DNA of 64,000 bases from positions 2,512 through 66,511 of the forward strand of contig JAHJSM010000003.1 of the NCBI GenBank assembly GCA_018830295.1, written 5' to 3'. Position numbers and translations under genes: made by a program. The notes under the pieces were generated by a model. The model saw nothing but the letters and a program-made list of their open reading frames with translations, was not told where the DNA came from and did no database searches. Shown here piece after piece: positions 1-64,000 of this stretch; within the stretch, counting starts at the first letter, position 1, and each line of letters starts with the position of its first letter. This stretch comes from Patescibacteria group bacterium (GTDB taxonomy: Bacteria; Patescibacteriota; Minisyncoccia; Portnoybacterales; UBA2143).

Positions 1-454
1 TTTCGTTCATTTCGGGTAAAAACATTCTTCGCAGATCTTTTAATCCTTTTTTTCTTGGCTTTGTTTCGCCGGTAAAAAGTTTTAGCAATTTCGCGATGTC
101 GGCTGGAATGTTCCATAATTCAATATATTTGCCTATCCATCTTTTATCAACCTGATTGCCTCCGCTATTATGATTGCTAACCAGTTTTACTTGTAAATTT
201 TGAACATCTATTTGAGATTTTAACTTGATGCTTATCTGTATTTGCACTTGAACATCGGCTTTATACGAGCCCCTTATTTTAGACGCTTTTACATATTCAA
301 TATCATTGATATTATAGTCCATCGCTTCAAGCCATTTTTGAGCGGTTTTATCTTTCTCCCAGTCGTTGAATTTATCAATAACATCTTTTTCATTCCTAAA
401 TCCGTCTTTTGCGGTTTTGGATCCTCGTTTTATTAATTCTTTTTTGGCGGTCAT
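1..454 (-). CDS. hypothetical protein, C-terminus beyond window start; candidate restriction endonuclease partnered with adjacent C5-MTase
   Basis: The reverse-strand ATG lies at 452-454 and the frame stays open to the window edge (MTAKKELIKRGSKTAKDGFRNEKDVIDKFNDWEK...). It is absent from the ORF track only because no stop falls inside the window. The function is guessed from its position next to the MTase and HTH controller, not from recognised motifs. Confidence 0.3.
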   Translation of the reverse strand, partial: MTAKKELIKRGSKTAKDGFRNEKDVIDKFNDWEKDKTAQKWLEAMDYNINDIEYVKASKIRGSYKADVQVQIQISIKLKSQIDVQNLQVKLVSNHNSGGNQVDKRWIGKYIELWNIPADIAKLLKLFTGETKPRKKGLKDLRRMFLPEMNE

Positions 455-474
455 ATTATTTGTTTGTTTATTTG

Positions 475-1464
475 TTATTTATTTATAAAATTAAGAAGGC
501 TTTTGCCGAACGCTTCAACAGTATTGACGGTCATCGCGTTGCCGGCTTGGCTAAGCAGGTAAATATCTTGAATTTTATCTTTGACTTTGCTTGATATTTC
601 TTTGGGAAATCCTTGCAATAGCAAAGCCTCGTAGCCGGATAATTTTCTAAATTTTCCATTTTTGACATACAAAATTCCGTGTCTTCCTGTTCGCAATGTT
701 GGCGCCTTTCCTCGATATAGACGCAAATCTGATTGGCGAGTGTCTATAATCAAATAATCCTCTTTTAAAAATTCGTCAACTGAAAATCTATTCTTATTAT
801 ATTTATTATTAACATAATTTAAGAATGTTTCGTAAGTTCTTTTCTTTTCGCCAAATTCCAGTTCGCTATCGTCTATTAAATAATCTTTAAGTTCGGGGGT
901 TTCTACAATTTCCGGATATACAAATCTTTTATCATTCTTCGCTAAATCATTTCGCATTCCGACAAAATATATTCTTTCCCTCATTTGCGGCACTCCGTAA
1001 TGAAGGCTGCTAACCAACTTCCAATAAACATTGTATCCCGCTTCGCCCAGAGCGTTCAAAATGATTTTTAACGATTGGCCGCTCCCATGATTCAGAAGGC
1101 CTTTCACATTTTCTAAAATAAAATATTTTAGATTTTTGGCTTTCATTATATCTATCAAATTAAAAATAATTTGACCGCGCCGATCTTTCATTCCCGTTCT
1201 TTGCCCCATAACCGAAAAAGTTTGGCATGGAAAACCAGCAATCATTAAATCAAATTCTGGTAAATCATCAGGGTTTATTTTTGTTAAATCGCCATAATTT
1301 TTTTCTTCATTGCCAAAAAATTCGCGATATGTTTTTTCTGAATTTTTATCAATTTCTGAAAAACCGACGCATTTCATTCCTAAATTTTCTAGACCAATTC
1401 GTCCGCCTCCAATGCCGGCGCAAAAATCAATAAATTTCAATTTGTTGTTTTTCGCATTCGTCAT
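475..1464 (-). CDS. DNA (cytosine-5)-methyltransferase
   Basis: C5-MTase motifs are present: motif I FCAGIGGG, catalytic PCQ (GFPCQTFS) and ENV (ILENVKGL). Length is 329 aa. Confidence 0.9.
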   Translation of the reverse strand: MTNAKNNKLKFIDFCAGIGGGRIGLENLGMKCVGFSEIDKNSEKTYREFFGNEEKNYGDLTKINPDDLPEFDLMIAGFPCQTFSVMGQRTGMKDRRGQIIFNLIDIMKAKNLKYFILENVKGLLNHGSGQSLKIILNALGEAGYNVYWKLVSSLHYGVPQMRERIYFVGMRNDLAKNDKRFVYPEIVETPELKDYLIDDSELEFGEKKRTYETFLNYVNNKYNKNRFSVDEFLKEDYLIIDTRQSDLRLYRGKAPTLRTGRHGILYVKNGKFRKLSGYEALLLQGFPKEISSKVKDKIQDIYLLSQAGNAMTVNTVEAFGKSLLNFINK

Positions 1465-1468
1465 ATTT

Positions 1469-1675
1469 TTATTTTACTAAATCATCAATAGAAACGCCCA
1501 ACGCTCTTGCTAATTTGATTATTGTTTCAATTTTTGGATTTTTAATTCCGCCTCTTTCAATTTTAATAAGTGTATTGTAAGAAATGCCGGCTTCTCTTGC
1601 CAGTTTTTCCTGCGACCAGCCCTTTTTAGTTCTGTATTTTTTTAGATTTTTTATATTGTTATGCGCAATTGACAT
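1469..1675 (-). CDS. XRE-family helix-turn-helix regulator (R-M controller-like)
   Basis: A 68-aa protein with a classic HTH_XRE segment (WSQEKLAREAGISYNTLIKIERG). It lies directly upstream of the MTase on the same strand. Confidence 0.75.
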   Translation of the reverse strand: MSIAHNNIKNLKKYRTKKGWSQEKLAREAGISYNTLIKIERGGIKNPKIETIIKLARALGVSIDDLVK

Positions 1676-1746
1676 AGTATCTTAATACGCTATACTGGAA
1701 TACAAGAGATAATAAAACTTGTATCTAAGTAAATAATAACAAAAAT

Positions 1747-3258
1747 ATGAACAAAAGACAATCTAAAAAATGCGCGATTTATACAAGAGTATCCACGGAC
1801 AACCAAGCGGAAAAAGAATTTTCGTCTTGCGACGCCCAAGAGCAAAAAATAAAGTCATTCATCGCCAGCCAAGAGAATTGGCAGGTTTTTAAGGTATATT
1901 CTGACGCGGGATATTCTGGAGTTAATACAGACAGACCCGCGTTGCAAGAACTGCTTTCAGATTTGAAACAAGAGAAAATTGATATTGTCTTTGTGTATAA
2001 AATAGATCGGCTCACCCGTTCGCCAAAAGATTTTTATCAGTTGATTGATTTTTTTGAGCAATCAAAAATTGATTTTATTTCTATTACTGAAAGATTTGAC
2101 ACTTCAACGCCGGCAGGGCGGCTTTTGCGAAATATTATGCTTACATTTTCGCAATTTGAAAGAGAATTGGCAAGCGAACGAACAAAAGACAAATTATTGG
2201 AACGGGCTAAAAAAGGAATGTGCAACGGCGGATTGACACCCTATGGATATATTCGTGAAAATAAAAAACTAATCCCCCACTCAAAAGAATCAGAAGAGAT
2301 AAAATCAATTTTTGAAAAATACCTTGAAACAAAATCTCTTTCTGCTGTTTATAATTTTTTAAAAGAAAGGGATGTTAAAAATAAAAACGGCAAAAATTTT
2401 TCAAAAACAAGTATCGCCCACATCTTAAGAAATGTTGTTTATAACGGAAAAGTAAAATATAACAATATAATTTATAATGGACTTCACCAGCCGATAATTT
2501 CAGAAGAAATTTTTGCCCTTGCGCAAGCAATGCACAAAAACAAAATAAAAAAATTAAGACTGTATAAAAATTTTCTTTTCGGCGGATTGATTAAGTGCAA
2601 AGAGTGCGGCTCTAAAATGACATCTTGTTTTACTAACAAAAGAACAAATGAAAAATTAAAAAGATATTATTACTATCGTTGCACCTCAACACTAAGAAAT
2701 GATTGGCAAAGTTGTTCAGTAAAACAAGTGTCTGCCGAAAGATTAGAAGATTTTTGTTTGGAAAATTTAGAACGAATTTCCGTTGATAAAAACTATATTG
2801 AAAATTTGGTTTTCCGCTTGAATAATGATTTTCAATCGCCCTATCGGGCTGGATACGAACCAGCAAAAGCATGCTCTAAACTTTCGCTATTTTCGGCAAA
2901 GAAAATCGCGAACAACCTAAAATCCTTCCTCTCCGCCCTCTCTCGGAAAAAAGGGATTGAAAGAAACCTCTTGATTAAAAAATTTCTGAAAGAAATTATC
3001 TATTCCCCTGAAAATGTTAAAATTCGGCTCTTTTATTCAGAGAATTCAGAGAATTTTCCGAATTTTGCCTCCGAAAAAACGCCTGCCTTGCGAAAGCAAG
3101 GCGGCGCGAAAAAAATAAAGAAAGAAACAGAAAATGCTATTTTCTCTGACAAATCAGAGTTCGCCTCGTCTAACTCGGCTCCGCGGGCAGGATTCGAACC
3201 TGCAACCAATTGCTTAACAGGCAACTGCTCTACCATTGAGCTACCGCGGAATATTTAA
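1747..3258 (+). CDS. large serine recombinase (resolvase/invertase N-domain, recombinase domain, zinc ribbon)
   Basis: The N-terminus has AIYTRVSTDNQ with the catalytic Ser and DIVFVYKIDRLTRS. A recombinase domain follows, then a Cys pattern CKECGSK...YYRCTS. The last ~180 nt of the ORF as called read antisense through the tRNA-Asn terminator and tRNA-Asn itself. The true stop is therefore uncertain. Confidence 0.85.
   Translation: MNKRQSKKCAIYTRVSTDNQAEKEFSSCDAQEQKIKSFIASQENWQVFKVYSDAGYSGVNTDRPALQELLSDLKQEKIDIVFVYKIDRLTRSPKDFYQLIDFFEQSKIDFISITERFDTSTPAGRLLRNIMLTFSQFERELASERTKDKLLERAKKGMCNGGLTPYGYIRENKKLIPHSKESEEIKSIFEKYLETKSLSAVYNFLKERDVKNKNGKNFSKTSIAHILRNVVYNGKVKYNNIIYNGLHQPIISEEIFALAQAMHKNKIKKLRLYKNFLFGGLIKCKECGSKMTSCFTNKRTNEKLKRYYYYRCTSTLRNDWQSCSVKQVSAERLEDFCLENLERISVDKNYIENLVFRLNNDFQSPYRAGYEPAKACSKLSLFSAKKIANNLKSFLSALSRKKGIERNLLIKKFLKEIIYSPENVKIRLFYSENSENFPNFASEKTPALRKQGGAKKIKKETENAIFSDKSEFASSNSAPRAGFEPATNCLTGNCSTIELPRNI
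2843..2877 (-). other. degenerate tRNA 3'-half-like fragment (possible att-site remnant)
   Basis: About 75% identical to the T-arm and acceptor 3' half of tRNA-Asn (ggatacgaaccagc versus ggattcgaacctgc). It lies ~300 nt from the intact tRNA, in the same orientation. Confidence 0.3.
3073..3107 (-). terminator. rho-independent terminator downstream of tRNA-Asn
   Basis: Hairpin GCCTGCCTTGC-GAAA-GCAAGGCGGC, followed by a T-run on the minus strand (plus-strand ccgaaaaaa). Confidence 0.45.
3179..3250 (-). tRNA. tRNA-Asn (anticodon GUU)
   Basis: The reverse complement folds as a cloverleaf. It has a 7-bp acceptor stem UCCGCGG/CCGCGGA, D-arm GCUC/GAGC, anticodon loop CUGUUAA and T-arm GCAGGUUCGAAUCCUGC. 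Confidence 0.85.
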
Positions 3259-3341
3259 TTATTGATATGATTTTATACCAAAAAACTATAATAATCAAGG
3301 TTAGACCTTGTGCCAATAATTTTAAAAATATAACTTAAATA

Positions 3342-3378
3342 AAAAGACCGATTAGTATTTTTATAACCAATCGGTCTC
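3342..3378. terminator. AT-rich hairpin plus T/A runs, bidirectional terminator-like
   Basis: An inverted repeat agaccgatt...aatcggtct is flanked by A/T runs. It lies downstream of the minus-strand gene ending at 3402. Confidence 0.35.
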
Positions 3379-3401
3379 AATAAAACTATTGTTAATTGAA
3401 A

Positions 3402-3854
3402 TTAAACCTCCGTTGTTTTTATAGATTCCAAAAAATCTATATAATCAACTGGTAATTTTTGCTGTCGCGCTCCCTTTAATATTTTATTCATATACAGCAA
3501 ACGCGGCTGGCCACTTCCTTTTTTGATTTTGACAAAATACGCCCATGCGATATGCTCTTCACCGTAAGAATTAAAAACGACGATTTTTTGCCTTAGATAG
3601 CCGTCAGTCAAATGGACAACTTCCCGTTGGTCTAAAACTAACATATCCGACATTGTGAGAGCATAAACCGCGCCCCAAACACGATTATTAGGATCAAATA
3701 CCATATCAGCCACCCATCCGCCTTTTGTGGATTTTCGCGTAAAATCTAATTTGAAATTTGGATAATACGCTAATGTTCCAAAAGAAGCGCTTGAACACCT
3801 TTCTCGCATTTGTTCATAAAGCAAATTTGAACCATAAGCAAAATATAATTCCAC
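3402..3854 (-). CDS. gamma-glutamyl cyclotransferase-like (AIG2/GGCT fold) protein
   Basis: The N-terminal signature YFAYGSNL is typical of the GGCT/AIG2 family. Length is 150 aa. Confidence 0.65.
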   Translation of the reverse strand: MELYFAYGSNLLYEQMRERCSSASFGTLAYYPNFKLDFTRKSTKGGWVADMVFDPNNRVWGAVYALTMSDMLVLDQREVVHLTDGYLRQKIVVFNSYGEEHIAWAYFVKIKKGSGQPRLLYMNKILKGARQQKLPVDYIDFLESIKTTEV

Positions 3855-3913
3855 AACCTACCTCCTTTGATTCTCGGGTTAATATTTTAAATAACTATGA
3901 ACAGTATAATATA

Positions 3914-5014
3914 TTATAATCTTTTTGTCAATAAAGCATCAAGCGTTTCCCTCGCGCATTTTTTCCATGAGAATTTTTGCGCTTGTTCCAATCCCCTGCT
4001 AATTAATTCCTGCCGCGCGCTTTTATCCGTCAGCGCCTCGCGCATCGCTTCTGAAATTTCGCTGATGTCATAATTATCCTGAATGTAAATCGCCGCCTCA
4101 CCCGCTACTTCTGGGATTGAAGCGACTGGACTGGTAATGACTGGTGTTCCGCAAGCGAGCGCTTCCAAAACGGGCAGGCCAAAGCCCTCATAATCGGAAA
4201 GCCAAACCAACAAATCCGCCGCGTTGTAAAGAAGAGCCAAATCTTTAGAATTGATATATTCTTTTCGCAAAACTCCCCTGCTCTTCATAGAAAAACAAGT
4301 ATAATTTTTTCCAACAATTAAAAACTGGTAACCAGGCAATTCACCGGCGATTTCTCCAAACGCTTTAATCGCTTCTGGTAAATGGCGACGATTAAAAATT
4401 GAACCAATGTAAAATATAAACTTATTTTTCACCCCGTATTTTTCCTTAACTTCCGCCAGTTTATTCTCGTCATCAATCCGTCTAAACGACTCGTCCGCCG
4501 CTAAAGGCGTGACAAAAACCCTTTCCGAATCCACTTGATAATATTTCAAAACCTCCATTTTGCTATACTCCGAAGGAACAAAAATAATCTCCGCTTTTCG
4601 CGCAGCTATTTTAGAAAATCTTTTTAACAATATTTTATCCCAAACACTCGGCCAGTTATATAAATCAGGGCGCGCCTGATAAATAATATCATGCAAGGTT
4701 AACACTATCTTCCCGCCATAAAAAAGCGGCGCGACATAAGCTGGACAAAACAAAAGATCAATCCCGTCCTTCTTAGCCGCCCGCGGTAAAACAAAATGTG
4801 TAAAAAAAGCATTACTCCGTCCGCCGATTATCTTTTTTTCAAAAACCGCCTCTGACAAGATTAAATCCTTCGGAATTTCTTCTTTAAAATACAAAATAAA
4901 TTTCAAATCATTAGGCAAATTAAAACTATTCCACTCTTTCAGCAGATTAAACAAATAGCGGCCGACGCCCGTCCGTCCGCCTTCCAAATTCCGCCCATCA
5001 ATCCCAATAATCAT
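3914..5014 (-). CDS. glycosyltransferase family 4 (GT-B, GT1/GT4-like)
   Basis: C-terminal EGFGLPVLEALACGTPVITS motif. The likely start is MIIGIDG, with its ATG at 5012-5014. Confidence 0.8.
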   Translation of the reverse strand: MIIGIDGRNLEGGRTGVGRYLFNLLKEWNSFNLPNDLKFILYFKEEIPKDLILSEAVFEKKIIGGRSNAFFTHFVLPRAAKKDGIDLLFCPAYVAPLFYGGKIVLTLHDIIYQARPDLYNWPSVWDKILLKRFSKIAARKAEIIFVPSEYSKMEVLKYYQVDSERVFVTPLAADESFRRIDDENKLAEVKEKYGVKNKFIFYIGSIFNRRHLPEAIKAFGEIAGELPGYQFLIVGKNYTCFSMKSRGVLRKEYINSKDLALLYNAADLLVWLSDYEGFGLPVLEALACGTPVITSPVASIPEVAGEAAIYIQDNYDISEISEAMREALTDKSARQELISRGLEQAQKFSWKKCARETLDALLTKRL

Positions 5015-5016
5015 AT

Positions 5017-5919
5017 TTAAACCTTTCCTCTTTTTCCTAAATAAAAATCCTTCATCCCTATTAAAATATACTTCGCCCAAACGCGCTTTTTTGGGGAAAA
5101 AACCAATTTAATCAACTGCTTAATCGTTCGCCAAAGCGCATCCAAGTGAACAAACGGCAAAACATACCATGGCGCGAATTTACTCGCTAAAATCAATCCG
5201 TTTCGGATGTGATAATAAATATACGAAGGCGAACCCTCAACCGTACTCTTTGAACACTTATGCCAAATCTTTGCCGCTGGGACAAAAACTGTTTTAAACC
5301 CCGCCCTCCTCGCGCGCAAAGACCAATCTACATCTTCGTAATACAAAAAATATTCATTCGGCATTAAGCCAATTTTTTCTAACGCCTCCCGCTTCGCTAA
5401 AAGACAGCACCCCGTAATATACTCTGTCTCTTGGATCGCCGGCAAATCATACTGCCCCTTATCCATCTCGCCATACCCCCTCATCGTCCCTTTGTTATAC
5501 AACCAATTCACCTCCCCGCCCGCAAACCAAATTTTATTCGGTTCGTCCGCAAAATATATCTTCGCCCCTAAAAAACCGATTTTTTCGTCGCTCTCCCCCG
5601 CTTCAACTAATCTCGTTAAAAAATCAGCGCTCGCAATCGTATCGTTATTCAAAAGTAAAACATAATCGGCGCCATTTTTCAAAGCATATCTAATACCAAC
5701 ATTATTCCCTTCGGAAAATCCCAAATTTTCTTTATTGTAAATGACTTTAATTGAAAATTGAAAATTGAAAATTGAAAATTTTTCAGTTGACCCATTATCA
5801 ACCACAATCACCTCGCAATTTGGATAGTCAACATTTTCAAGCGACTCTAAGCACTCGTGCGTATCCGCCCAATTATTCCAGTTAACAATTATAATAAAAA
5901 CCTTCGGCGGCATAATCAT
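5017..5919 (-). CDS. glycosyltransferase family 2
   Basis: GT-A features are present: FIIIVNWNN, VIVVDNGS and a DxD-like NND. The start is assumed at MIMPPKV. The gene contains the heptad repeat listed separately. Confidence 0.8.
   Translation of the reverse strand: MIMPPKVFIIIVNWNNWADTHECLESLENVDYPNCEVIVVDNGSTEKFSIFNFQFSIKVIYNKENLGFSEGNNVGIRYALKNGADYVLLLNNDTIASADFLTRLVEAGESDEKIGFLGAKIYFADEPNKIWFAGGEVNWLYNKGTMRGYGEMDKGQYDLPAIQETEYITGCCLLAKREALEKIGLMPNEYFLYYEDVDWSLRARRAGFKTVFVPAAKIWHKCSKSTVEGSPSYIYYHIRNGLILASKFAPWYVLPFVHLDALWRTIKQLIKLVFSPKKRVWAKYILIGMKDFYLGKRGKV
5751..5778. repeat. (TTGAAAA)x4 heptanucleotide tandem repeat inside GT2 gene
   Basis: Read directly from the sequence: ttgaaaa ttgaaaa ttgaaaa ttgaaaa. 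The 28 nt are currently in frame and encode FSIFNFQFSI. Confidence 0.8.
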
Positions 5920-5926
5920 AAAAAAT

Positions 5927-6571
5927 TTATTTACCCTCAAACCTTCGTTCAAACAAATAATATATCAGCGCGGCAGCGGCGACTCCAATCAAAAACAAGG
6001 CCGCGAATAACCTCCAATCCGCCTCAATAAACGCTCCGCTTGCGTAAACAACCAAAAGCGCGAAAGGCAATTCCGCCAAAAATGTAATCAAAAGATATCG
6101 CCAAAAATCATAACGAAATATCCCAAAAACATAGCCCGTTTCCGAAGGAGTGGCAAGACGAAAAAGAAAAAGCAAAAGAAAAGTCATTCGCGGCTTCAGT
6201 TTAAGAGTCCACCCTTCCAACCTCTGCCGCCCCGCGATTTTGCTAACCAGTGGATACCCCGCGTACCGCCCAATCGCGTAAGAAACGCAACCGCCTAAAA
6301 GCCATCCAAGCAAAAGTAATAACAAAGTTGCCGCCTCCCCCCATGTCATCACCACTAAAGGAACAAGCGGAACACTGCTAAACATTCCCAAAAGCATAGA
6401 CACCGCCGCAAGCAAAACAAACGCCACGGGCGCGAAAAACGGATAGCGCTCAACAAACCCCTCAAAAACTGCCGTCAAATCAGACAAAGCGCCCCGCAAA
6501 TAAACAGAAGAGCCAAACAAAAAAGCGACAAACAAAACAAGAATGAAAATAAATATAGTTTTCTTGCGCAT
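5927..6571 (-). CDS. DedA/TVP38 (SNARE-associated) family membrane protein
   Basis: A multi-pass membrane protein whose G-rich loop and overall layout fit the DedA/VTT family. The start is assumed at MRKKTIF. Confidence 0.7.
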   Translation of the reverse strand: MRKKTIFIFILVLFVAFLFGSSVYLRGALSDLTAVFEGFVERYPFFAPVAFVLLAAVSMLLGMFSSVPLVPLVVMTWGEAATLLLLLLGWLLGGCVSYAIGRYAGYPLVSKIAGRQRLEGWTLKLKPRMTFLLLFLFRLATPSETGYVFGIFRYDFWRYLLITFLAELPFALLVVYASGAFIEADWRLFAALFLIGVAAAALIYYLFERRFEGK

Positions 6572-6719
6572 CTCTTTTATTATACCACATTCTCCCAATC
6601 AGTAAAAAATAATACCTGTTTTTATTGACTTTTACGGTCATATCAAGCACTATATTCAACAACAAGAATAGAAAGCCCTTTAAAAAATGAATAAGAAATA
6701 AAATAAGGAGGACTGAAAA

Positions 6720-8150
6720 ATGAATGAAAGGAACTTGATTTTGCCTGGAAATCCAAGATATCAACCCAAAGAAATGAAGGATTTTTTTGGCTATGACAAC
6801 CTTTACTTTGGTTTGGCGCAAGTAGAAATTGCCACATTGGAAGCGCTCGGAGAAATCGGCGTAATTCCTGCAGAAGAGATGGAATCGTTGACGCTGGAAC
6901 TGAAAGAAAAACTTTTGGCAATTCCAACAAATCAGGTGGATAAAATTGAGAGGGAAATCACCCATCATGATGTTCGCGCTTGGATTAGAGAAGCTCAAGA
7001 AATAATGAATTGCGCTTTAGCCAGATGGGTTCATATTCCTCTCACCAGTTATGACGCTCTGGATACCGGAAGAATGATCCAATTTCAATCCGCCTACCAG
7101 AAAGCGCTTAAACCATCATTAAAAGAAGTTGTCTCTCTTTTGGCGGATTTAGTTGAAAAATTTGCGGGACAACTGCAAATTGGCAGAACACACGGACAAC
7201 ACGCCTTGCCAATAACTGTTGGATTTTGGCTAGCAACCATCCTTCAACGAATTCTCTATAATTGGCGCCAAATGGATATTTATTCTCGAGGGTTGGTCGG
7301 CAAGATTTCAGGAGCGGTCGGAGCTTACAATGCCCAAGTCGGACTCCGGTTAGAACAACGATGCGGCGATAAAACTTTTGAAGAACGGATTTTAGAAAAA
7401 CTTAATCTAATCCCGGCAAAAATCAGCGCGCAAATTCTTCCGCCCGAACCGCTCGCCTATTTTCTCTTCTCGTGCGCTATGATGTCGGCCTCGCTTGGGC
7501 AGTTAGGAAGAGATTGTCGCCACTTAATGAGAACGGAAATAGCCGAAGTGATGGAATCCTTTGAAAAAAATCAGGTCGGCTCGTCCACTATGGCTCATAA
7601 GAGAAACCCGATTAATTTTGAGAATCTTGAAGGAATGTGGTTAAGAACAAAAAATGAATTCGGCAAAGTAATAGACACTCTCATCAGCGAGCACCAACGC
7701 GATTTGGTCGGCAGTTGCGTTGCCAGAGATTATCCTATTATTCTAATTAATCTCCAGCAACAGATTAATACTCTAACTAAAAAGAATAAAGAAGGAATTC
7801 CGTTTCTTTCAAGAATCGCGATTGACCCAGAGGCCTGCCAAAAAAATTTCGATATGAGCTCTAATCTTATTCTCTCTGAACCTCTATATATCGCTCTGCA
7901 AATGGCTGGCTACCAAAGAGATGCTCACGAATTGGTTAATAGAGTACTGGTCCCCGAAGCGAAAAAAACAAATTCGTCTTTAATTGAAGTATTAGAAAGA
8001 TTGGCTAATAAAGATGAATACCTTCAAGAAGTGTTGGGAAAGATTCCTGAAGAAATTCAAGAACTTTTCCGACATCCCGAAAACTACATCGGCAAAGCCA
8101 AAGAAAAAGCGCGAGAAATAGCGCTCTCTGCCAGACGCCTAATAGAGTAA
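6720..8150 (+). CDS. purB: adenylosuccinate lyase
   Basis: A fumarate-lyase superfamily protein carrying the signature GSSTMAHKRNP. It is 476 aa and lies next to purC/E. Confidence 0.8.
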   Translation: MNERNLILPGNPRYQPKEMKDFFGYDNLYFGLAQVEIATLEALGEIGVIPAEEMESLTLELKEKLLAIPTNQVDKIEREITHHDVRAWIREAQEIMNCALARWVHIPLTSYDALDTGRMIQFQSAYQKALKPSLKEVVSLLADLVEKFAGQLQIGRTHGQHALPITVGFWLATILQRILYNWRQMDIYSRGLVGKISGAVGAYNAQVGLRLEQRCGDKTFEERILEKLNLIPAKISAQILPPEPLAYFLFSCAMMSASLGQLGRDCRHLMRTEIAEVMESFEKNQVGSSTMAHKRNPINFENLEGMWLRTKNEFGKVIDTLISEHQRDLVGSCVARDYPIILINLQQQINTLTKKNKEGIPFLSRIAIDPEACQKNFDMSSNLILSEPLYIALQMAGYQRDAHELVNRVLVPEAKKTNSSLIEVLERLANKDEYLQEVLGKIPEEIQELFRHPENYIGKAKEKAREIALSARRLIE

Positions 8151-8182
8151 AAACCCAAAGAAGACAGAAAAGGAGACGCAAA

Positions 8183-9496
8183 ATGAATTATGAAAAAGGA
8201 TCACTGCTTAATGAAGGTAAAACAAAGAAAATTTGGGGCGTAAGGGATAACCCCGACATCGTGATTATTGAAAATAAGAAAGATATTACGGCCTTTGATG
8301 ACCCAAGTTTTACCAAGGAATTTGAAACTAAAGCCATTTATTCTACCAACATTACCTGCCGCGTATTTGAACTTTTGCGGAAAGCTGGCATCCCCGCGGC
8401 TTATCAAGAACAGGTTTCGCCGACCGAATTTCTGGCCAAAAAATGTATTATGATTCCCTTGGAAGCGGTTGCTCGACGATTTGCCGTAGGAAGTTATCTC
8501 AAAAGACACCCTGAATTAACTCCAAGAGAAAATGAAACGCCTCATCGTTTCCACCGATTAGTTATTGAATTTTTTCTTAAGACCACCGAAGGGAAGCTGG
8601 TTATACCGGGATATGGGAAAATAGTACAAGGACTTGACTCACAAAAAGGCGAAGAAGATCCTTTTATTACCAACCCTTACGAAGCAGAATGGCGTCTTTT
8701 TCATTCAAAGAAACCGTCATGGGATTCTGAAGCAGATTTCAAAAAATCCGTTTCAGCAATTAAGATTCTAGGAAGTGATTTTAAAGAAAAAATCGGGCAG
8801 ATGGAAAACATTCTCCGAAAAGTATTCTTAGTCCTTGAAGGCGCTTGGAATACTATGGGACTCCGAATGATTGATATGAAAATTGAATTCGGAATTACCG
8901 CCGACGGAAAACTTATAGTAGCCGATGTGATTGATAACGACAGCTGGCGGCTCCGCGACGCTAAATGGCAAGAATTAAGCAAAGAAGCGTTCCGCCAAGG
9001 AGAAGAACTTTCCGAAGTTGAAAAAAAATATGGAATTGTTTCTTCACTAATTGATCAAATCAGAATTCCTAAACAAGTTTTAATTTTCTGGAAAGGTTCA
9101 AAAAGTGATCTATCGCTCAATGTTCAAATCGTCCATTTTGACATTAATGAAATTATTTTATCCGGTCACAAATCTCCAAGAAAAGCCCTTGCTCAACTTG
9201 ATAAGATTATCGGGAAATATCCTGACGGCGGAGTAATTATTGTCAAAGTCGGACGGAGCAACGGACTTGGACCTATGCTTGCAGCCAGAACAAACTGGCC
9301 TGTTATTGCTATACCAACCACAATTGAAGAATACCCTGAAGACATTTGGAGCAGTATCCGAATGCCATCTAATGTTCCTTTGTTGACTACCTGGCCGGAA
9401 AAAAATGCTTTCCTGGCCGCCCTAAACATCCTGGCGCAAAAAAATCCGCTGGTTTATATGAGAAGGCAAATGCAAATTGAGGAACTTGATATCTAA
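8183..9496 (+). CDS. purC-purE: bifunctional SAICAR synthetase (PurC) / AIR carboxylase-like (PurE) fusion
   Basis: The N-terminal half resembles PurC (LLNEGKTKKIW...). The C-terminal ~150 aa resemble PurE (WKGSKSDLS..., SGHKSP, GGVIIVKVGRSNGLGPMLAARTNWPVIAIPT). Confidence 0.75.
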   Translation: MNYEKGSLLNEGKTKKIWGVRDNPDIVIIENKKDITAFDDPSFTKEFETKAIYSTNITCRVFELLRKAGIPAAYQEQVSPTEFLAKKCIMIPLEAVARRFAVGSYLKRHPELTPRENETPHRFHRLVIEFFLKTTEGKLVIPGYGKIVQGLDSQKGEEDPFITNPYEAEWRLFHSKKPSWDSEADFKKSVSAIKILGSDFKEKIGQMENILRKVFLVLEGAWNTMGLRMIDMKIEFGITADGKLIVADVIDNDSWRLRDAKWQELSKEAFRQGEELSEVEKKYGIVSSLIDQIRIPKQVLIFWKGSKSDLSLNVQIVHFDINEIILSGHKSPRKALAQLDKIIGKYPDGGVIIVKVGRSNGLGPMLAARTNWPVIAIPTTIEEYPEDIWSSIRMPSNVPLLTTWPEKNAFLAALNILAQKNPLVYMRRQMQIEELDI

Positions 9497-9547
9497 ACTC
9501 CTCAAAACACAAACCAAAAAGGAAGAGCAAAATCGCTCTTCCTTTTT

Positions 9548-10693
9548 TTACCTAACGCTCGCGTATCCACCCGCTACGCCGTTTTTGGAAAAGACAATTT
9601 GCCATACTTGGTTTTTTCTCACCCTGAAACTGCCCGCGCACGCGAGCAAATAATATGACCACATTCTGTAAAACCTTTGGTCATAAATATTTTTAATTTT
9701 ATCCCAATTATTTTTAAAATTCTGATGCCAAGCCATAAGCGTCTTGTCGTAATCAGCTCCAAAATTATGCCAATCTTCAAGCACAAACAAGCCCTTTGCC
9801 GCATTAATAATTTTTTCCGGCGAGGGAATGACAGAATTTGGAAAAATATATTTATTCATCCACGGGTCTGTCGCGACACGCGCTACATTTCTCCCAATAG
9901 TATGCAACAAAAACAATCCGTTATCTTTCAGACAGTTGCGCGCAACTTTCATATATGTCTGATAATTCTTGTAACCGACATGTTCAAACATGCCGATAGA
10001 AACAATACCGTCAAATTTTTCGGAAATATCCCTGTAATCTTGCAGCCGTATCTCAACCGGTAAGTTCTCGCATACTCGCCTGGCTAAATCGGCCTGCTCT
10101 TTGGAAACAGTGACACCGACCACTCGCGCCTCGTATTTTTCGGCGGCGTATTTGGCGAACCCTCCCCATCCGCACCCGATATCCAAAATCTTCATCCCCT
10201 CCTTCAGCCCTATTTTCCTGCAAACTAAATCCAACTTTGCCTCCTGCGCCTCATCAAGCGTTTTCGCGTCTTTCCAATATCCGCAACTATAAATCATTCT
10301 CTCATCAAGCATATTTTGATAAAGCGCGTTGCCGAGATCATAATGTTTTTCTCCAATTAAAAAAGCGCGCGATTTTTTTTGAAAATTGATTATTTTGGCC
10401 TTAAGCAAAATCCACAGGAGCCATTTGGAAATTTTAACTTTTTCGTCCAGTTTTGCCCCAAGAACCCTATAAAAAAACTCGTCAAGTGCCGCGCAATCCC
10501 ACCAGCCGTCCATATATGACTCGCCCAAACCCAAAGACGCGCCCCCTAAAACCCTCTGATAAAACCTTTCGTCATGAACCCTAATATCCCGCGGCTCGCT
10601 CCCGCCCACTCTAACGCCCGCCTCGCCCAGCAAGGATTCTATTATCTCCCTCCCCCCGTTTTTTATTTTTTTACCTCCATAATTTCGCGTCAT
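9548..10693 (-). CDS. cyclopropane-fatty-acyl-phospholipid synthase family SAM-dependent methyltransferase
   Basis: SAM-binding motif ILDIGCGWGGFAKYAAEKY, plus the CFA-type MIYSCGYW. Confidence 0.75.
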   Translation of the reverse strand: MTRNYGGKKIKNGGREIIESLLGEAGVRVGGSEPRDIRVHDERFYQRVLGGASLGLGESYMDGWWDCAALDEFFYRVLGAKLDEKVKISKWLLWILLKAKIINFQKKSRAFLIGEKHYDLGNALYQNMLDERMIYSCGYWKDAKTLDEAQEAKLDLVCRKIGLKEGMKILDIGCGWGGFAKYAAEKYEARVVGVTVSKEQADLARRVCENLPVEIRLQDYRDISEKFDGIVSIGMFEHVGYKNYQTYMKVARNCLKDNGLFLLHTIGRNVARVATDPWMNKYIFPNSVIPSPEKIINAAKGLFVLEDWHNFGADYDKTLMAWHQNFKNNWDKIKNIYDQRFYRMWSYYLLACAGSFRVRKNQVWQIVFSKNGVAGGYASVR

Positions 10694-10755
10694 ATTATTG
10701 AAAGCATTATAACACAAAAACAACCGCCCAGATAGCGATTGTTTTATTTACTTTG

Positions 10756-10827
10756 CTGGGGAGGAGGGATTCGAACCCCCGCTTTTCGCTTTCAAAGAGC
10801 GACGTGTTACCGCTACACCACTCCCCA
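10756..10827 (-). tRNA. tRNA-Gln (anticodon UUG)
   Basis: The reverse complement folds as UGGGGAG UG GUGU AGCGGUA ACAC G UCGCU CUUUGAA AGCGA ... GGGGGUUCGAAUCCCUC CUCCCCA G. Confidence 0.85.
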
Positions 10828-10831
10828 AATT

Positions 10832-11584
10832 TTAAATTTTACTTACTATCCCCTCAACCCAACCCATCAATTTTCTGTTGAGATTTGTGCTTCTTTTCAC
10901 CGTGATATCAAGTAGCCCAAAGTAATTATTGTTATCCACCTTACGATTGGTTTTTATATTATGCTTTTTGAATACGGTTTTTCTAAACCTGACTACGGGC
11001 ACTCCAACAATTTTAGACCAATATTTTAAAGATTTTTCTTCATCGCCTGTCTCGTGAATATACAACCTCATATCCATATTCTTTTTGGAAACATTACAAA
11101 TTTCAATAAGCCATTTAAGAAAAATCTTTATCATTCTTGGATCTGAATTGCTAAATCTTAACCCTTGAGAAACATTTGTTTCCTTTTGTTTTGACCCTTC
11201 CGCCCAATACAGCGCTATTCCAATTAGAAATAACTCCTTTTTACCAATCTTTTTTATTTCCTTTCCGGCTAAAGTTTTTATCTCTTCTGTGGCTCTGATT
11301 CTATTTTCGCGACATGTTTGTTGCGCTTTTTTTTGGGCCAATTTTCTTTTTTCAGTAAGTCGTTGTCGCTGCCTTTTGGCTAATCCTATTTCACGAAGCC
11401 AAACCGACAATGTAGATTTGGCTACTGGCACCAATCTCAAAATTTCGTTATACGATAATCCCTTTTTTCTTAACACTATTGCTTTTTGTTTTTCTCTCGT
11501 TTTTGAAATCATGAACCATGGATATATTGTCTCCATTATACATCTGTGGTTTTGATAAATCAAGCCGAATTTTCTCCGCAGCAT
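10832..11584 (-). CDS. hypothetical protein with N-terminal HTH; weak LAGLIDADG-like segment
   Basis: An HTH-like stretch (GLSYNEILRLVPVAKSTLSVWLREI) is present. LIGIALYWAEGSK loosely resembles a LAGLIDADG motif. The gene abuts tRNA-Gln. Confidence 0.4.
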   Translation of the reverse strand: MLRRKFGLIYQNHRCIMETIYPWFMISKTREKQKAIVLRKKGLSYNEILRLVPVAKSTLSVWLREIGLAKRQRQRLTEKRKLAQKKAQQTCRENRIRATEEIKTLAGKEIKKIGKKELFLIGIALYWAEGSKQKETNVSQGLRFSNSDPRMIKIFLKWLIEICNVSKKNMDMRLYIHETGDEEKSLKYWSKIVGVPVVRFRKTVFKKHNIKTNRKVDNNNYFGLLDITVKRSTNLNRKLMGWVEGIVSKI

Positions 11585-12666
11585 TCCACTACTGCCAGTT
11601 CTAAAGGCAGTTGGGGGAAGTCGGCGGATTTTACTTCGTTTTCGGCTTGGATGAAGAGACGGATTGTTTTGATTAAATCCGGCTGGGAAAACTTTTCTCC
11701 CTGTCCTGTTATAACATCCAACTGCTCCTTGGTCAATTCTATAGCAATCAGTTTCGCTAATTCGGGGTCAACTTTCAAAATCATCATTTTTCTCAAATAG
11801 TTAATGAACGATTTCGTGAATTGGACCGGGTCGTATCCTTTGCCAAAAATTTCGTTAATATGATGAATCGCTTCCGAATTTTTCTTCTCCGCCAAAAAGC
11901 CCGCCAACTCCTGAACCGAACGAATATCAACCACTCCTAAAATATCTTGAACTTCTTTCAGCGTAATCTGCTTGTCTTCCATGGACATAATCTGCCCGAG
12001 CAAACTTTCCCCGTCGCGCATCGCCCCGTCGGCGTTAAGGGCGACCAATTCAAGCGCTTCTTTTTCAATCGCCACCTTTTCCTGTTTGGAAATCCAAGCC
12101 AAGCGTTCAGTAATTTTTTCCAGAGTTAATTTGTAAAAATCAAATCTTTGACAGCGGGAAATAATCGTCTGGGGGATTTTTTGAATTTCAGTCGTAGCGA
12201 GAATAAAAATCGCGTGCGCAGGCGGCTCCTCTAAAGTTTTAAGCAAGGCATTAAAGGCCGGCTGGGTGAGCATGTGAGTCTCGTCGATGATAAAAACTTT
12301 GTATTTTAATTTACTCGGACTAAATTGTATCCCGTCGCGCAACTCTCTAATTTCGTCAATCCCACGATTAGACGCCGCGTCAACTTCAATCAAATCCATT
12401 GACTTGCCGTTATTAATTTCTACGCAAGCAGGACATTTACCGCATGATTTATGACATGTTCTATTTTCACAATTAACCGCCTTGGCGAGCAGACGGGCAA
12501 TTGTCGTCTTCCCCGTCCCTCTCGGTCCGGTAAAAAGATAAGCGTGCGCGACCTTATCCATTGCCAAAGCATTCGTCAAAGTTCTAACGACATGCTCCTG
12601 CCCCGCGACCTCCTCAAAACTCTTCGGCCGATATTTTCGATACAAAACTAAATTTGACATATACAA
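11560..12666 (-). CDS. dnaX: DNA polymerase III subunit gamma/tau
   Basis: YRPKSFEEVAGQEHV, Walker A GPRGTGKTT and a zinc module CxxC...CxxC. Confidence 0.9.
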   Translation of the reverse strand: MYMSNLVLYRKYRPKSFEEVAGQEHVVRTLTNALAMDKVAHAYLFTGPRGTGKTTIARLLAKAVNCENRTCHKSCGKCPACVEINNGKSMDLIEVDAASNRGIDEIRELRDGIQFSPSKLKYKVFIIDETHMLTQPAFNALLKTLEEPPAHAIFILATTEIQKIPQTIISRCQRFDFYKLTLEKITERLAWISKQEKVAIEKEALELVALNADGAMRDGESLLGQIMSMEDKQITLKEVQDILGVVDIRSVQELAGFLAEKKNSEAIHHINEIFGKGYDPVQFTKSFINYLRKMMILKVDPELAKLIAIELTKEQLDVITGQGEKFSQPDLIKTIRLFIQAENEVKSADFPQLPLELAVVECCGENSA

Positions 12667-12671
12667 AACTA

Positions 12672-13115
12672 TTACCGCTTAAAGACAATAAACTTATACC
12701 CCGCGAAATTCCAGACCAGCGAAATACCCGTCGCGACGACCTTGGCTAAATTCGCCCAAAGTTCCGCGCTCAAGCCGAACATCGGCGAGACCAAAGTCGT
12801 AATAACATAAACCACAGTCGTGTTAAGCGCCATCCCAACCAGTGTAATCGCGACAAACTGCGCAAATTCCCCCGCTTTTTTCTCTGTTTCCCCGGCGCGG
12901 AAAATCCAAAACTTATTCCAGAAAAAGCTGTTGATGACCGCCACCGAAAAAGAAACCGCGTTTAACAGAATAATATACTTCCCGCTATAAATCCCCGTCT
13001 GCCACATCAGCAAATTCAAAATCGCGAAATCAATCCCCGTATTCAAAAACCCAATCAAAACAAATTTGCTAAACTGAACAACCAACTTTTTGTATTTTTC
13101 GTTTAATAAAAACAT
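12672..13115 (-). CDS. GtrA-family membrane protein
   Basis: 147 aa with four TM segments; KFVLIGFLNTGIDFAILNLL is a GtrA-like N-terminus. Confidence 0.7.
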   Translation of the reverse strand: MFLLNEKYKKLVVQFSKFVLIGFLNTGIDFAILNLLMWQTGIYSGKYIILLNAVSFSVAVINSFFWNKFWIFRAGETEKKAGEFAQFVAITLVGMALNTTVVYVITTLVSPMFGLSAELWANLAKVVATGISLVWNFAGYKFIVFKR

Positions 13116-13133
13116 AAATTTTTAGTTTCATCC

Positions 13134-15674
13134 CTATATCTCGGGGGCTTTCTCGACCTTGAAAACAAGCCCTTCTTGTAAAATTACTTTATCACGGCGT
13201 TTGATTTTATCCTCTAAAAACAACCGTGCCAACTCGCTTTCCACTTTGTCTTGAATCACCCTCTTCAGCGGCCGCGCTCCATAAAGCGGGTCAAACCCAG
13301 CCAAAGCCAATTCCCGCGCCGCCTCTTCTTCAACTTCAAAAACAACGCCCTTTTCCGCCAACTGCTCCCGCGCGCTGTTTAAAAACAATTTTGTAATCTC
13401 CGTCACATTCTCAACCGAAAGCGGCTTAAAAAGTATAATCTCATCAAAGCGATTCAAAAATTCCGGCTTAAAATCCTTCAATAAGACCTTTTCCTTCAAC
13501 TCCCTGTAGATTTCTTTATAATCAACCGCTCGCCTGATTTGCTGCTGAACAAATTGTGTCCCCGCGTTTGAAGTAGCGATTAAAATCACATTTGTAAAGT
13601 TAATCGTTTCTCCCGACGCGTCAGTCAACCGCCCATCGTCCATTACTTGTAAAAACAAATTCAAAATATCCGGATGCGCCTTCTCTATCTCGTCCAAAAG
13701 CAAAAGCGCGTATGGCTGTCTCTTGACCGCTTCCGTTAAATATCCTTTATTCACGCCCTCTTCCGTCCGAAAACCAATCAGCTGCCGCAAACTTCTCTTT
13801 TCCTGATACTCGGACATATCTAATCGTATCATCCTCTTTTCATCGCCAAAATAAACGCGCGCCAGTGTTTTCGCCAATTCTGTTTTTCCCACGCCCGTCG
13901 GTCCGACAAAAAGAAAATTGCAAATCGGTTTTTTCTTTTCCTGCAATTGAAGACGGCTCCGTCTTAAAGCGTTCCCCACCGCTTTAACCGCTTCTTCTTG
14001 GTTAACCATTCTCCGATGAATTAACTCCTCCAATTGAAGCAGTTTTTCTTTTTCCGTTTCCATCACCTGTCCCAATGGAATTTTGGTCTTTCGCGCGACT
14101 AATTCAACAATGTCTTTCTCGCCGACTTGGCTTCCCACCCCTCCCCGCTGTCTAACAACATACGCTGATTCGGTTAACAAATCAATTGCCTTGCCTAAAA
14201 GCGCTTTTCCGTAAAGATATTTATCCGCCAAATCAACCGCTCGGTCCAGCGCGTCAACCGAGAAAAAAACATTAATCGCTTTTTCAATAACAAAAATTTT
14301 AGTAACTAAAATCCGCCAAAGAAGATTTCTGGACGGCTCAGCTAATTCAATTTTATTCAAAACCCGACCCAATATTTTACCCTCAATTTTAGAAGAAAAC
14401 CCATTTAGCGAAGCGGTCCCGATAAAAAAGAAGGCGTAATTATCCAGCGCCGAAGCCAAAATCTCCGCGAAATCCAAACCCGTTTCTTTGCTTTTCAAAC
14501 CAGCCAAACTATCCACATCGTCAATGACTAAAACAATATTCCCCGCCCGATTAACCTCAAAAATTATTTTCCTCAAATACTCCTCGCCCCTCTCGCTCGC
14601 CTCGCTCAATCCGACCAAACTTCCCAAATCCAATTTAATTAATCTTTTGTCTCGCAGAAGTTTTGGAACATTTTCCTCCACCATCATTTGAGCTAATTTT
14701 TTCAAAACGGCCTTTCTCCCCACCTCGCTCTGCCCAACCAAAACCGCGCCCACTTTCCCCAGACCAAAAAAATTAAAAATTTCCTCTATCTCTTTATCCC
14801 TGCCCAAAACCATTTCAAATCCTCCCTGTCGAGCCATAAAAGTCAAGTCATAACTAACTCTGTCCAAAAGAGGCGTTAAGGCGGCCGTCATCGCCCGATT
14901 TAATTTCCCTTTTGGCTTAAAGAGCCGTTTCCAAAAAAACATTTTTTCGCGTTTTTCAATTTCCTCATCCAGACGCGCCCATTCAACTACCCGTTCAATT
15001 TCTTCCGAACTTATGCCAAATTCGTCAAAAATCATCCCAACTAAATTTTTTCGTCGGCTAATCGCCCAAAGAATATCCAAAGAATTTATTTTTCGCCTCT
15101 CGTTTTTTAACGCAAAAAGATAAGCGTCAAAAAATATTTGTTTAAAGTCAGACGCTATTTTAGGTCCTAAAATCCCCCCTTTCTCTTTTGTCTTTGGAAA
15201 AAAAGAAGAATTTTCAAGAACCGATTTCGTTTTTTGAACGACATCCTTCGGCTCGCAATTAAGCCGCTTAAGAATTTTTTTGAACTCTTTGTTTTTTAAG
15301 AAAACATAAAAAATGTGGATTGGACGCAAAGAAGAATATCTTTTACGCTCGCAAAAAATCCAAGCGCTCTCCAACGCCTTTCGCGCCGAACCGTCCAAAA
15401 AAGAAGACACTTCAATTTTATCATCATCTGGCTTAAGCAGTTCGCTTGTTCTAATTTTGCCCCCCGTCTTTTTCTTCCGCCAAAGATAGAAAAGAAACAT
15501 ATCAGCGAATAAAGATAAGGATGATAGAACAAAAATTCCATAAATCCCGAACAAAACTAAAAAAATAACTATTAACCAACCCAAAACAACCTTTAATCGC
15601 CTCAAAGCAATAGCCAAAACGCCCAAGCCGGGCTCAAACCTAAAATCCGTATTTTGAATATCAAGTTCAGACAT
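13134..15674 (-). CDS. membrane-anchored ClpA/ClpB/ClpC-family AAA+ protein with degenerate first ATPase module
   Basis: N-terminal TM helices are followed by Clp_N-like repeats. The first module's Walker A is degenerate (GQSEVGRKA) and its Walker B is VIDDVD. The second module is intact (GPTGVGKTELAKTLA, LLLDEIEKAH). Confidence 0.8.
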   Translation of the reverse strand: MSELDIQNTDFRFEPGLGVLAIALRRLKVVLGWLIVIFLVLFGIYGIFVLSSLSLFADMFLFYLWRKKKTGGKIRTSELLKPDDDKIEVSSFLDGSARKALESAWIFCERKRYSSLRPIHIFYVFLKNKEFKKILKRLNCEPKDVVQKTKSVLENSSFFPKTKEKGGILGPKIASDFKQIFFDAYLFALKNERRKINSLDILWAISRRKNLVGMIFDEFGISSEEIERVVEWARLDEEIEKREKMFFWKRLFKPKGKLNRAMTAALTPLLDRVSYDLTFMARQGGFEMVLGRDKEIEEIFNFFGLGKVGAVLVGQSEVGRKAVLKKLAQMMVEENVPKLLRDKRLIKLDLGSLVGLSEASERGEEYLRKIIFEVNRAGNIVLVIDDVDSLAGLKSKETGLDFAEILASALDNYAFFFIGTASLNGFSSKIEGKILGRVLNKIELAEPSRNLLWRILVTKIFVIEKAINVFFSVDALDRAVDLADKYLYGKALLGKAIDLLTESAYVVRQRGGVGSQVGEKDIVELVARKTKIPLGQVMETEKEKLLQLEELIHRRMVNQEEAVKAVGNALRRSRLQLQEKKKPICNFLFVGPTGVGKTELAKTLARVYFGDEKRMIRLDMSEYQEKRSLRQLIGFRTEEGVNKGYLTEAVKRQPYALLLLDEIEKAHPDILNLFLQVMDDGRLTDASGETINFTNVILIATSNAGTQFVQQQIRRAVDYKEIYRELKEKVLLKDFKPEFLNRFDEIILFKPLSVENVTEITKLFLNSAREQLAEKGVVFEVEEEAARELALAGFDPLYGARPLKRVIQDKVESELARLFLEDKIKRRDKVILQEGLVFKVEKAPEI

Positions 15675-15678
15675 AAAT

Positions 15679-16014
15679 TTATATCATTCCCCAAACAGCC
15701 AAAAGAGGCAAAAGCGGCCACAGCGCAAAAGCAATCGTCCAAAAAACAAACAAAAAAACAAAAAAGAGCGAGCGCCAAAAAATCTGCCACGAGCGAACAA
15801 ATAAACTTAAAACATAAGCGTCCCAGCCGCGCTCCCCGTACATCGGTCTAAAAAAATTCTCAAAAAGAATTCCCAAAGCCAATCCCCGCCAGCCGCCCTT
15901 AATCCGCCGCCAACAAAAAACAGCCGCCTCCTTCAACCCCTCGCCATACCACCATATAGGGAAGTAGACAACCAACCAAAAAGCGTCTAAGAATAAGTTT
16001 TTGAAAAATTTCAT
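15679..16014 (-). CDS. small hydrophobic membrane protein
   Basis: An aromatic-rich protein with 3-4 TM segments; no recognisable domain. Confidence 0.35.
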   Translation of the reverse strand: MKFFKNLFLDAFWLVVYFPIWWYGEGLKEAAVFCWRRIKGGWRGLALGILFENFFRPMYGERGWDAYVLSLFVRSWQIFWRSLFFVFLFVFWTIAFALWPLLPLLAVWGMI

Positions 16015-16042
16015 ATTAATTAGGGGGCTGCCCCCTGCGTCC

Positions 16043-18490
16043 TTAACTCTTATACCTCTCCCCAATTTCCCTCTCAACCATCACCTTATCCCTCCCGTAT
16101 TTCAGCCGCGAAAGTTCCTTGATCGCTTCGGCGGTTTCCGCGTCGCCCTTTTCGGGCGGGTAGGTCGCAATACTGAACGGCTTGGATGTCTCGTTATTAA
16201 GCATTAATTTAACATAAGCGTTAAAATTACCCACATTAATCAAATCATTCGCGTCAAAAATCGGCTCAAACTGCTTCACTAAAAATTCCGCGTCCTCCGC
16301 GCCAACCCGAAAACTCGCCATTGAGCCAACATTTCCAAAAACCGCGTCGCGAATCCCTTCGGTTAATTGCCCAATAAACTGATGAGCGAGAACCAAGCAA
16401 AGCCGATATTTTCGCGCTTCCGAAAGAATAGTTGAAATACTATCTGTGGCGAAATTTTGAAACTCATCCATATATAAATAAAAATCTTTCCGTTCCTCTT
16501 CCGCCATGTCAATTCTTGAAAAAGCCGCAATCAGCAATTTGCCCGTGACAATTAAACCGAGCAAAGAACTATTTGTATCCCCCAATTTCCCCTTGCTTAA
16601 ATTAACGAGCAAAATTTTCCGCTCATCCATAATCTTCCTAAAATCAAGCGAACTTTCCGACTGTCCGATAATCGGCCTCATATAATCATTGGCGATAAAA
16701 ATGTTAAATTTAGAAGTGATATAAGGAACCATATTCGCCAAAGACGCGTCGCCACCCGCTTTTTCCGCTTCCTTTTCCCAAAAATCCTTGACCACAATAT
16801 TCCCGCATTTCGCCAGTAATTTATCGCGAAAATTCTTATCAGCCAAAACCTTCGGCACTTCCATCAGAGTAGATTTCTCATTCGGGTCGTCCATTAAAAG
16901 CAAAAGCGCGTTGCGAGTATATTGCTCAAACATCGGCCCGCCGGTCGTTTTCATATCATAAAGTTTGTCAAAAATATTCATTAACTCATTCACGGCAAAG
17001 GTTTTCTGCTCTGGATAAGCCGGGTCATACTCAAGCATATTCAAGCCCAAAGGCCTCCCCAAATCAGAAGGGTCCAAAACAATTACATCTTCCGCTCGCT
17101 CGCTTGGAACCAACGCTAAAATTTTCTCAACCAAATCGCCGTGCGGGTCAAGAACGCACACGCCCCGCCCTTCTTTAATGTCCTGTATCGCCATATTCTG
17201 CATAAAAGCCGATTTTCCGGTTCCGGTCTGTCCAATTGTATAAAGATGCCGCCTCCGGTCGTTTTCCTGCAGACGAACTACCGCCTCTTCGCCGCGATAA
17301 GCGTTCTTGCCTAAAATTATCCCCTCTTTAGGCAAATTCGCGGGCGGAGCCGCCTGTCCCGATTTCAAAAACTTAACCTTGGGCGTCTCCAAAGACGCGG
17401 TTGGAAAATGAAAAATACTCGTCAATTCCTCCGTCCCTAAAAGCATCGCCCGCTTTTTGTTAAAAAGGCGAAAAGAAAATTCGTAAATCAATTTTTTTAA
17501 CTCCCGCCCCTTCCGCAACCTAACCGACTTTAACTGGTTCATATCCGAAGCGTTAAATTGCGCGAAAACCGATTCTAAATGCCCCAAAATCTCCTCCGCT
17601 CTCTTTAATTCGCCAGCCGAAACAAGCAATCTGACATTCGTCTCAAACCCCGCCTTGCCCGCCTTGTTTTCTATCGCTTTAATCACATCTTCCTGTCCTG
17701 GAGTGAGCGACGGTTTTTCTTCCGCCATCTCTCCTTCTTTTTTAGGCGGCTTAATGCTCGCCCTAAAATCCTTAATAATTTTGACTAACCAATTTCCGCC
17801 CTTCTCCGATTTCGCCGCTGAAAAACTCTTTCCCTTTTGCATTTCTCGCGCGATGCCTCGGCTTAAATTTTGCCATTTTGGAGAAGTTGGTCTAATAACA
17901 ATCTGAATTGCCGCCCCCTCCCCTTCTTTTTCTAATTTGCTCAAAGCATTCGTAATCTCGTTGAGCGGGTCAACTTCCAAATTTTGATAAGTCCTAAAAG
18001 GCAAAACAAAACTTTGAGCCAGTTTTAAATACGAGCCAACCGCCGCCCCTTTTGGATTAAAAATATTATAATCGTCGCTTTCTTCAACCGATGCTTCTGG
18101 GTAAAGCCCGTGAATTTGTTTTTCAATAATATTTTCATAACGCCGTGGCGCAGCCAAATAAAAAGAAATTTCCTCGCCCACCCGCGGCGTCGCGATTTCA
18201 AACGCCAAATACGGCTGACCATAAATAAAAATATCCTTTGTTTCTCGGATATTGCTCAAGCCGTTATAAAGCTGTTCCATGACCGCGACAATTTCCTTCT
18301 CACTCTTCGGCGCGCCGCCCTCCTCTTTTTTAACTTTTTTAGGCAAGGAAATCAAAAAAAGACGCATATTTAAAGACCGCGTAATCCGCCCTTTATTTTT
18401 AAGATGCATTACAAAAACCGCCGCCCCCAAGCCAACCACGCTTAGAGCAAGCAAAACGGTAATAAGTAAAAGAATTTGACTTAACGGCAT
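16043..18490 (-). CDS. VirD4/TraD/TrwB-like (or HerA-like) P-loop ATPase with N-terminal TM and ~400-aa extra domain
   Basis: HLYTIGQTGTGKSAF...VLDPHGDL...IVLDPSD parallels TrwB (GATGSGKS...DPNGDM...ILNPYD). The Walker B-like segment is YLYMDEF, with LVLAHQ further on. Confidence 0.6.
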   Translation of the reverse strand: MPLSQILLLITVLLALSVVGLGAAVFVMHLKNKGRITRSLNMRLFLISLPKKVKKEEGGAPKSEKEIVAVMEQLYNGLSNIRETKDIFIYGQPYLAFEIATPRVGEEISFYLAAPRRYENIIEKQIHGLYPEASVEESDDYNIFNPKGAAVGSYLKLAQSFVLPFRTYQNLEVDPLNEITNALSKLEKEGEGAAIQIVIRPTSPKWQNLSRGIAREMQKGKSFSAAKSEKGGNWLVKIIKDFRASIKPPKKEGEMAEEKPSLTPGQEDVIKAIENKAGKAGFETNVRLLVSAGELKRAEEILGHLESVFAQFNASDMNQLKSVRLRKGRELKKLIYEFSFRLFNKKRAMLLGTEELTSIFHFPTASLETPKVKFLKSGQAAPPANLPKEGIILGKNAYRGEEAVVRLQENDRRRHLYTIGQTGTGKSAFMQNMAIQDIKEGRGVCVLDPHGDLVEKILALVPSERAEDVIVLDPSDLGRPLGLNMLEYDPAYPEQKTFAVNELMNIFDKLYDMKTTGGPMFEQYTRNALLLLMDDPNEKSTLMEVPKVLADKNFRDKLLAKCGNIVVKDFWEKEAEKAGGDASLANMVPYITSKFNIFIANDYMRPIIGQSESSLDFRKIMDERKILLVNLSKGKLGDTNSSLLGLIVTGKLLIAAFSRIDMAEEERKDFYLYMDEFQNFATDSISTILSEARKYRLCLVLAHQFIGQLTEGIRDAVFGNVGSMASFRVGAEDAEFLVKQFEPIFDANDLINVGNFNAYVKLMLNNETSKPFSIATYPPEKGDAETAEAIKELSRLKYGRDKVMVEREIGERYKS

Positions 18491-18496
18491 ATATAA

Positions 18497-18529
18497 GGGG
18501 ACAGTCCCTCGCCGCGAGGGACTGTCCCC
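18497..18529. repeat. GC hairpin element (GGGGACAGTCCC type), intergenic
   Basis: ggggacagtccctcgccgcgagggactgtcccc is a perfect 15-bp stem with loop CCG, followed by gtcttag. Confidence 0.85.
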
Positions 18530-18536
18530 GTCTTAG

Positions 18537-18971
18537 TTAGATCTCCTTTAGCTTCCCCTCTTTAATCAACTCTAACTTATCTAATGTATCGTGAAATTCA
18601 TCAAGGACAAAAGCGTTATCCAACTCCTTCGCCACTCCAACAGCAAAATCAGGCCCCTCTTCAAGAGCCAAATTCCGAAGCGCCTCAATCTGTTCCTGAA
18701 CGCCCAATTTGCTAATCTCTTCAACTTTCTTGCCACGCTTCGCCTTGTCCTCCTTCGCCGAGGCTTTGGCGGACAAGTCATCCGCGGGCGGCGCTGGTTT
18801 TACCTCTTCAATAACTTCCTGCTTTACTTCTTGCTTTACTTCTTGCTTTACTTCCTGTTCAACTTTCTCAACCTCAACTTCCCGAGGGGACAGTCCCTCG
18901 GGACGAGGGACTGTCCCCGTCTCAACCGGCTCCGTCTCAACCTCCCCAATTGACTCTTTATATTTGTCCAT
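18537..18971 (-). CDS. acidic repeat protein (hypothetical)
   Basis: Contains (QEVK)n repeats and an in-frame hairpin-element insertion (GTVPRPEGLSP). Confidence 0.4.
   Translation of the reverse strand: MDKYKESIGEVETEPVETGTVPRPEGLSPREVEVEKVEQEVKQEVKQEVKQEVIEEVKPAPPADDLSAKASAKEDKAKRGKKVEEISKLGVQEQIEALRNLALEEGPDFAVGVAKELDNAFVLDEFHDTLDKLELIKEGKLKEI
18826..18866. repeat. 12-nt tandem repeat (ctttacttcttg)x3.5
   Basis: Read directly from the sequence; it encodes the QEVKQEVKQEVK run. Confidence 0.7.
18886..18918. repeat. GC hairpin element inside CDS 18537-18971 (in frame)
   Basis: ggggacagtccctcgggacgagggactgtcccc. Confidence 0.85.
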
Positions 18972-18982
18972 AATTTTACAAA

Positions 18983-19013
18983 GGGGGCTGCCCCCGCAGC
19001 GGGGGCAGCCCCC
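18983..19013. repeat. GC hairpin element (GGGGGCTGCCCCC type), intergenic, terminator-like
   Basis: gggggctgcccccgcagcgggggcagccccc lies immediately 3' of the stop of gene 19017-19358. Confidence 0.85.
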
Positions 19014-19016
19014 GTC

Positions 19017-19325
19017 TTAGTTTATCGTCCCTTTTATCTCCTCCTTAAACTCCCGAACCACTCCTTCAACCATCGCGTCATAATCGCTAATCTTCGTCCT
19101 TAAAAACTCTGCAATCTTATCCGGATCATCCGTCTCCCTTAACTTCTCAAACTCAACCCTGTCCTCGTCCGACAGTAATTCAAGCGTTTTGACGGTAATC
19201 CGCTTCAAAACCGACTCTGTCATCACCGTCAAAAGCTCCGCCTGCTTCTCCTCCGACAACCCCGCCAAACCCAACTCCTCAATAATACTTTGTTTTATTT
19301 GTTGTGTATCCATAATTTTTTTCAT
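19017..19325 (-). CDS. hypothetical protein
   Basis: About 102 aa, with no recognised domain. The upstream in-frame extension (MGAALAARAAP) is simply the translated hairpin element. Confidence 0.4.
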   Translation of the reverse strand: MKKIMDTQQIKQSIIEELGLAGLSEEKQAELLTVMTESVLKRITVKTLELLSDEDRVEFEKLRETDDPDKIAEFLRTKISDYDAMVEGVVREFKEEIKGTIN

Positions 19326-19356
19326 GGGGGCAGCCCTCGCCGCGAGGGCTGCCCCC
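19326..19356. repeat. GC hairpin element, intergenic
   Basis: gggggcagccctcgccgcgagggctgccccc. Confidence 0.85.
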
Positions 19357-19359
19357 ATT

Positions 19360-21438
19360 TTAGTTTATCGTTCTTAAAAACCGACTTACTGACATTTGTT
19401 TTATATTCGCGCTTGGATTAAACCCGCGAATAAATTCAGCTAATTTAATTTGTCTATTAAACTCAATCGCGCCTAATTTTCCATCTGAAGGCAGCCCAAT
19501 TGCTTTCGCGCCTCCTGGCTGGTTAAATATCTCCCATGCTTCTTTGCTTGAAGGAATTTTTTCAAGTAATTCGCTCACTTTAACGCTCTTAATCGCTTCG
19601 TATTCGGCTTTACTAAAGCCGAACGCCTTAATATGCGCCATTTCATTTTCTAAAAACGGGTCAACTCCTTCCTCTGGTAATTCTGGTTGCGCTTCTAAAT
19701 ATGTCTTAAATCTCTGATCATCTAAATTTATCTCAACTCCTTTATTAGTCAAAATCTCATCTATCTTCCCTGAAGTCAGTTCCTCGCCCGGATGCGCCGC
19801 CGTCCAGTCGCCCAATATTTTATCGTTATTTGTAATATTTTCCAAAGCCGCTTGCTTTAAGGCGCTTGCATCCCCAAATATTTCATCCATCCCCGCTTTA
19901 TCCTCAAAAATGCTTGAAAAATCAATTTTCTGCCCCACTTTAATTTTATCAATATCCTCCAATCCAAACTTACCCGGATCAGCCGCTATTTTACCCTTAA
20001 TCGCGTCAATCAAATATGTTTTCCTCGCCCCATCCAGCCCCGCGAATTTCTCTCCATAATTTTTTGCCAACTGCTCCTCCGCCATTTTCCAAACCGAATC
20101 CCCTTTCCCCGCCACTTCCACGAAACCGCCGCCCGTTTCCATCGGCGCGCTTTCAGGAACAACCTTCGCTTCGGGGACTGTCCCCTCTGCGGGGACAGTC
20201 CCCTGATTCTCCACCGTTGGCGCCGCTTCCGCCCCAAGACCCACCTTCTCCTTCGCCCAATCCGCCCACTCATGAGGAATAACATTTCCCAACGCCTTAG
20301 CCGTCCACCCCGAAGCGATCAAAGCGCCCATTGACCCGGCCAGCGCGAAGCGCCGATATTTCTCCCATTTCTTCCCGCCTTCCAATTCAAGCAATTTTTC
20401 GTCTAATTTTTTATCCCCATTCTTTATGCTCTCCATCAACTTGTCCGCGAATTCAGCCGTCACTTCCTTCCCCGCTTTTTTCTCTTGGCTTCTCTTAATC
20501 AATCCTTCAAGACCAACCGCCGCCGCTGAACCGCCCAAAACTCTCTGAAACCACCTGCCCGCCACAACTCCCGTCACCATTGCCGCGCCCGCCGCTCCGC
20601 CAACCGCGCCCGCCGCCACGCCTCCCGCTAGCAAACCAGCCGAAAGCATTAGTTTGTATTTCAAAGGCATCTTCCGATACTTCTCAACTACTTTTTTAGA
20701 AATATTCAAAACTTTTTCAAACCTTGACGCCCCGCCTCTTAATTCCAAATCCAATTCCGTTTTTTTGTCATACAATTTATTCGCCTCCGCCGCGATTGTT
20801 TCTATAATAATATCTTTTTCGGATCCGGAATCCAGTATCTCCGCTCTCCGCGCCTTTAACGCTTCAAAATACCTCCCCTTCGCCTCCGCGTATTCCTTCC
20901 CCGCGTTCCCGCCATCTTTTTCAAAATCTTCTTTCGTCTTTTTTTCTTTAGAAAACTTTTTCTTCGCTCTAATATATTTCTCCGCCATCAAATCCACTTT
21001 CGCAAACTCTCCCCGCGCCTCCTCTAAAATCTCTGTCGCTGTCTTTTCTTTCTCTATTTTCGCTTCTTTTTCTTTGTCAGCAACCAGCTCTTTCTCCATC
21101 TCTTCTATCTCGTCTTTGTTTTCATCTTCAAATGTCTTATCAATTATTTTTTGATTCTCTTCGCTAATAGAGGACAGTCCCTCGCCGCGAGGGCTGCCCT
21201 CGTCTTTGTTTACTTTTTTTAATTTTTTTAATTTTCTCGCTTCAACTTTCTTCACTTTTTTCGTCTTGTCCTCCAAACTGCCCGCTATATTTTTCTTAAC
21301 CAGCGCCGGCTGGTCTTCCCATTTCCTTACCACCTTCGCCACCTCCGATGTATCCGAGCGCTCAAAAATCTCCGCCCCAAAAGCATGATTTACTAATTCT
21401 TCCGCATCCTTCTCATATTTTTTATCTTTATCGTCCAT
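19360..21438 (-). CDS. large hypothetical protein with K/E-rich coiled-coil N-terminus and Gly/Ala-rich TM segment
   Basis: A 692-aa ORF with two in-frame hairpin insertions; no recognisable domain. Confidence 0.45.
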   Translation of the reverse strand: MDDKDKKYEKDAEELVNHAFGAEIFERSDTSEVAKVVRKWEDQPALVKKNIAGSLEDKTKKVKKVEARKLKKLKKVNKDEGSPRGEGLSSISEENQKIIDKTFEDENKDEIEEMEKELVADKEKEAKIEKEKTATEILEEARGEFAKVDLMAEKYIRAKKKFSKEKKTKEDFEKDGGNAGKEYAEAKGRYFEALKARRAEILDSGSEKDIIIETIAAEANKLYDKKTELDLELRGGASRFEKVLNISKKVVEKYRKMPLKYKLMLSAGLLAGGVAAGAVGGAAGAAMVTGVVAGRWFQRVLGGSAAAVGLEGLIKRSQEKKAGKEVTAEFADKLMESIKNGDKKLDEKLLELEGGKKWEKYRRFALAGSMGALIASGWTAKALGNVIPHEWADWAKEKVGLGAEAAPTVENQGTVPAEGTVPEAKVVPESAPMETGGGFVEVAGKGDSVWKMAEEQLAKNYGEKFAGLDGARKTYLIDAIKGKIAADPGKFGLEDIDKIKVGQKIDFSSIFEDKAGMDEIFGDASALKQAALENITNNDKILGDWTAAHPGEELTSGKIDEILTNKGVEINLDDQRFKTYLEAQPELPEEGVDPFLENEMAHIKAFGFSKAEYEAIKSVKVSELLEKIPSSKEAWEIFNQPGGAKAIGLPSDGKLGAIEFNRQIKLAEFIRGFNPSANIKQMSVSRFLRTIN
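20173..20203. repeat. GC hairpin element inside CDS 19360-21438
   Basis: ggggactgtcccctctgcggggacagtcccc, translated as GTVPAEGTVP. Confidence 0.85.
21172..21208. repeat. degenerate GC hairpin element inside CDS 19360-21438
   Basis: ggacagtccctcgccgcgagggctgccctcgtc is a mixed or eroded copy. Confidence 0.6.
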
Positions 21439-21455
21439 AAAATTATTATACCATA

Positions 21456-22859
21456 CTAATACTCATACTCCCAAACGACCAGCCCGTTTCCGTCCCTTAA
21501 AATAACCTTATCGCTCACATTATTTAAAATATCAATTGACTTGCCCAAAAAAACCCTCCACTCATCGCCAAAAAAATCAACCTCCAAATAGTGGTCGTTA
21601 TAGCAATACGCGTAATTAAACTGCTCGTTCAAAAACGCGACACATGTATTGTCAACGCTAACCTCATAATTGCTGGAATAATCGGGTATTTCGCACTCGT
21701 CTAAATCGTCAATAAAAGAGCGGCAGGCTGTTTTCAAATGACTGTATTCCGACGCGTCAAAAACGGGGCAATCCTCATTCAATGATGGATAAAACTGCTC
21801 GCTTTGGTCTAAATATCCCGCGCATTTGTTGGTTCTAAAATCTATTCCCTGGGGACTTATCCCGACAGAGATAATAACCTCATCATCAGGAGCCAATTCC
21901 ACATCCGCGGGAGTGCTCGCCGAAAAAGGATACCGCAATTTATGAATCGCTTGCGGAATGTCCGCCGTTTCGTTGCTTGTCTCAATCGTCCATCCACCCA
22001 TATTAACTGCGTTATCGCTTTCATTAACTAAAACCAAATAATCATTTTCAAAATCGTCTTCGTCGTAAGAAATATCGTCAATTTCCACGGCTCCATAATT
22101 AGACGAAACCCCTATTTGAAAACTCCAAGAAGCCGGACTGTGGTCAACATAACCCTCTTCATTCATCGCCCGGACAAAAAAGGTAAATGCCCCATTCCAA
22201 CCCGACAAATCATACTCCTTAACATAATCATCGCCCTCGCCTTCCCACTCATCGTCATACCCTGACAAATATGTTTCAAACTCCAGTTCGCTTACATCGC
22301 CCAAAGGATTAGTTCCTGTGTATGTAAAAGAAATGTCAGTACTCTCTATCGCCTCGCCTTGCGACGGACCGCTCAAAATACTTGTTTCCGGATATCGGTT
22401 CGGCTCCGACAATGTTAAAGAAGCGCCCTCATCAAAATCGTCCAAAACATCATCGTCAACGCTAATAATATATTTCCACCCAAAACCATTCCCCGTAAAA
22501 ATGCCCGGGCTGGGAATCCATCGTTTCTTCCCCAACTCAATCAAATAGACCTCGGGACCGGAGCCCTTTAATAAACTTCCGTCTGGATAATCCTCCCCGT
22601 CATCCCAATCTTCACTCCGCGGATAACTCCCCACAACCGAATTCGTGTATGTCTTAATATTCTCCCAAATAAAATTAAAGACCGAGAATGTCTCCGGGTC
22701 GGGAATCCAATGCCTCGTTCCTTTCTCCAATAAATACACCTCTGGCCCGCTTCCCTTTATTAGGTCCAGCTTTGGTAAAAACGCGTTCGCAAAAAAAGGC
22801 GCGGCAAAAAGAACCAAAAACAAAAAAACAAATTTTAATTTCCCTTTTTTATCAAACAT
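21456..22859 (-). CDS. secreted protein with duplicated KGSGPEVYL..W.P module and lamin-tail-like segment
   Basis: Signal peptide KLKFVFLFLVLFAAPFFANA. The module LKGSGPEVYLLEKGTRHWIPDPETF occurs twice. LVLVNESDNAVNMGGWTIE looks LTD-like. Confidence 0.5.
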   Translation of the reverse strand: MFDKKGKLKFVFLFLVLFAAPFFANAFLPKLDLIKGSGPEVYLLEKGTRHWIPDPETFSVFNFIWENIKTYTNSVVGSYPRSEDWDDGEDYPDGSLLKGSGPEVYLIELGKKRWIPSPGIFTGNGFGWKYIISVDDDVLDDFDEGASLTLSEPNRYPETSILSGPSQGEAIESTDISFTYTGTNPLGDVSELEFETYLSGYDDEWEGEGDDYVKEYDLSGWNGAFTFFVRAMNEEGYVDHSPASWSFQIGVSSNYGAVEIDDISYDEDDFENDYLVLVNESDNAVNMGGWTIETSNETADIPQAIHKLRYPFSASTPADVELAPDDEVIISVGISPQGIDFRTNKCAGYLDQSEQFYPSLNEDCPVFDASEYSHLKTACRSFIDDLDECEIPDYSSNYEVSVDNTCVAFLNEQFNYAYCYNDHYLEVDFFGDEWRVFLGKSIDILNNVSDKVILRDGNGLVVWEYEY

Positions 22860-22932
22860 TACATTATCCACATTGATTTTAACATAAAACATAATGTATA
22901 ATCAACATAACTAATCCCCAATGAAAGAAATT

Positions 22933-23042
22933 CAAGGTCAGACCCTTTTATGGCTTTCTTCTGCGACGAGCGCTTTAGATTTTTCTGATACGCGTGGGGC
23001 GCCCTTTAGGGCTAAAGCGTTCGGAAAAATCTAAACGCGAGT
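22933..23042. repeat. ~120-nt intergenic repeat, family B, copy 1
   Basis: caaggtcagacc...gcgctttagatttttctgatacgcgtggggcgccctttagggctaaagcgttcggaaaaatctaaacgcgag. Nested inverted repeats. It sits between divergent gene starts. Confidence 0.7.
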
Positions 23043-23046
23043 ATTT

Positions 23047-24570
23047 ATGTTTATGAAAAAAAATAAAACAATTATCCTTCTCCTTCTCATCCTATCTATC
23101 GCGACATTTTTACGCGTTTGGCAACTTGATAGCGCGCCGCCTGGACTTTATCCTGATGAAGCCATGAACGCCAACGATGCCCTAACATCATTAAATAATA
23201 ATCAATTTAAACTTTTCTACCCAGAAAACAACGGCCGCGAAGGTCTTTATTTTTGGCTCATCGCCCTTGCTTTTAAAATATTTGGCGTTTCAATCTGGTC
23301 CCTGCGTTTTACTAGCGCCATCATCGGAACTTTAACTGTCTTAGGAATTTACTTACTAACCAAAGAACTATTTTCAAAAAAAATCGCTCTTCTCTCTTCA
23401 TTTTTTCTCGCCATCTCTTTTTGGCACATCAATTTCAGCCGCATCGGCTTCCGCGCCATTCTCGTCCCATTCTTAATGTGCTTCTCTTTTTATTTCCTCC
23501 TCCGCGCGTTTCGCAAAAACAATATTCTTAACTATATTTGGGCTGGAGTATTTTTTGGTCTCGGTTTTTACAGCTATATCGCCTTTAGGGTGGCTGTCAT
23601 TTTCTTAGGTATTATTATTTTAACGCAAATTATTAAAGATATGAGATGGTCTAATCTTTGGAAAATAGGTTTATTTCTAGTTGTTATTTTTATTGTCGCT
23701 TTGCCTATTGGTATCTATTTTCTCAACAACCCTCTGGATTTCACAGGAAGAACTGGCGGGGTCTCTATTTTTTCAACGGAACAACCGCTATTAGAATTCG
23801 GAAAAAGCGCCGTTAAAATATTCTTTATGTTTAATGTCTTCGGCGATTGGAACTGGCGGCATAATTACGCTGGCTCGCCAATGCTTGTTTGGCCCATAGG
23901 CATCCTTTTTATATTAGGAATGATTTCAACGATTAAAAAACTTTTCTCGTCTGAAAAATACCAGTCCATTTTTTTATTGAGCTGGTTCGCGGTTATGCTC
24001 CTGCCAGCTATTCTCACCTATGAAGGAATGCCTCATGCCCTTCGCGCTATTGGAATTATCCCAGTGGTATATATAATATCCGCTTTGGGCGGCTTTTGGT
24101 TATTTGAAAAACTGTCATTAGCAAAAATGAAAAGCGCTAAATATCTTGCCGCTTTTTTGCTTATTTTTATTATCTTATACCCAGGCTTCAGAAACTTTAA
24201 CAAGTATTTTTTTGACTGGGCAAAAAAACCAGAAACCGCCATGTCTTTTTCTAATGATTATGTAAAAATTGGCGAATACCTCAACTCTCTTCCTGACCAA
24301 GTAAAAAAATATGTCATCGTCAATGAAAAAGGAACTCCTTATTATGGGCTCTCAATCGCCGCCCAAACGCCAATTTTCATTGAAAGCGCAAAATTCGGAA
24401 AGCCGCGCGCTACTTATCTGCCATGGCAAGAAATCGGACAAATTGAAATTTCTCCCTACAAAACTGTCATTTTAACTCTTTATAACCACCAGGCCTTTGA
24501 GGAACTTCAAAAAATGTTCCCTCAAGGAAAAATAAGACAAGACGAACCCTATCGGTTTGAAATAGAATAA
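23047..24570 (+). CDS. GT39/ArnT-like lipid-carrier-dependent glycosyltransferase
   Basis: LDSAPPGLYPDEAMNANDAL, a multi-TM PMT/ArnT architecture. Confidence 0.8.
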   Translation: MFMKKNKTIILLLLILSIATFLRVWQLDSAPPGLYPDEAMNANDALTSLNNNQFKLFYPENNGREGLYFWLIALAFKIFGVSIWSLRFTSAIIGTLTVLGIYLLTKELFSKKIALLSSFFLAISFWHINFSRIGFRAILVPFLMCFSFYFLLRAFRKNNILNYIWAGVFFGLGFYSYIAFRVAVIFLGIIILTQIIKDMRWSNLWKIGLFLVVIFIVALPIGIYFLNNPLDFTGRTGGVSIFSTEQPLLEFGKSAVKIFFMFNVFGDWNWRHNYAGSPMLVWPIGILFILGMISTIKKLFSSEKYQSIFLLSWFAVMLLPAILTYEGMPHALRAIGIIPVVYIISALGGFWLFEKLSLAKMKSAKYLAAFLLIFIILYPGFRNFNKYFFDWAKKPETAMSFSNDYVKIGEYLNSLPDQVKKYVIVNEKGTPYYGLSIAAQTPIFIESAKFGKPRATYLPWQEIGQIEISPYKTVILTLYNHQAFEELQKMFPQGKIRQDEPYRFEIE

Positions 24571-24593
24571 AATAGAAAAATAAACAAAAAGAT

Positions 24594-26336
24594 ATGTCTA
24601 ACCGTTTTACCTACGCCATCGCGTTCCTTCTTCTAATAATCTCTTTTACCCTCTGCTTTTTTACTCTCTTTGACGATTGCTGGACCTTTGACGAAACCGC
24701 GCACATCGCGTCCGGTTATTCTTATTTAACTCAACACGACTTTCGCCTCAATCCAGAACACCCGCCGCTCATTAAGGACTTAGCGGCCGCGCCTCTCTTG
24801 TTTCTTAATCTCAACTTTCCCAAAGAACATTCTGCGTGGCTCCAAGAAGGAGACCCTGTCTGGTGGCTTCAATTTGATTTCGCCAGCCAATTTTTATACC
24901 AAGCCGGCAACGACCCAGACCAAATCCTCCTTTTCGCGAGAATACCAATGATTTTATTATTTCTTTTCCTGGCTTGGTTTGTCTTTTTTTGGACAAAAAA
25001 ACTTTTTGGCAACAAGACCGCCCTGCTATCCCTTTTCTTCATCGCGTTATCTCCCACTTTTTTAGCCCATGGAAGATTAGTCACAACTGACATCGGAGCC
25101 GCTTTAGGAACAGTAATCGCAACTTGCGTCTGGTTAAAATTTTTAAAAAAGCCATCTTGGAAAAATGTTCTTTTAGCCGCTTTTATTTTAGGCATTTCTT
25201 TGCTTCTTAAATTTTCCCTGATTTTACTAATTCCATTCTTGGGCATTATTACTCTTTTTTACGCCTGGGTTTACAAAAAACCCTTCCTAAAATATATCGC
25301 CCTCTCCACGCTTATCGGTTTAATCGCTTTAATTTTTGTTATCTGGCCCATTTACCAAGCGCATACATTTAATTACCCTGTCCAGCAACAACTCAAAGAC
25401 ACTGTCTTTCGGCTTGAGAGCGCGTCTGCTCCTGAATTTATTGCAGAACCGCTTCTTTGGATGAGCGATAAACCAATCTTGAGGTCTCTTAGCCATTACT
25501 TTACTGGAATAGTAATGACTGTTAGCCGCGCTGGCGGAGGCAATACCACATTCTTTATGGGACAAATGTCCGCCGAAGCGTGGAAAAGTTATTTCCCTAT
25601 TGTTTATCTAATCAAAGAACCGCTACCATTTCACATTCTCACCCTCCTTGCCCTAATCTGGTCCCTTTATTCAATTTTTAGAAAAAAGAAAATAGCAGTC
25701 AGAAAATTGCTTTCCAAGTATTTTACGGAATTCGCTATGTTCATTTTTCTAATTATTTACTGGACTGTCAGCATCAAAGGCAATCTCAATATTGGAGTAA
25801 GACATCTTTTGCCGGTCTTCCCTTTTACTATTATTTTAGTCAGTCGCGCTACTATTTCGTGGTTAAAAGAACCCGCCTTAAAAATTAAATATATTTTTGT
25901 CGGACTTCTTCTTCTTTGGCAAGCCGTTTCAGTTATCCAAATCTATCCCAGTTTCCTCGCCTACTTCAACGAATTAGTCGGAGGTCCAGCCAACGGATAT
26001 GAATTTGTGACGGATTCCAACATTGATTGGGGTCAGGACCTAAGGCGTTTAACCGCTTTTGTTGAAGAAAACAAAATAGATAAAATTTATCTTAATTATT
26101 TCGGCGGCGGCTCCCCAACCTATTATCTCGGCGCTCGATACCAAAAATGGGACGCCAAACAAAAACCAGACCAATTGCCGCCAAACAGCTGGCTCGCCAT
26201 CTCCATCAACGAACTGCAAGGAGGAAGAGCAACCCCTGTCAAAGGATTTGACCAAAAAACCGACTATTACAACTGGCTCAACCGATACGAACCAACAGCC
26301 ATCATCGGCCACTCCATTTTTGTTTATCACTTATAA
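24594..26336 (+). CDS. second GT39/PMT_2-like membrane glycosyltransferase
   Basis: WTFDETAHIASGYSYL...EHPPLIK, multi-TM. Confidence 0.7.
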   Translation: MSNRFTYAIAFLLLIISFTLCFFTLFDDCWTFDETAHIASGYSYLTQHDFRLNPEHPPLIKDLAAAPLLFLNLNFPKEHSAWLQEGDPVWWLQFDFASQFLYQAGNDPDQILLFARIPMILLFLFLAWFVFFWTKKLFGNKTALLSLFFIALSPTFLAHGRLVTTDIGAALGTVIATCVWLKFLKKPSWKNVLLAAFILGISLLLKFSLILLIPFLGIITLFYAWVYKKPFLKYIALSTLIGLIALIFVIWPIYQAHTFNYPVQQQLKDTVFRLESASAPEFIAEPLLWMSDKPILRSLSHYFTGIVMTVSRAGGGNTTFFMGQMSAEAWKSYFPIVYLIKEPLPFHILTLLALIWSLYSIFRKKKIAVRKLLSKYFTEFAMFIFLIIYWTVSIKGNLNIGVRHLLPVFPFTIILVSRATISWLKEPALKIKYIFVGLLLLWQAVSVIQIYPSFLAYFNELVGGPANGYEFVTDSNIDWGQDLRRLTAFVEENKIDKIYLNYFGGGSPTYYLGARYQKWDAKQKPDQLPPNSWLAISINELQGGRATPVKGFDQKTDYYNWLNRYEPTAIIGHSIFVYHL

Positions 26337-27196
26337 TACACCCTTCCCTCTATCCTTAAATCCACATACTCTAAAGCGGCCAATCCCTCTTCCGTTTCGT
26401 TTTTTAAAATAACCTTGAGCGCGTCGATTTGCGAAATAGCCGGAACAGACGGATTAAAATAAATCTGCCAGCCCTGAATAGTCGTTGCTTTCAATTCTTC
26501 ATCCGAAACAAATTCAAAATCGCGCGCGTCGGGAAAGACCTTTTTGGCGGTTAAAATAAAATCAATCACCCTTGGCGGAATAACTTCGTCTCTGATTTTC
26601 GCCGAATTATTTTCGCCATAAATATTAAGAACTAAATTGCCTCCGATAAGAGGCGACTCCCGAAAAATCACGCCCTCCCGATCAATCTTAAAACAATCCC
26701 CAATCTCCCCAGGGGACAGTCCCCCGTCCGCGGGGGCTGACCCCGTTGTAGCTAAATTGTCCTCATCACTAAGGGACAGTCCCTCGTCGCGAGGGACTGT
26801 CCCTGTCTTAGTTATCACACACCAAATCCCGACACTCTCCCTCTCCCCTATTTTAATCTCCAAAACAGAAGGCATTTTTTTCAAAACATTGACCAGCCGA
26901 ATTTCAGGAAACCTTTCCAGAATCCTTTTTTCAATTTCCTCCGTCGGCGCCAAAAAAACGCTTTTTAGCGGAATAAAATAAAAAATCTTTTCTTCTAAAA
27001 CCCTTTTCGCGATTTCTTCTATCTCTGCGGATGAATAATACATCGGCTCCTTGCCATCCGCCGCCTCAACTTTAATTTCACCCACCCAAAAAAAAGGCGA
27101 CCAGACCAAAAAATAAGCCAAGCCGCCTATCAAACAAAAAAACAGTCCCAAAAAAACAAACTTTTTAAGGGACTTTTTTTTCTTTCTTTTAATCAT
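26327..27196 (-). CDS. FtsQ/DivIB-like cell-division protein (POTRA) with hairpin-element insertions
   Basis: An N-terminal TM is followed by a POTRA-like region (IRLVNVLKKMPSVLEIKIGERE). Two hairpin units sit in frame (GTVPRDEGLS...GSAPADGGLSPGE). Confidence 0.55.
   Translation of the reverse strand: MIKRKKKKSLKKFVFLGLFFCLIGGLAYFLVWSPFFWVGEIKVEAADGKEPMYYSSAEIEEIAKRVLEEKIFYFIPLKSVFLAPTEEIEKRILERFPEIRLVNVLKKMPSVLEIKIGERESVGIWCVITKTGTVPRDEGLSLSDEDNLATTGSAPADGGLSPGEIGDCFKIDREGVIFRESPLIGGNLVLNIYGENNSAKIRDEVIPPRVIDFILTAKKVFPDARDFEFVSDEELKATTIQGWQIYFNPSVPAISQIDALKVILKNETEEGLAALEYVDLRIEGRVYYK
26712..26803. repeat. two GC hairpin units inside ftsQ-like CDS
   Basis: ggggacagtcccccgtccgcgggggctgacccc ... 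agggacagtccctcgtcgcgagggactgtccct. Confidence 0.85.
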
Positions 27197-27202
27197 TAAT
27201 TT

Positions 27203-27337
27203 ACAAGGTCAGACCTTTTATTTCTTTCAGAACCTCTGACTTTTTTAGTTTCTTTTTCGCAGCAAGCACTTTAGATTTTTTTGATACGCGTGGGGCGCCC
27301 TTTAGGGCTAAAGCGTTCAAAAAAATCTAAATGCGAG
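27203..27337. repeat. family B intergenic repeat, copy 2
   Basis: It shares the same ~120-nt element as 22933-23042. Its end provides the last codons and the TAG stop of serS. Confidence 0.7.
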
Positions 27338-28559
27338 CGGTCCCTCCCATAAACTTCCGCAAAACCTCCGGAACAACAATCCCCCCATCCTTCTTCTGAT
27401 AATTCTCAATAATAGCGATCAAAATCCGCCCCATCGCGAAAGCCGTCCCATTTAAAGTGTGAACAAATTCCGTTCCCTCTTTCCCGCGATAGCGGATATT
27501 CAAACGCCGCGCTTGCCAATCAGTACAGTTGCTCGCCGAATGCGTTTCTCTGTATTCGCCTTGCCCGGGCATCCACGCTTCAATGTCCCACTTTTTCGCC
27601 GCCGGGTCGCCCAAATCGCCCGAACAAATATCAATCACTCGATAAGGAATTTCCAACATTTTCATCAACTTTTCCTCCAACGAAAAAATTAAATTATGCT
27701 CGTCCTTTGATTTATCGGGATGACAAAAACTAAACATTTCCACTTTATCAAACTGATGAACTCTCAAAATCCCCTTTGTGTCTTTCCCGTACGCCCCCGC
27801 TTCGCGCCGAAAACAAGTTGAAAATCCGACATATCTTTTGGGCAAATCCTTTTCTTCAAAAATCTCGCCGCTATGCATCGCTCCGATTGGCTGCTCGGAA
27901 GTGCCAGTCAAATACAAATCGTCTTTTTCTAAGTGATAAACCTCATCCGCTCCTCTGTCCAAATAACCCATTCCTCGCATAGGCGCGTCTTTCAGTAGGA
28001 CGGGCGGAATAACAGGAATAAATCCTTCTTTGCCTAAAACCTCAAGCGCCAATTGGATCAGCGCGAATTCCATCAAAACCGCTTCGCCTTTCAAATAGCC
28101 AAACCTCGTCCCGCTAACTTTTGCTGCCCGCGCGACATCAACAATGTCCAATTTTTCGGCAATTTCCAAATAATCCTTCGGCTTAAAATCAAATTTTCTC
28201 TTTTCCCCTTCTTCTCTTAAAACTTTGTTATCTTTATCGCTCGCCCCCTCAATCACATCGTCAAAAGGCAGATTAGGAACCTGCCTCATTAATTTATCAA
28301 ACTCCTTCTTAACCGCATCCAACCTCGGCTCCAACTCTTTAATCTCTTTCTTTATCTCCTTCGCTTTTTCACGCAAGTGTTCAACGTTCAGGGTTGAACA
28401 TTTATTCCTCTCTGCTTTCAACGCCTCAATCTTCCCCATCAACTCCCGTCGCTCCCCATCCAATTCCAAAAGCCGCTCCAAATCAACCTCCGCCTTCTTC
28501 CGACGGCACCCCTCTTTCACTTTATCTAAATTGTCCCGAATAAATTTAATATCCAACAT
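27327..28559 (-). CDS. serS: seryl-tRNA synthetase
   Basis: A class II aaRS with an N-terminal coiled-coil arm (MLDIKFIRDNLD...) and a SerS catalytic core. Confidence 0.9.
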   Translation of the reverse strand: MLDIKFIRDNLDKVKEGCRRKKAEVDLERLLELDGERRELMGKIEALKAERNKCSTLNVEHLREKAKEIKKEIKELEPRLDAVKKEFDKLMRQVPNLPFDDVIEGASDKDNKVLREEGEKRKFDFKPKDYLEIAEKLDIVDVARAAKVSGTRFGYLKGEAVLMEFALIQLALEVLGKEGFIPVIPPVLLKDAPMRGMGYLDRGADEVYHLEKDDLYLTGTSEQPIGAMHSGEIFEEKDLPKRYVGFSTCFRREAGAYGKDTKGILRVHQFDKVEMFSFCHPDKSKDEHNLIFSLEEKLMKMLEIPYRVIDICSGDLGDPAAKKWDIEAWMPGQGEYRETHSASNCTDWQARRLNIRYRGKEGTEFVHTLNGTAFAMGRILIAIIENYQKKDGGIVVPEVLRKFMGGTARI

Positions 28560-28600
28560 ATTTTTTCATAATCCCGTTCGGCTTTGGTAAAGCCGAATTA

Positions 28601-29878
28601 TTATTCCTTTGGGCGCATTAGGGGGAATAGAATTGCTTCTCTTAAGCTTTTCGCATCTGTCAATAAGAGCACCAGTCGGTCTATGCCCAGACCAAAACCA
28701 GCGGCGGGGGGCATTCCATATTCAAGCGCTTCAATAAAATCTTTATCGTATCTTTGCGCTTCCTCATCTCCTTTTTCGCGTTTTTTCTCTTGTTCCTCAA
28801 ACGCTTTTTTCTGCTCAATCGGATTATTCTGCTCGGTAAACGCTTTTATTAATTCTACTCCACAGGCAATACCCTGAAGCGCCTGTCCGTCTTTGCAAAG
28901 CGGCATATTCGGCACATTCAAAACAAAAGTTGGCTTTTCAAGTTTAGCGTAAGCCGCCTTATCGTCGCCATTTTTAACAATTTCTCCGTATTCCACTCTG
29001 TCCCATTTTTTTGGAAAAACCTTCGGATCAAGATGATACATTAAATCCTCCGTAAATTTCATCAAGTCCTCCCAATCCCAATAAGCCGCGTACCATTCCA
29101 ACATTGTAAAATCAGGATTATGCTCCCTGTCCATGCCCTCATTTCTAAAACATCTGCCAATTTCAAAGACCCTCTCAAACCCGCCCACCAAAAGCCGCTT
29201 CAAATACAATTCTGGCGCGATTCTTAAATACAAATCTATGTCCAACGCGTTAAGATGTGTCGTAAAAGGTTTCGCGTTAGCGCCCCCGTATAGCGACTGC
29301 AAAATGGGGGTCTCCACCTCCATAAAATTATTCTTTTCCAAAAACTCTCTTATTTTTTTAATAATTTCATTCCGTTTGACAAAGACCTCGCGAACATCCT
29401 TATTCATGATCAAATCCAAATATCTTTTGCGAAATCTTTCTTCAACATCCTTAATCCCGTGCCACTTTTCGGGCAAAGGCGACAAACTTTTGCTCAAAAT
29501 TTTGTAATCGTTCAGCAAAAGCGTTTTTTCTTCCTTCTTTGTTAAAAAGAGCGTCCCGCGCGCGCCGATAAAATCTCCCACATCAAAATGAGCAATAAAA
29601 AAATTATATTTCTCCTCGCCAATTCCGTCCTTTTTTAAATAAATCTGAATCTGCCCCGAGCCGTCTTCAATATTAGCGAATGTAGAACCGCCATGTTGGC
29701 GAATTGAACGCAAGCGACCGACCAAAGAGACCTCCTCGCCCCCAGCGGAAAGTTCATCAAAACCATCAAACGCCTCCTGGCAAGTATGCGTCCGCTCCGT
29801 TTCGCTCGGATACGGATTTATTTTGGCTTTGCGAATACTCTCTAATTTCTCCAGCCGATTTTGTTTTATTTCATTCAT
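28601..29878 (-). CDS. lysS: lysyl-tRNA synthetase (class II)
   Basis: An OB anticodon-binding domain is followed by LRIAPELYLKRLLVGGFERVFEIGRCFRNEG and GLGIDRL. Confidence 0.85.
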   Translation of the reverse strand: MNEIKQNRLEKLESIRKAKINPYPSETERTHTCQEAFDGFDELSAGGEEVSLVGRLRSIRQHGGSTFANIEDGSGQIQIYLKKDGIGEEKYNFFIAHFDVGDFIGARGTLFLTKKEEKTLLLNDYKILSKSLSPLPEKWHGIKDVEERFRKRYLDLIMNKDVREVFVKRNEIIKKIREFLEKNNFMEVETPILQSLYGGANAKPFTTHLNALDIDLYLRIAPELYLKRLLVGGFERVFEIGRCFRNEGMDREHNPDFTMLEWYAAYWDWEDLMKFTEDLMYHLDPKVFPKKWDRVEYGEIVKNGDDKAAYAKLEKPTFVLNVPNMPLCKDGQALQGIACGVELIKAFTEQNNPIEQKKAFEEQEKKREKGDEEAQRYDKDFIEALEYGMPPAAGFGLGIDRLVLLLTDAKSLREAILFPLMRPKE

Positions 29879-29891
29879 AAGCGCAATTTAT

Positions 29892-29922
29892 GGGGGCAGC
29901 CCCCGCAACGGGGGCTGCCCCC
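29892..29922. repeat. GC hairpin element between greA stop and lysS start
   Basis: gggggcagcccccgcaacgggggctgccccc. Confidence 0.85.
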
Positions 29923-29930
29923 ATCTTATC

Positions 29931-30404
29931 TTACTCTATCCCCACAATCTTATACCCCACCTTCCCCTTCGGCGTTTCTACTTCTATTGTATCACCAATT
30001 TGACGACCTAAAAAGGCCTGACCTAAAGGCGATTCGTTTGAAATTTTGCCCTGAACCGGGTCGGCTTCTCGCGAACCAACAATCGCAAAAATCCTTTCTT
30101 CAGCCGTAGAATTGGTCATAAGCGCCTTAACAACCGAGCCCACTTGGACTTTCTTCCCCTCTGATGGCTGCCCTTTGGACGGCTCAATTAAAACCGCGTT
30201 TTTGAGCGCCTCTTCCAATTCAGCGATCTTACCCTCGTTAAACGATTGAGCGTTTTTAGCGGCATCGTATTCGCTATTCTCGGACAAGTCGCCCATTGAC
30301 CTCGCCTCCTCCAACCGTTCAGCAATTTCTCGCCGTCCGTCCGTTTTGCGCTCCTCTAACTCCTTCTTCAATTGTACCAACCCCTCTTTGCTAATATGTT
30401 CCAT
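29931..30404 (-). CDS. greA: transcription elongation factor GreA
   Basis: LEEARSMGDLSENSEYDAAKN plus a C-terminal FKBP-like domain. The start is taken at MEHISKEGL. Confidence 0.85.
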   Translation of the reverse strand: MEHISKEGLVQLKKELEERKTDGRREIAERLEEARSMGDLSENSEYDAAKNAQSFNEGKIAELEEALKNAVLIEPSKGQPSEGKKVQVGSVVKALMTNSTAEERIFAIVGSREADPVQGKISNESPLGQAFLGRQIGDTIEVETPKGKVGYKIVGIE

Positions 30405-32277
30405 ACCTATTAAAATACCATTCCAAGACCTCTTTGGCAACTGGGACAGCCGCCTTGTGCCCCTCTCCTCCGCCCTCAATCACAATTGCTATGACGATTT
30501 GCGGATTATCATAAGGCGCGTAGCCGACAAACCAACTATGCGTTTTCCCTTCTGTCCCAAATTGAGCCGTTCCGGTTTTGCCCGCCACCTCAACGGGCAA
30601 ACTCCCTAAAGCGGCGGCCGAGCCGGTAATTACCGCCTGGCGCATTCCTTTTTGAACCGTCGCGATATTCTCCGATTGGATAAAATTGTCTTTAACAATA
30701 ACAGCATCAACAGATTTATCAACCAATCGCGGCTGATAAAAAATACCCCCGTTGGCAATAGCGGAAATAGCCGCCGCCATTTGCAAAGGCGTTACTAAAA
30801 GATCCCCCTGTCCAATTGACAAATGATATGTATCGCCTAAATACCACTTCTCGCCGCCTTGTCCAATTTTCCACTCTTCGTCTGGAATTAAACCCGCTTC
30901 TTCATAAGGCAAGTCAATTCCCGTCTTCTGTCCCAATCCAAAATTTTGAAGATATTCTTTGATTCGGTCAACGCCCAGTCCTGCTGTTTGCTCGTACCCG
31001 CCGCCAACAATATAGAAAAAAACATTACAGGACTCCGCGATCGCCTTAACAATATCCGTCAATCCATGAACCGTCCAATCGGGATAGCGATAAACAATTT
31101 CTGGGTTATAAATATTGGCGATGCTCAAAAGGCCAGTACAATTGATTTGGCGAGAAGAAGAAATCACTTTTTCTTCCAGCGCGGCGGCCGCGATTAATGG
31201 CTTAAGCGTTGAGCCGGGAGGATACTGCCCCGCGACCGCCCGATTTAAAAATGGCTGGTCATATTTTCCAAAGAGCGCGTCCAACTCCAATTGGGAAATT
31301 CCTTGAACAAGAAGATTACTGTCAAAACCAGGCAAACTGACCATCGCCAAAACCCCGCCGTTGTTCGGGTCAATCGCAACCGCCGCCGCCGCATTGTCCG
31401 CCATCCCCTCCAAAGAAGAATAAAGTTTCTTTTGCAATTCACCATCAATAAAAAGAACCAACCCCTCCCCCGGTTCAGGCAATTTAGAAGCCAATAAATT
31501 TCTTATCCGCCCCAGCGCGTCAACCTCCATTTGCTCCTGCCCCGGCTCGCCTCTCAAAATTTCCTCATATTGCCGTTCCAGCCCGTCCTTTCCAATTTGG
31601 TCGTTGAGCAAATAATTATCTCTATCTTTTAATTCTGACGGGCTAATCTGCCCTGTATAGCCGAGAATATGAGCGAAATATGCCCCAAAAGGATACTGCC
31701 GCTGGGCGTTTTTCTCCAATCGCATCCCCGGCCAATTATCAACCCAATTTTCCAAAACCAAAGCCGCCTCTCTTTCAATATTTTTAAGCAGAACTATTTG
31801 GCTCGTCTTTCCCGATGCCTCTTCTATTTTTTCTCTTAACGCGTCTTTACTCTCAACTGAAACGACTTTAATAATTTTTTCCAAAATCTTTTCCTGAACC
31901 AAAATAGAATTTTCCAAAAAATCAACTAAATTAACAACTAAATCAAAACTTGGGATATTATAAACCAACGGCTGATGAAAACGGTCGTAAATTATTCCGC
32001 GCGGAGCGCTCACCGAATAAATTCTCAATTTATTTCCCCGCGACAACTCCGAATAATATTCCCCTTTAATCACCTGAAGATAGCCCGCCCTAAAAAAAAG
32101 CCCCAATAAAACGACAGCCATGAGCGCGTATAAAAAAACAAAATTACGATTTTTAATCGGTTGCTCTAGTTTTCCTTTTCTTTCCAAAGAACGAACCGCT
32201 TCAGCGTCCAAAAAAATCTCCTCCGCTTCAACGCTCTCTTTAGACCTGTATTTTACGAAATATTTTTTTAATCCCAT
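30391..32277 (-). CDS. mrdA: penicillin-binding protein 2 (elongasome transpeptidase)
   Basis: An N-terminal TM is followed by SxxK (GSTLKP), SxN (ESCNVFF) and KTG (AGKTGTAQ). It follows mreC and mreD. Confidence 0.85.
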   Translation of the reverse strand: MGLKKYFVKYRSKESVEAEEIFLDAEAVRSLERKGKLEQPIKNRNFVFLYALMAVVLLGLFFRAGYLQVIKGEYYSELSRGNKLRIYSVSAPRGIIYDRFHQPLVYNIPSFDLVVNLVDFLENSILVQEKILEKIIKVVSVESKDALREKIEEASGKTSQIVLLKNIEREAALVLENWVDNWPGMRLEKNAQRQYPFGAYFAHILGYTGQISPSELKDRDNYLLNDQIGKDGLERQYEEILRGEPGQEQMEVDALGRIRNLLASKLPEPGEGLVLFIDGELQKKLYSSLEGMADNAAAAVAIDPNNGGVLAMVSLPGFDSNLLVQGISQLELDALFGKYDQPFLNRAVAGQYPPGSTLKPLIAAAALEEKVISSSRQINCTGLLSIANIYNPEIVYRYPDWTVHGLTDIVKAIAESCNVFFYIVGGGYEQTAGLGVDRIKEYLQNFGLGQKTGIDLPYEEAGLIPDEEWKIGQGGEKWYLGDTYHLSIGQGDLLVTPLQMAAAISAIANGGIFYQPRLVDKSVDAVIVKDNFIQSENIATVQKGMRQAVITGSAAALGSLPVEVAGKTGTAQFGTEGKTHSWFVGYAPYDNPQIVIAIVIEGGGEGHKAAVPVAKEVLEWYFNRYGTY

Positions 32278-32719
32278 TAAAAATAAGAAGCGCGATAAGT
32301 AGATTATACAAAGCGCTCCAAAATAAATATCCAACGCTAAAAATTGGTTCTAATTTAAATAAAACTAATAGAAGATTCAAAAACAAATTAAAAACAGAAA
32401 CGCCCAAAACGACCAGCCCTATTTTTACGGCAAATTTAAATTTCAAGGAAATCATATTATTAAGCCAATCAACACCGTAAGCCGCTCCAATCAAACTCAA
32501 GTTCGCTAACCCAAAAGGCAAAACCGAAAATAAGTCCAAAAAAACGCCCGCCAATAAGACATCTAACCAGACCCCCTTAAAACCGTCTAAAATAACAAAA
32601 ATCAAAGCCAAAATCAAAACCAAATTCGGCGCGACTTCCCCCACAGACAAAAAAGGAACAACCGTCGTCTGCAAAACAGCCGCCAACAACAAAGTAAAGA
32701 TAATAAATAAATGCCTCAT
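32240..32719 (-). CDS. mreD: rod shape-determining protein MreD
   Basis: A 159-aa polytopic membrane protein positioned between mreC and pbp2. Confidence 0.65.
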   Translation of the reverse strand: MRHLFIIFTLLLAAVLQTTVVPFLSVGEVAPNLVLILALIFVILDGFKGVWLDVLLAGVFLDLFSVLPFGLANLSLIGAAYGVDWLNNMISLKFKFAVKIGLVVLGVSVFNLFLNLLLVLFKLEPIFSVGYLFWSALYNLLIALLIFNGIKKIFRKIQV

Positions 32720-32741
32720 CTAATGCTCCATGGGGGCTGCC

Positions 32742-32772
32742 CCCGCAACGGGGGCAGCCCCCATCTTACTTA
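32742..32772. repeat. GC hairpin element between mreC stop and mreD start
   Basis: gggggctgcccccgcaacgggggcagccccc. Confidence 0.85.
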
Positions 32773-33530
32773 ATTACAAACACCCTCTCCAACTTCATAA
32801 AATCAACCACTGGTTTAATTTTCGCCGTTTGCGAAATTCGCGCGTCGGAAGAAATTACTTTTTGAATCTGACCAATCAGCAAGCCCGGCGGAAAGAACCC
32901 TGCTAAACCCGATGAAATCACCGTTTCGCCGCTGTTAATCTCCTCTCCTTGGGGCAACAAATCAATCACTAAATCCAACCCCTGCGCGCTTTTAACCAGA
33001 CCTGTAATCCCGGATTCTTGTATTAAAGCATTGACTTTACTATTGGGATCCGAAAGTAAACGAACTTTTGCGAATGAGCCAAGCGCTTCAATAACCTGCC
33101 CAACCAAAAGATTGCCAGCCGAAATAACAACCATCCCTTCTTCAACGCCATCTTCTTTGCCTTTATTAATTAAAAATTGCCTATTAGAGCCCAAAATATC
33201 ATACCCAATCACTTCCGCCAAAATCAATTCTCTCTCTTCATTCGCGGACAATCCTATTTGTTCCCGAAGAAAATTATTTTCCTGCTCCACCCTTTTTAGA
33301 AAAGCAACCTCGCCCAAAAGTTGAGCGTTCTCTTCTCTAAGATTGTTATTCTCCTCGCCGGTAATTCCGTTAATTTTTTGGGCAATTTGATATATTATTT
33401 TTTGAAACGAACCGGTCAATTGAAAAAAAACATTTTTAGGCGACTCCAACCACCCCTGCCCATTCATAAAAATAGCGACGGCGATGATTAGCAAAGACAA
33501 AATAAAAGGATGGCGAAAAAATTTCTTCAT
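32766..33530 (-). CDS. mreC: rod shape-determining protein MreC
   Basis: A TM is followed by coiled-coil (NNNLREENAQLLGEVAFLKRVEQENNFLREQ) and beta domains. Confidence 0.8.
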   Translation of the reverse strand: MKKFFRHPFILSLLIIAVAIFMNGQGWLESPKNVFFQLTGSFQKIIYQIAQKINGITGEENNNLREENAQLLGEVAFLKRVEQENNFLREQIGLSANEERELILAEVIGYDILGSNRQFLINKGKEDGVEEGMVVISAGNLLVGQVIEALGSFAKVRLLSDPNSKVNALIQESGITGLVKSAQGLDLVIDLLPQGEEINSGETVISSGLAGFFPPGLLIGQIQKVISSDARISQTAKIKPVVDFMKLERVFVIK

Positions 33531-33567
33531 TACGCCCCATATTACCACAACCCCAGTCACAACAAAA

Positions 33568-33644
33568 GGGGGCTGCCCCCGCAACGGGAGCAGCCCCCAT
33601 CTTAATCCCAAGGGGACTGTCCTTCGCCGCGAGGGACAGTCCCC
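33568..33644. repeat. two GC hairpin units, intergenic (one of each type)
   Basis: gggggctgcccccgcaacgggagcagccccc ... ggggactgtccttcgccgcgagggacagtcccc. Confidence 0.85.
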
Positions 33645-33651
33645 GTCTTAA

Positions 33652-33885
33652 TTACATTGACATCGGTCTTTCTTCATCTTCACTTTCCGCTGGCGTTTCC
33701 GCTGGCGCTTCCGGAGCGTCCTCAACCATTGGAGCAACTACATCAGCCGAATCATCGGATACTTCCGGCGCGGCATCAACCGCTTCAGGCGCTGAAGCTC
33801 CTTCATCCTCTTTATCTTTTTTCGCGCCCATCCAAATTGCCAAACCGCCCGCCGCGACTAAAAGAATTATAATCCATGTCCACAT
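33652..33885 (-). CDS. small membrane protein with acidic tail
   Basis: A single TM (MWTWIIILLVAAGGLAIWMGA) is followed by a D/E/A/P-rich tail. Confidence 0.35.
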   Translation of the reverse strand: MWTWIIILLVAAGGLAIWMGAKKDKEDEGASAPEAVDAAPEVSDDSADVVAPMVEDAPEAPAETPAESEDEERPMSM

Positions 33886-34040
33886 ATTTTTACTTCGCTT
33901 AAAATTTGTCTTCCTAAACACTGATGTTAAAAAAACAAACCCCAAACAAAATTACCTTTCTTTATTTAATTTATATTCACAATCCACTTTTATTATAACA
34001 AAAACAAATCAAAATAACAAAAAAATTTCGTTGTGGATAA

Positions 34041-34730
34041 CTATCTTCCCCTAATCACCATCCACGGAAACATCACAACAGCGTTAAAAATCCGCTTTAC
34101 CCGCCGCGGCTGAACGCCGAAACGCCAAGCCCATTCCAATCCAGTCGCTCGCAAAAATTTAGGCGCGCGCCTTATATCCCCTGAAATAAAATCAAACGCG
34201 CCTCCCACTCCCACCGCCAATTTAACCGAAGGCAGTTTTCTTAAATTCTCCGCGATCCATTTTTCCTGTTTCGGCATCCCTAAAGCAACGAAAAGAATTG
34301 ACGGTTTTTCTATTTGATATTCGCTAATTTTTTCTATATCTATTTCTCTAATCTCTAAGCCGTCATATTTTTCCCTCAAATTGTCCGCCGCTTTTCGCGC
34401 CACTCCCGCGCCGCCGCCTACTAAAAAAATTTGACATTCCTCTCGCGCGAATTTCTGGCAAATTTTTTCCATCAAATCAACGCCTGCGAATCGCTTCTTT
34501 AACGGCTCGCCTAAAAACCAAGAAGCAAAGACCAAACCAACCCCATCAGGAACCGCTAAATCAGCCCCGTTAAGAATTCCCCTAAATTCCTCATCTTTCC
34601 GCGCCCAAACCAAAAATTCTGGATTAAGCGTGACGATATAATGTTTCTTTTCGCTTCGCAAAAATCCGTCTATCCTTTCAAAAATTTCCTCTTCTCCTAA
34701 ATTATCCACTCTAACCCCTAAAATCTCCAT
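34041..34730 (-). CDS. WecB/TagA/CpsF-family glycosyltransferase (GT26)
   Basis: MEILGVRVDN...YIVTLNPEF...ADLAVPDGVGLV, typical of TagA/WecG. Confidence 0.8.
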   Translation of the reverse strand: MEILGVRVDNLGEEEIFERIDGFLRSEKKHYIVTLNPEFLVWARKDEEFRGILNGADLAVPDGVGLVFASWFLGEPLKKRFAGVDLMEKICQKFAREECQIFLVGGGAGVARKAADNLREKYDGLEIREIDIEKISEYQIEKPSILFVALGMPKQEKWIAENLRKLPSVKLAVGVGGAFDFISGDIRRAPKFLRATGLEWAWRFGVQPRRVKRIFNAVVMFPWMVIRGR

Positions 34731-34759
34731 AATTTTATTATAGCATAAAAGCATCATCC

Positions 34760-34892
34760 GGGGACAGTCCCCGCCGCGAGGACTGTCCCCTTCTTAACAA
34801 AGGGACATTCCAAGGGGGGCAGTCCCCCGTCTCGGGGGCTGCCCCCGTCTTAATCTCAAGGGGACTGTCCCTCGCGGCGAGGGACAGTCCCC
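34760..34892. repeat. cluster of three GC hairpin units in divergent promoter region
   Basis: ggggacagtccccgccgcgaggactgtcccc / ggggggcagtcccccgtctcgggggctgccccc / ggggactgtccctcgcggcgagggacagtcccc. Confidence 0.85.
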
Positions 34893-34939
34893 GTCTTTCT
34901 ATTGCTCTCTGCCTCAAAAAGGATATAATAATAATAAAA

Positions 34940-35362
34940 ATGATTAAAAAAGAAACGGCCATCCAGCAAATCGTCAATCACTATTTCGCAACTAAGGGCT
35001 TAAACACCGACGAGCTTAAAAAAGACGCCAAAAAAGGAAAAATTATTTATTCCAGGCATACCCGCCCCGCGAAACAACTCTTAGAACTCGCTGGTTCCGT
35101 CACAAAAGCCAAAAAAGCCATCAATAAGGTCTCAAAGTGGGCGCGCTCAAGAAACCTTGATTACGCCATTGAGACCGTTTTTAAAAAATGGCTTGAATTA
35201 GATCGCCTCAAACCAAAAGAGATCGTCAAAAAACCTTTTTTTAGAGATGAACCGATGATTTGGTCAAAGACAAAAAAGAAATGGTTTGTTATTACCAAAG
35301 ACGGCGAATGGAAAGAATTCGCCGCTAAAGAATCCGAGATTGAATGGAAATTAGAAAAATGA
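34940..35362 (+). CDS. hypothetical basic protein
   Basis: A 140-aa K-rich protein with no recognisable domain. Confidence 0.4.
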   Translation: MIKKETAIQQIVNHYFATKGLNTDELKKDAKKGKIIYSRHTRPAKQLLELAGSVTKAKKAINKVSKWARSRNLDYAIETVFKKWLELDRLKPKEIVKKPFFRDEPMIWSKTKKKWFVITKDGEWKEFAAKESEIEWKLEK

Positions 35363-36654
35363 TTCTCAACATCCAAACAGGCGCCGACAATCCCGTTTTG
35401 CGCCGAAAAGCCAAAGAAGTTAAAAAAATCAACTCTCAAATCAGAGAGCTTATTTTAAATATGAAGGAAACGCTTGAAAGCGACGGCAATTCCATCGGTT
35501 TAGCCGCTCCACAAGTGGGCAAATCACTGCGCATCATCGCAATCAGCCCCGAACTAAATGAAAAATCTATCATTTTGATCAATCCAAAAATCGTTAAAAC
35601 ATCGTTTAGAAAAATAGTTTTAGAAGAGGGCTGTTTAAGTTTACCTAATATTTCCATCCCCATTAAAAGACATTCCAAAATAACGGTCCAAGCACTCAAC
35701 GAAAAAGGCGAGCCAATCAAGATAAAAACCGAAGGCCTCGCCGCCCGAATTATCCAACACGAAATCGACCATTTAGAGGGTATTTTAATTATTGACTCCC
35801 TCTTGGGGACAGTCCCTCGCCACGAGGGACTGTCCCCGGATTATCTTAAAACAATTTTTATCGGGACTTCTGAATTTGCCGTTCCTGTTTTGGAGGCGCT
35901 TGTTCGCTGTTCATTGTTCGCCGTTCAATGCGTTATTACCGCTCCCGATAAACCCGCTCCCTCGCCGATTAAAATAGCCACTTTGCAAAACGGGTTGCCT
36001 ATCTTACAACCCGAAAAAATATCAAAAGCCGCGGTGAAAATATCCAATTTAAAGCCCGACTTAATCATCACCGCCTCTTATGGACAAATCATTCCAAAAA
36101 ATATTTTAGACATTCCAAAATACGGCTCCATTAACATCCACCCTTCGCTTTTGCCAAAATATCGCGGACCGTCCCCCATCCAAACGGCCATTTTGAACGG
36201 CGACAAAAATACTGGCATTTCCGTGATGCTTATGGACGAAAAAATGGACCACGGGCCGATTATCGCCCAAAAAAAAGTCGCTATAAAAAAGCGCGAAAAC
36301 TATCAGGACTTGGAAAAAAGATTATCTCTCCTCTCGGCAAATTTTTTGTTAAAGATTCTGCCACGATATATCCAAGGAAAAATTAATCCGAAAAAACAAA
36401 ACAATTCTAAAGCCAGTTATACTAAAATACTTTCCCGCCAAGACGGACAAATTAAACCAAAACAAACCGCCCAAGAAATTGAAAGAATGCTCTGCGCTTT
36501 TACGCCTTGGCCCGGCGTCTGGACTATTATTAAAAAACGCCGAGTAAAAATCCTCAAAGCGAAGGTCGTCCAAGGGCGACTTCTCTTAGAAATTGTCCAG
36601 CCCGAAGGCAAAAAACCAATGACCGCGGAGGAATTTTTTCGTGGATTAAGGTAA
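35344..36654 (+). CDS. def-fmt: peptide deformylase - methionyl-tRNA formyltransferase fusion
   Basis: Def motifs GLAAPQVG, EGCLSLP and HEIDHLEG are present. A hairpin-derived linker SLLGTVPRHEGLSPDYLK follows. The Fmt N-terminus IFIGTSEFAVPVLEAL lacks its own Met and continues to an Fmt C-terminal domain. Confidence 0.8.
   Translation: MEIRKMILNIQTGADNPVLRRKAKEVKKINSQIRELILNMKETLESDGNSIGLAAPQVGKSLRIIAISPELNEKSIILINPKIVKTSFRKIVLEEGCLSLPNISIPIKRHSKITVQALNEKGEPIKIKTEGLAARIIQHEIDHLEGILIIDSLLGTVPRHEGLSPDYLKTIFIGTSEFAVPVLEALVRCSLFAVQCVITAPDKPAPSPIKIATLQNGLPILQPEKISKAAVKISNLKPDLIITASYGQIIPKNILDIPKYGSINIHPSLLPKYRGPSPIQTAILNGDKNTGISVMLMDEKMDHGPIIAQKKVAIKKRENYQDLEKRLSLLSANFLLKILPRYIQGKINPKKQNNSKASYTKILSRQDGQIKPKQTAQEIERMLCAFTPWPGVWTIIKKRRVKILKAKVVQGRLLLEIVQPEGKKPMTAEEFFRGLR
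35805..35837. repeat. GC hairpin element exactly at def/fmt junction (in frame)
   Basis: ggggacagtccctcgccacgagggactgtcccc. Confidence 0.85.
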
Positions 36655-36663
36655 CCCGCGGAT

Positions 36664-36694
36664 GGGGGCTGCCCCCGCAGCGGGGGCAGCCCCC
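36664..36694. repeat. GC hairpin element downstream of def-fmt, upstream of rpsF
   Basis: gggggctgcccccgcagcgggggcagccccc. Confidence 0.85.
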
Positions 36695-36741
36695 AAATTT
36701 ACTTCTTGACCTTATTCTTGTTTTTTGGTACCCTATAACCG

Positions 36742-37269
36742 ATGAATGAACAAAACAAAATATATCAATTAACTTGTCTTTTTTCTCCACTCTTAAGTTC
36801 TGAAGAATCCGACAAATTAGTTCAAAAAATTAAAAAAGAAATTACCGACCGCGAGGGTTCTTTTGATTTGCCGTCCGCATTTTTAGTAAAAGAGAATCTA
36901 ACTAAAAAGAGATTATCTTACCCAATTAAAAAAGAACAGGAAGCGCTTTTTATAAACATAAACTTCACCGCCCCTGCTGAAGCGATTGGCCAAATTGTAA
37001 ATCAAATCGGGTCAGAGAAAGATGTCCTTCGCTGTCTGGCTACTCTGGAGAAAAAAAGCAAACCCAAACCACAGCCAGACAAAAACGAATTTGATTTTGA
37101 ATTCGTTGATAAAGTAGAACCGCTTGTTAAAAAAGAAATTGAGCCAGAAAAACAAATAGAAAAAAAAGAAGAAGAAACAACCGAAGAAGAAATCCCAGAC
37201 AAATCCTCAAAAGCAAAAGTCAAAATTGAAGAATTAGACAAAAAGTTAGAAGAAATATTAAATCAATAA
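36742..37269 (+). CDS. rpsF: ribosomal protein bS6 with acidic C-terminal extension
   Basis: LSYPIKKEQEALFININF matches the bS6 core. It precedes ssb-rpsR in the classic operon order. Confidence 0.7.
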   Translation: MNEQNKIYQLTCLFSPLLSSEESDKLVQKIKKEITDREGSFDLPSAFLVKENLTKKRLSYPIKKEQEALFININFTAPAEAIGQIVNQIGSEKDVLRCLATLEKKSKPKPQPDKNEFDFEFVDKVEPLVKKEIEPEKQIEKKEEETTEEEIPDKSSKAKVKIEELDKKLEEILNQ

Positions 37270-37270
37270 T

Positions 37271-37753
37271 ATGAATTTAAATAAAGTTATTATTGTCGGG
37301 CGGTTGACGCGCGACCCAGAATCAAGAGCAATGCCTTCGGGAAAAAGCGTTGTTTCTTTGGGTATCGCGACCAACAGTTTTTGGACAGACGCGAGTGGAA
37401 ATAAAAAGGAAGCGACAGAATACCATAATATCGTTGTCTTTGGAAAATTAGCCGATACTTGTTCCCAATACCTTACAAAAGGACAGTTAATTTTGGTGGA
37501 GGGACGAATTCAAACCCGTTCTTGGGACGACCAAAGCGGAAATAAAAAATATAAAACAGAAATAATTGCCAACAACATGCAAATGGGACCAAGGCCGGGA
37601 GGAAGCCAAGCGGCGCCAAACACTACAACAAACCAGCCAAACCGACCCGCCCCCGCTCCCGCGCCTGTTTCCCAAGAAGATATTCCCGTGATTAACGCCG
37701 AAGAACCAATGGAAGTGAAAAACGAAGTTGATGTAGAAAGCATCCCCTTTTAA
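37271..37753 (+). CDS. ssb: single-stranded DNA-binding protein
   Basis: OB fold (VIIVGRLTRDPE...YHNIVVFGKLA...LVEGRIQTRSW) with a C-terminal DIPF tail. Confidence 0.9.
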   Translation: MNLNKVIIVGRLTRDPESRAMPSGKSVVSLGIATNSFWTDASGNKKEATEYHNIVVFGKLADTCSQYLTKGQLILVEGRIQTRSWDDQSGNKKYKTEIIANNMQMGPRPGGSQAAPNTTTNQPNRPAPAPAPVSQEDIPVINAEEPMEVKNEVDVESIPF

Positions 37754-37768
37754 TTTTATTAAACACTT

Positions 37769-37972
37769 ATGATTAAAAATTGCCCATTTTGCCAGGAAAA
37801 AGATTTAGAGATTAATTACCAAGACACCGAAACACTTTTTCGGTTTACTTCAGGACAAGCCAAAATAATCACCCCAAAACGAACCGGCGTCTGCGCTAAA
37901 CACCAAAGACAGCTCGCCAAAGCGATAAAAAGAGCCCGCGTCATGGGGCTCATGCCATTTATAAGGAAATAA
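37769..37972 (+). CDS. rpsR: ribosomal protein bS18
   Basis: CPFC...INYQDTETLFRFTS...KHQRQLAKAIKRAR. Confidence 0.85.
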   Translation: MIKNCPFCQEKDLEINYQDTETLFRFTSGQAKIITPKRTGVCAKHQRQLAKAIKRARVMGLMPFIRK

Positions 37973-37989
37973 AGAAATAAGCGTTTTAT

Positions 37990-38142
37990 ATTTTTTTGAT
38001 ACGCGTGGGGCGCCCTTTAGGGCTAAAGCGTTCAGAAAAATCTAAACGCGAACTTTCCGAGCAAGCATTCTGAAATTTCTGATGCGTGTAGGGTTCCCGT
38101 TCCGACGGGATAAAACGCTCAGAAATTTCAGAATGCGAGCGA
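37990..38142. repeat. family B intergenic repeat, copy 3, plus a diverged tandem unit
   Basis: Unit 1 is nearly identical to copies 1 and 2. Unit 2 (about 38058-38142) keeps the same architecture with different arms (cattctgaaatttctgatgcgtg...cgctcagaaatttcagaatgcgag). It lies between the convergent ends of rpsR and recA. Confidence 0.7.
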
Positions 38143-38144
38143 TC

Positions 38145-39155
38145 TTAACTCGCGTTTTTCATTATCTCTTTCACAATCTCCGCCACAAGGCGGGGATTTT
38201 CTTTTAGGTATTTTTTTGACGCTTCTACGCCCTGCCCCAATTTCGTTTCTCCGTAAGAAAACCAAGCGCCTGCTCTTTTAATCACGCCGAACTTAACGCC
38301 CGTATTAACAATGTCCCCGAGACGGGAAATTCCTTCATTGTAAAAAATATCAAACTCCGCCTGCCTAAAAGGAGGAGCAACTTTGTTTTTAACTACTTTA
38401 ACTTTCGTCCTATTGCCGATAATTTGCTCGCCCTGCTGAATTTTCGCCGAGCGACGAAGTTCTAAGCGAACCGAGGAATAAAACTTCAATGCCTTTCCGC
38501 CGGGCGTTTCTTCGGGGTTTCCGAAAACAATCCCTATTTTCATTCTAATTTGATTAATAAAAATAACAGTCGTTCCGCTTTTATGAACAATAGCGGTCAA
38601 TTTTCTTAACGCCTGCGACATAAGCCGCGCCTGTAAACCCATGTGCGACTGCCCCATTTCACCTTCAATTTCAGCTCTGGGCGTCAAAGCGGCAACCGAG
38701 TCAATTACAACTAAATCAACCGCCCCCGACCTGACTAAACTCTCCAAAATCTCCAATGCTTGCTCGCCTGTATCTGGCTGGGAAATAAACAAATCATTAA
38801 CTTTTACGCCAATTTTTTTGGCGTATTCCGGATCCAGAGCGTGTTCCGCGTCTATAAAGGCCGCCAAACCGCCTTTTTTTTGCGCCTCGGCAACAATATG
38901 AAGCGCCAGGGTGCTTTTGCCGCTTGACTCCATCCCAAAAATTTCAATAATTCTCCCGCGCGGCATTCCGCCAACCCCCAAAGCCAAATCCAGAGCGATT
39001 GAGCCCGTCGGGATAGCGTCAACATCAACATGCTTCGCGTCGCCCAATTTCATAATCGCGCCATCGCCAAAACGCCCCCTGATTTCATCAACCGTCGCGT
39101 CCAATATCTTTATTTTCTCCTCCCTCACCTCCACCGCTGTTTTTTGTTTAGACAT
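38145..39155 (-). CDS. recA: recombinase RecA
   Basis: [19 protein letters not shown], the L1 and L2 loops, 336 aa. Confidence 0.95.
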
Positions 39156-39259
39156 AAAAATTTTTAATTTCCAATTTTTAAAACTCTCAAATTTTTCTTA
39201 ATCTTGTTCTTGTTTTTCTTATTTTTCTTATTTGGAAATTGATAATTGAGAATTGAAAA

Positions 39260-41401
39260 TTATATCTCTTCTTCTCCCTTATCCTCAAAAACATCTCTCG
39301 CCTTCGCTCCATCGGATGGGCCGACTACGCCTCTATCTTCTAAAATATCAATCAGACGAGCGGCGCGGGCGTATCCAACCCTTAAACGCCTTTGGAGTAA
39401 GGACGCAGACGCTTTTCCGGCGCGGATAACTTCCGCTTTCGCTTCTTCGTAAAGCTCGTCGTCCGCTTCCGAACCGTCGGCGCTAAACGAAGTTCTTCTT
39501 GACTCTGTTCCGGAAGAATCCAACTCATCCTTATACTCCGGCTCGCAACCCTTTCTTAAATAATCCGTCACTTTTTTAATCTCTTTTTCTGAAACATATC
39601 CGCCCTGAACCCGAATCGGCTTAGCAGAATTTCCTGCCAAGAAAAGCATATCGCCGTTGCCTAATAATTTTTCTGCCCCGCCCATATCCAAAATCGTCCG
39701 CGAATCAATCTGTGAAGCAACTTGAAAAGCCATTCTTGAAGTAATATTCGCTTTAATTAAACCCGTAATTACTTCAACCGAAGGCCTTTGGGTCGCGACA
39801 ATCAGGTGAATCCCGACCGCGCGCGCCATTTGAGCGATTCTCACAATCGCTCCTTCTGCCTCGCGTCCATAAGACGACATTAGGTCCGCCAACTCGTCAA
39901 TCACAATCACGATATATGGTAACCGCTCTCCGTCTATATCCTTATTATAACTTCCAATATCCCGTTTCCCTGCCCCTTGAAGAACGCCAAACCGTCTTTC
40001 CATTTCCCCAACCGCCCACCGTAAAGCGCCGACTGCCTTGTCTGGCTTAACAATTACCGGCGTTAATAAATGAGGAATGTTGCTATACGCCGTTAACTCA
40101 ACCCTTTTCGGGTCAATTAAAATAAGTTTCAAATTTTCAGGCAAAGCGCGATAAAGTAAACTCAAAATAACATTATTCAAAGCAATCGTTTTGCCCGTTC
40201 CTGTCGCGCCGGAAACCAAGAGATGAGGCATTTGCGACAAATCAGCAAAGACCGGCTTGCCCGCCACATCGCGTCCTAAAGCGAGAACCAATCCCGCAGT
40301 GGATTCTTGAAAAGCGGGCCTCTCCAAAAGCGTTCTTAATCGCACCAAAACCATTGATTTATTGGGAATTTCTATCCCAACCAAAGACCTTTTGGGAATG
40401 GGCGCCTCTATTCTTAAGGGATGCGCCGCCAAAGCCAAAGCCAAATCATTTTGCAAAGAAGTAATTTTAGCAAGTTTAACTCCTTGGGCTGGCCTCAAAG
40501 TATATTGTGTCACCGTCGGTCCAACATTTACTTCCGCCATTTCCACTTCAATCCCAAAATTCTCCAGCGTTCTTTTTATAATATTAATATTCGCTTTAAT
40601 ATCGCCGCTCGTCGGCTGGCCGACATCTTTTTCCAAAAACTCAAGAGGAGGCAATTGAAAACCGCTAAATTGCTTGTTCAAACCGTCCGAAATTGAAACC
40701 ATAGGAATAACAGTCGCTTTTGCTTTCGCCTTTACATCGGGAGCCGCCTCTTTTCCTACAATATGGTCACCTCCAATTTCTGGCTTATTGTCTGGCAAAT
40801 CAGATTTTCTTTTAAGCCGTTGCCAAACGCTGTTTTTTACCTCAACAGCTAAAGATTCCTCTTTCTCGTCCTCCGAAGATTTGGCGGAGGAGGATTTAAC
40901 CGCCCGCGCCGGTATTAGAGAAATATTAAAAGTAATTAAAATAGAAATCGCCAAAACAGCGAACAGGACAACCAGTCCCGCCCAAAATCCCAGAAATTTA
41001 GAAGAGGGATAACCCAAAACCAATCCCAAATATCCGCCTTCAGCGGTCAAAATATGAAAAAGACCTAAAACACTGAAAATAAAAAGGGCCATTCCCGATA
41101 GAATCGTCCGATAAACAGGGTTGCTTCGCCCGCCAAAACCAAAACCAGGAAGCAAAACCGCCAGCCCAGCGAGAACAAAACTAATAGAAACCAAGAAAAA
41201 TCCCTTGCCAAAAAGCATTACGCTCAATTTGAAAAAATATTCGCCAAATGTCCCGGCCACGCCCAAAAAACTTAACAAACTAACAGCGGCAAAAGTGAAA
41301 AAAATAATCACCAAAACCCCCTTCTTGGTTTCAGGGTGGAGGAAAGAAATCTTCTTTTTAACGCCACCCTTTTTAAGTTTTTTTTTGGTCTTTTTGGGCA
41401 T
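39260..41401 (-). CDS. ftsK: DNA translocase FtsK
   Basis: N-terminal TMs are followed by the FtsK/SpoIIIE motor (VSGATGTGKT) and a C-terminal gamma domain (LLQRRLRVGYARAARLID). Confidence 0.9.
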   Translation of the reverse strand: MPKKTKKKLKKGGVKKKISFLHPETKKGVLVIIFFTFAAVSLLSFLGVAGTFGEYFFKLSVMLFGKGFFLVSISFVLAGLAVLLPGFGFGGRSNPVYRTILSGMALFIFSVLGLFHILTAEGGYLGLVLGYPSSKFLGFWAGLVVLFAVLAISILITFNISLIPARAVKSSSAKSSEDEKEESLAVEVKNSVWQRLKRKSDLPDNKPEIGGDHIVGKEAAPDVKAKAKATVIPMVSISDGLNKQFSGFQLPPLEFLEKDVGQPTSGDIKANINIIKRTLENFGIEVEMAEVNVGPTVTQYTLRPAQGVKLAKITSLQNDLALALAAHPLRIEAPIPKRSLVGIEIPNKSMVLVRLRTLLERPAFQESTAGLVLALGRDVAGKPVFADLSQMPHLLVSGATGTGKTIALNNVILSLLYRALPENLKLILIDPKRVELTAYSNIPHLLTPVIVKPDKAVGALRWAVGEMERRFGVLQGAGKRDIGSYNKDIDGERLPYIVIVIDELADLMSSYGREAEGAIVRIAQMARAVGIHLIVATQRPSVEVITGLIKANITSRMAFQVASQIDSRTILDMGGAEKLLGNGDMLFLAGNSAKPIRVQGGYVSEKEIKKVTDYLRKGCEPEYKDELDSSGTESRRTSFSADGSEADDELYEEAKAEVIRAGKASASLLQRRLRVGYARAARLIDILEDRGVVGPSDGAKARDVFEDKGEEEI

Positions 41402-41417
41402 AATTCTAAGATTCTAA

Positions 41418-41448
41418 GGGGGCTGCCCCCGCAACGGGGGCAGCCCCC
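41418..41448. repeat. GC hairpin element between rpoC stop and ftsK start
   Basis: gggggctgcccccgcaacgggggcagccccc. Confidence 0.85.
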
Positions 41449-41459
41449 GTCTTTCTTTG

Positions 41460-44400
41460 CTATTTCCCGTATCCTGTTCCTGCTGGTATTAGTTTACCAA
41501 TAATTACATTTTCCTTCAACCCCTTTAATTTATCCTCTTTTCCTTGGATGCTGGCGTTAATCAAAACCTGCGTCGTTTGAATAAACGAAGCTGCCGAAAG
41601 AAAACTTTCCGTCGTCAAAGAAACCTTGGTAATACCAAGCAAAATCTGCTCGCCAGACGCAAGTTCTCCGCCTTTTGCCGCGGCCTCATTATTCTCCGCC
41701 GTAAAACGACTTTGTTCAACAATCTCATCCCCTAAAAGAGTCGTTGAGCCGGGGTTTTTGACTTTGACGCGAGAAAACATCTGGCGAATAATCATCTCTA
41801 TGTGCTTATCGTTGATATTTGCTCCGACAAACGCGTAAATTTGTTGAACCTCTTTCAGAATATATCTCTGAACCGCTTCCCTTCCCGCCACTTTATACAA
41901 ATCAGCCAAGTCAACATGCCCCTCTCCTAATTGCTGTCCTTTTCCAACCAAGTCGCCTTTTTCAATTTGCATCGCGATATGCGACGGAAGAGTATATTCC
42001 AAAACCGCTTTTTTATTCTTGTCTTTCTTTTGTTTCCCGTCATCCAAAACCTCTATCTGAACAATTCTCTGTGTTCCATTTTCAATAATATTTTTCACCT
42101 TGCCGTCCACTTCTGAAATGACGGTCTTGCCTTTGGGAACGCGCGCTTCAAAAATTTCCTCAATCCGAGGAAGACCCTGCGTAATATCCTGCCCGCCCGC
42201 GACACCGCCCGTGTGGAAGGTCCGCAAAGTCAACTGGGTCGCCGGCTCGCCAATCGCCTGCGCCGTCACAATTCCAACCGCCTCGCCTAATTCAATTAAC
42301 GCGTTTCTACCCAAATCATATCCATAACAACTTTGACAAACTCCATCCAACGACTTGCAAGCGATGACAGACCTAACTCTGACGCTTTTAACGCCCGCTT
42401 CATCTATAATCTGAGCGGCTTTTTGACTAATGATCTCGCCTGCTTTCGCCAACAATTTTTTCTTGCCGCCTTTGCCCGCCTCCGCGTAAATATTATCTAA
42501 CGCGATTCTCCCGACAATCCGATAAGCGAACGAAACTCCCAAATCTTCTTCGTCCTCGCGATAAATTTTAATCCCGGTCGTATCTCCGCAATCCTTTTCG
42601 CGAATGACCACATCCTGACAGACATCAACCAAGCGACGCGTCAAATACCCTGCTTGCGCCGTGTTCAGAGCCGTGTCAGCCAATCCCTTTCTGCCTCCAT
42701 GAGTGGAAATGAAATATTCCAAAACGCTCAAGCCCTCTTTATACGAATTTTTAATCGGCAGTTCAATAATTTCATTAGACGGGTTGACAACCAACCCTTT
42801 CATTCCCATCATTTGAGATAACTGTTTTAAAGACCCGCGCGCGCCCGAATCAAAAATACTGAAAACTGGGCCGTTTGGGTCAAGGACCTCCATTGTTTTT
42901 TTGGATATTTTATCGCTCACGCCCAGCCAAATCTCAATTACGCGCGCTCTTCTTTCGTCATCCGTCAACAACCCGTCGTCATATTGCCCCTGAACTTTAA
43001 CCGACTCGCGCGAGGCCTTTTCTAATTCTTCTTTTTTCTCTTTAGGAACTTGTAAATCATCCATGCCCCAACTAATGCCAGAAACCGAAGCGTATTTAAA
43101 GCCCATTCTCTTAAGTTTGTCTAAGATAACCGCTGTTTTTTTAATACCAAATTTATCAACTATTTCCGAGACCAATTTGCGGATTTCTTTTTTATTCATC
43201 GTCTTGTTGACAAACTCCATTCCTTCTGGCAAGGGCTCGTTAAAAATTACTCGCCCAATAGATGTTTCCACTAATTCTCCGTTCTCTAAGCGAACTTTGA
43301 CCCTCGCTTTCAAATGGACATCGCCAAAATGCTTCGCTAAAAGCGCCTCCGAAATGCCCGAAAAAATCTTCCCTTCGCCAACTAGCCCCTCCTCAATTTT
43401 TGTCATCCAGTAGCAACCCAAAACCATATCCAAAGAAGGCACCGCGACCGGTTCGCCCGTAGATGGCTTTAAAATATTGACCGAAGAAAGCATAATCTCC
43501 TTCGCCTCTTTTTGCGCCGCCTTGCCTAAAGGTAAATGAACTGCCATTTGGTCGCCGTCAAAGTCGGCGTTAAAAGCGCTACAAACAAGAGGATGAACCT
43601 GAATTGCTTTTCCTTCAATTAAAATCGGCTGGAAGGCCTGTATTCCCAAACGATGCAAAGTCGGCGCTCTGTTCAAAAGCACATATCTATTCTTGGTCAC
43701 TTCTTCTAAAATATCCCAAACCTCGTCAATTTCTTCCTCAATCAGCCGTCCTGCGCCTCTCACATTATGCGCCAACTCTCTCTCAACTAATTTGTTAATT
43801 ACAAACGGCTTGAAAAGTTCCAAGGCCATATATTTAGGCAATCCGCACTGGTTCAATTTTAAATCAGGACCAACAACAATAACTGAACGGCCTGAATAGT
43901 CAACTCTTTTTCCTAAAAGGTTTTGTCTAAATCTGCCCTGTTTGCCTTTAAGCATATCCGCCAACGATTTCAAAACGCGTTTTTGCCCGGTAGACGCGGC
44001 AACCGTCACTTGTCCGCGACGGCTCGTGTTGTCAATCAAAGCGTCAACCGCTTCCTGCAACATTCTTTTCTCGTTGCGGCAAATAACCTCCGGCGCTTTC
44101 AACTCCAAAAGCCGCTTTAAGCGGTTATTTCTATTAATCACTCGGCGATACAAATCATTGACATCAGAAGTCGCGTAACGGCTTCCATCCAATTGAACCA
44201 TCGGACGCAAATCAGGCGGCAAGACCGGCAAGACCGTCCAGAACATCCATTCCGGGCGAATTTTAGCGCGAATCATTCCCTCAATCAGTCGCAACCGCTT
44301 GAGCATTTTTGCCTTAATCGCCACGCTCGCCGTTTTCGCCTGGTCATCCAGTTTTTTAGCAAGCGCTTCTAAATTAATTCCCTCAAAAATTGTCCTTAAT

Positions 44401-45050
44401 GTTTCCGAACCCGTCCCCGCTTCAAAAACCTGCCCATATTTCATACTCAAAGCGCGATAATCAATTTCCGAAAGAATTTGATGTTTATATAGCCCCCTCA
44501 CTTCCCGAATCGCTGCGTCCTGCTGCTCTTTAAGGTTTTGTTTCTCACCCGCTTTAGGACCAATCTCTTTTAACTTCGTCTTATACTCCTTTTTAATTTC
44601 GCTCATCACCTCTCCTCTTTCTTCTTCGTTGATTTTAGTAATAATATACCCGGCGAAATAAATCACTTTTTCCAATTCCTGCGCCGAACGATCCAAAACC
44701 AAGCCCATTTTAGAAGGCAGACCCTTCAAAAACCAGATATGCGAAACAGGCACCGCTAAATTAATATGCCCCATTCTTTCGCGGCGAACATTTGAGCGCG
44801 TCACTTCAACTCCACATTTATCGCAAACAATTCCTTTGTAGCGAACGCGGCGATATTTGCCGCAATAACACTCCCAGTCCTTTTCTGGTCCAAAAATTTT
44901 CTCGCAAAACAAACCGTCTTTTTCGGCTCTCTGCGTCCTGTAATTAATCGTCTCCGGCTTAGTCACTTCCCCCCGCGACCACCCCAAAATTTCCTCTGGG
45001 GAGGCCAACTTCAACCGAATAGATTTGAAATCGCTAACTAATGTGCTCAT
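41460..45050 (-). CDS. rpoC: DNA-directed RNA polymerase subunit beta'
   Basis: LASPEEILGWS, a zinc finger CxxC...CxxC, NADFDGDQM and the trigger loop. The start is taken at MSTLVSDF. Confidence 0.95.
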   Translation of the reverse strand: MSTLVSDFKSIRLKLASPEEILGWSRGEVTKPETINYRTQRAEKDGLFCEKIFGPEKDWECYCGKYRRVRYKGIVCDKCGVEVTRSNVRRERMGHINLAVPVSHIWFLKGLPSKMGLVLDRSAQELEKVIYFAGYIITKINEEERGEVMSEIKKEYKTKLKEIGPKAGEKQNLKEQQDAAIREVRGLYKHQILSEIDYRALSMKYGQVFEAGTGSETLRTIFEGINLEALAKKLDDQAKTASVAIKAKMLKRLRLIEGMIRAKIRPEWMFWTVLPVLPPDLRPMVQLDGSRYATSDVNDLYRRVINRNNRLKRLLELKAPEVICRNEKRMLQEAVDALIDNTSRRGQVTVAASTGQKRVLKSLADMLKGKQGRFRQNLLGKRVDYSGRSVIVVGPDLKLNQCGLPKYMALELFKPFVINKLVERELAHNVRGAGRLIEEEIDEVWDILEEVTKNRYVLLNRAPTLHRLGIQAFQPILIEGKAIQVHPLVCSAFNADFDGDQMAVHLPLGKAAQKEAKEIMLSSVNILKPSTGEPVAVPSLDMVLGCYWMTKIEEGLVGEGKIFSGISEALLAKHFGDVHLKARVKVRLENGELVETSIGRVIFNEPLPEGMEFVNKTMNKKEIRKLVSEIVDKFGIKKTAVILDKLKRMGFKYASVSGISWGMDDLQVPKEKKEELEKASRESVKVQGQYDDGLLTDDERRARVIEIWLGVSDKISKKTMEVLDPNGPVFSIFDSGARGSLKQLSQMMGMKGLVVNPSNEIIELPIKNSYKEGLSVLEYFISTHGGRKGLADTALNTAQAGYLTRRLVDVCQDVVIREKDCGDTTGIKIYREDEEDLGVSFAYRIVGRIALDNIYAEAGKGGKKKLLAKAGEIISQKAAQIIDEAGVKSVRVRSVIACKSLDGVCQSCYGYDLGRNALIELGEAVGIVTAQAIGEPATQLTLRTFHTGGVAGGQDITQGLPRIEEIFEARVPKGKTVISEVDGKVKNIIENGTQRIVQIEVLDDGKQKKDKNKKAVLEYTLPSHIAMQIEKGDLVGKGQQLGEGHVDLADLYKVAGREAVQRYILKEVQQIYAFVGANINDKHIEMIIRQMFSRVKVKNPGSTTLLGDEIVEQSRFTAENNEAAAKGGELASGEQILLGITKVSLTTESFLSAASFIQTTQVLINASIQGKEDKLKGLKENVIIGKLIPAGTGYGK

Positions 45051-45060
45051 AAGATTTATA

Positions 45061-45089
45061 ATTATCAATTTTCAATTATCAATTTTCAA
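45061..45089 (-). promoter_or_regulatory. candidate sigma70-like promoter for rpoC (TTGAAA-N17-GATAAT) within TTGAAAATTG repeat block
   Basis: The minus strand reads TTGAAAATTGATAATTGAAAATTGATAAT ending 10 nt before the rpoC ATG. Similar blocks lie upstream of recA (about 39225-39255) and of the gene at 45112-45474 (about 45490-45535). Confidence 0.3.
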
Positions 45090-45111
45090 AAAATTTCCAA
45101 TGCTTTAATTT

Positions 45112-45474
45112 TCAATTATCGGCTTTTTGGTTTTGTTTCATTGTTGAAGATATTTTATTAAATATCAAAGCAAATTCGTGAGCTTCCAACCATAATTTTC
45201 TAAGTTTATCTTTTTCTTCTGGATTTGATTGCGCCATTATTTCTATCCAATATTTGGTTTCTTGAATTTCTTTTCTGCAAATAAATATTTTGTTCTTAAA
45301 ATCTTTATTAGAACTGGCATTATTTGCTTCGCAATAATTAGCCCCAATACTTGTCGCTGATCTAATAAGTTGCGATATTAAATTTCTGTTTATTTCATCT
45401 TTTCTTATTTCTCTTAGCAGTATTATAATATTCTTGCTAAAATTCTTTGTTCTGTCTTCTAAATCATACTTCAT
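45112..45474 (-). CDS. four-helix-bundle protein (23S rRNA intervening-sequence protein family)
   Basis: SQLIRSATSIGANYCEA...KDFKNKIFICRKEIQETKYWIEI matches the family consensus (SQLrRAavSIpsNIAEG...ELETQL). Its position between rpoB and rpoC is unusual. Confidence 0.75.
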   Translation of the reverse strand: MKYDLEDRTKNFSKNIIILLREIRKDEINRNLISQLIRSATSIGANYCEANNASSNKDFKNKIFICRKEIQETKYWIEIMAQSNPEEKDKLRKLWLEAHEFALIFNKISSTMKQNQKADN

Positions 45475-45537
45475 GTTTTGAAAATTCAGTCATTGAAAAT
45501 TGTTTGAAAATTGAGAATTGAAAATTGAAAATTTTGA

Positions 45538-48500
45538 CTACTTCCCTGTCAGTTCCATCCCCAGTCCCAGCGCCTTTAACTCGCTTAACAAAACATTAAA
45601 GGAAGCCGGAATGTTCGGCGCTTGGATTTCTCTTCCGCGAATAATCGCGTCGTAAACATTCGTCCGCCCGCTCACATCGTCCGATTTAATCGTTAAAATT
45701 TCCTGCAAAGTGTGCGCCGCGCCGTATCCTTCCAACGCCCAAACCTCCATTTCCCCAAATCTCTGCCCGCCAAATTGCGCTTTTCCGCCCAAGGGCTGTT
45801 GAGTAATCAAGGAATAAGGCCCAACTGAACGCATGTGCATCTTGTCTTCAACCAAATGCAATAATTTCAAAATATATGTATATCCGACCGTAATCGGCTG
45901 TTCAAACGGCTCGCCATTTCGCCCATCGTATAAAATAACTTTTCCGCTTTCGGGCAAGCCAGCTTTCTTTAATTCGCTTTTAATTTCGCTTTCCTTAAAT
46001 CCAGCCAAAGCCGGAGTAATCGCTTGATACCCCAATTCCTTCGCCGCCCAACCAAGATGTGTTTCCAAAATTTGACCGATGTTCATCCGCGAAGCAACGC
46101 CCAAAGGATTAAGAATAATTTCCACCGGCGTTCCGTCCGCCAAATGAGGCATATCTTCTTCTGGAAGAATTTTAGAAATGACGCCCTTGTTTCCGTGCCG
46201 GCCAGCAAGTTTGTCGCCCACCGAAATTTTGCGCAATTGCGCCACTTCCACTTGGATGCTCCGAATTACTCCGCTCTGCAATTTGTCGCCATTATCGCGC
46301 GAGAAAATTTTAATTCCGACGACCCGGCCTCTTTTTCCATGCGGCATTCGCAAAGAAGTGTCTTTAACATCGCGCGCTTTCTCTCCAAAAATCGCCTGCA
46401 ATAATCTTTCTTCCGCCGTCAAATCGGTTTCTCCTTTGGGAGAAATTTTGCCAACTAAAATATCATTAGGTCCGACTTCCGCTCCAACGCGGACAATCCC
46501 CTCTTCGTCTAAATCCTTGAGTCGGTCTTCGCCCACATTAGGAATATCAGGCGTGGTCGTTTCTGGCCCTAATTTTGTTTCCCGGACGAAGCAGGTAAAA
46601 CTTTCAATATGAATTGAGGTAAATCGGTCGTCTTTGACTAATTTCTCAGAAAGAATAATCGCGTCTTCAAAATTGTACCCTCGCCATGACATAAAAGCGA
46701 CCAAAAGATTTTGCCCCAGAGCCAGCCGTCCCTGGTCGGTGGAGGCGCCATCCGCTAAAATATCATCTTTCTTAACCCTCTGTCCTTTTTGAACAAGTGG
46801 ATGCTGACAAACGCAAGTATATTGGTTTGTTCGCGTAAAAGAACGCAAATAATATGTTTTTAATTTTCCTTTTTTGGGTCTAACCGCGATATGCTCCGCG
46901 TCAACCTCTTCAATCGTTCCGTCCTCCTCGGCAATAATCAAACTACCCGAATCCCTCGCCGCTCGGTCTTCCATGCCCGTCCCAACCAAAGGCGCCTGCG
47001 GTTTAACGCAAGAAACCGCCTGTCTCTGCATATTTGAGCCCATCAAAGCGCGGTTGCTATCGTCGTGTTCCAAAAACGGAATCAAAGAAGTAGCAACACT
47101 AATTGGCTGCTGCCGCGAAACATCAATAAAATCAACCTTGGAGCGGTCAATGACGCTCGGCTGTCCCTTAACCCGCGCTTCCACGATTTTGTCAGCCAGC
47201 CGCCCGTCCGCCCCAATAGCAACCCCCTTATGCGCGATATTGTATTTCTCCTCTTCGGCGGCATTAAGACAAACAACCTCTTTTGTCGGTTTCCCTTTAA
47301 CTACTCTGCGATAAGGCGTTTCAAGAAAACCATATTCATTCAAACGCGCTGTCACAGTTAAATGCCCAATCAAACCAATGTTCGGACCTTCCGAAGTATG
47401 AATTGGACAAATTCTTCCGTAGTGACTTGAGTGCACATCTCTCACTTCAAACCCCGCTCTTTCCCTCGTCAAACCACCCGGACCCATCGCCGATAACCGT
47501 CGTTTATGCTCCAGTTCTGCCAAAGGATTGTGCTGGTCCATAAATTGCGACAATTGCGAAGAGGAAAAAAATTCTTTCACTGAAGCAATAAAAGGCCGAA
47601 CATTAATCAACTGCCCCGGCATCATTTCATAAGGGTCAAGCGTGGACATTCGGTCGCGGATAATTCTTTCTGTCCGCGCCATTCCGACTCGCAATTTATT
47701 CTGCAATAATTCCCCCATGGACTTGACGCGGCGATTGCCCAAATGGTCAATATCGTCCGGCGTCGCGCCTGGCGTATTATTTAAAACAATAATTTCCCGA
47801 ATAATATTCTTAATATCCTCCAAACAAAGCACCCTCTTTTTTTGGGGACAGTCCCCCGTCTTCGGGGGCTGCCCCCAATTCCCCACCCTCTGCCCTAACT
47901 TCCATCTTCCCACTTCTCCCAAATCGTATCTTTCAAAAGAAAGCATCGCTTCAATAAATCCACGCGCGTTATCTTCCGTTGCTAAATCGCCCGGACGAAT
48001 TCTTTTGTAAACCGAAACAAACGACTCGCCCGCCGTTTTAGCTGAGTCCTTTTCAATTGTCGCTTCAATGTAATCCGTTTCGCCATTGTTAATATCGGAG
48101 AAAAATCCCTTGATCTCATCGTTAGATAAATTGTCATTTCCTTCAAGCGCGGCAAAAACCCGCATTAAAGCGGTCACTGAAACTTTTCTCTTTCTATCAA
48201 TTTTTACGGCAATCGCGCCGTCCGAATCCGTTTCAAATTCCAACCAAGCGCCGCGGCTTGGAATAACTTTTGCTCCAAATCTTTGCTGGCCTCTTAAAAA
48301 TTGAGAAACAAAAAACGCCCCAGAAGATCTAATTAGTTGCGAAATCACGACCCTCTCCACGGCGTTCACGATAAATGTCCCGCGGTCAGTCATCACGGGA
48401 AAATCGCCAAAGAAAATTTCTTGCTCTTTGACTTCTTTTGTTTTTCTGTTAATCAACTTGACTCGACAATACAAAGACGCCTCGTAAGAAACATTGCGAG

Positions 48501-48798
48501 TTCTGGCTTCTCTTTCGTCATATTTCGGCTCATCCAGACGATAGTCGCCAAAAGAAAGTTCAAGTTCTTTGCCTCCCCAATCCTTAATCGGGGAAAACTC
48601 ATCTAAAAGTTCGCGCAGGCCTTTTTCCCAAAACCACCGATACGAATTTTTTTGTATCTCTACGAGGTTGGGCAATTCATACTCATTCCGCTGGGAAGCG
48701 GAAGCCGCGCTAAATCGCTTAGGGAGACAGCCAACACTTTGACCGTCCCAACATTGAGAATGGACTTTTTTAGACATAAAATAAAAAATCTTACGCAA
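45538..48798 (-). CDS. rpoB: DNA-directed RNA polymerase subunit beta, with in-frame hairpin-element insertion
   Basis: Conserved blocks include [19 protein letters not shown] and the rifampicin region [14 protein letters not shown] 33-nt hairpin element at about 47844-47876 is translated as [11 protein letters not shown]. Confidence 0.95.
47844..47876. repeat. GC hairpin element inside rpoB (in frame)
   Basis: ggggacagtcccccgtcttcgggggctgccccc is a chimeric unit with one arm of each type. Confidence 0.85.
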
Positions 48799-48973
48799 AA
48801 CAAAACCCTTCCTTCACGCTTCAGAAAGGTCGTTTAAAAAAATATTCAAAATTATTCCCGACAATCCCGCCAAAAAGACATAAAAAGTAGGCGGCTAAAT
48901 TAAATAAACCTAAACTACCCTCCAAGTATACATAACCAAAAAAATAAGTCAAGCCCTTCACCGGGGACCCGAC

Positions 48974-49049
48974 GGGAGCAGCCCCCGCAACGAGGGCTGC
49001 CCCCTTTCCCTCTCTCGGGGACAGTCCCCCGTCTTCGGGGGCTGCCCCC
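48974..49049. repeat. cluster of ~3 GC hairpin units upstream of rpoB
   Basis: gggagcagcccccgcaacgagggctgccccc ... ggggacagtcccccgtcttcgggggctgccccc. Confidence 0.8.
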
Positions 49050-49057
49050 ATCTTAGT

Positions 49058-51511
49058 TTATTCGACTACCGGCGCCTCCAATTCCTGTATTATCTTCATA
49101 ATATTCTCATTCCCCGGGACCAACTGGTCTACGATCTTAAATTGAATCAACGCGTCCGCGTTTCGTCCCGCAACTTGATAGGACAACGCTAAAGCGTATC
49201 GCCCATTAGCGTATTGCGGCGTAATAATCACCGCCTGCTCAAACATAGGAATGGCCTCGCTCACTCTGTTGAGGTTGAAATAGAGACGGCCCATCTGGAA
49301 ATAAATTTCAGTCGCCGCGCCCGCCAATTCCGAACCCCTCTGGAAACTCACCCCTTTTAATTTCGTTAAAACCGATTGCGTCTGCTCAAGCGCTCTTTCA
49401 AGCTCGCCCTTCTGCTCATAAGCCAACGCCAATTGAATATGCGCGTCTAAATAATTAGCTTTCAAATCAACCGCCTTTTGACAATAAGCGACTGTTTCGT
49501 CCCAATTCTCTTTTTCAACCGTCTCGTCTTCCGTAATTAAATTCAACCGACAAAGTTCCCGATAAAAAACAGGATTGCTCGGCTCTAACTCCAACGCTTT
49601 CGCGAACGCCTCCATAGCGAAAGGCAAAGTTCCGCCAACCAAGCCACGCGCGTCCCGATAAACCGCTCCCAAATTTTCCCAAGCGCTCACGGAATTGGGA
49701 CTCAAATCGGTCGCCACTCTCGCTTGCTGAATAGAACCGGCGGCAAGTGTTTGTAACAATTCAATATTTCTCTCCGCCTCCGCCTTTCGCGCCTCTTCCC
49801 AAGCGGAAACCAAATAAATCTGCGACAAATTCTGCCGATAACTCGCCCTGTATCTGTTCAAATTAACTATTTCTTCGGCGCGGCGAATTAAATCTTGCCT
49901 GTCAGTCGCCGTCTGAATTAATTTTGCTTCCGCTAAATAAAATCTGCCCCCTAAATAAAAGAGGCCCGCCATCACAAAGATCAAAATCAACAAAACAACA
50001 TTAATGACCAATCCCACTTCTGGCAGTTTTTTGAAAGAAAAAGATATTTTCTTGCAAGGTTTCTCTTGAAGACCTTGCCAACTGACGATACCTAATGCCG
50101 TAAAGAGCCAGAAATAGAAAAGCAAAACCGTATTTTGCGAATAGACAAATTGAGAAATAAATAAAATTAACCAGAAAAGAAGAAAAGGCAGAATAATCAG
50201 TTCGGCGGCGGCGACATCCTTACTTTTCTTAAGCCGCCACAAAGACAAAACCATAATCAGCAAGAACATAAAGACAACCGTTAAATAACTTAAAATTCCC
50301 AAAATGCCAAGCGCCCCCGTCGTTTCCATAAAATAATTTGACGCCCTGTCAAACCTAATGTTCCAAAACTGACTGTTGTTAAATTCAGCCGGCTTAAACT
50401 TGGCGAAATTAGCTAAAAAAGTTCCTTCTCCCGAACCCAGAATTGGGTATTCTTTGAGCGTCTGCCATGTAATCGTATTTGTCATTGCCCCGTCCAAAAT
50501 CAGTTCCTTGGGTATATCCTGGTTAATATTGTTAAAATCGCTCAATAACTCCACCCGGCCCGGCAAATTAACAATAAAAATTCCGGCGATAATTAGCAAA
50601 GCGATCGGCAACATCAACGCGTTGACTCTCTTGCGAAAAATTCGCGTCCAAAAAGCGATAATTAACAAAAGAGCCATCGCCGCCGCTAAAGAAACCCAAG
50701 CCGCCCAAAAGTTAATGACAACCAAAAGAATAACCGACGCCGCCAATAATCCGTAACTTAAGACCTTTGCTAAAACGCCTCTTTTTTTGCCCTGTAAAAA
50801 GACGCCTGTGATCAGTCCGACAATCGCCGCCAAAAATATGCTTAACCCCTCAAACGAGCCGCTCACTGGGTTAAAAGAACGCAAATTCATAATCTCAGGC
50901 AGACCCGGAATTTTGCTCCAAAGATTAAAAACAGAAAGATAAGCCGCCAAAACAGCCACCCAGCCCGAGACCAAAACTAAATTAATTACCGTCCTCAAAC
51001 AAACCCCAGGCGAACAAATCAACATTCTTTTCTTTGTTGTCGCGACTGCGTTTATATCAGGGGGCAGTCCCCCGTCTTCGGGGGCTGCCCCCGTCTTAGA
51101 AACCATCACATTATTCACCACGACAAAATAAAGCAAACACATCGCCAATAAACCAATCGCCGAATCCGAAAACTTCCCATACCCGCCCAGCCACGAAGAA
51201 ACACTATTAATTGAAAAAACAGCGCTCAAAATAACCATGAGCATAAAAACCAAAACCCAAATATCTAAAGGCGTCCGACGAAAGACAACTTTCTTTCGAA
51301 CAATAATTGTTTTCGCGAGCCAAGCGAACAAGGCCAAAGAGGCCAAAACAAAAAGCAAATATTGCTTATTAAACTCAAACACTTCCGCTGTCCAAGGCAG
51401 CCAAAATAAAGGCAGCAAAAGAACCAGCGCGTAAACCGAATACTTAATCGCGAAGTTGTATATCTTCCTCATCTTTTTTTTTGCCTCTCGAATTGCCGCT
51501 GGCTTTTTCAA
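49058..51511 (-). CDS. O-antigen ligase/polymerase-like polytopic membrane protein with C-terminal TPR repeats
   Basis: More than 10 TM segments with a Wzy_C-like central part, followed by C-terminal TPR-like repeats (AHIQLALAYEQKGELERALEQ). An in-frame hairpin sits at about 51060-51092. Confidence 0.65.
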   Translation of the reverse strand: MKKPAAIREAKKKMRKIYNFAIKYSVYALVLLLPLFWLPWTAEVFEFNKQYLLFVLASLALFAWLAKTIIVRKKVVFRRTPLDIWVLVFMLMVILSAVFSINSVSSWLGGYGKFSDSAIGLLAMCLLYFVVVNNVMVSKTGAAPEDGGLPPDINAVATTKKRMLICSPGVCLRTVINLVLVSGWVAVLAAYLSVFNLWSKIPGLPEIMNLRSFNPVSGSFEGLSIFLAAIVGLITGVFLQGKKRGVLAKVLSYGLLAASVILLVVINFWAAWVSLAAAMALLLIIAFWTRIFRKRVNALMLPIALLIIAGIFIVNLPGRVELLSDFNNINQDIPKELILDGAMTNTITWQTLKEYPILGSGEGTFLANFAKFKPAEFNNSQFWNIRFDRASNYFMETTGALGILGILSYLTVVFMFLLIMVLSLWRLKKSKDVAAAELIILPFLLFWLILFISQFVYSQNTVLLFYFWLFTALGIVSWQGLQEKPCKKISFSFKKLPEVGLVINVVLLILIFVMAGLFYLGGRFYLAEAKLIQTATDRQDLIRRAEEIVNLNRYRASYRQNLSQIYLVSAWEEARKAEAERNIELLQTLAAGSIQQARVATDLSPNSVSAWENLGAVYRDARGLVGGTLPFAMEAFAKALELEPSNPVFYRELCRLNLITEDETVEKENWDETVAYCQKAVDLKANYLDAHIQLALAYEQKGELERALEQTQSVLTKLKGVSFQRGSELAGAATEIYFQMGRLYFNLNRVSEAIPMFEQAVIITPQYANGRYALALSYQVAGRNADALIQFKIVDQLVPGNENIMKIIQELEAPVVE
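51060..51092. repeat. GC hairpin element inside O-antigen-ligase-like CDS
   Basis: gggggcagtcccccgtcttcgggggctgccccc. Confidence 0.85.
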
Positions 51512-51551
51512 TCACCACCAACAAATCCTTCAAGGACTTTATTAGACGACT

Positions 51552-51774
51552 GGGGACAGTCCCCTCTTGGGGACTGTCCCCGGATTCTCTTTTTTTATTA
51601 TACCAAAAAATTGAAAAAATAAAAGCCCGAATTATCCCCATCAGGTTTTTCCGATGGGAGCAGCCCCCGCCGCGAGGGCTGCCCCCTTTCCCTTTCTCGG
51701 GGGCAGCCCCCCGTCCTCGGGGGCTGCCCCCATTTCGCCACGAGGGGACAGTCCCCTCTGGGGGACTGTCCCCG
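51552..51774. repeat. large intergenic array of >=5 GC hairpin units
   Basis: ggggacagtcccctcttggggactgtcccc ... gggagcagcccccgccgcgagggctgccccc ... gggggcagccccccgtcctcgggggctgccccc ... ggggacagtcccctctgggggactgtcccc. Confidence 0.85.
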
Positions 51775-51783
51775 TCTTAGTTA

Positions 51784-52134
51784 TCACACCCCCTCAAAAT
51801 GTTCCAACTCGGCAACAGTATTATCCGGATTAAGAACAATGCAAATCGCGTCTATTCTATACGCGCCTTTCCATTTTTTAAACGCGACATAAGCATTCGC
51901 GTTCCAATATAATTTTTTTAACTTTTTATAATTAATTGATTCCTCCGGCGCGACAAAAGCGCGACTCCTTTTGGTTCTCACTTCCACAAATATTAAAATA
52001 TTATCTTTTCTGGCGACCAAATCAATTTCAGCGTATTTAGTCCTATAATTCTTCTCTATAATCTTATAATTTTTACTCTCCAAATAATTTTTAGCCGCGT
52101 CCTCCCCTATTTTCCAAATTATATCTTTGTTCAT
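51784..52134 (-). CDS. yraN: YraN-family (UPF0102) endonuclease
   Basis: GEDAAKNYLE...YRTKYAEIDLVARKD..LIFVEVRTKRS. The start is taken at MNKDIIW. The upstream extension of the ORF as called is translated hairpin elements. Confidence 0.75.
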   Translation of the reverse strand: MNKDIIWKIGEDAAKNYLESKNYKIIEKNYRTKYAEIDLVARKDNILIFVEVRTKRSRAFVAPEESINYKKLKKLYWNANAYVAFKKWKGAYRIDAICIVLNPDNTVAELEHFEGV

Positions 52135-52144
52135 ATTACACACC

Positions 52145-52232
52145 GGGGGCAGCCCCCGCAACGAGGGCTGCCCCCTTTCTCCCATCCCCGGGGACAGTCC
52201 CCCGTCTTCGGGGGCTGCCCCCATCTTAGTTA
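52145..52232. repeat. three GC hairpin units between comM stop and yraN start
   Basis: gggggcagcccccgcaacgagggctgccccc ... ggggacagtcccccgtcttcgggggctgccccc. Confidence 0.85.
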
Positions 52233-53743
52233 CGATACTGCAACGCTTCAGCCGTATGCGAAACATCTATTTTCTCCGCTCCCTCTAAATCAGCGATTGT
52301 TCGAGCGACCTTGAGCATCTTAAAATAAGAACGAGCCGAAAGTTGAAAAGCGATCGCCGCTTGCCCAAGTATTCTTTCCGCTTCTTGAGATAAAGAACAA
52401 TATCTTTTAATATCTTTATTATTCATTTCGGCGTTATTATAAATAGTTCCCCGCCTAAATCGTTTTTGCTGAATTTCCCTGGCGCGACAAACCCGTTCCC
52501 TGATGGACGCTGAACTTTCCAAAAATTTGTTAGCCCTTTCACTTTGAGATAATTTATTAATATCAACAATTGGCGCCTTGATATGAAGATCTATTCTATC
52601 TAAAATAGGACCTGAAATTTTCTTGCCATATCTTTTAATTTCCTGCGGCGAACAAGCGCACTCTTTTTTAGGGTGGTCTAAATAACCGCAAGGACAAGGA
52701 TTAGCCGAAGCGACCAAAATAAATCTGGCTGGATATTTGACCATTGCTTTAGCCCGAGAAATAACCACCCAACCATCTTCCATGGGCTGGCGAAGCGATT
52801 CCAAAACCGCGCGCGGGAACTCGTTAAACTCGTCTAAAAAAAGCACGCCCCGATGGGCCAAACTAATTTCGCCCGGCCGCGGATTAGAACCCCCGCCAAC
52901 CAAACCAACCAAAGAAGTGGAATGATGAGGAGACCTAAAAGGACGAGTCCTGACAATTGAAGCGCCCGGCGGAATATTGCCGCTGGCTGAATAAATCTTA
53001 GTTGTTTCTATCGCTTCCGGCTCGCTCAAAGGAGGCAAAATTCCAGTCAGCGCGCGCGCCAGCATCGTTTTGCCAGAACCCGGACTGCCTGTCATGATAA
53101 CATTATGCCCGCCCGCCGCGGCTATTTCCATCGCCCTTTTCGCTTGTTCTTGCCCCAACACCTCTCTCATATCAAATTCGCTAGATGTTAAATCAGGATT
53201 AACCGACTTTATGTATTTTACTTTTTGAATTTCTTGCTTATTCAATAAGCAAGACAATAATTGAGAAAGTCGTTCCACCGGATAAACATTAATTGACGGA
53301 AAAACAGACGCCTCGTTAACCGAATCCTTGGGCAAAAAAATATTTTTAAAACCATGTTCTTTGGCGAATAAAGCCAAAAGAAAAGCGCCTCTGGTGTGCC
53401 GCAAAGTCCCGTCAAAAGAAAGTTCGCCGAAAAAGAGCGTTTTTTCCGGAATGGGAAAACCCATCACAGCGGATAAAATTCCAATCGCGATTGGCAAATC
53501 ATAAAAAGAACCATCTTTGGGAATATCCGCCGGCGCCAAATTAACGGTGATTTTTTTCATCGGGAAGTCCATGCCGGAATTAACAATAGCCGCCTTGACT
53601 CTCTCCCTGCTTTCGTCCACCGCTTTTCCGGGCAAGCCGACAATCTCAAACCCAGGCAAACCTCGGCTGGCGATATTAACTTCCACATCCACAGGCAAGG
53701 CCTCCAAACCAGAATACAAAACCGACGGAATTTTTGATAACAT
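52226..53743 (-). CDS. comM: YifB/ComM Mg-chelatase-like AAA+ ATPase
   Basis: An N-terminal Lon-like domain is followed by Walker A GSPGSGKTM and the C-terminal ComM region. Confidence 0.9.
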   Translation of the reverse strand: MLSKIPSVLYSGLEALPVDVEVNIASRGLPGFEIVGLPGKAVDESRERVKAAIVNSGMDFPMKKITVNLAPADIPKDGSFYDLPIAIGILSAVMGFPIPEKTLFFGELSFDGTLRHTRGAFLLALFAKEHGFKNIFLPKDSVNEASVFPSINVYPVERLSQLLSCLLNKQEIQKVKYIKSVNPDLTSSEFDMREVLGQEQAKRAMEIAAAGGHNVIMTGSPGSGKTMLARALTGILPPLSEPEAIETTKIYSASGNIPPGASIVRTRPFRSPHHSTSLVGLVGGGSNPRPGEISLAHRGVLFLDEFNEFPRAVLESLRQPMEDGWVVISRAKAMVKYPARFILVASANPCPCGYLDHPKKECACSPQEIKRYGKKISGPILDRIDLHIKAPIVDINKLSQSERANKFLESSASIRERVCRAREIQQKRFRRGTIYNNAEMNNKDIKRYCSLSQEAERILGQAAIAFQLSARSYFKMLKVARTIADLEGAEKIDVSHTAEALQYRN

Positions 53744-53765
53744 AAATTTAAATTAGGGGGCTGCC

Positions 53766-53821
53766 CCCGCAACGGGGGCAGCCCCCATCCCCTCTCTTGG
53801 GGACTGTCCCCGTCTTAGCTA
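53766..53821. repeat. two GC hairpin units between dprA stop and comM start
   Basis: gggggctgcccccgcaacgggggcagccccc ... ggggactgtcccc. Confidence 0.85.
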
Positions 53822-54689
53822 TTTAGTATTATACTTCCCTCCTCTTAATTTAATTAGCCCCCTAATTTCCATCAACGATAACTTAACACTTAATTCCGAA
53901 ACCGACATTTCCAAACCGCGCGATAATTCATCTATCCCCATCGGCTCCTGCTCTAATTTTCTTAAAATCCTGGCTTCGGGGGCTGCCCCCGCAACGGGGG
54001 CAGCCCCCATCCCCTCTCTTGGGGACAGTCCCTCGTCTTCGGGGGCTGCCCCCATCCCCCTTAAAACATCCTCCGCGCTCAAAACCATTTCCGCCCCATT
54101 CTTAATTAATAAATTAGTCCCCTTTGACAACGAACCCGTTATCGGCCCTGGCGTGGCAAAAACCTTTCGGCCAAACTTCTTCGCGCAATTAGCAGTAATC
54201 AAACAACCGCTCTTTTCTCCCGCCTCAATCACCAAAAGCGCCTTTGATAAACCAGCCACAATTCTGTTTCTTTGAGGATAAGTCCAAAGCGCCGGCTTCA
54301 TCTCCCCTTCATATTCAGAAATTATTAGCCCCCCGCTCTCCAAAATACTCTTATAAAGTTTTTTTTTGATGAGCCGGATGAATTAAATCAATCCCGCATG
54401 GCATCACCGCAATCGTTCGCCCGCCCGCTTTAATCGCCGCTTCATGAGCCGCCGCATCGCCTCCATACATAAATCCAGAAACAATCGTAATTCCAGCCAT
54501 CGCGATTTCGCCAACTATCTGCTCCATTATCCGCTCGCCATAAGAAGTCAATCTCCTGCTCCCAATAACCGCCAAACAATTTTCAAAAATACTCAAGTCA
54601 AAATCGCCTTTATAATACAATTGCTTAGGCGCGCCCTTAGTTTGTTTTAAAAGTTCAGGATACTCTTCATCTTCCTTGTAAATTATCAT
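53819..54689 (-). pseudogene. dprA: DNA processing protein DprA interrupted by frameshift at A9/T9 homopolymer (or sequencing error/transcriptional slippage site)
   Basis: Two adjacent ORFs, 54351-54689 and 53819-54343, together cover DprA: the Rossmann part, then GGLIISEYEGE...RNRIVAGLS, then a winged helix. Removing one A/T from the run at about 54352-54362 joins them as ...HQKK-LYKSILESGG.... The downstream part also carries an in-frame hairpin cluster. Confidence 0.7.
53976..54055. repeat. three GC hairpin units inside dprA C-terminal region (in frame)
   Basis: gggggctgcccccgcaacgggggcagccccc ... ggggacagtccctcgtcttcgggggctgccccc, translated as MGAAPEDEGLSPREGMGAAPVAGAAPE. Confidence 0.85.
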
Positions 54690-55942
54690 AAAAGAAACAA
54701 CTCCAGCCGAAGCCCGTAGTATGGGACAAAACGCATTGCTGTGTTTCTAACTATTATTTCATCACTTAAAGTTAAATTCACCACCCAAGCTTCTTCTGGG
54801 CTATATTTAGTTATAAAACTACGAAGCGAGCGGGTAATTTCCGACTGTCGTAAATTTTGTTTTTTTGCCTCCACGGGAATAACGGTTCTACCAGAGTTAA
54901 TAATAAAATCTACTTCCGCGCCGTCTTTAGAGCGCCAAAAATGAATAGACGATGACGAATGCCTTGTTTTTTCTTTAAGAACGCTAAAAACATAATTTTC
55001 AAATACAAATCCAATATTATCTTCCAAACTAATCCGCCCAAAATCTCCAGCCGCGTAATTCCGCAAGCCGATATCATAAAAATAATACACGGGCGCTTTT
55101 GTTATTTCCTTGCGAGCGTTTTTAAAATAAGGAGTAACTTTTTCTAAAATAAATGTCTTTTCCAAGTACCAAAGGTAATTTTTGACAGTCGGAATTGAAA
55201 TTCCTAAAGTGGCCGAAAGTTCGGAGATGTTCACTAAATTCCCTATTTGACCAGCTATTAATCTTAACAGACGAGTAAAATCATCTGTTTTTTGTACGCC
55301 TAAAAGATAGGAAATATCTTTTTCAACATAGCTTCTATAAATTTCGTCTATTGTTTTTATCTTTTCTTCTTTTGTTTCCTCTAAAACAACTTTTGGATAA
55401 CCACCATAATTTAAAAATTCTTCAAAGAGCAAACGGGCTTGTGATTTTTCTATTTCAAAAAAATCGTTTAATTTATTTTCGTATTTATAATCGGTTCTAA
55501 AATTTACAAACTCATCAAAAGACACTGTGCCAAGTTCAAACATTCTTTTTCTACCAACCAGCGATTCATGAATTTTTTCTTTAAGTTCAACACTGCCCGA
55601 GCCAGAAACGATAAATTTATACGGCAAGTTCATATCATACAAACCCTTAAGAAAAAGACCAGCGTCTTCTTTTCTTTGTATTTCATCCAAAAAAACATAA
55701 CCCTTCTTTTTACCAATTTCCAATTCAATTTTCTTAAGTAATTTTTCTTGCGAGCTCAAAAATTCCCTGTCTCTTTCTATGTCAAAATTCAAACTAACCG
55801 TAGCTTCCCCTATTTTATTTAAATGAACAGCTAAAAGAGACATCAAGGTTGTTTTTCCGGCTTGTCTTGGTCCGATAATCAAACTGATTTCTTTTTTGTT
55901 TAAATGGTCTTTTAACTCTAAAAAAAGGTTTCTTTTAATCAT
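54686..55942 (-). CDS. AAA-family ATPase with DUF4143-type C-terminal domain
   Basis: ISLIIGPRQAGKTTL and an FLDEIQ Walker B; the architecture is typical of the AAA_14/DUF4143 family. Confidence 0.75.
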   Translation of the reverse strand: MIKRNLFLELKDHLNKKEISLIIGPRQAGKTTLMSLLAVHLNKIGEATVSLNFDIERDREFLSSQEKLLKKIELEIGKKKGYVFLDEIQRKEDAGLFLKGLYDMNLPYKFIVSGSGSVELKEKIHESLVGRKRMFELGTVSFDEFVNFRTDYKYENKLNDFFEIEKSQARLLFEEFLNYGGYPKVVLEETKEEKIKTIDEIYRSYVEKDISYLLGVQKTDDFTRLLRLIAGQIGNLVNISELSATLGISIPTVKNYLWYLEKTFILEKVTPYFKNARKEITKAPVYYFYDIGLRNYAAGDFGRISLEDNIGFVFENYVFSVLKEKTRHSSSSIHFWRSKDGAEVDFIINSGRTVIPVEAKKQNLRQSEITRSLRSFITKYSPEEAWVVNLTLSDEIIVRNTAMRFVPYYGLRLELFLL

Positions 55943-56015
55943 ACTTCTATTTTAGTCCGATTATTTTATAAGTCAAGTTTATTTTTAGTTGTTCTGTCTG
56001 ACCCAAGGACATTCC

Positions 56016-59000
56016 TTAGTATCCCACCGCATCCGCAGAAGGCGTTTCTAGCTCTTCAACCACCGGTTCCTCGGCAACAGGTTCCTCAGTCACCGGCTCA
56101 GGAGAGGACACCTCCACCACCGGCTCCGGCTCGTCCGCTTCAGGGACTTCTTCGGGGGCTGCCCCCGCAACGGGGGCAGCCCCCTCTTCATCAACCACCG
56201 GGGGCAGTCCCTCGTCCGCGGGGGCTGCTCCCTCTTCATCAACCACAGGTTCCTCAACCACCGGTTCAACCACCGGGGGCAGTCCCTCGTCCGCGGGGGC
56301 TGCTCCCTCTTCATCAACCACCGGCTCCTCCGCAACCGCCCCGCATTCCCCGGCGACTGTTTGCGCCGCCCCACTCGCAACAAAGAAACAATACGGTAGT
56401 CCCGTCACTCTATCATACAATGTAATCCCTGCCTGCTCTTCAACTCCTCCTCCAACCTTCAATTGCTCTGTTTCAATATTTTTCGCCTTAATTTTATCAA
56501 CAACTAAAACTCCTTCCTCGTCCAAAACCAATCCCAATTCCGCCAAATCCATCCTTAATTCCTCCAGCGAATCCACTTCAACCAAATCCCCATTTTCATC
56601 CCGCTCCACTGTCAACAACGCCTCCAATTCCTCTAATCTATTATTCAACGCTTTAACCCCCGCTAAAGCAAACGAAGTATAATCATACAAACTAACCGAC
56701 TCCCCATCAGAAATCATCCCAATAGGGGGCAGTCCCCCGTCGCGGGGGCTGCTCCCGTCCGCAACTTCCCCTCCCCCATACCTCCCCATTTCCATCCCCG
56801 CAATCAGCCCTAAAATCTCAGCGTAATCCGCCTCCTCTAAATATGTAACTTCCATTTCATCCGCGCGCGGCAAATAGACATCCCATCCGTCAGCAATCGC
56901 GCTCCCCGCGCCCCGCCCAATCGTCAAGATATTCGTCGGCGACGAAGTAGCAATCCCAAACCGCCCCATCGTATCCAAAACCAACCCCACAGGGGGCAGA
57001 GGGGGCAGTCCCCCGTCGCGGGGGCTGCTCCCGTCCCATGCCTCCACCAACCTAATCAACCCCGCCTCCTCCAACTTCAGTGTTAATCCGTCCGTCAACT
57101 GCTCCATTCCCTCCATCCGCGCGTCAATCTCCTCAAACTGCTCTGGAATAACATCTCTAATATCCAACGCCAAATCGGAAATTTCATCCATCGCGAGCGT
57201 TAATTTAGCGTCAATCAAAAGCAACTGCGGAGAAACAATTTCGTTAATATCATCCTCTAAGTTCAAATTATCAATCGCTCCAGCAATCAAGATATTAACT
57301 TCATCTTCAATCTCCATCGCCGCGACCCGCTCCGTCACTTTATCTTCCACCTCTTCCACTGTGAGCGACTTATTCCGCCGCGAAATCAAAACATTAATCA
57401 CCCCTTCGCCTTCTTTAAGTCCCTCAAGCGCTACCCCAACCGTCGGGTCCCCCGCCCCTGCCCGCATAATATACCCTGGAACCGAAGCCGAAGTAAGCGA
57501 ATCCCCCGGGCGAATAGGTCCGCCTTCCGCAGAGACCTTCGCTGGCACCTGCCCAAGCATTCCAATAATAGCGTAATGCGGATTGTCTTCCCGCCTTTCA
57601 TCAGAAGGAGCGTTCCCCAAAAATGCCGGATTAGTTGAAACAATACCCATGATATTTCCATCAGCCGCCCGTTCGCACCGCTTGACCGCGTTTTCCCGTT
57701 CAATATCAACGCAAACCGCCTCGCCTGATTTCAAATCGGTATCAATGGAATAATAGTATTCAGCGTAGTCAGCCGAACCGGAAGTCCAAGCGTTGGTCGC
57801 GTTGACATAAGCCACATTAACGCCGTCGCTATTATGGTCAACTGTCAGCCGATAATCTGGCGTCGTGTCCCCGATGCCGACGTTGCCGCTATTTCTTTTG
57901 ACTGCAATTCCAAGAATTTCCGACCCAGCATCATAACCGACGATTTTAAGCACATAATTTGCTTCATCAAAAAGTATTTTAGCACCGTATGTGGAAAGGC
58001 CACGTTCCATAAAAGAGATTCCTTTATTGGTTCCCTCGGGGATATTCAAAGATAACAATTCATTTGGACTCGTCGTCCCGATGCCGACGTTGCCCGAGGC
58101 GTTTATACGCATTCGTTCCTTAATACTGGAACTATCATTTGTGTGGAAAGATAAATAACCAGTAGCAGAACCGTCAGTCGCAGATTCTTTTCTGCCCGCA
58201 ATTGCTCCAAAAATCTGTTTGCTCCCCGCACTGTTGTAAAAACCTCCCATACCGATTGCACCGCCTTTGTCTATGGCAAAAGAATCGCTGGTCATTGCCG
58301 CAATGTGAACCTGTGCATCTCCATTAAGTCCATCCGCCAAATTCTGATTGGCTTTGACAACATCTAAGGTTGTCCCCGGACTCACTGTCCCGATGCCGAT
58401 ATTACCCGCCGAAGTGACAACGAAGGAGGGCGTTGCTCCAACTGTGAAATCCCCACCAATATACATAGCTCCAGTAGTAGTTGCATTGCCATCAACCGTT
58501 AAATTACTTCCAAAGTGACCTGCTCCTTGAGTAAATAGACCCGTAGTAGAAGAAGCATATCCTGTTGTAACTAAATTCCCCCCTGAAGTAACCGTCAATA
58601 GATTTGCGCCGGTGGATGAGGCAATAGTAAATATATCTGAACTACCAGCTGTGCCTTGAATAGATAGTTTAGATAGTGGCGTTGTTGTTCCTATGCCGAC
58701 GTTGCCGCCGACAACTGATAACGTCTCAGTAAATGCACCACTATTTCCATAGCCAATTCCTACTCTACTCGCACTGTTTACGGAAAAAATTTGCAACAGA
58801 TTATTTTGAATACCAAACCCGTAACCAGTTCCCGCGGCATTGTCATATAATGCAATCTTATTTCCCACTGCTGTACCTAATGACAATGGAAAACTCGGCC
58901 CCGTCGTCCCGATGCCGACGTTGCCGCTAAATACTGCCTTACCTCCTATACTTAAAGTATCAGTGGTAGTTGCCGAACCCATTGTCAATCCAAAGGCGGT

Positions 59001-62000
59001 CGTGTCTGCGGCAGTATTAACAAGAAATGCGTCATCTACATTAAAAGTCGTTCCAACTAAAGTTAAATTAGTTCCGCCTAAATAGGTCGTGTTTGTGTCA
59101 GTCGCGTCTAATGTATTGCCAGTCCAAGCTAAATTAGTCCCTGCGGTTATCCGATTAGAGGGAGTGTCGTAAAAAGTATTCCAATTAGTCGTGCTTGCTG
59201 ATAAAGGGATTATGTATCCAGTAGTTAGGGCAATATCGTCTAAAGCCAACTCAATGCCTGTTGCTCCGACTGTTAAATTGGTTTCTGATGAAATATCAAC
59301 GGAAGTGCCTAATGTAATAATAGCGTCAGCGTTTCCAGCGGTTAAAGTGCCTACCGTAACTAAACTTGGAAGCGAACTTATTAAAGCGTGGGTTGTGGTC
59401 GCATACCAAGTTGTAAGAGGAAAATATCCCGCTATTGAGTGGTTGCCCCAGCCATAAGCGGTATTCCAGTTTCCTGAATTATTTGTGATTGAGGTGTCCC
59501 AAGCCGAGCCCGTGCTTAATGCTATTCCAGCTGCTGGATAGACCATACCTCCGCTTGGAGTGGTTGTTGCTATAACTAATCCAGTAGCGTCAACAGCTAA
59601 AAATGAACCAGCGGCTGTTGCTAAAGATGAGATATAAAAAGTATCTGTTGTCGTGGCAGAGTTCATTGAAAGCCCCCCAGACATTGTATCAGTAGTATTT
59701 AATACATAACTATCATTTGCCGTAACATAATATCCACCCGAAGCGTGATCCCCCCAACCGAATGCGGAATTCCACTCGTCAGAATTGCCGCCAAAGGCGG
59801 CAAAATGTCCCGTTGTTGTCGCGTTTCCGCTAACTAAAAGATTATCATCTATGGTTAAATCTCCTAATGAATCGGCGATGTTCCCTTGAAAATCAGATGC
59901 GCCCGCGACGGTTAAGTTGTTGTTGAAAGTAGAGACGCCGTCGGCCGAGAATGTTCCCCCCGCGTGGATATTGGATTGGGTGAAGAGTCCCGCCGTCGTG
60001 CTTGCGTAGCCGGCGACATATTCATTTCCGATTACATGGAATTTGTAGCTCGGCGCCGTCGTCCCAATCCCGACGTTGCCGCTTTCACTCACATAAAGCA
60101 ACGACGCCCCTGTGGAACTGGCGATGTTCATAACTGGTTGTCCTGCTGTGCCTTGAACGCTTAGTTTGGTTAAAGGTGAAGTTGTGCCTATCCCGACGTT
60201 GCCGCCGTCCAAAACAGTTATTCCATTACTTGCATTATCGTAAAGATGAAGTCCACTATCATTCGTCGCCGAGAGAGTATTCCCCGTGGAGAGTAAATTC
60301 CCAAGCCAAGAAGTCGTCGCTGAAAATAATGTTGAAGTCGCATTATTAAATTGCGCGTAATCAACAGTCGTAGCAAAAGTATTTGGAATATCATTACATC
60401 GTCCAGCACCGATAACTTGAACTACGCCTGTCGCGCTTGCCCTTGAAACTCTTGCCACGGCTTGAATACAGTCGCTTGCTCCTGTCGGGCGTGTGCTTGT
60501 TAATGTTCCCGGAGTAGTACTTAAAAATAAAGCGTCATTTACGGCATAAGCCGAAGTATTTATTCCTGATAAAACGCCGGATGATATTACTGTTCCATTT
60601 GTATTATTTGATATACTGCCTGTGGTAAGTCCAATTGCAGGATATTTCGCGCTGTCATCAGCGTCAGCTAAATCTATCGTTATCCTGCCTTGTCCGACAT
60701 TATATCCTGTAATATAAACTGGAGTGCCTGCTGATATAGTAGAACCACTTGTATTTCTAACTAAAATCAGAGAAGAGGCTGAACTTACATTAACAGGACT
60801 ATTCGGGTGCGACTGTATCATCCAACCGCCCACATCTTCCATAAATACTAAAGTCATTATTTGGTCAGGGGCTAATACTCCGTTTGTCCCTCCGTGGAAT
60901 ATTGACGAACCTGACAATACTGAATTGTCTTGAAGTTCTATTGTGAAAGAACCTGTGTTTTGAATATATAAAATTTGCCCTTGCGTAGATGAAGCGATAG
61001 TCGGGGTGCCTATCATTACATAATCAGCGTCAGATGAGATATTAAGCAAGGAATTTGTTGAAACTATCGCAGTTGTAGAAGCTGTTAATACTTGCGTGGT
61101 ATTAGGAGAAGTGAATAATCTTTTTGTGGTTAAGTCGCCGTCCACCCTCGCATTGCCATAAACATCCAGCTTGTATGCAGGAGAAGTCGTGCCTATGCCG
61201 ACATTTCCCGCAAATGTCGCACCCTCGCCTACCCGTAATTCCCCCGAAGCGTTTAAGTCGCCTGCGGTGAAGTTGAAATACCCGTCATCTACGCCTACGG
61301 ATAAATAACCCGTTGTGGTTAGGTTGCCTGTTTGGGTGATGGCTCCGTTGAAGGCGGTGTTGTGGGCAATAATTCCGTTGGCGACAAAGTTGTGCGTTCC
61401 TTCTACTTCTATGTCATAGACCTGTTCAGGAGGAAGGATGCTAATTCTCGCAATTTTGACGAATTTGACGGAGCCGAAACTCTCCTCAACATCCGATGAG
61501 CTCCCGAGTTCCGCCAAATTCGCGACGGCGATTGTGTCGCCTTCGCTTAATTCAGCGACGCGCGTCCATCGCGAACTTGACAGAGTATCCGCGTCGCTGT
61601 TATTATTCTCTTGTATGTCTAAATTATCATCTTCATTTACTATCATTGATAATAATAATTTGCGGGGCGTTTTGGCTCCGCCAAAAATGTTGTCCAAAGA
61701 ACTATTGGAAGATATTTTGGATTTGGTCTCATATTCAAGACCTAAAGTGGCAGAAAAATTAAACAAAGATTTCAAAGAAGCCAAAAAAGAAAGCTTAGTT
61801 GACGGCGAAGCATTAAGAAAATCATTGAAAATATAATTATGTTCCGCTATAATTTCACCCGCAAAGCCGCCAAAGAAATCAAAGGAATGCCCCGCAATAT
61901 CCAACGCCGAATTTTCAACGACATCTTGACTATTTGCCGCCTCAATCATCCTTTGCAGGACAGAAGCGTTTTGAAACTCCGAGGGAAATACAGCGCGCCC

Positions 62001-64000
62001 ACTTTCCGACTGCGTTCCGGCAATTACCGAATTATTTTCCGTATCATTAACCATATCATCGTCATCGGAAGCGTCAGACACAGGCAAGAGGGATATTGAT
62101 TTGTTCAGCGCAAGATATGGATGATTCCCCGTCGTTCTAATTATCCTGCTGTCTTCTGTTTCAATCTCGTAAATGGTCTTAACCCCCATATCCATCAACT
62201 GCTTAATTTTGGCAGGCGTTAATTCGCCTGTTTTTTCATTAAGGGATAAGACATAGTCGCCCGGCTGGACTTCGTCTATACGGGTGTATTTGGGGGCAGC
62301 CCTCGCAACGGGGGCTGCCCCCGAATTCACTATCGGCAAGAGCGTATCCCCCGTCACGCATTGCCCGTCCACGGTTAAGTCCTTCTTAATGTATTGGCTT
62401 CCAGTTGTCGTCGCGTTTCCTTCTATGTTGAGATAACCGAGAACAGAGAGATTGTCGGAGATGGTTGTCGTGCTGTTGTTTGCGGCGAGGTCTATGTTTA
62501 AGTCGCCGTTTGTGTCTATGGTGAATGAGGCGTATTTGGATGTTGAGACATCATAAGAGAGCCGCAATTGTTCGGTCGTTGAGGAGGCGTGAATGCGGCC
62601 GACTACAGCCAGAGCTGAATCTGGCGTGGTTGTCCCGATGCCGACATTGCCCGATGTTCCTACGCCGCTGGACGGGCCCACATAGAATGTTGGGATATTA
62701 CTATTAAATCCAATGGCAAAAGAATTGTCTTTATTGTGAACTAATGGAACGGCACCACTTACTCCAGAACCTAACGCAAAAGTCGAATCCGCGTCGCTAC
62801 TAATACTAATGTATTTTCCTATACCAAAAGAAAAATTTCCGGCATTAGTAACTCCATACCCTAATGCTATAGCGTCTTGTCCGCTTAAAGTAAGATCTCT
62901 GCCAAATCCCTTTGAGTAACTTCCGCTGGCGATTATATCACTTCCAATTGCGATCTTGCCAGAAGTGGAGAAGAGAATATCCCCTGTTCCCGCAACAGTT
63001 AGGCCACTCTTAAGGGTAGTAACCCCGTCGGCGGAGAATGTTCCGCCAATATGCCCATTCCCCTGCGTAAAGAATCCTGCTGTCGTAGAGGCGTAGCCAG
63101 TAATATTAAGATTGCCTGTTTGGGTGATTGCTCCGTTGAAGATAGTGTTGTGGGCGATAATGCCGTTGGCGACGAAGTTGTGAGTTCCTTCTACCTCTAT
63201 GTCATAGACCTGTTTTCTGCCCGTTGGCTCAATGGAAACAATTTTTTCCCAAATCGCTAAATTACCCTCGCCAGCCGCCGCGATTTCCATACCCGGTTGA
63301 AGATAGATAACTTTTGTCCACTTTTGACTATTGACAGAAATTTGAGGTTTAGTATTATTAAAGTATATGCGATTAAATAAATCCCAATTTGAAGCGATTT
63401 CCAGTTTTTTTGTTGATTTAGCAAAGATATTGTTCGCCTCAACTGTGGTTGGGTTTTTCATTCCAGGTTCCTCCGGAATTGTTAATATGCCCGTATTCAC
63501 CATCGGTTCTGTATCCACTTTGGGGTTGTTCACATTGAGCGTTATTTTATTAAAGTCCGAATAATTATGAATTATCTTATTGTCGCTTATATTATTACTT
63601 GTATCATGGCTACCATTATTTTCATTTGGGCCATGGAACATAGAAAATAAATTATGAATAATATTATTCTCTACATTATCGCCGGCATTGTCATTTTGAC
63701 TATGTTCGGTGTCGCTTTCTTCTATAATTCCAAATCTAACTAAGTATGGGTGGTTGCCCGTCGTTTCAATCTGTTTACCCGATTCCGTGGTTAAACGAAA
63801 TGTCGTTTTGACCCCCATATCCATCAACTGCTTAATCTTGGCAGGCGTTAATTCGCCTGTTTTTTCATTAAGGGATAAGACATAGTCGCCCGGCTGGACT
63901 TCATCTATGCGGGTGTATTTGGGGACAGCCCTCGCAACGGGGGCTGCCCCCGAATTCACTATCGGCAAGAGCGTATCCCCCGTCACGCATTGCCCGTCCA
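56016..64000 (-). CDS. giant tail-fibre-like repeat surface protein (>2656 aa, N-terminus beyond window) containing two intein-like modules and many hairpin-element insertions
   Basis: The reading frame is open for 7.97 kb. It holds many GNVGIGTT(S/T)P beta-helix-like repeats and a conserved C-terminal-proximal segment ADYAEYY...GEAV...IMGIVSTNPAFLGN. The acidic tail contains tandem duplications. Confidence 0.7.
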   Translation of the reverse strand, partial: DGQCVTGDTLLPIVNSGAAPVARAVPKYTRIDEVQPGDYVLSLNEKTGELTPAKIKQLMDMGVKTTFRLTTESGKQIETTGNHPYLVRFGIIEESDTEHSQNDNAGDNVENNIIHNLFSMFHGPNENNGSHDTSNNISDNKIIHNYSDFNKITLNVNNPKVDTEPMVNTGILTIPEEPGMKNPTTVEANNIFAKSTKKLEIASNWDLFNRIYFNNTKPQISVNSQKWTKVIYLQPGMEIAAAGEGNLAIWEKIVSIEPTGRKQVYDIEVEGTHNFVANGIIAHNTIFNGAITQTGNLNITGYASTTAGFFTQGNGHIGGTFSADGVTTLKSGLTVAGTGDILFSTSGKIAIGSDIIASGSYSKGFGRDLTLSGQDAIALGYGVTNAGNFSFGIGKYISISSDADSTFALGSGVSGAVPLVHNKDNSFAIGFNSNIPTFYVGPSSGVGTSGNVGIGTTTPDSALAVVGRIHASSTTEQLRLSYDVSTSKYASFTIDTNGDLNIDLAANNSTTTISDNLSVLGYLNIEGNATTTGSQYIKKDLTVDGQCVTGDTLLPIVNSGAAPVARAAPKYTRIDEVQPGDYVLSLNEKTGELTPAKIKQLMDMGVKTIYEIETEDSRIIRTTGNHPYLALNKSISLLPVSDASDDDDMVNDTENNSVIAGTQSESGRAVFPSEFQNASVLQRMIEAANSQDVVENSALDIAGHSFDFFGGFAGEIIAEHNYIFNDFLNASPSTKLSFLASLKSLFNFSATLGLEYETKSKISSNSSLDNIFGGAKTPRKLLLSMIVNEDDNLDIQENNNSDADTLSSSRWTRVAELSEGDTIAVANLAELGSSSDVEESFGSVKFVKIARISILPPEQVYDIEVEGTHNFVANGIIAHNTAFNGAITQTGNLTTTGYLSVGVDDGYFNFTAGDLNASGELRVGEGATFAGNVGIGTTSPAYKLDVYGNARVDGDLTTKRLFTSPNTTQVLTASTTAIVSTNSLLNISSDADYVMIGTPTIASSTQGQILYIQNTGSFTIELQDNSVLSGSSIFHGGTNGVLAPDQIMTLVFMEDVGGWMIQSHPNSPVNVSSASSLILVRNTSGSTISAGTPVYITGYNVGQGRITIDLADADDSAKYPAIGLTTGSISNNTNGTVISSGVLSGINTSAYAVNDALFLSTTPGTLTSTRPTGASDCIQAVARVSRASATGVVQVIGAGRCNDIPNTFATTVDYAQFNNATSTLFSATTSWLGNLLSTGNTLSATNDSGLHLYDNASNGITVLDGGNVGIGTTSPLTKLSVQGTAGQPVMNIASSTGASLLYVSESGNVGIGTTAPSYKFHVIGNEYVAGYASTTAGLFTQSNIHAGGTFSADGVSTFNNNLTVAGASDFQGNIADSLGDLTIDDNLLVSGNATTTGHFAAFGGNSDEWNSAFGWGDHASGGYYVTANDSYVLNTTDTMSGGLSMNSATTTDTFYISSLATAAGSFLAVDATGLVIATTTPSGGMVYPAAGIALSTGSAWDTSITNNSGNWNTAYGWGNHSIAGYFPLTTWYATTTHALISSLPSLVTVGTLTAGNADAIITLGTSVDISSETNLTVGATGIELALDDIALTTGYIIPLSASTTNWNTFYDTPSNRITAGTNLAWTGNTLDATDTNTTYLGGTNLTLVGTTFNVDDAFLVNTAADTTAFGLTMGSATTTDTLSIGGKAVFSGNVGIGTTGPSFPLSLGTAVGNKIALYDNAAGTGYGFGIQNNLLQIFSVNSASRVGIGYGNSGAFTETLSVVGGNVGIGTTTPLSKLSIQGTAGSSDIFTIASSTGANLLTVTSGGNLVTTGYASSTTGLFTQGAGHFGSNLTVDGNATTTGAMYIGGDFTVGATPSFVVTSAGNIGIGTVSPGTTLDVVKANQNLADGLNGDAQVHIAAMTSDSFAIDKGGAIGMGGFYNSAGSKQIFGAIAGRKESATDGSATGYLSFHTNDSSSIKERMRINASGNVGIGTTSPNELLSLNIPEGTNKGISFMERGLSTYGAKILFDEANYVLKIVGYDAGSEILGIAVKRNSGNVGIGDTTPDYRLTVDHNSDGVNVAYVNATNAWTSGSADYAEYYYSIDTDLKSGEAVCVDIERENAVKRCERAADGNIMGIVSTNPAFLGNAPSDERREDNPHYAIIGMLGQVPAKVSAEGGPIRPGDSLTSASVPGYIMRAGAGDPTVGVALEGLKEGEGVINVLISRRNKSLTVEEVEDKVTERVAAMEIEDEVNILIAGAIDNLNLEDDINEIVSPQLLLIDAKLTLAMDEISDLALDIRDVIPEQFEEIDARMEGMEQLTDGLTLKLEEAGLIRLVEAWDGSSPRDGGLPPLPPVGLVLDTMGRFGIATSSPTNILTIGRGAGSAIADGWDVYLPRADEMEVTYLEEADYAEILGLIAGMEMGRYGGGEVADGSSPRDGGLPPIGMISDGESVSLYDYTSFALAGVKALNNRLEELEALLTVERDENGDLVEVDSLEELRMDLAELGLVLDEEGVLVVDKIKAKNIETEQLKVGGGVEEQAGITLYDRVTGLPYCFFVASGAAQTVAGECGAVAEEPVVDEEGAAPADEGLPPVVEPVVEEPVVDEEGAAPADEGLPPVVDEEGAAPVAGAAPEEVPEADEPEPVVEVSSPEPVTEEPVAEEPVVEELETPSADAVGY
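56154..56190. repeat. GC hairpin unit in giant ORF tail
   Basis: gggggctgcccccgcaacgggggcagccccc. Confidence 0.85.
56196..56322. repeat. tandem duplication (~75 nt x2) in C-terminal tail of giant ORF embedding hairpin elements
   Basis: caccgggggcagtccctcgtccgcgggggctgctccctcttcatcaaccac occurs twice and encodes EEGAAPADEGLPPVV repeats. Confidence 0.6.
56725..56757. repeat. GC hairpin unit in giant ORF
   Basis: gggggcagtcccccgtcgcgggggctgctccc. Confidence 0.8.
56992..57035. repeat. GC hairpin unit in giant ORF
   Basis: gggggcagagggggcagtcccccgtcgcgggggctgctccc. Confidence 0.8.
61438..61836 (+). CDS. Phd/YefM-like antitoxin candidate (start uncertain)
   Basis: The C-terminal part, FTIIDNNNLRGVLAPPKMLSKELLEDILDLVSYSRPKVAEKLNKDFKEAKKE, parallels YefM ([48 protein letters not shown]). 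The stop lies 2 nt before the toxin ATG. It lies antisense inside intein-like module 2. Confidence 0.45.
   Translation: MLILAILTNLTEPKLSSTSDELPSSAKFATAIVSPSLNSATRVHRELDRVSASLLLFSCMSKLSSSFTIIDNNNLRGVLAPPKMLSKELLEDILDLVSYSRPKVAEKLNKDFKEAKKESLVDGEALRKSLKI
61839..62099 (+). CDS. type II toxin, RelE/ParE family
   Basis: The 86-aa sequence KLRGKYSAPTFRLRSGNYRIIFRIINHIIVIGSVRHRQEGY matches the RelE/ParE consensus (kL.g....y.lRvGdYRiiY.i.d....v..v.hRkdvY). It is translationally coupled to the upstream ORF. Confidence 0.75.
   Translation: MFRYNFTRKAAKEIKGMPRNIQRRIFNDILTICRLNHPLQDRSVLKLRGKYSAPTFRLRSGNYRIIFRIINHIIVIGSVRHRQEGY
62292..62322. repeat. GC hairpin unit inside intein-like module 2
   Basis: gggggcagccctcgcaacgggggctgccccc. 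Confidence 0.85.
63147..63989 (-). other. intein-like module 1 of giant ORF
   Basis: Cys at 63987-63989 (CVTGDTLLPIV...) ... QVYDIEVEGTHNFVANGIIAHN, then Thr. The core is low-complexity with no recognisable endonuclease motif. It contains hairpin element NSGAAPVARAVP. Confidence 0.7.
63921..63951. repeat. GC hairpin unit inside intein-like module 1
   Basis: ggggacagccctcgcaacgggggctgccccc. Confidence 0.85.

Follow-up and report, generated by a model that had tools for sequence, protein, structure and literature searches.

Gene order and protein family at the rpoB–rpoC junction

The window studied here is the whole 64-kb stretch of Patescibacteria DNA, and the locus of interest lies on its minus strand, where the gene order is rpoB, a 120-aa four-helix-bundle (4HB) ORF, and rpoC. 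The upstream host gene rpoB (45538..48798, start codon unrefined) matches profile NF001616 with 1508 bits, and the downstream host gene rpoC (41460..45050, ATG at 45050-45048) matches TIGR02386 with 1583 bits. The linkage of these two genes is among the most stable in bacteria. The ORF that separates them (45112..45474, minus strand) scores 60.5 bits against PF05635 (cut-off 33.8) and 77.6 bits against TIGR02436 (cut-off 24), and both scores bear out its assignment to the 23S rRNA IVS protein (S23p) family in the initial annotation of this DNA. The gene order reported there is likewise confirmed, by the profile matches and by five independent assemblies (L182-L186) in which rpoB, the 4HB gene and rpoC follow one another with equal spacing; an assembly artefact is thereby excluded.

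An AlphaFold2 model of the 4HB protein (pLDDT 92) comprises four helices, at residues 6-20, 27-51, 56-83 and 85-119. Its top structural matches in Foldseek are 2RLD (TM-score 0.77-0.85) and 2GSC (0.78-0.83), and the sequence also matches 2RLD in phmmer (7.8e-12); entries of the solved homologues contain five chains each. The same four-helix-bundle fold is seen in Avd of diversity-generating retroelements (DGRs), a nucleic-acid-binding cofactor, with a TM-score of about 0.7 and about 9% identity. Of the family motif GxxRxxxSxxxNxxE (PMC3936711), the protein retains RxxxSxxxNxxE, with R38, S42, N46 and E49 lying within RSATSIGANYCE and the leading G replaced by Q. The R/S/N/E columns are invariant or near-invariant in the family alignment. 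The ORF is under purifying selection, with a dN/dS of 0.21 against its orthologue in locus L092 and about 0.1 in more distant pairs. PADLOC, run on the protein to look for defence systems, gave no match.

Inverted heptamer arms enclose the ORF

The 4HB ORF is exactly enclosed by two complementary arms. The 5' arm (45478..45533, minus strand) comprises the heptamers AATTTTC AATTTTC AATTCTC AATTTTC followed by AAACAATTTTCAATG..AATTTTCAA, and ends 3 nt ahead of the 4HB ATG, which has no obvious Shine-Dalgarno sequence. The 3' arm (45060..45115, minus strand) runs ..CATTGGAAATTTTTT and then GAAAATT GATAATT GAAAATT GATAATT, and the 4HB stop codon TGA falls within its first heptad. Arm profiles in nhmmer match the two with E = 8.7e-12 and 5.5e-10, respectively. 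The arms are mutual reverse complements over 56 nt, 88% complementary and 362 nt apart, and they form the longest inverted repeat of the entire window. Arms and ORF together make up a cassette of 474 nt (45060..45533, minus strand), which is delimited by the inverted repeat and by its RNA fold. This fold is a long stem (z = -4.4), equalled by none of 100 shuffles, and it is predicted to close 4 nt past the rpoB stop codon and 9 nt short of the rpoC ATG. Apart from these 4 and 9 nt, the rpoB–rpoC spacer consists of the cassette.

Repeat arrays on both flanks of the 4HB gene had already been described, and the motif count agrees with that description: the window contains 10 copies of TTGAAAATTG where 1.15 are expected, and none of 100 shuffles gets to 10. 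The mirror-image relation of the two arrays had been overlooked in the initial annotation.

Recurrence of the cassette at unrelated sites

The proposal that the 4HB gene arrived as a small insertion is upheld by comparison of synteny in relatives, where the gene is absent from related junctions and its homologues lie at unrelated sites; it does not belong to the basic layout of the rpoBC operon. In 78 of 79 related metagenomic loci, rpoB adjoins rpoC with no 4HB gene between them, and in one relative an IS200-like gene occupies this position; the rpoB–rpoC insertion is lineage-specific. We also see the unit of arms and ORF again at unrelated sites, as well as in other phyla. In other Patescibacteria, 4HB homologues of 65-87% identity are flanked by the same arms. 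One lies between an aaRS gene and serS (L001), one between giant-protein genes (L005) and one upstream of murJ (L094), and seven genomes have one between pilC and a pilin gene. Further 4HB neighbours include helicase/methylase pairs and cas genes. At the positions where L001 and L043 carry a cassette, the window has none.

One boundary can be placed by comparison with the orthologous element of L092. Homology stops precisely where the 3' arm ends on its outer side, beyond which L092 has a convergent TPR/Wzy_C gene in place of rpoC; this right junction may reflect either a genuine rearrangement or an assembly that is chimeric at the repeat.

Family statistics were compiled for 69 unique copies. 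The cognate inverted-repeat score exceeds the shuffle mean by more than 3 SD in 52 of these, and mean pairing scores are 50 for cognate arms, 37 for non-cognate arms and 22 for shuffled ones. In only 15 of the 69 does the cognate arm outscore every other partner, because most CPR copies have the same heptamers in common. A lag of 7 is the best period in about 80% of flanks (55/69 upstream, 56/69 downstream). Within 160 nt of 4HB genes, the density of runs of at least three AATTNNC heptads is 0.65 per kb, compared to 0.003-0.006 per kb away from them.

Arrays lacking an ORF are present within the window as well. The initial annotation noted the same motif near recA and inside a GT2 gene, and the arm profiles match at both places with E of about 1e-7. 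The first array, AATTTTC AATTCTC AATTATC AATTTCC (39228..39268, minus strand; nhmmer E = 3.3e-7), extends from the ftsK stop into the ftsK–recA spacer, with the repeat motif recurring at 39232-39261. This may possibly be the relic of an ORF-less copy whose 3' partner is degenerate. A hairpin upstream of recA (39150-39270) was considered and rejected, as its fold is not significant (z = +0.5), and the array is accordingly termed a solo arm or relic only. The second (5747..5793, minus strand; nhmmer E = 3e-8 to 8e-8) has four perfect AATTTTC heptads, forming a perfect 4.6-copy array at 5749-5780, and is read in frame by the GT2 gene as EKFSIFNFQFSIKV. In other genomes we find ORF-less miniatures (L114, L018 and L074), which are hairpins of 120-140 nt in spacers between co-directional genes, with fold z-scores of -4.9 to -7.3. 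The L114 miniature is itself located in an rpoB–rpoC spacer.

Comparison with rRNA intervening sequences

RNase III cleavage has been experimentally demonstrated for the intervening sequences (IVSs) of Coxiella, Leptospira and Salmonella. The Coxiella IVS, of 428 nt, combines a stem of terminal inverted repeats with tandem GACAGAT heptamers ahead of the S23p ATG, and is cleaved by RNase III at the first repeat (PMC4990558). In CPR bacteria, 23S_rRNA_IVP ORFs occur in insertions of both 16S and 23S rRNA (PMC11270868). The cassette is similar in size to the Coxiella element (474 nt vs 428-444 nt) and, like the ORF-bearing 23S rRNA IVSs of Coxiella and Leptospira, it has a terminal inverted-repeat stem around an S23p/4HB ORF. 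Further features shared with the Coxiella IVS are a variable number of tandem heptamers in the arm directly upstream of the ATG, an ORF with a poor or absent ribosome-binding site, and a presumed reliance of the element on host read-through transcription. There are also clear differences. The cassette occupies the spacer of an mRNA operon, whereas ORF-bearing IVSs are found in helix 25 or 45 of 23S rRNA; its stem is 56 nt and AU-rich, compared to 28 bp in Coxiella; and its ORF is under purifying selection, whereas the S23p ORF of Coxiella is decaying. Excision by RNase III is experimental for the Coxiella IVS but predicted for the cassette. Rfam, applied to 16 loci with long non-coding flanks, returned one tRNA only and no rRNA-resident copy, and none of the loci retrieved lies in rRNA; the link to true IVSs is drawn by analogy, from anatomy, protein family and literature.

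The miniatures resemble the short ORF-less IVSs of Salmonella, Campylobacter and others, as well as bacterial MITE/REP-like hairpins. They differ from both in that their arms are common to a protein-coding cassette and consist of tandem heptamers, not a unique palindrome. The cassette itself has the terminal inverted repeats and ORF-less derivatives by which MITE-type elements are recognised.

On balance, we consider it reasonably probable that the rpoB–rpoC spacer holds an IVS-type selfish portable cassette, that rpoB and rpoC are co-transcribed across it, and that RNase III probably targets its stem. The cassette would have landed in this spacer in one Patescibacteria lineage, and not in rRNA. 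It would carry neither promoter nor terminator of its own and would be transcribed by read-through from the rpoB promoter. A candidate for this promoter, TTGACT-16-TATACT (48925..48952, minus strand), lies upstream of rpoB as a match to the consensus only; read-through transcription of both the cassette and rpoC could start there. No terminator-like sites were found on the coding strand from rpoB to rpoC. Base-pairing of the arms in the read-through transcript would give a stem of about 55-65 bp, which RNase III may cut by analogy with the IVSs; a motif search within the 64-kb window found no RNase III gene. Such a cut would divide the rpoB message from that of rpoC and free the 4HB message. 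The heptamer arrays are probable binding sites for the 4HB protein, whose solved relatives are taken to be pentamers.

Cassettes are preferentially co-oriented with both adjoining genes. Both neighbours are co-directional with the cassette in 53 of 63 cases (84%), compared to a baseline of 65% for gene triples from the same loci (p = 5e-4).

Alternative explanations

The arms could instead act at the level of DNA, as the ends of a transposable element that a trans-acting transposase or recombinase recognises, with the 4HB gene as cargo or cofactor, the RNA stem incidental and the hairpins MITEs. Mismatches in the stem show no excess of G:U wobbles (98, vs 113 A:C), and so there is no signature of selection on RNA structure specifically; the complementarity of the arms could be kept up at the level of DNA. 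Flank identity is about 75-90% and synonymous sites differ at 66-95%, which shows that the arms are more conserved than synonymous sites, and conservation of the arm sequence exceeds what pairing requires. Such an element would also fit with the inverted terminal arms, the ORF-less miniatures, the presence/absence polymorphism and the break in L092 homology exactly at the outer arm end. However, no transposase adjoins any copy and no mobility enzyme was identified, and inspection of the junctions found no target-site duplication at boundaries that are blurred by AT-rich repeats. The co-orientation with neighbouring genes is not needed by a purely DNA-level element, although expression of the ORF could explain it, and classical members of the IVS family are processed as RNA (PMC4990558). 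We regard this explanation as somewhat improbable overall.

A second alternative is that proposed in the initial annotation, namely that the rpoC-proximal array of the insertion holds an outward sigma-70-type promoter which now drives rpoC. The match on which it was founded, TTGAAA-17-GATAAT (10/12), is confirmed within the 3' arm at 45089-45061 on the minus strand (45061..45089), terminating 10 nt ahead of the rpoC ATG (45050), and rpoC would need a start of its own if RNase III fails or the stem blocks read-through. The match is nevertheless explained by the 7-nt period of the TTGAAAA units, as any run of at least four such heptads automatically yields TTGAAA-N17-GAAAAT. A mirror match is found on the 5' arm (45504-45532, plus strand), pointing antisense into rpoB, and the number of promoter-like sites in the region (6, vs 4.0 +/- 2.4 in shuffles) is not above chance. 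Outward matches of at least 9/12 are seen in 33 of 69 3' flanks compared to about 19 in shuffled sequence, but are about equally frequent on the antisense side (29/69), and matches reach 10/12 in only 9 of 69 copies, with about 4 in shuffled flanks. The promoter-like match is not conserved across the cassette family, and the matches that do occur are symmetric and mostly weak. Relatives in other phyla have GC-containing heptamers that bear no resemblance to a promoter, and a promoter-like site of the same quality is found upstream of rpoB. As an account of what the repeats are, the imported promoter is not supported in the form proposed; they are primarily the terminal inverted repeats of the element. 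That the array drives rpoC is unlikely, and the 3' arm may have a promoter side-effect on rpoC.

As it sits within the rpoBC operon and its ORF is under purifying selection, the gene might also encode a host-domesticated factor acting on RNA polymerase or on rpoBC expression, a role that would account for its place between rpoB and rpoC, but the gene is missing from all but one of the related rpoBC junctions, and near-identical cassettes sit beside aaRS, pilC and murJ genes, helicase/methylase pairs and cas genes, making this very improbable. Least credible of all is a reading of the gene as Avd, the accessory gene of a DGR. PF05635 proteins do resemble Avd (PMC10053308) and our model matches Avd 4DWL with a TM-score of 0.69-0.75, but its immediate neighbours are rpoB and rpoC, and the window has no reverse-transcriptase-like ORF (YxDD, frame of at least 200 aa) and no template/variable repeat pair that we could see.

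Heptameric repeats and 4HB genes in other phyla

Returning to the reading of a portable IVS-type cassette, we see inverted heptamers beside 4HB genes in other phyla, in only four of five non-CPR loci. The 4HB gene is flanked by AATTCGT x4 opposite ACGAATT x4 in Dolichospermum, by AATTCGC x4 opposite GCGAATT x4 in Nostoc, by AATCCCC and AATCGTA arrays in Planktothrix, and by ATGAAGG opposite TTCATAA in Chlorohelix. Heptameric repeats are documented from some of the same organisms: the cyanobacterial STRR, GGGAATC of Xanthomonas and GGGGAYT of Nostoc have been treated as G-quadruplex-forming simple-sequence repeats, with no connection drawn to 4HB genes (PMC4692102). Like the cassette arms, these repeats have about four 7-nt units per array, lie mainly in spacers of co-oriented genes, and often form convergent inverted pairs whose positions are not conserved between related species. 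The 4HB genes of Planktothrix and Nostoc are flanked by such heptameric arrays. In the literature searched, only the Coxiella IVS paper links heptamer repeats to the 4HB family.

More tentatively, and with more doubt than confidence, we suggest that 4HB genes across phyla may be the coding core of one ancient and widespread class of mobile cassette, with inverted, lineage-specific heptamer arrays as its ends. The classical 23S rRNA IVSs would then be the rRNA-resident copies, the heptamers of cyanobacteria and Xanthomonas would be arms or relics lacking the ORF, and the 4HB genes in cas and restriction-modification operons would be further insertions and not partners in function. A 4HB pentamer would read arrays of about 4-5 heptamers, and host transcription and RNase III would form part of the life cycle of the element.

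Significance

The cassette fills the rpoB–rpoC spacer with what is predicted to be a long double-stranded RNA stem, so this junction tolerates insertions in the reduced genomes of Patescibacteria. Beyond this locus, there is a possible common explanation for several observations that the literature consulted treats separately: the origin of ORF-bearing rRNA IVSs, the function of the large and uncharacterised S23p/4HB family, the excess of heptameric tandem repeats in certain bacterial genomes, and the 4HB genes recurrently wedged in cas and restriction-modification operons. The heptameric repeats of cyanobacteria and Xanthomonas have no agreed function in the literature consulted. If 4HB genes are insertions, guilt-by-association annotations of the family need revision, and the 4HB cassettes offer a tractable model of a transposase-less mobile element.

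A four-helix-bundle gene separates rpoB from rpoC

Gene calls place rpoB (45538-48798; NF001616, 1508 bits) and rpoC (41460-45050; TIGR02386, 1583 bits) on the minus strand, separated by a 120-aa ORF on the same strand (45112-45474) that already carries the annotation 'four helix bundle protein'. The initial annotation had assigned this gene to the four-helix-bundle (4HB) family of 23S rRNA intervening sequence (IVS) proteins, and the profile searches it proposed agree, giving 60.5 bits for PF05635 and 77.6 bits for TIGR02436 against curated cut-offs of 33.8 and 24, respectively. An AlphaFold2 model computed with 28 homologues as input shows four helices with a pLDDT of 92. In structure it comes closest to two S23-family proteins, 2RLD (TM-score 0.77-0.85) and 2GSC, followed by the DGR protein Avd (4DWL, TM-score ~0.7); a phmmer search with the ORF reached 2RLD at 7.8e-12. 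The ORF is under purifying selection, with a dN/dS of 0.21 relative to its counterpart in locus L092, from a close relative, and values of ~0.1 in other ORF pairs for which dS is still estimable. Gene order and spacing from rpoB through the ORF to rpoC are identical in five independent public assemblies, which rules out an assembly artefact. Elsewhere in the window, a 2656-aa minus-strand ORF (56016-63986) that reaches almost to the window end includes a tandem repeat of 75 nt (56191-56330).

The suggestion that the gene is a small insertion is supported by the comparison of synteny. Eighty metagenomic loci were retrieved with the rpoC N-terminus, and in 78 of the 79 informative ones rpoB adjoins rpoC, with gaps mostly of 0-140 nt and no 4HB gene in any of these 78 gaps; other homologues of the gene lie at unrelated sites. 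An orthologous cassette follows rpoB only in L092 and L093, loci of the close relative (rpoB 86% identical; ORF protein identity 84-88%, varying with alignment). The window is in turn empty at two places that are filled in other loci, namely the syntenic aaRS-serS spacer at 28560-28600 (filled in L001) and positions 53744-53818 (filled in L043).

In this relative (L092:3400-5427 and L093), a convergent TPR/Wzy_C gene follows the 3' arm instead of rpoC; it is 80% identical to the window gene at 49058-51511, and the contig of a second sample stops at the arm. For the right junction of L092, the alternatives are that the genome was rearranged at the repeat or that the assembly is chimeric. In the closest rpoB relative from the metagenome scan, L097, the rpoB-rpoC spacer (1588-2500) is 913 nt long and encodes a 238-aa IS200-like Y1 transposase (PF01797) flanked by GC-rich hairpins (TTTAGGAGCCTCGCTCCTAAAG), a selfish element of another kind in the same position.

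Complementary heptamer arms define the cassette

Repeat arrays do flank the 4HB gene on both sides, as first described, and the window has 10 occurrences of TTGAAAATTG where 1.15 would be expected. The initial annotation had not recorded that one array is the reverse complement of the other. They are the two arms (45478-45533 and 45060-45115) of a 56-nt inverted repeat around the ORF, which is 88% complementary and exceeds every other inverted repeat of the window in length. The coding-strand sequence of the 5' arm is (AATTTTC)n..AAACAATTTTCAATG.., and this arm runs from 4 nt past the rpoB stop codon to 3 nt short of the ORF ATG; that of the 3' arm is ..CATTGGAAATTTTTT(GAAAATT/GATAATT)n, and this arm runs from the ORF stop codon to 9 nt short of the rpoC ATG. 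RNA folding of the whole spacer gives a single long stem around the ORF (-94 kcal/mol, z = -4.4), and 0 of 100 shuffled sequences were as stable. The window and L092 are homologous along the entire element, and this homology breaks off precisely where the 3' arm ends on its outer side, which fixes the element boundary. The arms of these two cassettes are distinguished by heptamer-scale indels, as likewise reported between Coxiella strains (PMC4990558).

The cassette recurs at other sites and in other phyla

A large protein collection holds 2352 relatives of the 120-aa protein, many of them 65-86% identical and found in Moranbacteria, Falkowbacteria, Yonathbacteria and other Patescibacteria. 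Gene contexts vary among copies, and the flanks accompany the 4HB gene: cassettes lie between a class II aaRS gene and serS (L001), between giant-protein genes (L005) and upstream of murJ (L094). In seven species-level genomes (L015, L020, L023, L035, L037, L063 and L086) the cassette is flanked by pilC (T2SSF) and a prepilin gene (N_methyl), a recurrence that reflects either a hot spot for insertion or an old insertion passed on vertically.

Family statistics were computed on 69 unique copies, the majority from the 77 genome loci. The cognate flank-to-flank inverted-repeat score exceeds the shuffle mean by more than 3 SD in 52 of the 69, with scores of 50 for cognate, 37 for non-cognate and 22 for shuffled arms. 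The strongest periodicity is at lag 7 in 55/69 upstream and 56/69 downstream flanks. Within 160 nt of a 4HB gene, the density of runs of at least three AATTNNC heptads is 0.65 per kb; it is 0.006 per kb in the remainder of these loci and 0.003 per kb in control rpoBC loci totalling 390 kb. When cassettes from different sites are compared, the non-coding flanks are ~75-90% identical whereas synonymous sites differ at 66-95%, a contrast that is still large although low sequence complexity inflates the flank identity. Both neighbouring genes run in the same direction as the cassette in 53 of 63 cases, compared to a baseline of 65% for gene triples in the same loci (p = 5e-4). Among the compared loci, 16 of which were covered by an Rfam scan, we found no rRNA-resident copy.

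In several loci, two or three diverged 4HB copies share a stretch of 3-4 kb, and frameshifts affect some of the copies. On one Patescibacteria contig (L040:1396-5022), three diverged copies occupy ~3.6 kb, with hairpin-like heptamer arrays nested in the spacers that separate them.

Distant copies (L042, L050, L070, L078 and L088) use other heptamers, and the two sides are still complementary. The same was seen in plasmids from other phyla, for which five complete records were compared: the 4HB flanks are AATTCGT x4 and ACGAATT x4 in Dolichospermum, AATTCGC x4 and GCGAATT x4 in Nostoc punctiforme, AATCCCC plus AATCGTA arrays and their complements in Planktothrix, and ATGAAGG and TTCATAA in Chlorohelix; the pattern in the fifth record, Bernardetia, is ambiguous. 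In the Dolichospermum, Planktothrix and Chlorohelix plasmids (L177, L179 and L181) the cassette sits between helicase-related and DNA methyltransferase genes, all co-directional, and Planktothrix has an extra heptamer array ahead of the next gene.

Miniatures and solo arms lack the ORF

The arms of the cassette also occur in three ORF-less hairpins of 120-140 nt. One of ~137 nt (L114:2355-2490; AATTTTC/GAAAATT arms, z = -4.9) fills the rpoB-rpoC spacer of another Patescibacterium, indicating that this junction was occupied independently or by a deletion derivative. The others are in L018 (z = -5.2) and, directly past a tRNA-like 3' end, in L074 (z = -7.3).

Arm profiles built from 44 other copies match the window at four places, two of which are the cassette arms (E = 1e-9 to 1e-12). 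The remaining two, in the ftsK-recA spacer (39232-39261, E = 3e-7) and inside a GT2 gene (5749-5780, E = 3e-8), confirm both further occurrences of the motif noted initially. In the ftsK-recA spacer (39156-39268), a four-heptad array of 5'-arm type starts at the ftsK stop codon and is followed by an A/G-rich 9-nt repeat, a degenerate 3'-arm-like stretch and the recA ATG. Because the partner is degenerate and the fold is not significant, we call this array a relic, probably a decayed ORF-less copy. Four perfect AATTTTC heptads (5747-5793) lie in frame in the minus-strand GT2 glycosyltransferase gene (5017-5952). They encode EKFSIFNFQFSIKV in the glycosyltransferase domain, with the motifs DNGS and NLGFSEGNN on either side; this coding sequence appears to tolerate an arm-like array.

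A second repeat family is present in the window spacers. It consists of GC-rich palindromes of ~31-33 nt (GGGGACTGTCCC..GGGACAGTCCCC and GGGGGCTGCCCCCGCAACGGGGGCAGCCCCC), which stand out in this otherwise AT-rich genome and resemble REP or terminator hairpins, at 18497-18529, 18886-18918, 32730-32762, 33568-33644, 34860-34892, 35805-35837, 48990-49050, 51552-51773, 53756-53786 and 53978-54008.

The promoter-like match follows from the heptamers

The match TTGAAA-17-GATAAT reported ahead of rpoC is present at 45089-45061, 10 nt before the ATG. The proposal that the repeats are a promoter brought in by the insertion is not supported in that form. At least four TTGAAAA units automatically give TTGAAA-N17-GAAAAT, with the GATAATT variant improving the -10 hexamer, and the 5' arm has a mirror match directed antisense, into rpoB. 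Across the family, outward promoter-like matches are modestly enriched and symmetric (33/69 copies on the 3' side and 29/69 on the mirror side, against ~19 in shuffled flanks), and 10 of 12 positions are reached in only 9/69. The match is thus a property of these AT-rich heptamers and not the reason for the repeats. As judged from sequence, putative promoter activity of the 3' arm toward rpoC is possible.

Discussion

The anatomy of the cassette, with its stem, tandem heptamers and S23p ORF, is that of the ORF-bearing 23S rRNA IVS of Coxiella. That IVS is 428 nt long and bordered by a stem of terminal inverted repeats, has a variable number of tandem GACAGAT heptamers before the S23p ATG, and is cut by RNase III at the first repeat (PMC4990558). 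From this likeness we infer that the cassette would be transcribed by read-through within rpoBC, that its arms would pair in the transcript, and that RNase III would cleave the arm stem, uncoupling the rpoB from the rpoC message and freeing the 4HB message. On the coding strand there is no terminator-like site between rpoB and rpoC, and a candidate promoter, recognised as a sequence match (TTGACT-16-TATACT), lies upstream of rpoB. Mismatches in the stem show no excess of G:U over A:C (98 and 113, respectively), so it may instead be as DNA that the complementarity is preserved, for instance because the arms serve mobility as terminal inverted repeats. A motif search of the window found no reverse transcriptase, no transposase was seen next to any copy, and inspection of the junctions found no target-site duplication.

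ORF-bearing IVSs were already known (PMC4990558), as was the likeness of the 4HB family to Avd (PMC10053308), and rRNA insertions of CPR bacteria also hold 23S_rRNA_IVP ORFs (PMC11270868). 4HB genes are also known from inside cas operons, where their presence was interpreted as a functional association (PMC3936711). Heptameric repeats of ~4 units, often in convergent pairs between co-oriented genes, were described in Xanthomonas and Nostoc with no link drawn to 4HB genes (PMC4692102). In the literature searched, only the Coxiella paper ties heptamers to this gene family (PMC4990558). What appears to be new is that the complete IVS architecture forms a general, portable cassette residing, across phyla, in the spacers of mRNA operons, that it has ORF-less miniatures, and that it has entered the rpoB-rpoC junction.

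Follow-up and report, generated by a model that had tools for sequence, protein, structure and literature searches.

An in-frame copy of a REP-like palindromic repeat in rpoB of a Portnoybacteria-like bacterium

The window analyzed in our study, a 64-kb stretch of DNA from a Portnoybacteria-like genome, contains rpoB on the minus strand and, within the reading frame of this gene, a sequence that can fold into a hairpin. The corresponding NCBI protein (MBU1289718.1, 1079 aa) begins at the ATG at 48777. RpoB is full-length, and all six Pfam RNA_pol_Rpb2 domains (1/2/3/45/6/7) are found in near-identical homologues.

45538..48798, minus strand: rpoB, RNA polymerase beta subunit; 1086-codon ORF with a TTG start at 48798
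47844..47876, minus strand: hairpin core in rpoB; 33 nt, GGGGGCAGCCCCC-GAAGACG-GGGGACTGTCCCC on the gene strand
47833..47877, minus strand: segment differing from the empty allele; 45 nt, TGGGGGCAGCCCCCGAAGACGGGGGACTGTCCCCAAAAAAAGAGG, 15 residues

The plus-strand letters at 47844-47876 are exactly GGGGACAGTCCCCCGTCTTCGGGGGCTGCCCCC, and the hairpin core plus the preceding T encodes W301-P311 (11 residues) of the 1079-aa RpoB. The exact sequence and the translation thus agree with the initial annotation, which had placed a 33-mer in frame within rpoB. The same annotation had called the unit chimeric. Two arm types, GGGGACAGTCCCC and GGGGGCTGCCCCC, are indeed combined, but the unit belongs to a standing sub-family (seven copies, three of them identical) and is not a one-off. 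Stop codons are absent from the unit in all six frames. The folding energy of the unit as RNA is -32.1 kcal/mol (z = -5.6 versus shuffles). The bases that follow the hairpin are AAAAAAAGAGG on the gene strand and AATTCC on the plus strand. A role as an intrinsic (Rho-independent) terminator is not supported, because the stem is not followed by a T-run, without which the hairpin should not work in this way, and because the rpoB hairpin was not listed in a terminator scan of both strands. A search of the whole window against Rfam 15 at the gathering score returned two tRNAs only and assigned the unit to no known RNA family.

The unit in rpoB is a member of a dispersed family. With up to 3 mismatches the 33-mer occurs 7 times in the window, always on the plus strand, compared to 0.00 occurrences expected from shuffles, and when up to 2 mismatches were allowed, the two 13-mers of the arms gave 94 and 110 matches versus 0.38 and 0.78 expected.

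18497..63951, no single strand: span of the whole repeat family; 38 paired units of 30-33 nt over ~45 kb
49017..49049, minus strand: identical 33-nt copy, intergenic, upstream of rpoB; one of two clustered hairpins (48974-49049), with a CTAAGAT tag before it on the gene strand
51060..51092, minus strand: one-mismatch copy, in frame and translated in an 817-aa TPR/Wzy_C protein
52190..52222, minus strand: identical 33-nt copy between comM (ChlI-like) and yraN (UPF0102); part of a two-hairpin cluster

The units are 81% GC in a genome of 43% GC. Their stems are 13 to 16 bp long, and each arm, which contains GCWGC, is itself palindromic, so that the palindromes are nested. Arm density is ~1.1 per kb (70 arms in 64 kb), and there are no units in the window from 1 to 16 kb. 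A tail, RTCTYW on the plus strand, is present on 16 of the 38 units and corresponds, on the gene strand, to CTAAGAY at the 5' side of the hairpin; all 16 tagged units have one orientation, and none has the opposite one. The copy in rpoB is without this tag. GTAG is absent from the foot of the hairpin, and CGTC is seen only when the last paired C is counted.

Many units lie within about 10 nt after a stop codon, and ~17 of the 38 are inside real ORFs, including rpoB, the def-fmt linker, and dprA. As a host gene, then, rpoB is not special in the source genome. That nearly half of the units are intragenic may be due to the scarcity of intergenic space in tiny genomes. The intragenic units are read in all three gene-strand frames (GAAP, GQPP, and GSSP). 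The exact unit had only two matches in metagenome contigs, both from the same species as the window; it had no exact match in viral contigs and no blastn match in phage records, and a phage origin was rejected. The 33-nt unit thus represents one copy of a REP-like palindromic repeat that is specific to the species and present in high copy number.

The rpoB site was compared base by base between the window and the contigs L001, L004, L005, L006, and L007, and L093 was also found to be empty. At the position of 47833..47877, sister strains, on contigs 96 to 98% identical, have 15 nt, CAATCTAAGGGGCGA (QSKGR). The net change is +30 nt, with 45 nt in place of 15 nt and no duplication, which rules out both a clean 33-nt insertion and a target-site duplication. 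The proposal in the initial annotation that a dispersed hairpin element had been inserted therefore stands with respect to the element, which shares 33/33 identity with the copies at 49017 and 52190, but not with respect to a clean 33-nt insertion. The best parse of the junction has 33 nt between AAT and CAA, plus a change of QSKGR to QKKR. Insertion 3' of a CTAAG target was also rejected; TCTAAGGGGCG in the empty allele resembles a tag plus an arm, but the junction does not fit.

The filled allele was found as DNA in L006 and L007 (100% identity) and in L004, and as protein in P0123. The empty allele was found as DNA in L001, L005, and L093 and in proteins P0122 and P0126 (at least five sequences). 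Filled and empty alleles thus occur within one 90%-identity protein cluster, and the comparison of sister strains bears out the earlier suggestion of a strain marker, for which the 30-nt length polymorphism in rpoB is a simple one. The junctions in L004 match those in the window, although two private SNPs lie upstream of the insert there, at distances of 7 and 10 nt.

A repeat-induced mis-join during assembly might have put a hairpin unit into rpoB, and contigs of this species do often break at repeats, as at the end of L001 (35848). However, both flanks are collinear rpoB with the frame kept, the junctions are identical in L006, L007, and the L004 contig with its private SNPs, and the insert is also present in P0123, which derives from a third NCBI MAG. 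Thus, an assembly artifact is extremely improbable. The rpoB copy is fixed in one lineage of the Portnoybacteria-like population.

Other units also vary among strains. L001, the closest sister contig (96 to 99% identical), has neither the rpoB copy nor the hairpin between rpoC and ftsK, and L004 and L005 are without at least four further hairpin clusters within 5 kb. The identical copy at 49017..49049 is present in L001 and L093 and absent from L004 and L005, which also do not have the two-hairpin cluster at 52190..52222. The TPR/Wzy_C segment around 51060..51092 is 129 nt long in the window versus 24 nt in L004 and L005. Filled and empty sites at rpoB, rpoC-ftsK, and comM-yraN differ by replacement of a few bases without target duplication, and MITEs were rejected as an explanation. 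A divergent block (47884-48196, ~8%) that is common to the window and L004 ends at the insert; the genes neighboring rpoB in L004 resemble those of L005. The outgroup L002 (86% identical) has a different filler at the rpoB site, 37 residues longer and without a hairpin, and thus does not polarize gain versus loss of the rpoB copy with certainty.

The insert lies in a part of RpoB that varies between lineages and is probably exposed at the surface, as had been predicted. There are no invariant columns between K293 and D321 in the RpoB alignment, the linker at the insert site is length-hypervariable in 60 relatives, and among 72 aligned RpoB sequences only three internal regions with indels were found, at residues of about 213, 302, and 637, the insert site being one of them. 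The alignment of orthologues places the insert in this dispensable, variable linker, and no conserved catalytic block is hit. AlphaFold2 predicted a coil at 299-311 between two confident beta2-lobe helices, with pLDDT below 50 at 301-307 compared to 73-92 in the surrounding lobe; exposure was deduced from confidence and secondary structure in a model of moderate overall quality (mean pLDDT, 61.9). The alignment with the Firmicute chain 8i23_C is interrupted exactly at the insert site, where ~118 extra residues sit between conserved beta2-lobe anchors, the RYDLxxVGRxK helix and a downstream 10-residue block.

The beta2 lobe is a hot spot of lineage-specific insertions (PMC7749167). One of these, betaIn5 of Bacillus subtilis (PMC7749167), is in the same region of the beta subunit as the 11-residue insert described here. 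The likeness is in location, and no homology is claimed: betaIn5 is folded, ~180 aa long, and fixed in its phylum, whereas the insert in our study is an 11-aa predicted coil that is polymorphic within a species and, unlike betaIn5, has an identifiable origin in mobile DNA.

In the model, the rpoB unit adds an 11-residue, Gly/Pro-rich predicted coil between two helices. Its tolerance can be attributed to a site that is without conserved residues and already length-variable among relatives, to a length change of +30 nt that keeps the frame, to a unit that is stop-free in six frames, and to the lack of both the CTAAGAY tag, which contains TAA, and a T-run after the stem.

Hairpins are present at the same RpoB site in related species. 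Unrelated hairpins with 19- to 27-bp stems were found in L018, L088, L089, and L090, and a compound hairpin was found in L091, the fifth such Portnoybacteria-like species. The hairpin arms of L090 and L091 recur elsewhere in their own loci. A hairpin origin for every long insert at the site was rejected; the long fillers of L002, L094, and L095 contain no stem above 4 bp. In a set of 13 unselected GTDB relatives (68 to 78% identity) with a readable linker, only L018 has a hairpin at this site.

These hairpins bear on the possibility that the rpoB unit has been kept because it is useful, either as an RNA hairpin (an RNase III or pause site that tunes the expression of rpoBC) or as an 11-residue loop contacted by a lineage-specific factor. 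Long hairpins at the same site in at least five other species, the very stable mRNA hairpin (-32 kcal/mol), and the functional lineage-specific insertions in the beta2 lobe in other phyla (PMC7749167) would be consistent with such a role. However, the peptides encoded at the site in different species have nothing in common, copies of the unit are scattered over many unrelated genes and intergenic regions, and the loop is predicted to be disordered. Furthermore, the allele is polymorphic among near-identical strains, which indicates that the insert is dispensable. A selected function in rpoB thus seems highly unlikely.

Genes for Y1 proteins of ~230 aa were found between rpoB and rpoC in two of the related species.

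L018, 7865-8551: Y1 gene; flanking hairpin dimers of the species' own family at 7793-7854 and 8564-8627
L089, 4182-4886: Y1 gene; palindromes at 4111-4166 and from 4894 onwards

The L089 protein matched PF01797 (E value, 1.6e-7; 31.9 bits versus a cut-off of 23), and its best NCBIfam match was the REP-associated tyrosine transposase (E value, 5.9e-11); at 42 bits, the Y1 proteins are below the NCBIfam RAYT cut-off of 80. The palindrome inserted in L089 rpoB at 1346-1392 also adjoins the Y1 gene. A Pfam scan of ORFs of at least about 100 aa, which left out the rpoB and rpoC ORFs, a giant ORF, and four short ORFs of 76 to 99 aa, revealed no Y1 or other plausible transposase in the 64-kb window. 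An unrelated large serine recombinase is encoded there. A tblastn search with the L089 Y1 protein matched only L089 and L018, and there were no Y1 homologues on the 744,622-bp source contig among the best 120.

The explanation that we favor, and consider reasonably probable, is that the rpoB unit is a REP/RPE-like nonautonomous palindromic element that was probably moved by a Y1 enzyme and is tolerated in a permissive loop. The unit would have moved as single-stranded hairpin DNA through the action in trans of a RAYT-like Y1 (HUH) tyrosine transposase, as has been proposed for REP/REPIN elements, and the rpoB copy might later have spread from strain to strain by homologous recombination. We infer the Y1 link for the source genome; the link itself is seen only in related species.

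Spread without a transposase has a lower, though appreciable, probability. Units could multiply by template switching or repair at stalled forks and cruciforms, by gene conversion, or by transformation and homologous recombination, and the copy in rpoB would have been patched in from another copy or from the DNA of another strain. The replacement of 15 nt by 45 nt without target-site duplication, the location of the insert at the edge of the divergent recombination block common to the window and L004, the lack of a transposase gene in the window, and the presence there of recA, dprA, and comM fit such a process. CGTC-type REP super-families have been reported without a dedicated transposase (PMC3733652), which also weighs against the transposase link, and the untidy junction and the lack in the rpoB copy of the CTAAGAY tag carried by other copies speak against clean transposition. 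However, a RAYT-like gene flanked by its own palindromes in two related species is not what this process would predict, the conserved 5' tag and its 16-versus-0 orientation fit a strand-specific enzyme, and high copy number and turnover between strains are traits of mobile DNA.

The favored reading as a Y1-moved palindromic element draws on parallels with REP/REPIN and RAYT systems, in which intragenic REPs are also known (PMC2817692, PMC3116915, and PMC3733652). Di Nocera et al. reported that a fraction of REPs are in frame in ORFs and encode 10 to 30 residues (PMC3733652). Both REPs and the units described here (30 to 33 nt) are short, GC-rich, high-copy, species-specific palindromes. Many of the units lie, as REPs mostly do, shortly after stop codons where the adjoining genes run in the same direction, and the tag on 16 of the 38 units may correspond to the short conserved motif that REPs have at the foot of the hairpin. 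Pairs and clusters are common in both, as are strain variation and some in-frame intragenic copies, and the RAYT-like Y1 gene of related species has palindromes on both sides. There are also differences. The REP tag is GTAG, or CGTC in the second super-family, whereas the tag here is CTAAGAY (on the opposite strand, GTCTTAG after a C), which is only loosely like CGTC. The stems are 13 to 16 bp compared to 8 to 9 bp in the CGTC REP families (PMC3733652), the palindromic arms that make the palindromes nested set the units apart from REPs, and the intragenic share (~17 of 38) is much higher than is usual for REPs. In addition, the host phylum is Patescibacteria and, unlike in REP/REPIN-RAYT systems, a RAYT gene was not found in the 64-kb window. 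No publication joining "RAYT" with "Patescibacteria" was found within the literature searched.

The units also resemble Rickettsia palindromic elements (RPEs), which are summarized in PMC10969869 and PMC3733652, in that palindromic repeats are in frame in many unrelated housekeeping genes of a host-dependent bacterium with a small genome and add peptide segments that are compatible with protein function. RPE-1, however, is about 100 to 150 bp long and encodes a conserved peptide, whereas the units here are 30 to 33 nt long and are read in three frames, and filled and empty alleles coexist within one species, unlike in RPEs. Membership in an RPE family was ruled out on the basis of the 30- to 33-nt length, the lack of common sequence, and the restriction of the exact unit to its own species.

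A different kind of element is the uptake signal. The DUS and USS of Neisseria and Pasteurellaceae occur at ~1 per kb, frequently as inverted pairs after genes and in poorly constrained parts of coding sequences; they originate mostly through substitutions and are conserved throughout a family. The units share the density of ~1 per kb, the inverted pairs after genes, and the poorly constrained coding sites, but their arrival is by indel, sister species have completely different ones, and in relatives there is a link to Y1. The 13-mer palindromes (GGGGRCWGYCCCC) could nevertheless be sites that are recognized in DNA uptake or by a nucleoid or restriction-modification protein, in which case biased uptake and recombination would make the motifs build up, with the least constrained parts of genes as the places where they settle. 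In favor of recognition sites are the ~1.1 arms per kb, near the densities of DUS and USS, the hairpin-paired arms that are often just after stop codons, as in DUS pairs, the competence genes dprA and comM, the position of the insert at the edge of a recombination block, and a C5 DNA methylase encoded at 475-1464, the arms containing GCWGC. However, what happened in rpoB was a change in length by 30 nt and not a pile-up of substitutions, the first 16 kb are without units, the exact unit was matched in only two metagenome contigs of the same species, and the wholly different palindromes at the rpoB site and beside the Y1 gene in relatives are indicative of REP-like turnover. An uptake signal or protein-binding motif therefore appears improbable.

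With the rpoB unit taken as a REP-like element, this is a clear, although not unprecedented, case of selfish DNA tolerated in an essential gene: a selfish palindromic repeat was able to enter and persist in a highly constrained gene of a 0.75-Mb genome, and in-frame palindromic elements of the REP/RPE kind now extend to the Candidate Phyla Radiation. Filled and empty alleles coexist in nature and already provide a test of how well RNA polymerase tolerates insertions.

Hairpins that recur at one RpoB loop, together with a RAYT-like gene beside rpoB in two species, suggest a testable route to lineage-specific RNA polymerase insertions. We tentatively propose, as a speculative extension, that species-specific REP-like hairpins, mobilized by a RAYT-like Y1 protein encoded between rpoB and rpoC, land repeatedly in the loop after helix 287-298, with one cognate in-frame palindrome for each such gene, and that these hairpins are raw material for lineage-specific insertions. 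If so, this lineage would show an RNA polymerase insertion at the very first stage of its origin, still polymorphic in nature.

The repeats are also relevant to genome assembly. Contig L001 ends beside the unit at 35805-35837, and hairpin repeats of this kind account for the fragmented assemblies of Portnoybacteria-like organisms.

The following features define the locus in the window.

45538-48798, minus strand: open reading frame of 1086 codons that hosts the unit
47844-47876: GC-rich palindromic hairpin unit, exact sequence GGGGACAGTCCCCCGTCTTCGGGGGCTGCCCCC
41460-45068: rpoC, after rpoB

The translation of the host open reading frame is a complete RNA polymerase beta subunit, and six of six RNA_pol_Rpb2 Pfam domains were detected in near-identical homologues. 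The initial annotation had described a hairpin element inserted in frame inside rpoB; the exact sequence and its translation in the rpoB reading frame agree, and the finding was correct. The RNA fold of the unit was -32.1 kcal/mol (z, -5.6), and none of its six frames contained a stop codon. No T-run followed the stem on either strand, a terminator scan gave no flag, and scanning the window against Rfam returned no match to any unit. The 744,622-bp contig k141_539904 of ENA ERZ27247117 was 100% identical to the window. Names of the homologues place the host as a Candidatus Portnoybacteria-like member of the Patescibacteria.

The 33-nt rpoB unit belongs to a dispersed repeat family whose abundance is far above chance. 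With up to three mismatches allowed, the 33-mer occurred seven times in the window, always on the plus strand, versus 0.00 expected. Two of these copies, at 49017 and 52190, were identical to the one in rpoB. Matches to the 13-nt arms numbered 94 and 110 (0.4 and 0.8 expected). Curation yielded 38 paired units of 30 to 33 nt spanning 18497-63951, none of them in the first 16 kb of the window, with a GC content of 81% compared to 43% for the window. The arm, GGGGRC-W-GYCCCC, is itself palindromic, and the unit is a hairpin made from two nested palindromes. An RTCTYW tail on the plus strand, read on the gene strand as CTAAGAY and located there at the 5' foot of the hairpin, accompanied 16 of the 38 units. 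None of the 38 had this tag in the opposite orientation, and the rpoB copy was without it.

In the closest sister contig (L001), which was 96-99% identical over rpoB-rpoC-ftsK-recA, the site held an empty allele of 15 nt (CAATCTAAGGGGCGA; QSKGR) compared to 45 nt (15 residues) in the window (TGGGGGCAGCCCCCGAAGACGGGGGACTGTCCCCAAAAAAAGAGG), a net difference of +30 nt. The most economical account would be the insertion of 33 nt between AAT (N) and CAA (Q), plus a change of QSKGR to QKKR. There was no target-site duplication at the insert in the comparison of the window with L001, so the unit does not qualify as a MITE. Filled alleles were found in the RpoB proteins P0121 (MBU1289718.1 and MBU2580078.1) and P0123 (MBU4031112.1), and empty alleles in P0001, P0122, P0126, and P0129, all in one 90%-identity cluster. 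At the DNA level, the related contigs L004, L006, and L007 were filled, and L001, L005, and L093 were empty; L004 had two private SNPs directly upstream of the insert. Because both alleles recur across sequences, an assembly artefact is unlikely, and the insert appears to be a real polymorphic allele. The comparison of sister strains proposed in the initial annotation thus found both alleles within one species.

The block at 47884-48196 was common to the window and L004, differed from the empty alleles by ∼8%, and ended exactly at the insert; downstream of the insert (47832-47534), the window matched L001. The genes neighbouring rpoB in L004 were closer to L005 than to the window. The shared divergent block and the differing neighbours show rpoB to be a mosaic shaped by recombination in this population, in which the filled allele has passed from one background to another.

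The initial annotation had also placed the insert, as probable, in a lineage-variable surface region, and the variable linker, the alignments, and the predicted coil support this placement. Among 60 relatives, the linker from an 11-residue stretch to the conserved RVLxFxDL motif ranged from 4 to ∼60 residues. In a 72-sequence alignment of RpoB orthologues, no column between K293 and D321 was invariant, with the insert outside conserved blocks and in the second of only three internal length-variable regions (residues ∼213, 302-304, and 637). In alignments with PDB chains, the insert site lay opposite the loop GLHVGEPITSSTLTEED of 6edt_C, which we take to be Mycobacterium tuberculosis RNA polymerase, and the alignment with the Firmicute chain 8i23_C split exactly at the insert site, with ∼118 unaligned residues (278-397). 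An AlphaFold2 model from the 72-sequence alignment was moderate overall (mean pLDDT, 61.9), with a confident lobe (blocks at pLDDT 73-92). It predicted helices at 287-298 and 319-334 and coil at 299-311, with pLDDT below 50 at the insert (301-307). The beta2 lobe is a hot spot for lineage-specific insertions, such as betaIn5 of Bacillus subtilis (PMC7749167).

Carrying a unit does not set rpoB apart from other genes of this genome: of the 38 units, about 17 were inside real open reading frames and translated in frame, with each of the three gene-strand frames represented (GAAP, GQPP, and GSSP), as in the following genes.

35344-36654, plus strand: peptide deformylase-methionyl-tRNA formyltransferase ORF; the unit at 35805-35837 encodes the linker GTVPRHEGLSP
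56016-63986, extending past the window, minus strand: giant Hint-domain protein with seven in-frame units and Hint/intein-splicing Pfam matches
DprA: two in-frame units in the segment that links its Rossmann domain to its winged-helix domain
FtsQ-like POTRA protein: two units, past the domain
692-aa ORF: two units
TPR/Wzy_C protein: unit at aa 140

The def-fmt ORF (436 aa) encodes peptide deformylase at aa 14-153 and methionyl-tRNA formyltransferase at aa 171-410, and the unit appears to bridge, or sit within, this gene fusion. The giant Hint protein, which is 4450 aa long in L006, contains the near-identical repeats DEEGAAPADEGLPPVV (56200 and 56275) and VNSGAAPVARAxPKY (62292 and 63921). Units turn over quickly between strains: at least four further unit clusters within 5 kb were found only in the window lineage in comparison with L004 and L005, and a hairpin between rpoC and ftsK was missing from L001. 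The dprA gene is in two ORFs (112 and 174 aa; 53819-54689, minus strand) with a junction near 54345, where a stretch of nine A's contains a frameshift, and the sister contig L092 has an intact 289-aa ORF (4784-5653). The split may be a sequencing error in the homopolymer, the result of phase variation, or the mark of a pseudogene.

Hairpins were also found at the same RpoB site in relatives of other species.

L088: hairpin with a 26-27-bp stem, core GTTAGACCCCCGAGGTCTAAC
L089: hairpin with a 27-bp stem, core ATTTGGGCCTTAAAGGCCCAAAT
L090: hairpin with a 21-bp stem, TTTAGGAGTTGGACTCCTAAA, and four further occurrences of its arms within 14 kb
L091: compound hairpins, with arms repeated at other places in the locus
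L018: hairpin with a 19-20-bp stem, TTGGGAGTGCAACTCCCAA

The start points of these hairpins differ by no more than a few codons, and each arm is palindromic. The rpoB gene of L089 had two separate hairpin insertions, at 1346-1392 (first variable site) and 1652-1710 (second). The pattern is not universal; the relatives L002, L094, and L095 had long fillers without hairpins at this site, and L018 was the only one of 13 unselected GTDB relatives with a readable linker to have a hairpin there. In sister species, hairpin families that are not related to one another have repeatedly occupied this one loop of the beta2 lobe.

A Y1 protein of ∼230 aa, resembling HUH tyrosine transposases, is encoded immediately after rpoB in L089 and L018, in both cases between rpoB and rpoC. 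The L089 protein matched PF01797 (E value, 1.6e-7; 31.9 bits versus a cut-off of 23), and its best NCBIfam match was the REP-associated tyrosine transposase (RAYT) at an E value of 5.9e-11, a score short of the equivalog threshold. Its sequence shows an HUH-like motif, NHYHFLL, as well as YIHLNP.

7865-8551 of L018, between rpoB and rpoC: Y1 gene with hairpin dimers of a single family on both sides (7793-7854 and 8564-8627)

In L089, the palindrome TTTGGGACCGWCGGTCCCAAA is located upstream of, within, and downstream of the Y1 gene (region 4111-4935) and is also inserted in rpoB. Each Y1 gene contains its cognate palindrome in frame at the same position (aa ∼61-68; 8049-8067 in L018 and 4367-4388 in L089), which suggests co-evolution or autoregulation. 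The Y1 genes with their own palindromes have the REPtron layout of REP/RAYT systems, as outlined in PMC3733652 (see also PMC2817692 and PMC3116915). Neither a Pfam scan of ORFs of at least ∼100 aa nor tblastn with the L089 protein turned up a Y1 gene in the 64-kb window, and we infer the transposase step for this genome from L089 and L018; a Y1 transposase would mobilize the hairpin unit.

In-frame palindromic repeats are established, and the RPEs of Rickettsia are the best-known case (PMC10969869). Intragenic GTAG/CGTC REPs, many of them in genes for replication and repair, encode 10 to 30 residues (PMC3733652). The rpoB unit behaves like both; its size and sequence rule out membership in the RPE families. 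The hairpin units resemble REPs in size and copy number but have a different tag, stems of unusual length, and palindromes that are nested, and fit only part of the REP definition. The interpretation of an in-frame hairpin insertion in rpoB is supported, and the insertion is of a kind already known. Three additions are noteworthy: the natural occurrence of filled and empty rpoB alleles inside one species, the repeated use of the beta2-lobe loop in sister species by hairpin families without mutual relationship, and the presence of a RAYT-like gene next to rpoB in two of these species. A limited literature search, which is not proof of absence, found no paper on RAYT together with Patescibacteria and no report of a REP within rpoB. 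A candidate reading, which we consider rather improbable, is that hairpin insertions are the seeds of lineage-specific RNA polymerase insertions.

Other features were observed in the window. A 23S_rRNA_IVP (PF05635) gene of 120 aa (45112-45474, minus strand) lies between rpoB and rpoC (45056-45538), with AT-rich inverted TTTTCAATT repeats on either side; L005, L007, and L002 have the gene, and L001 lacks it, with 6 nt in its place. A gene-less segment between ftsK and recA (39158-39273), also missing in L001, has similar AT-rich ends, and the two segments look like members of a further family of mobile elements that is rich in AT. Within the N-terminal linker of FtsK, a 73-nt segment (40828-40900, minus strand) stands in place of 34 nt in L001 (net, +39 nt, in frame); this segment contains no hairpin unit and is another strain-specific in-frame replacement. 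Positions 1-3300 of the window (GC, 0.34) carry a C5 cytosine DNA methylase (475-1464, minus strand) and a large serine recombinase (1747-3258, plus strand), the end of which is overlapped by a tRNA (3179-3250, minus strand), and are likely an integrated element.

Follow-up and report, generated by a model that had tools for sequence, protein, structure and literature searches.

A probable type II toxin-antitoxin operon nested antisense in the loop of a predicted class-1 intein of a giant patescibacterial gene

Results

The giant gene and its two inteins

The window, i.e. the whole 64,000-nucleotide stretch of DNA analysed here, ends within a giant ORF on the minus strand, whose product is a putative surface protein rich in repeats (GNVGIGTT) and whose close partial homologues come from organisms named Candidatus Portnoybacteria. 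Two inteins lie in the part of the ORF covered by the window, and both hold genes on the opposite strand (Table 1). Intein 2 matches the Pfam profile Intein_splicing (PF14890) with an E value of 1.8e-38. Its Cys1 is encoded at 62358-62360, its block B reads TTGNHPY (T76, T77 and H80 are invariant in an alignment of 34 sequences), and its terminal His-Asn pair ends at 61359 and is followed by a Thr at position +1 (61356-61358). Both inteins in the window end with GIIAHN and then the +1 T. In the AlphaFold2 model the two lobes of intein 2 have pLDDT values of 94-98, and the top Foldseek matches are the DnaB and RecA mini-inteins (TM 0.79-0.88 on the target, E 1e-8 to 1e-6). By sequence and predicted fold, intein 2 is a canonical class-1 intein, for which splicing is predicted. 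An assignment to the bacterial intein-like (BIL) domains was ruled out, because the His-Asn pair and the +1 Thr are present in both copies and in the relatives; moreover, BIL2 structures were placed below inteins in the Foldseek ranking. In the Pfam search of the giant ORF, no in-frame LAGLIDADG, HNH or other endonuclease family was matched in the core. Among the Foldseek matches listed, inteins with an endonuclease are limited to 7qsu and 1dq3, which score weakly at ranks 49-50.

The arms of intein 1 and intein 2 are highly similar (97% identity over 196 nt on the N side and 86% over 121 nt on the C side), while their cores are unrelated. In addition, the DNA of the N-terminal lobe of intein 2 is 92% identical to that of the related locus L064 (the related loci are numbered with the prefix L), and the adjoining extein is only 74% identical. 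The N lobe also contains a GC-rich hairpin, both arms of which have changed together in L063 (316-362).

Table 1. Positions of the inteins, their cargo genes and the predicted signals in the window
Feature	Position	Strand	Description
Giant ORF	56016..64000	-	At least 2661 codons, continues past the window end; hosts intein 1 and intein 2
Intein 2	61359..62360	-	334 aa; Cys1, block B TGNH, C-terminal His-Asn; exact single-intein boundaries
Intein 2, C-terminal splicing lobe	61359..61571	-	RWTRV...VYDIEVEGTHNFVANGIIAHN
Intein 2, core in host frame	61572..62111	-	Stop-free antisense translation of cargo; predicted largely unstructured
Predicted sigma-70-type promoter	61577..61606	+	TTGACA-N18-TATTAT, upstream TG; 11/12 consensus matches
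Antitoxin gene	61615..61836	+	73 aa; 44-69% identical to ORFs preceding homologous toxins
Toxin gene	61839..62099	+	86 aa, RelE-family (PF05016); codon-aligned antisense to host frame
Intein 2, N-terminal splicing lobe	62112..62360	-	CVTGDTLLP...TTGNHPYL
Terminator-like hairpin and T-run	62211..62240	+	Within N-lobe coding sequence of intein 2, antisense of LNEKTGELTPA
GC-rich hairpin	62284..62330		22-nt arms, inside N lobe of intein 2
Intein 1	63147..63989	-	281 aa; arms as in intein 2, core different
Predicted promoter, intein 1 cargo	63331..63358	+	TTGACA-N16-TATTAT, ends 8 nt before first cargo ORF
Intein 1 cargo	63367..63743	+	Three tightly packed small hydrophobic ORFs
Intein 1 cargo ORF 1	63367-63564	+	65 aa, DUF6722-like
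Intein 1 cargo ORF 2	63567-63650	+	27 aa
Intein 1 cargo ORF 3	63654-63743	+	29 aa

The toxin-antitoxin pair in the core of intein 2

The core of intein 2 is occupied by two co-oriented genes, and the stop codon of the upstream one (at 61836) lies 2 nt before the ATG of the downstream one. The downstream product matches the ParE_toxin profile PF05016 with an E value of 4.4e-9 and 37.2 bits (cut-off 23) over profile positions 1-88 of 89, and PHROG 1213, annotated as 'RelE-like toxin', with an E value of 1.4e-11. The solved structures nearest to it in profile matches are RelE3 (3bpq), aRelE (1wmi) and E. coli RelE. Within the toxin family, the motif FRLRSGNYRIIF and the C-terminal RHRQEGY vary little or not at all, and they align with RelE3; mapped by eye, they may correspond to the catalytic residues K52, K54, R61, R81 and Y87 of E. 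coli RelE. The exact toxin sequence has no record among ~15 billion proteins (5.8 billion clusters), and searches of NCBIfam and PADLOC with toxin and antitoxin gave no match.

Wherever a related locus includes sequence upstream of the toxin, the toxin is preceded by a homologue of the antitoxin ORF, 70-76 aa long. The antitoxin itself has no Pfam match (E up to 5), no NCBIfam match and no PDB match better than E 2, and hhalign gave probabilities of 0.1% against E. coli YefM and 0.3% against RelB; a Phd/YefM or RelB label was therefore rejected. No DNA-binding domain was recognised in the antitoxin either. A longer antitoxin ORF of 132 aa, starting at 61438, was rejected too, since the alignment of the homologues begins only at the Met encoded at 61615, and 61438 is upstream of the predicted promoter. 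The GGAGG in front of that longer ORF corresponds on the opposite strand to the conserved intein motif ILPPEQ.

Most of what the original prediction had said about the content of this region stands. It had proposed two intein-like modules with near-identical ends and unrelated cores, and the intein profile match, the splicing residues and the arm identities agree with this. It had also read a RelE/ParE toxin, coupled to an upstream ORF, as an addiction module in the usual endonuclease position on the opposite strand, and the profile match, the 2-nt gap and the lack of an endonuclease family in the core bear this out. That the module is real and antisense inside an intein core is further confirmed by the free-standing homologues described below and by its position in the loop where endonucleases are inserted. 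The antitoxin is a different matter, because the Phd/YefM-like family (PF02604) found no support and the gene has 73 codons from 61615 instead of 132 from 61438.

Free-standing homologues and selection on the cargo frame

The closest relatives of the pair are found at L001, L003 and L006/L056, where each of the two proteins shares 62-69% identity with its counterpart in the window. These pairs are free-standing among ordinary neighbours, with toxins of 86-87 aa, antitoxins of 70-72 aa and the same spacing, and they have 4-10 stops in the phase equivalent to the host frame. Since homologous pairs of such identity occur free-standing elsewhere, the toxin-antitoxin frame is regarded as the ancestral one. 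Between the embedded pairs of the window and L002, pN/pS in the toxin-antitoxin frames is 0.30 with synonymous sites near saturation, and the same value was obtained between the window pair and the free-standing copies. This substitution pattern indicates purifying selection on the toxin-antitoxin reading frames. In the stretch that overlies the toxin, the host-frame peptides of the window and L002 are 44% identical (pN/pS 0.75), compared with 66% in the toxin frame. The pair at L008-L011 is antisense to a 271-codon ORF that lacks intein motifs, and these loci were left out of the supporting cases.

The host frame is kept free of stops

Across 61359-62360 the host frame has no stop in 334 codons, and the other two minus-strand frames have 20 and 35. 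About 162 codons of the host frame overlie the module, so that ~485 nt are protein-coding on both strands. When codons were resampled synonymously with the protein sequences fixed and the codon usage of the window, the probability of finding no host-frame stop was ~0.004 for the window, 0.015 for L002 and 0.0008 for L065, the last of which, like L066, was found via its called host ORF, so that its discovery in part required an open frame. Toxin-based searches were the source of L002 and the free-standing controls alone, and recurrence was for this reason rejected in part as independent statistics. Moreover, the codons TTA, CTA and TCA, which are host-frame stops in antisense, account for 0/38 Leu/Ser codons in the embedded toxins (0/10 in the window toxin), as against 25/60 (42%) in their own antitoxins (p 5e-7) and 18/74 in free-standing toxins (p 3e-4). 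In free-standing modules toxin and antitoxin do not differ in this respect (p 0.59). These three codons are specifically avoided in the embedded toxins. The antisense phase of the antitoxin is open in free-standing homologues as well, and therefore only the toxin half is informative on stop avoidance.

The peptide read from the core in the host frame, which includes SVIAGTQSESGR, has pLDDT values of 32-57 over most of residues 95-255 in the AlphaFold2 model, although these low values may partly stem from a lack of aligned homologues. The original prediction was right that the host frame stays open across ~1 kb and that both strands appear to be kept coding, of which signs were found on the cargo side (pN/pS) and on the host side (resampling and codon avoidance). 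Its argument that a 330-codon open antisense frame could hardly arise by chance did not survive, because it counted codons beyond the ~162 that overlie the module, and the antitoxin half is open in free-standing copies too.

Predicted expression signals

The predicted promoter of the intein 2 cargo ends 8 nt before the antitoxin ATG, which points to a leaderless antitoxin mRNA, and the same geometry is found in the window, in L002 and in the free-standing L007. In both inteins of the window, the best-scoring promoter-like sites of the region are on the cargo strand directly upstream of the first cargo ORF, and the same is true for L002, L064 and L065. A terminator-like hairpin occurs at the same site of the N lobe in the window, L063, L064 and L065. 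As the number of terminator-like sites in the region is not above that in shuffled sequence, this call is treated as weak, though the position is conserved.

Exchange of cargo in related inteins

All three cargo ORFs of intein 1 are kept as ORFs in L064, where the homologue of a cargo ORF matches DUF6722 with an E value of 4.7e-5, which is under the family cut-off; ORFs of 66-68 aa resembling an intein 1 cargo ORF are also present in the intein cores of L068. At the orthologous intein site of close relatives, L064 has a three-ORF membrane cassette and L063 a tRNA-like RNA. No RNA gene was detected by ARAGORN or Rfam in 60500-64000 of the window. Furthermore, RelE-type pairs lie antisense within inteins in L002 and L065, and DUF433/DUF5615 pairs do so in L066 and L068. 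These differences at orthologous sites, and the other toxin-antitoxin pairs held antisense by other inteins, agree with the earlier view of the core as a swappable cargo slot. A 1-nt insertion shifts the host frame of L002 directly downstream of the core, which may reflect a pseudogene or an error in the contig. L066 and L068 resemble fragments of intein-bearing genes and not intact giant genes.

Discussion

The results suggest that a functional type II toxin-antitoxin operon is probably nested antisense in the loop of a class-1 intein, at the place where the homing endonuclease normally sits. The operon would encode a 73-aa antitoxin and then an 86-aa toxin, a putative mRNA interferase of the RelE type. 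It would be transcribed from its own near-consensus promoter into a probably leaderless mRNA, and translation of the toxin would be coupled to that of the antitoxin across the 2-nt gap. Translation of the host gene through the reverse complement of the operon would produce a meaningless linker of ~180 residues between the two intein lobes, which would leave with the intein on protein splicing, and the expected junction is ...YIKKDLTVDGQ followed by TAFNGAITQTGNL (DLTVDGQ-TAFNGAITQ). Since the linker is discarded with the intein, the host needs only a stop-free frame from the cargo DNA. The antisense orientation is the only one that lets the cargo keep its own stops, because TAA, TGA and TAG read TTA, TCA and CTA on the other strand. 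For the cargo, the intein loop may be a harmless landing site, and for the intein, the addiction module may guard an endonuclease-less element, or the locus, against loss; the module would ride along when intein copies recombine.

It is unlikely that the module is an inert passenger, which was inserted in a phase open by chance and is no longer expressed or functional, with the host frame alone shaping the sequence. A constraint on the host frame alone would indeed account for the missing stops, and an antitoxin without match to a recognised family fits such a passenger; however, both ORFs are intact and have the canonical lengths of their families, the family-invariant residues are kept, the window, L002 and L007 all retain the near-consensus promoter with its 8-nt spacing, and pN/pS near synonymous saturation is as low between the two embedded copies as against free-standing ones. 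We consider it quite unlikely that the host side is dead, i.e. that intein 2 or the giant gene has ceased to yield a functional spliced product and the open frame is a relic or a matter of chance. The frameshift in L002, the fragmentary ORFs of L066 and L068 and the unconstrained host-frame core peptide would be compatible with a dead host, but the ORF of the window is open throughout with both inteins included, none of the splicing residues is missing, the model folds both lobes with confidence, and the openness is improbable given the cargo proteins. Moreover, the toxin lacks the forbidden codons that are frequent in the adjacent antitoxins, and this holds at synonymous saturation.

A true double coding, in which the host-frame core peptide would be a functional domain such as a splicing regulator, is very unlikely. 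The AlphaFold2 helices at core residues 132-143 and 167-205, with pLDDT up to ~80 in one block, could be taken for such a domain, yet the host-frame peptide over the toxin diverges far more than the toxin frame between the window and L002, the core matches no Pfam family, Foldseek aligns only the two lobes to mini-inteins (with 7qsu and 1dq3 far down among the matches listed), and orthologous inteins have entirely different cores. The chance that the plus-strand ORFs are accidental antisense ORFs with a spurious family likeness is practically negligible. Long open frames are common antisense to genes in the codon-aligned phase, but PF05016 is matched along its whole length with a score beyond the curated cut-off, and the same two-gene module also stands alone, opposite a strand with many stops.

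Considering the nested operon together with the cargoes found so far (RelE-type and DUF433/DUF5615 toxin-antitoxin pairs, DUF6722-like membrane-peptide cassettes and a tRNA-like RNA), we assume, more tentatively, that the inteins of this family, which occur in the giant genes for surface proteins of Patescibacteria and DPANN archaea, might be unrecognised composite mobile elements. Such an element would have a general antisense expression cassette in the endonuclease slot, its promoter lying towards the C lobe and its terminator-like hairpin within the N-lobe coding sequence; the cargo would be swapped by arm recombination, addiction would replace homing for the persistence of the intein, and standard gene callers would hide the cargo systematically. 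In a full-text literature search with incomplete coverage, no toxin-antitoxin genes, or any antisense gene, inside an intein were found.

If this is true, an intein that persists without a homing endonuclease by means of an addiction module would be a new answer to the gain-decay-loss cycle of homing elements, and independent genes would have a safe site in the loop that is spliced out with the intein. The ~0.5 kb coding on both strands would be a clean natural bacterial case of antisense overlap whose tolerance is simply explained, and the phase-specific avoidance of TTA, CTA and TCA is a measurable signature for finding further cases. Antisense cargo genes of inteins are invisible to standard annotation; as the window toxin is absent from ~15 billion proteins, inventories of toxin-antitoxin systems and small proteins in CPR and DPANN organisms may be incomplete. 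Furthermore, the apparent tolerance of a ~180-residue linker bears on the design of payload-carrying inteins.

As in the homing-endonuclease inteins PI-SceI/VMA and PI-PfuI, the HINT domain of intein 2 is split between blocks B and F by an unrelated passenger that would be removed on splicing. The passenger of intein 2, however, is an antisense two-gene operon with its own predicted promoter, starts and stops and not an in-frame domain, and it is an addiction module and not a nuclease driving homing. The mini-inteins (Ssp/Npu DnaB and Mtu RecA) are the best structural matches to the lobes and share their catalytic residues, but their linker is short, while that of intein 2 is the ~180-residue antisense read-out of an operon. 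The module itself resembles chromosomal RelBE-type modules, such as the archaeal RelE3/RelB3 and aRelE/aRelB, in being an antitoxin-first bicistron with a 2-nt gap and an 86-aa PF05016 toxin; it differs in that its antitoxin has no sequence relation to RelB, YefM or Phd, and in that it lies antisense in another coding sequence, which constrains the codon usage of the toxin. Group I introns carry ORFs on the antisense strand, and there too a self-splicing selfish element accommodates, without harm, a separately expressed gene of opposite orientation; the stop-avoidance signature belongs to the intein and not to the intron, because an intein must stay translatable and intron RNA need not. Finally, overprinted antisense gene overlaps are likewise coding on both strands, but in intein 2 only the toxin-antitoxin product appears to be under selection at the amino-acid level, and the usual conflict between overlapping genes would be relaxed because the host-frame product is destined for removal.

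The giant ORF and its inteins

The closest partial homologues of the giant ORF are annotated as Candidatus Portnoybacteria (Patescibacteria). Two inteins interrupt it (Table), and the segment 61359-62360, originally described as an intein-like module, coincides exactly with one of them, intein 2. Both inteins have an N-terminal Cys, block B TTGNHPY and a C-terminal His-Asn followed by Thr, and both are inserted in the same repeated extein motif, between ...VDGQ and T(A/I)FNGAITQTGNL. The Pfam Intein_splicing family was matched with an E value of 1.8e-38. In the AlphaFold2 model of intein 2, the pLDDT is 94-98 at residues 1-90 and 260-334, a short insertion excepted, and mostly 32-57 in the core. 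Its lobes were aligned by Foldseek to DnaB and RecA mini-inteins (TM 0.79-0.88 on target), while the only endonuclease-bearing inteins among the matches, 7qsu and 1dq3, ranked 49-50 with weak scores; no endonuclease family was matched in a Pfam scan of the core.

Moreover, a GC-rich hairpin with 22-nt arms, lacking a T-run on either strand, is found in the N lobe of each intein, where it encodes NSGAAPVARAAPKY. In the version of the related locus L063 (316-362), matching changes occur in both arms and the peptide is altered; these paired changes suggest selection on nucleic-acid structure. The 3' end of the giant gene (56050-56500) has a G+C content of 57-67% against about 45% elsewhere, and encodes direct repeats rich in proline and acidic residues, e.g. 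VVDEEGAAPADEGLPPVV.

Coordinates of the features in the window and in related loci
Feature	Position	Strand	Description
Giant ORF	56016 to beyond window end	-	at least 2661 codons; repeat-rich (GNVGIGTT)
Intein 2	61359-62360	-	334 aa
Intein 1	63147-63989	-	281 aa
N-lobe GC-rich hairpins	62284-62330; 63913-63959		one in each intein
Antitoxin ORF	61615-61836	+	73 aa
Toxin ORF	61839-62099	+	86 aa
Cargo of intein 1	63367-63743	+	three hydrophobic ORFs (65, 27 and 29 aa; gaps of 2 and 3 nt)
Predicted promoter	61577-61606	+	TTGACA-N18-TATTAT with TG; ends 8 nt before antitoxin ATG
Predicted promoter	63331-63358	+	TTGACA-N16-TATTAT; ends 8 nt before first cargo ORF of intein 1
Promoter-like site	61825-61853	+	TTGAAA-N17-TATAAT; spans toxin ATG
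tRNA-like RNA	L063 671-743	opposite to host gene	71 nt, without D arm; in intein core
DUF433 and DUF5615 (PIN-like) pairs	L066 1127-1724; L068 704-1238, 6064-6378	antisense	toxin-antitoxin pairs in intein cores

The toxin-antitoxin pair

The assignment of the toxin to the RelE/ParE family was borne out by a match over the full PF05016 profile (37.2 bits, cut-off 23), and the ORF also matches PHROG 1213 'RelE-like toxin'. Because the nearest solved proteins by the toxin family profile are archaeal RelE3 (3bpq), aRelE (1wmi) and E. coli RelE, its sequence places it in the RelE branch of the superfamily. The public protein collection has no entry for the toxin by exact-sequence look-up, in keeping with gene callers rejecting it because they prefer the giant ORF.

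The antitoxin differs from the original prediction, a 132-aa Phd/YefM-like ORF starting at 61438. Upstream of each of four database homologues of the toxin (49-67% identity, 86-87 aa) there is an ORF of 70-76 aa at a gap of 2-14 nt, and these ORFs align with the window frame from the Met at 61615 (44-69% identical), which sets the start there and rules out the longer ORF. What prompted the original call was a strong GGAGG with an ATG on the plus strand at 61430-61440, which on the other strand encodes ILPPEQ, a conserved intein motif; the related locus L064 has a comparable ORF that is likewise too long. The antitoxin resembles neither YefM nor RelB and matched no family in Pfam, NCBIfam or PDB.

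Among the homologous free-standing modules, L001 is flanked by a Fic and a DUF5647 gene, L003 and L007 are beside a HicB-like gene and a transposase, respectively, and L006 and L056 are in long contigs. Their opposite strands are ordinary, which indicates that the toxin-antitoxin frame is the original coding frame.

Avoidance of stops in the host frame

No stop interrupts the host frame over the module (61615-62099), against 9 and 22 stops in the remaining minus phases. When both proteins were fixed and synonymous codons were redrawn from the codon usage of the window, 0.4% of 20,000 trials left the host frame without a stop (mean 3.8 stops), and 5,000 further trials gave the same figure. Since the codons of the toxin are in register with those of the host frame, the dangerous codons in it are limited to TTA, CTA and TCA. 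These account for 0 of the 10 Leu and Ser codons in the window toxin versus 10 of 21 in the antitoxin, which lies in another phase (one-sided p 0.008). Three intein-embedded toxins pooled have 0/38, against 25/60 in their own antitoxins (p 5e-7) and 18/74 in free-standing toxins (p 3e-4), and toxin and antitoxin do not differ in the free-standing modules (p 0.59). Almost every member of the family, including free-standing ones, has an open antisense phase at the antitoxin, so only the toxin half is informative.

A related pair in loci L008-L011 (e.g. L010 2721-3533), kept apart from the intein-embedded cases, is antisense over its whole length to an ORF without stops (up to 274 codons); this ORF opens with a membrane anchor like that of the giant protein and has no intein motifs. 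Its toxin is 40% identical to the window toxin, with 0/8 forbidden codons.

Recurrence and probable exchange of the cargo

A RelE-type pair is also antisense in the Logan contig L002, between TTAEHPYL and VYDLSIEGTHNFVANGIIAHNT, in a core without stops. A divergent intein in L065 (GCA_043816765.1) contains an antisense pair of 96 and 88 aa, whose toxin is homologous to the window toxin (hhalign 98%, E 6e-14) and whose antitoxin matches only weakly (66%). The position is taken by a second toxin-antitoxin family, unrelated to the first, in L066 and L068, whose antisense pairs match DUF433 (E 1e-22) and DUF5615 (E 6e-13). The host ORF is intact in L065 and the host frame is open over the pairs of L066 and L068, although L065 and L066 were discovered through called host ORFs and their open frames are not independent evidence.

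The idea of a swappable cargo slot is upheld by L064 and L063, whose inteins interrupt the same extein site as intein 2 (extein DNA 74% and 89% identical to the window, respectively) and hold a membrane cassette and a tRNA-like RNA. All three cargo ORFs of intein 1 have conserved counterparts in L064; the first is DUF6722-like (L064 homologue E 4.7e-5, below the family cut-off), and similar DUF6722-like ORFs of 66-68 aa occur in the cores of L068. The tRNA-like RNA has a promoter-like site 10 nt upstream, is called 'tRNA-???' by ARAGORN, matches the Rfam tmRNA tRNA-like domain (E 1.6e-12, below the gathering score) and has a fold z-score of -2.8. The host-frame motif ATPTADLLYHN of L063 also occurs in the related protein P0026, with a related form, ATPTASSLYPE, in P0011. 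In the similar GNVGIGTT proteins P0023 and P0042, the cores of related inteins contain a sense-orientation NYN domain (PF01936), possibly a nuclease cargo; P0038 and P0070 have the same PF01936 and intein annotation. Between the window and L064, DNA identity is 92-95% in the intein arms versus 74% in the adjoining extein, and 196 nt are common to both window inteins at 97%, which fits cargo exchange via recombination or conversion between intein copies.

Predicted expression signals

In 61200-64000, the top three promoter-like sites have equal scores of 11/12, and each is on the plus strand. The 8-nt gap between promoter and ATG would make the cargo mRNAs leaderless. The geometry TTGACA...TGnTATnAT...8 nt...ATG is common to L002 and the free-standing L007, and L065 has a perfect 12/12 predicted promoter with TG upstream of its antitoxin. 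A terminator-like hairpin with a T-run, antisense of the N-lobe LNEKTG..PA, is found on the cargo strand in both window inteins, L063, L064 and L065; shuffled sequence has such sites at least as often, and conserved amino acids account for part of the motif, so that it hints only weakly at a cargo terminator.

A proposed nesting of selfish elements

The best-supported model is that of two selfish elements, a toxin-antitoxin operon nested within an intein. The intein loop would accept any frame-preserving insert, as protein splicing would remove it, and an independent operon could sit there solely in antisense orientation, since its own stops would then be sense codons for the host. After insertion, the operon codons would be filtered against host-frame stops. 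Through the addiction module, losing the intein allele would carry a cost, and addiction might in this way stand in for the missing homing endonuclease. We infer that the cargo is transcribed, that the inteins splice and that the toxin is toxic.

Between the window and L002, the toxin frame is 66% identical (pN/pS 0.30, pS 0.72) and the antitoxin frame 69% (pN/pS 0.30, pS 0.63), values of pN/pS that match comparisons with free-standing copies, versus 44% and a pN/pS of 0.75 for the host frame over the toxin. This indicates that selection preserves the toxin and antitoxin proteins, and that the host frame is merely kept stop-free. Furthermore, synonymous sites are near saturation, yet neither copy has acquired a host-frame stop, a pattern that favours ongoing selection over a fortunate insertion. 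An inert pair, a dead host gene and a truly dual-function core are less well supported. A single-base insertion at about 930-960 in L002 (GATATT-C-GCGGTG), between the core and the C lobe, throws off the host frame and could mean either that the gene is a real pseudogene or that the contig contains an error; L066 and L068 resemble gene fragments. L068 and L069 also contain arrays of short ORFs (an intein with a few extein residues) interleaved with toxin-antitoxin genes, which could be gene fragments, silent cassettes or assembly artefacts.

A full-text literature search of incomplete coverage found no description of toxin-antitoxin genes within an intein, or of an independently expressed antisense gene within any intein. 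The component parts of the nested arrangement are of known kinds, and its architecture appears to be new.
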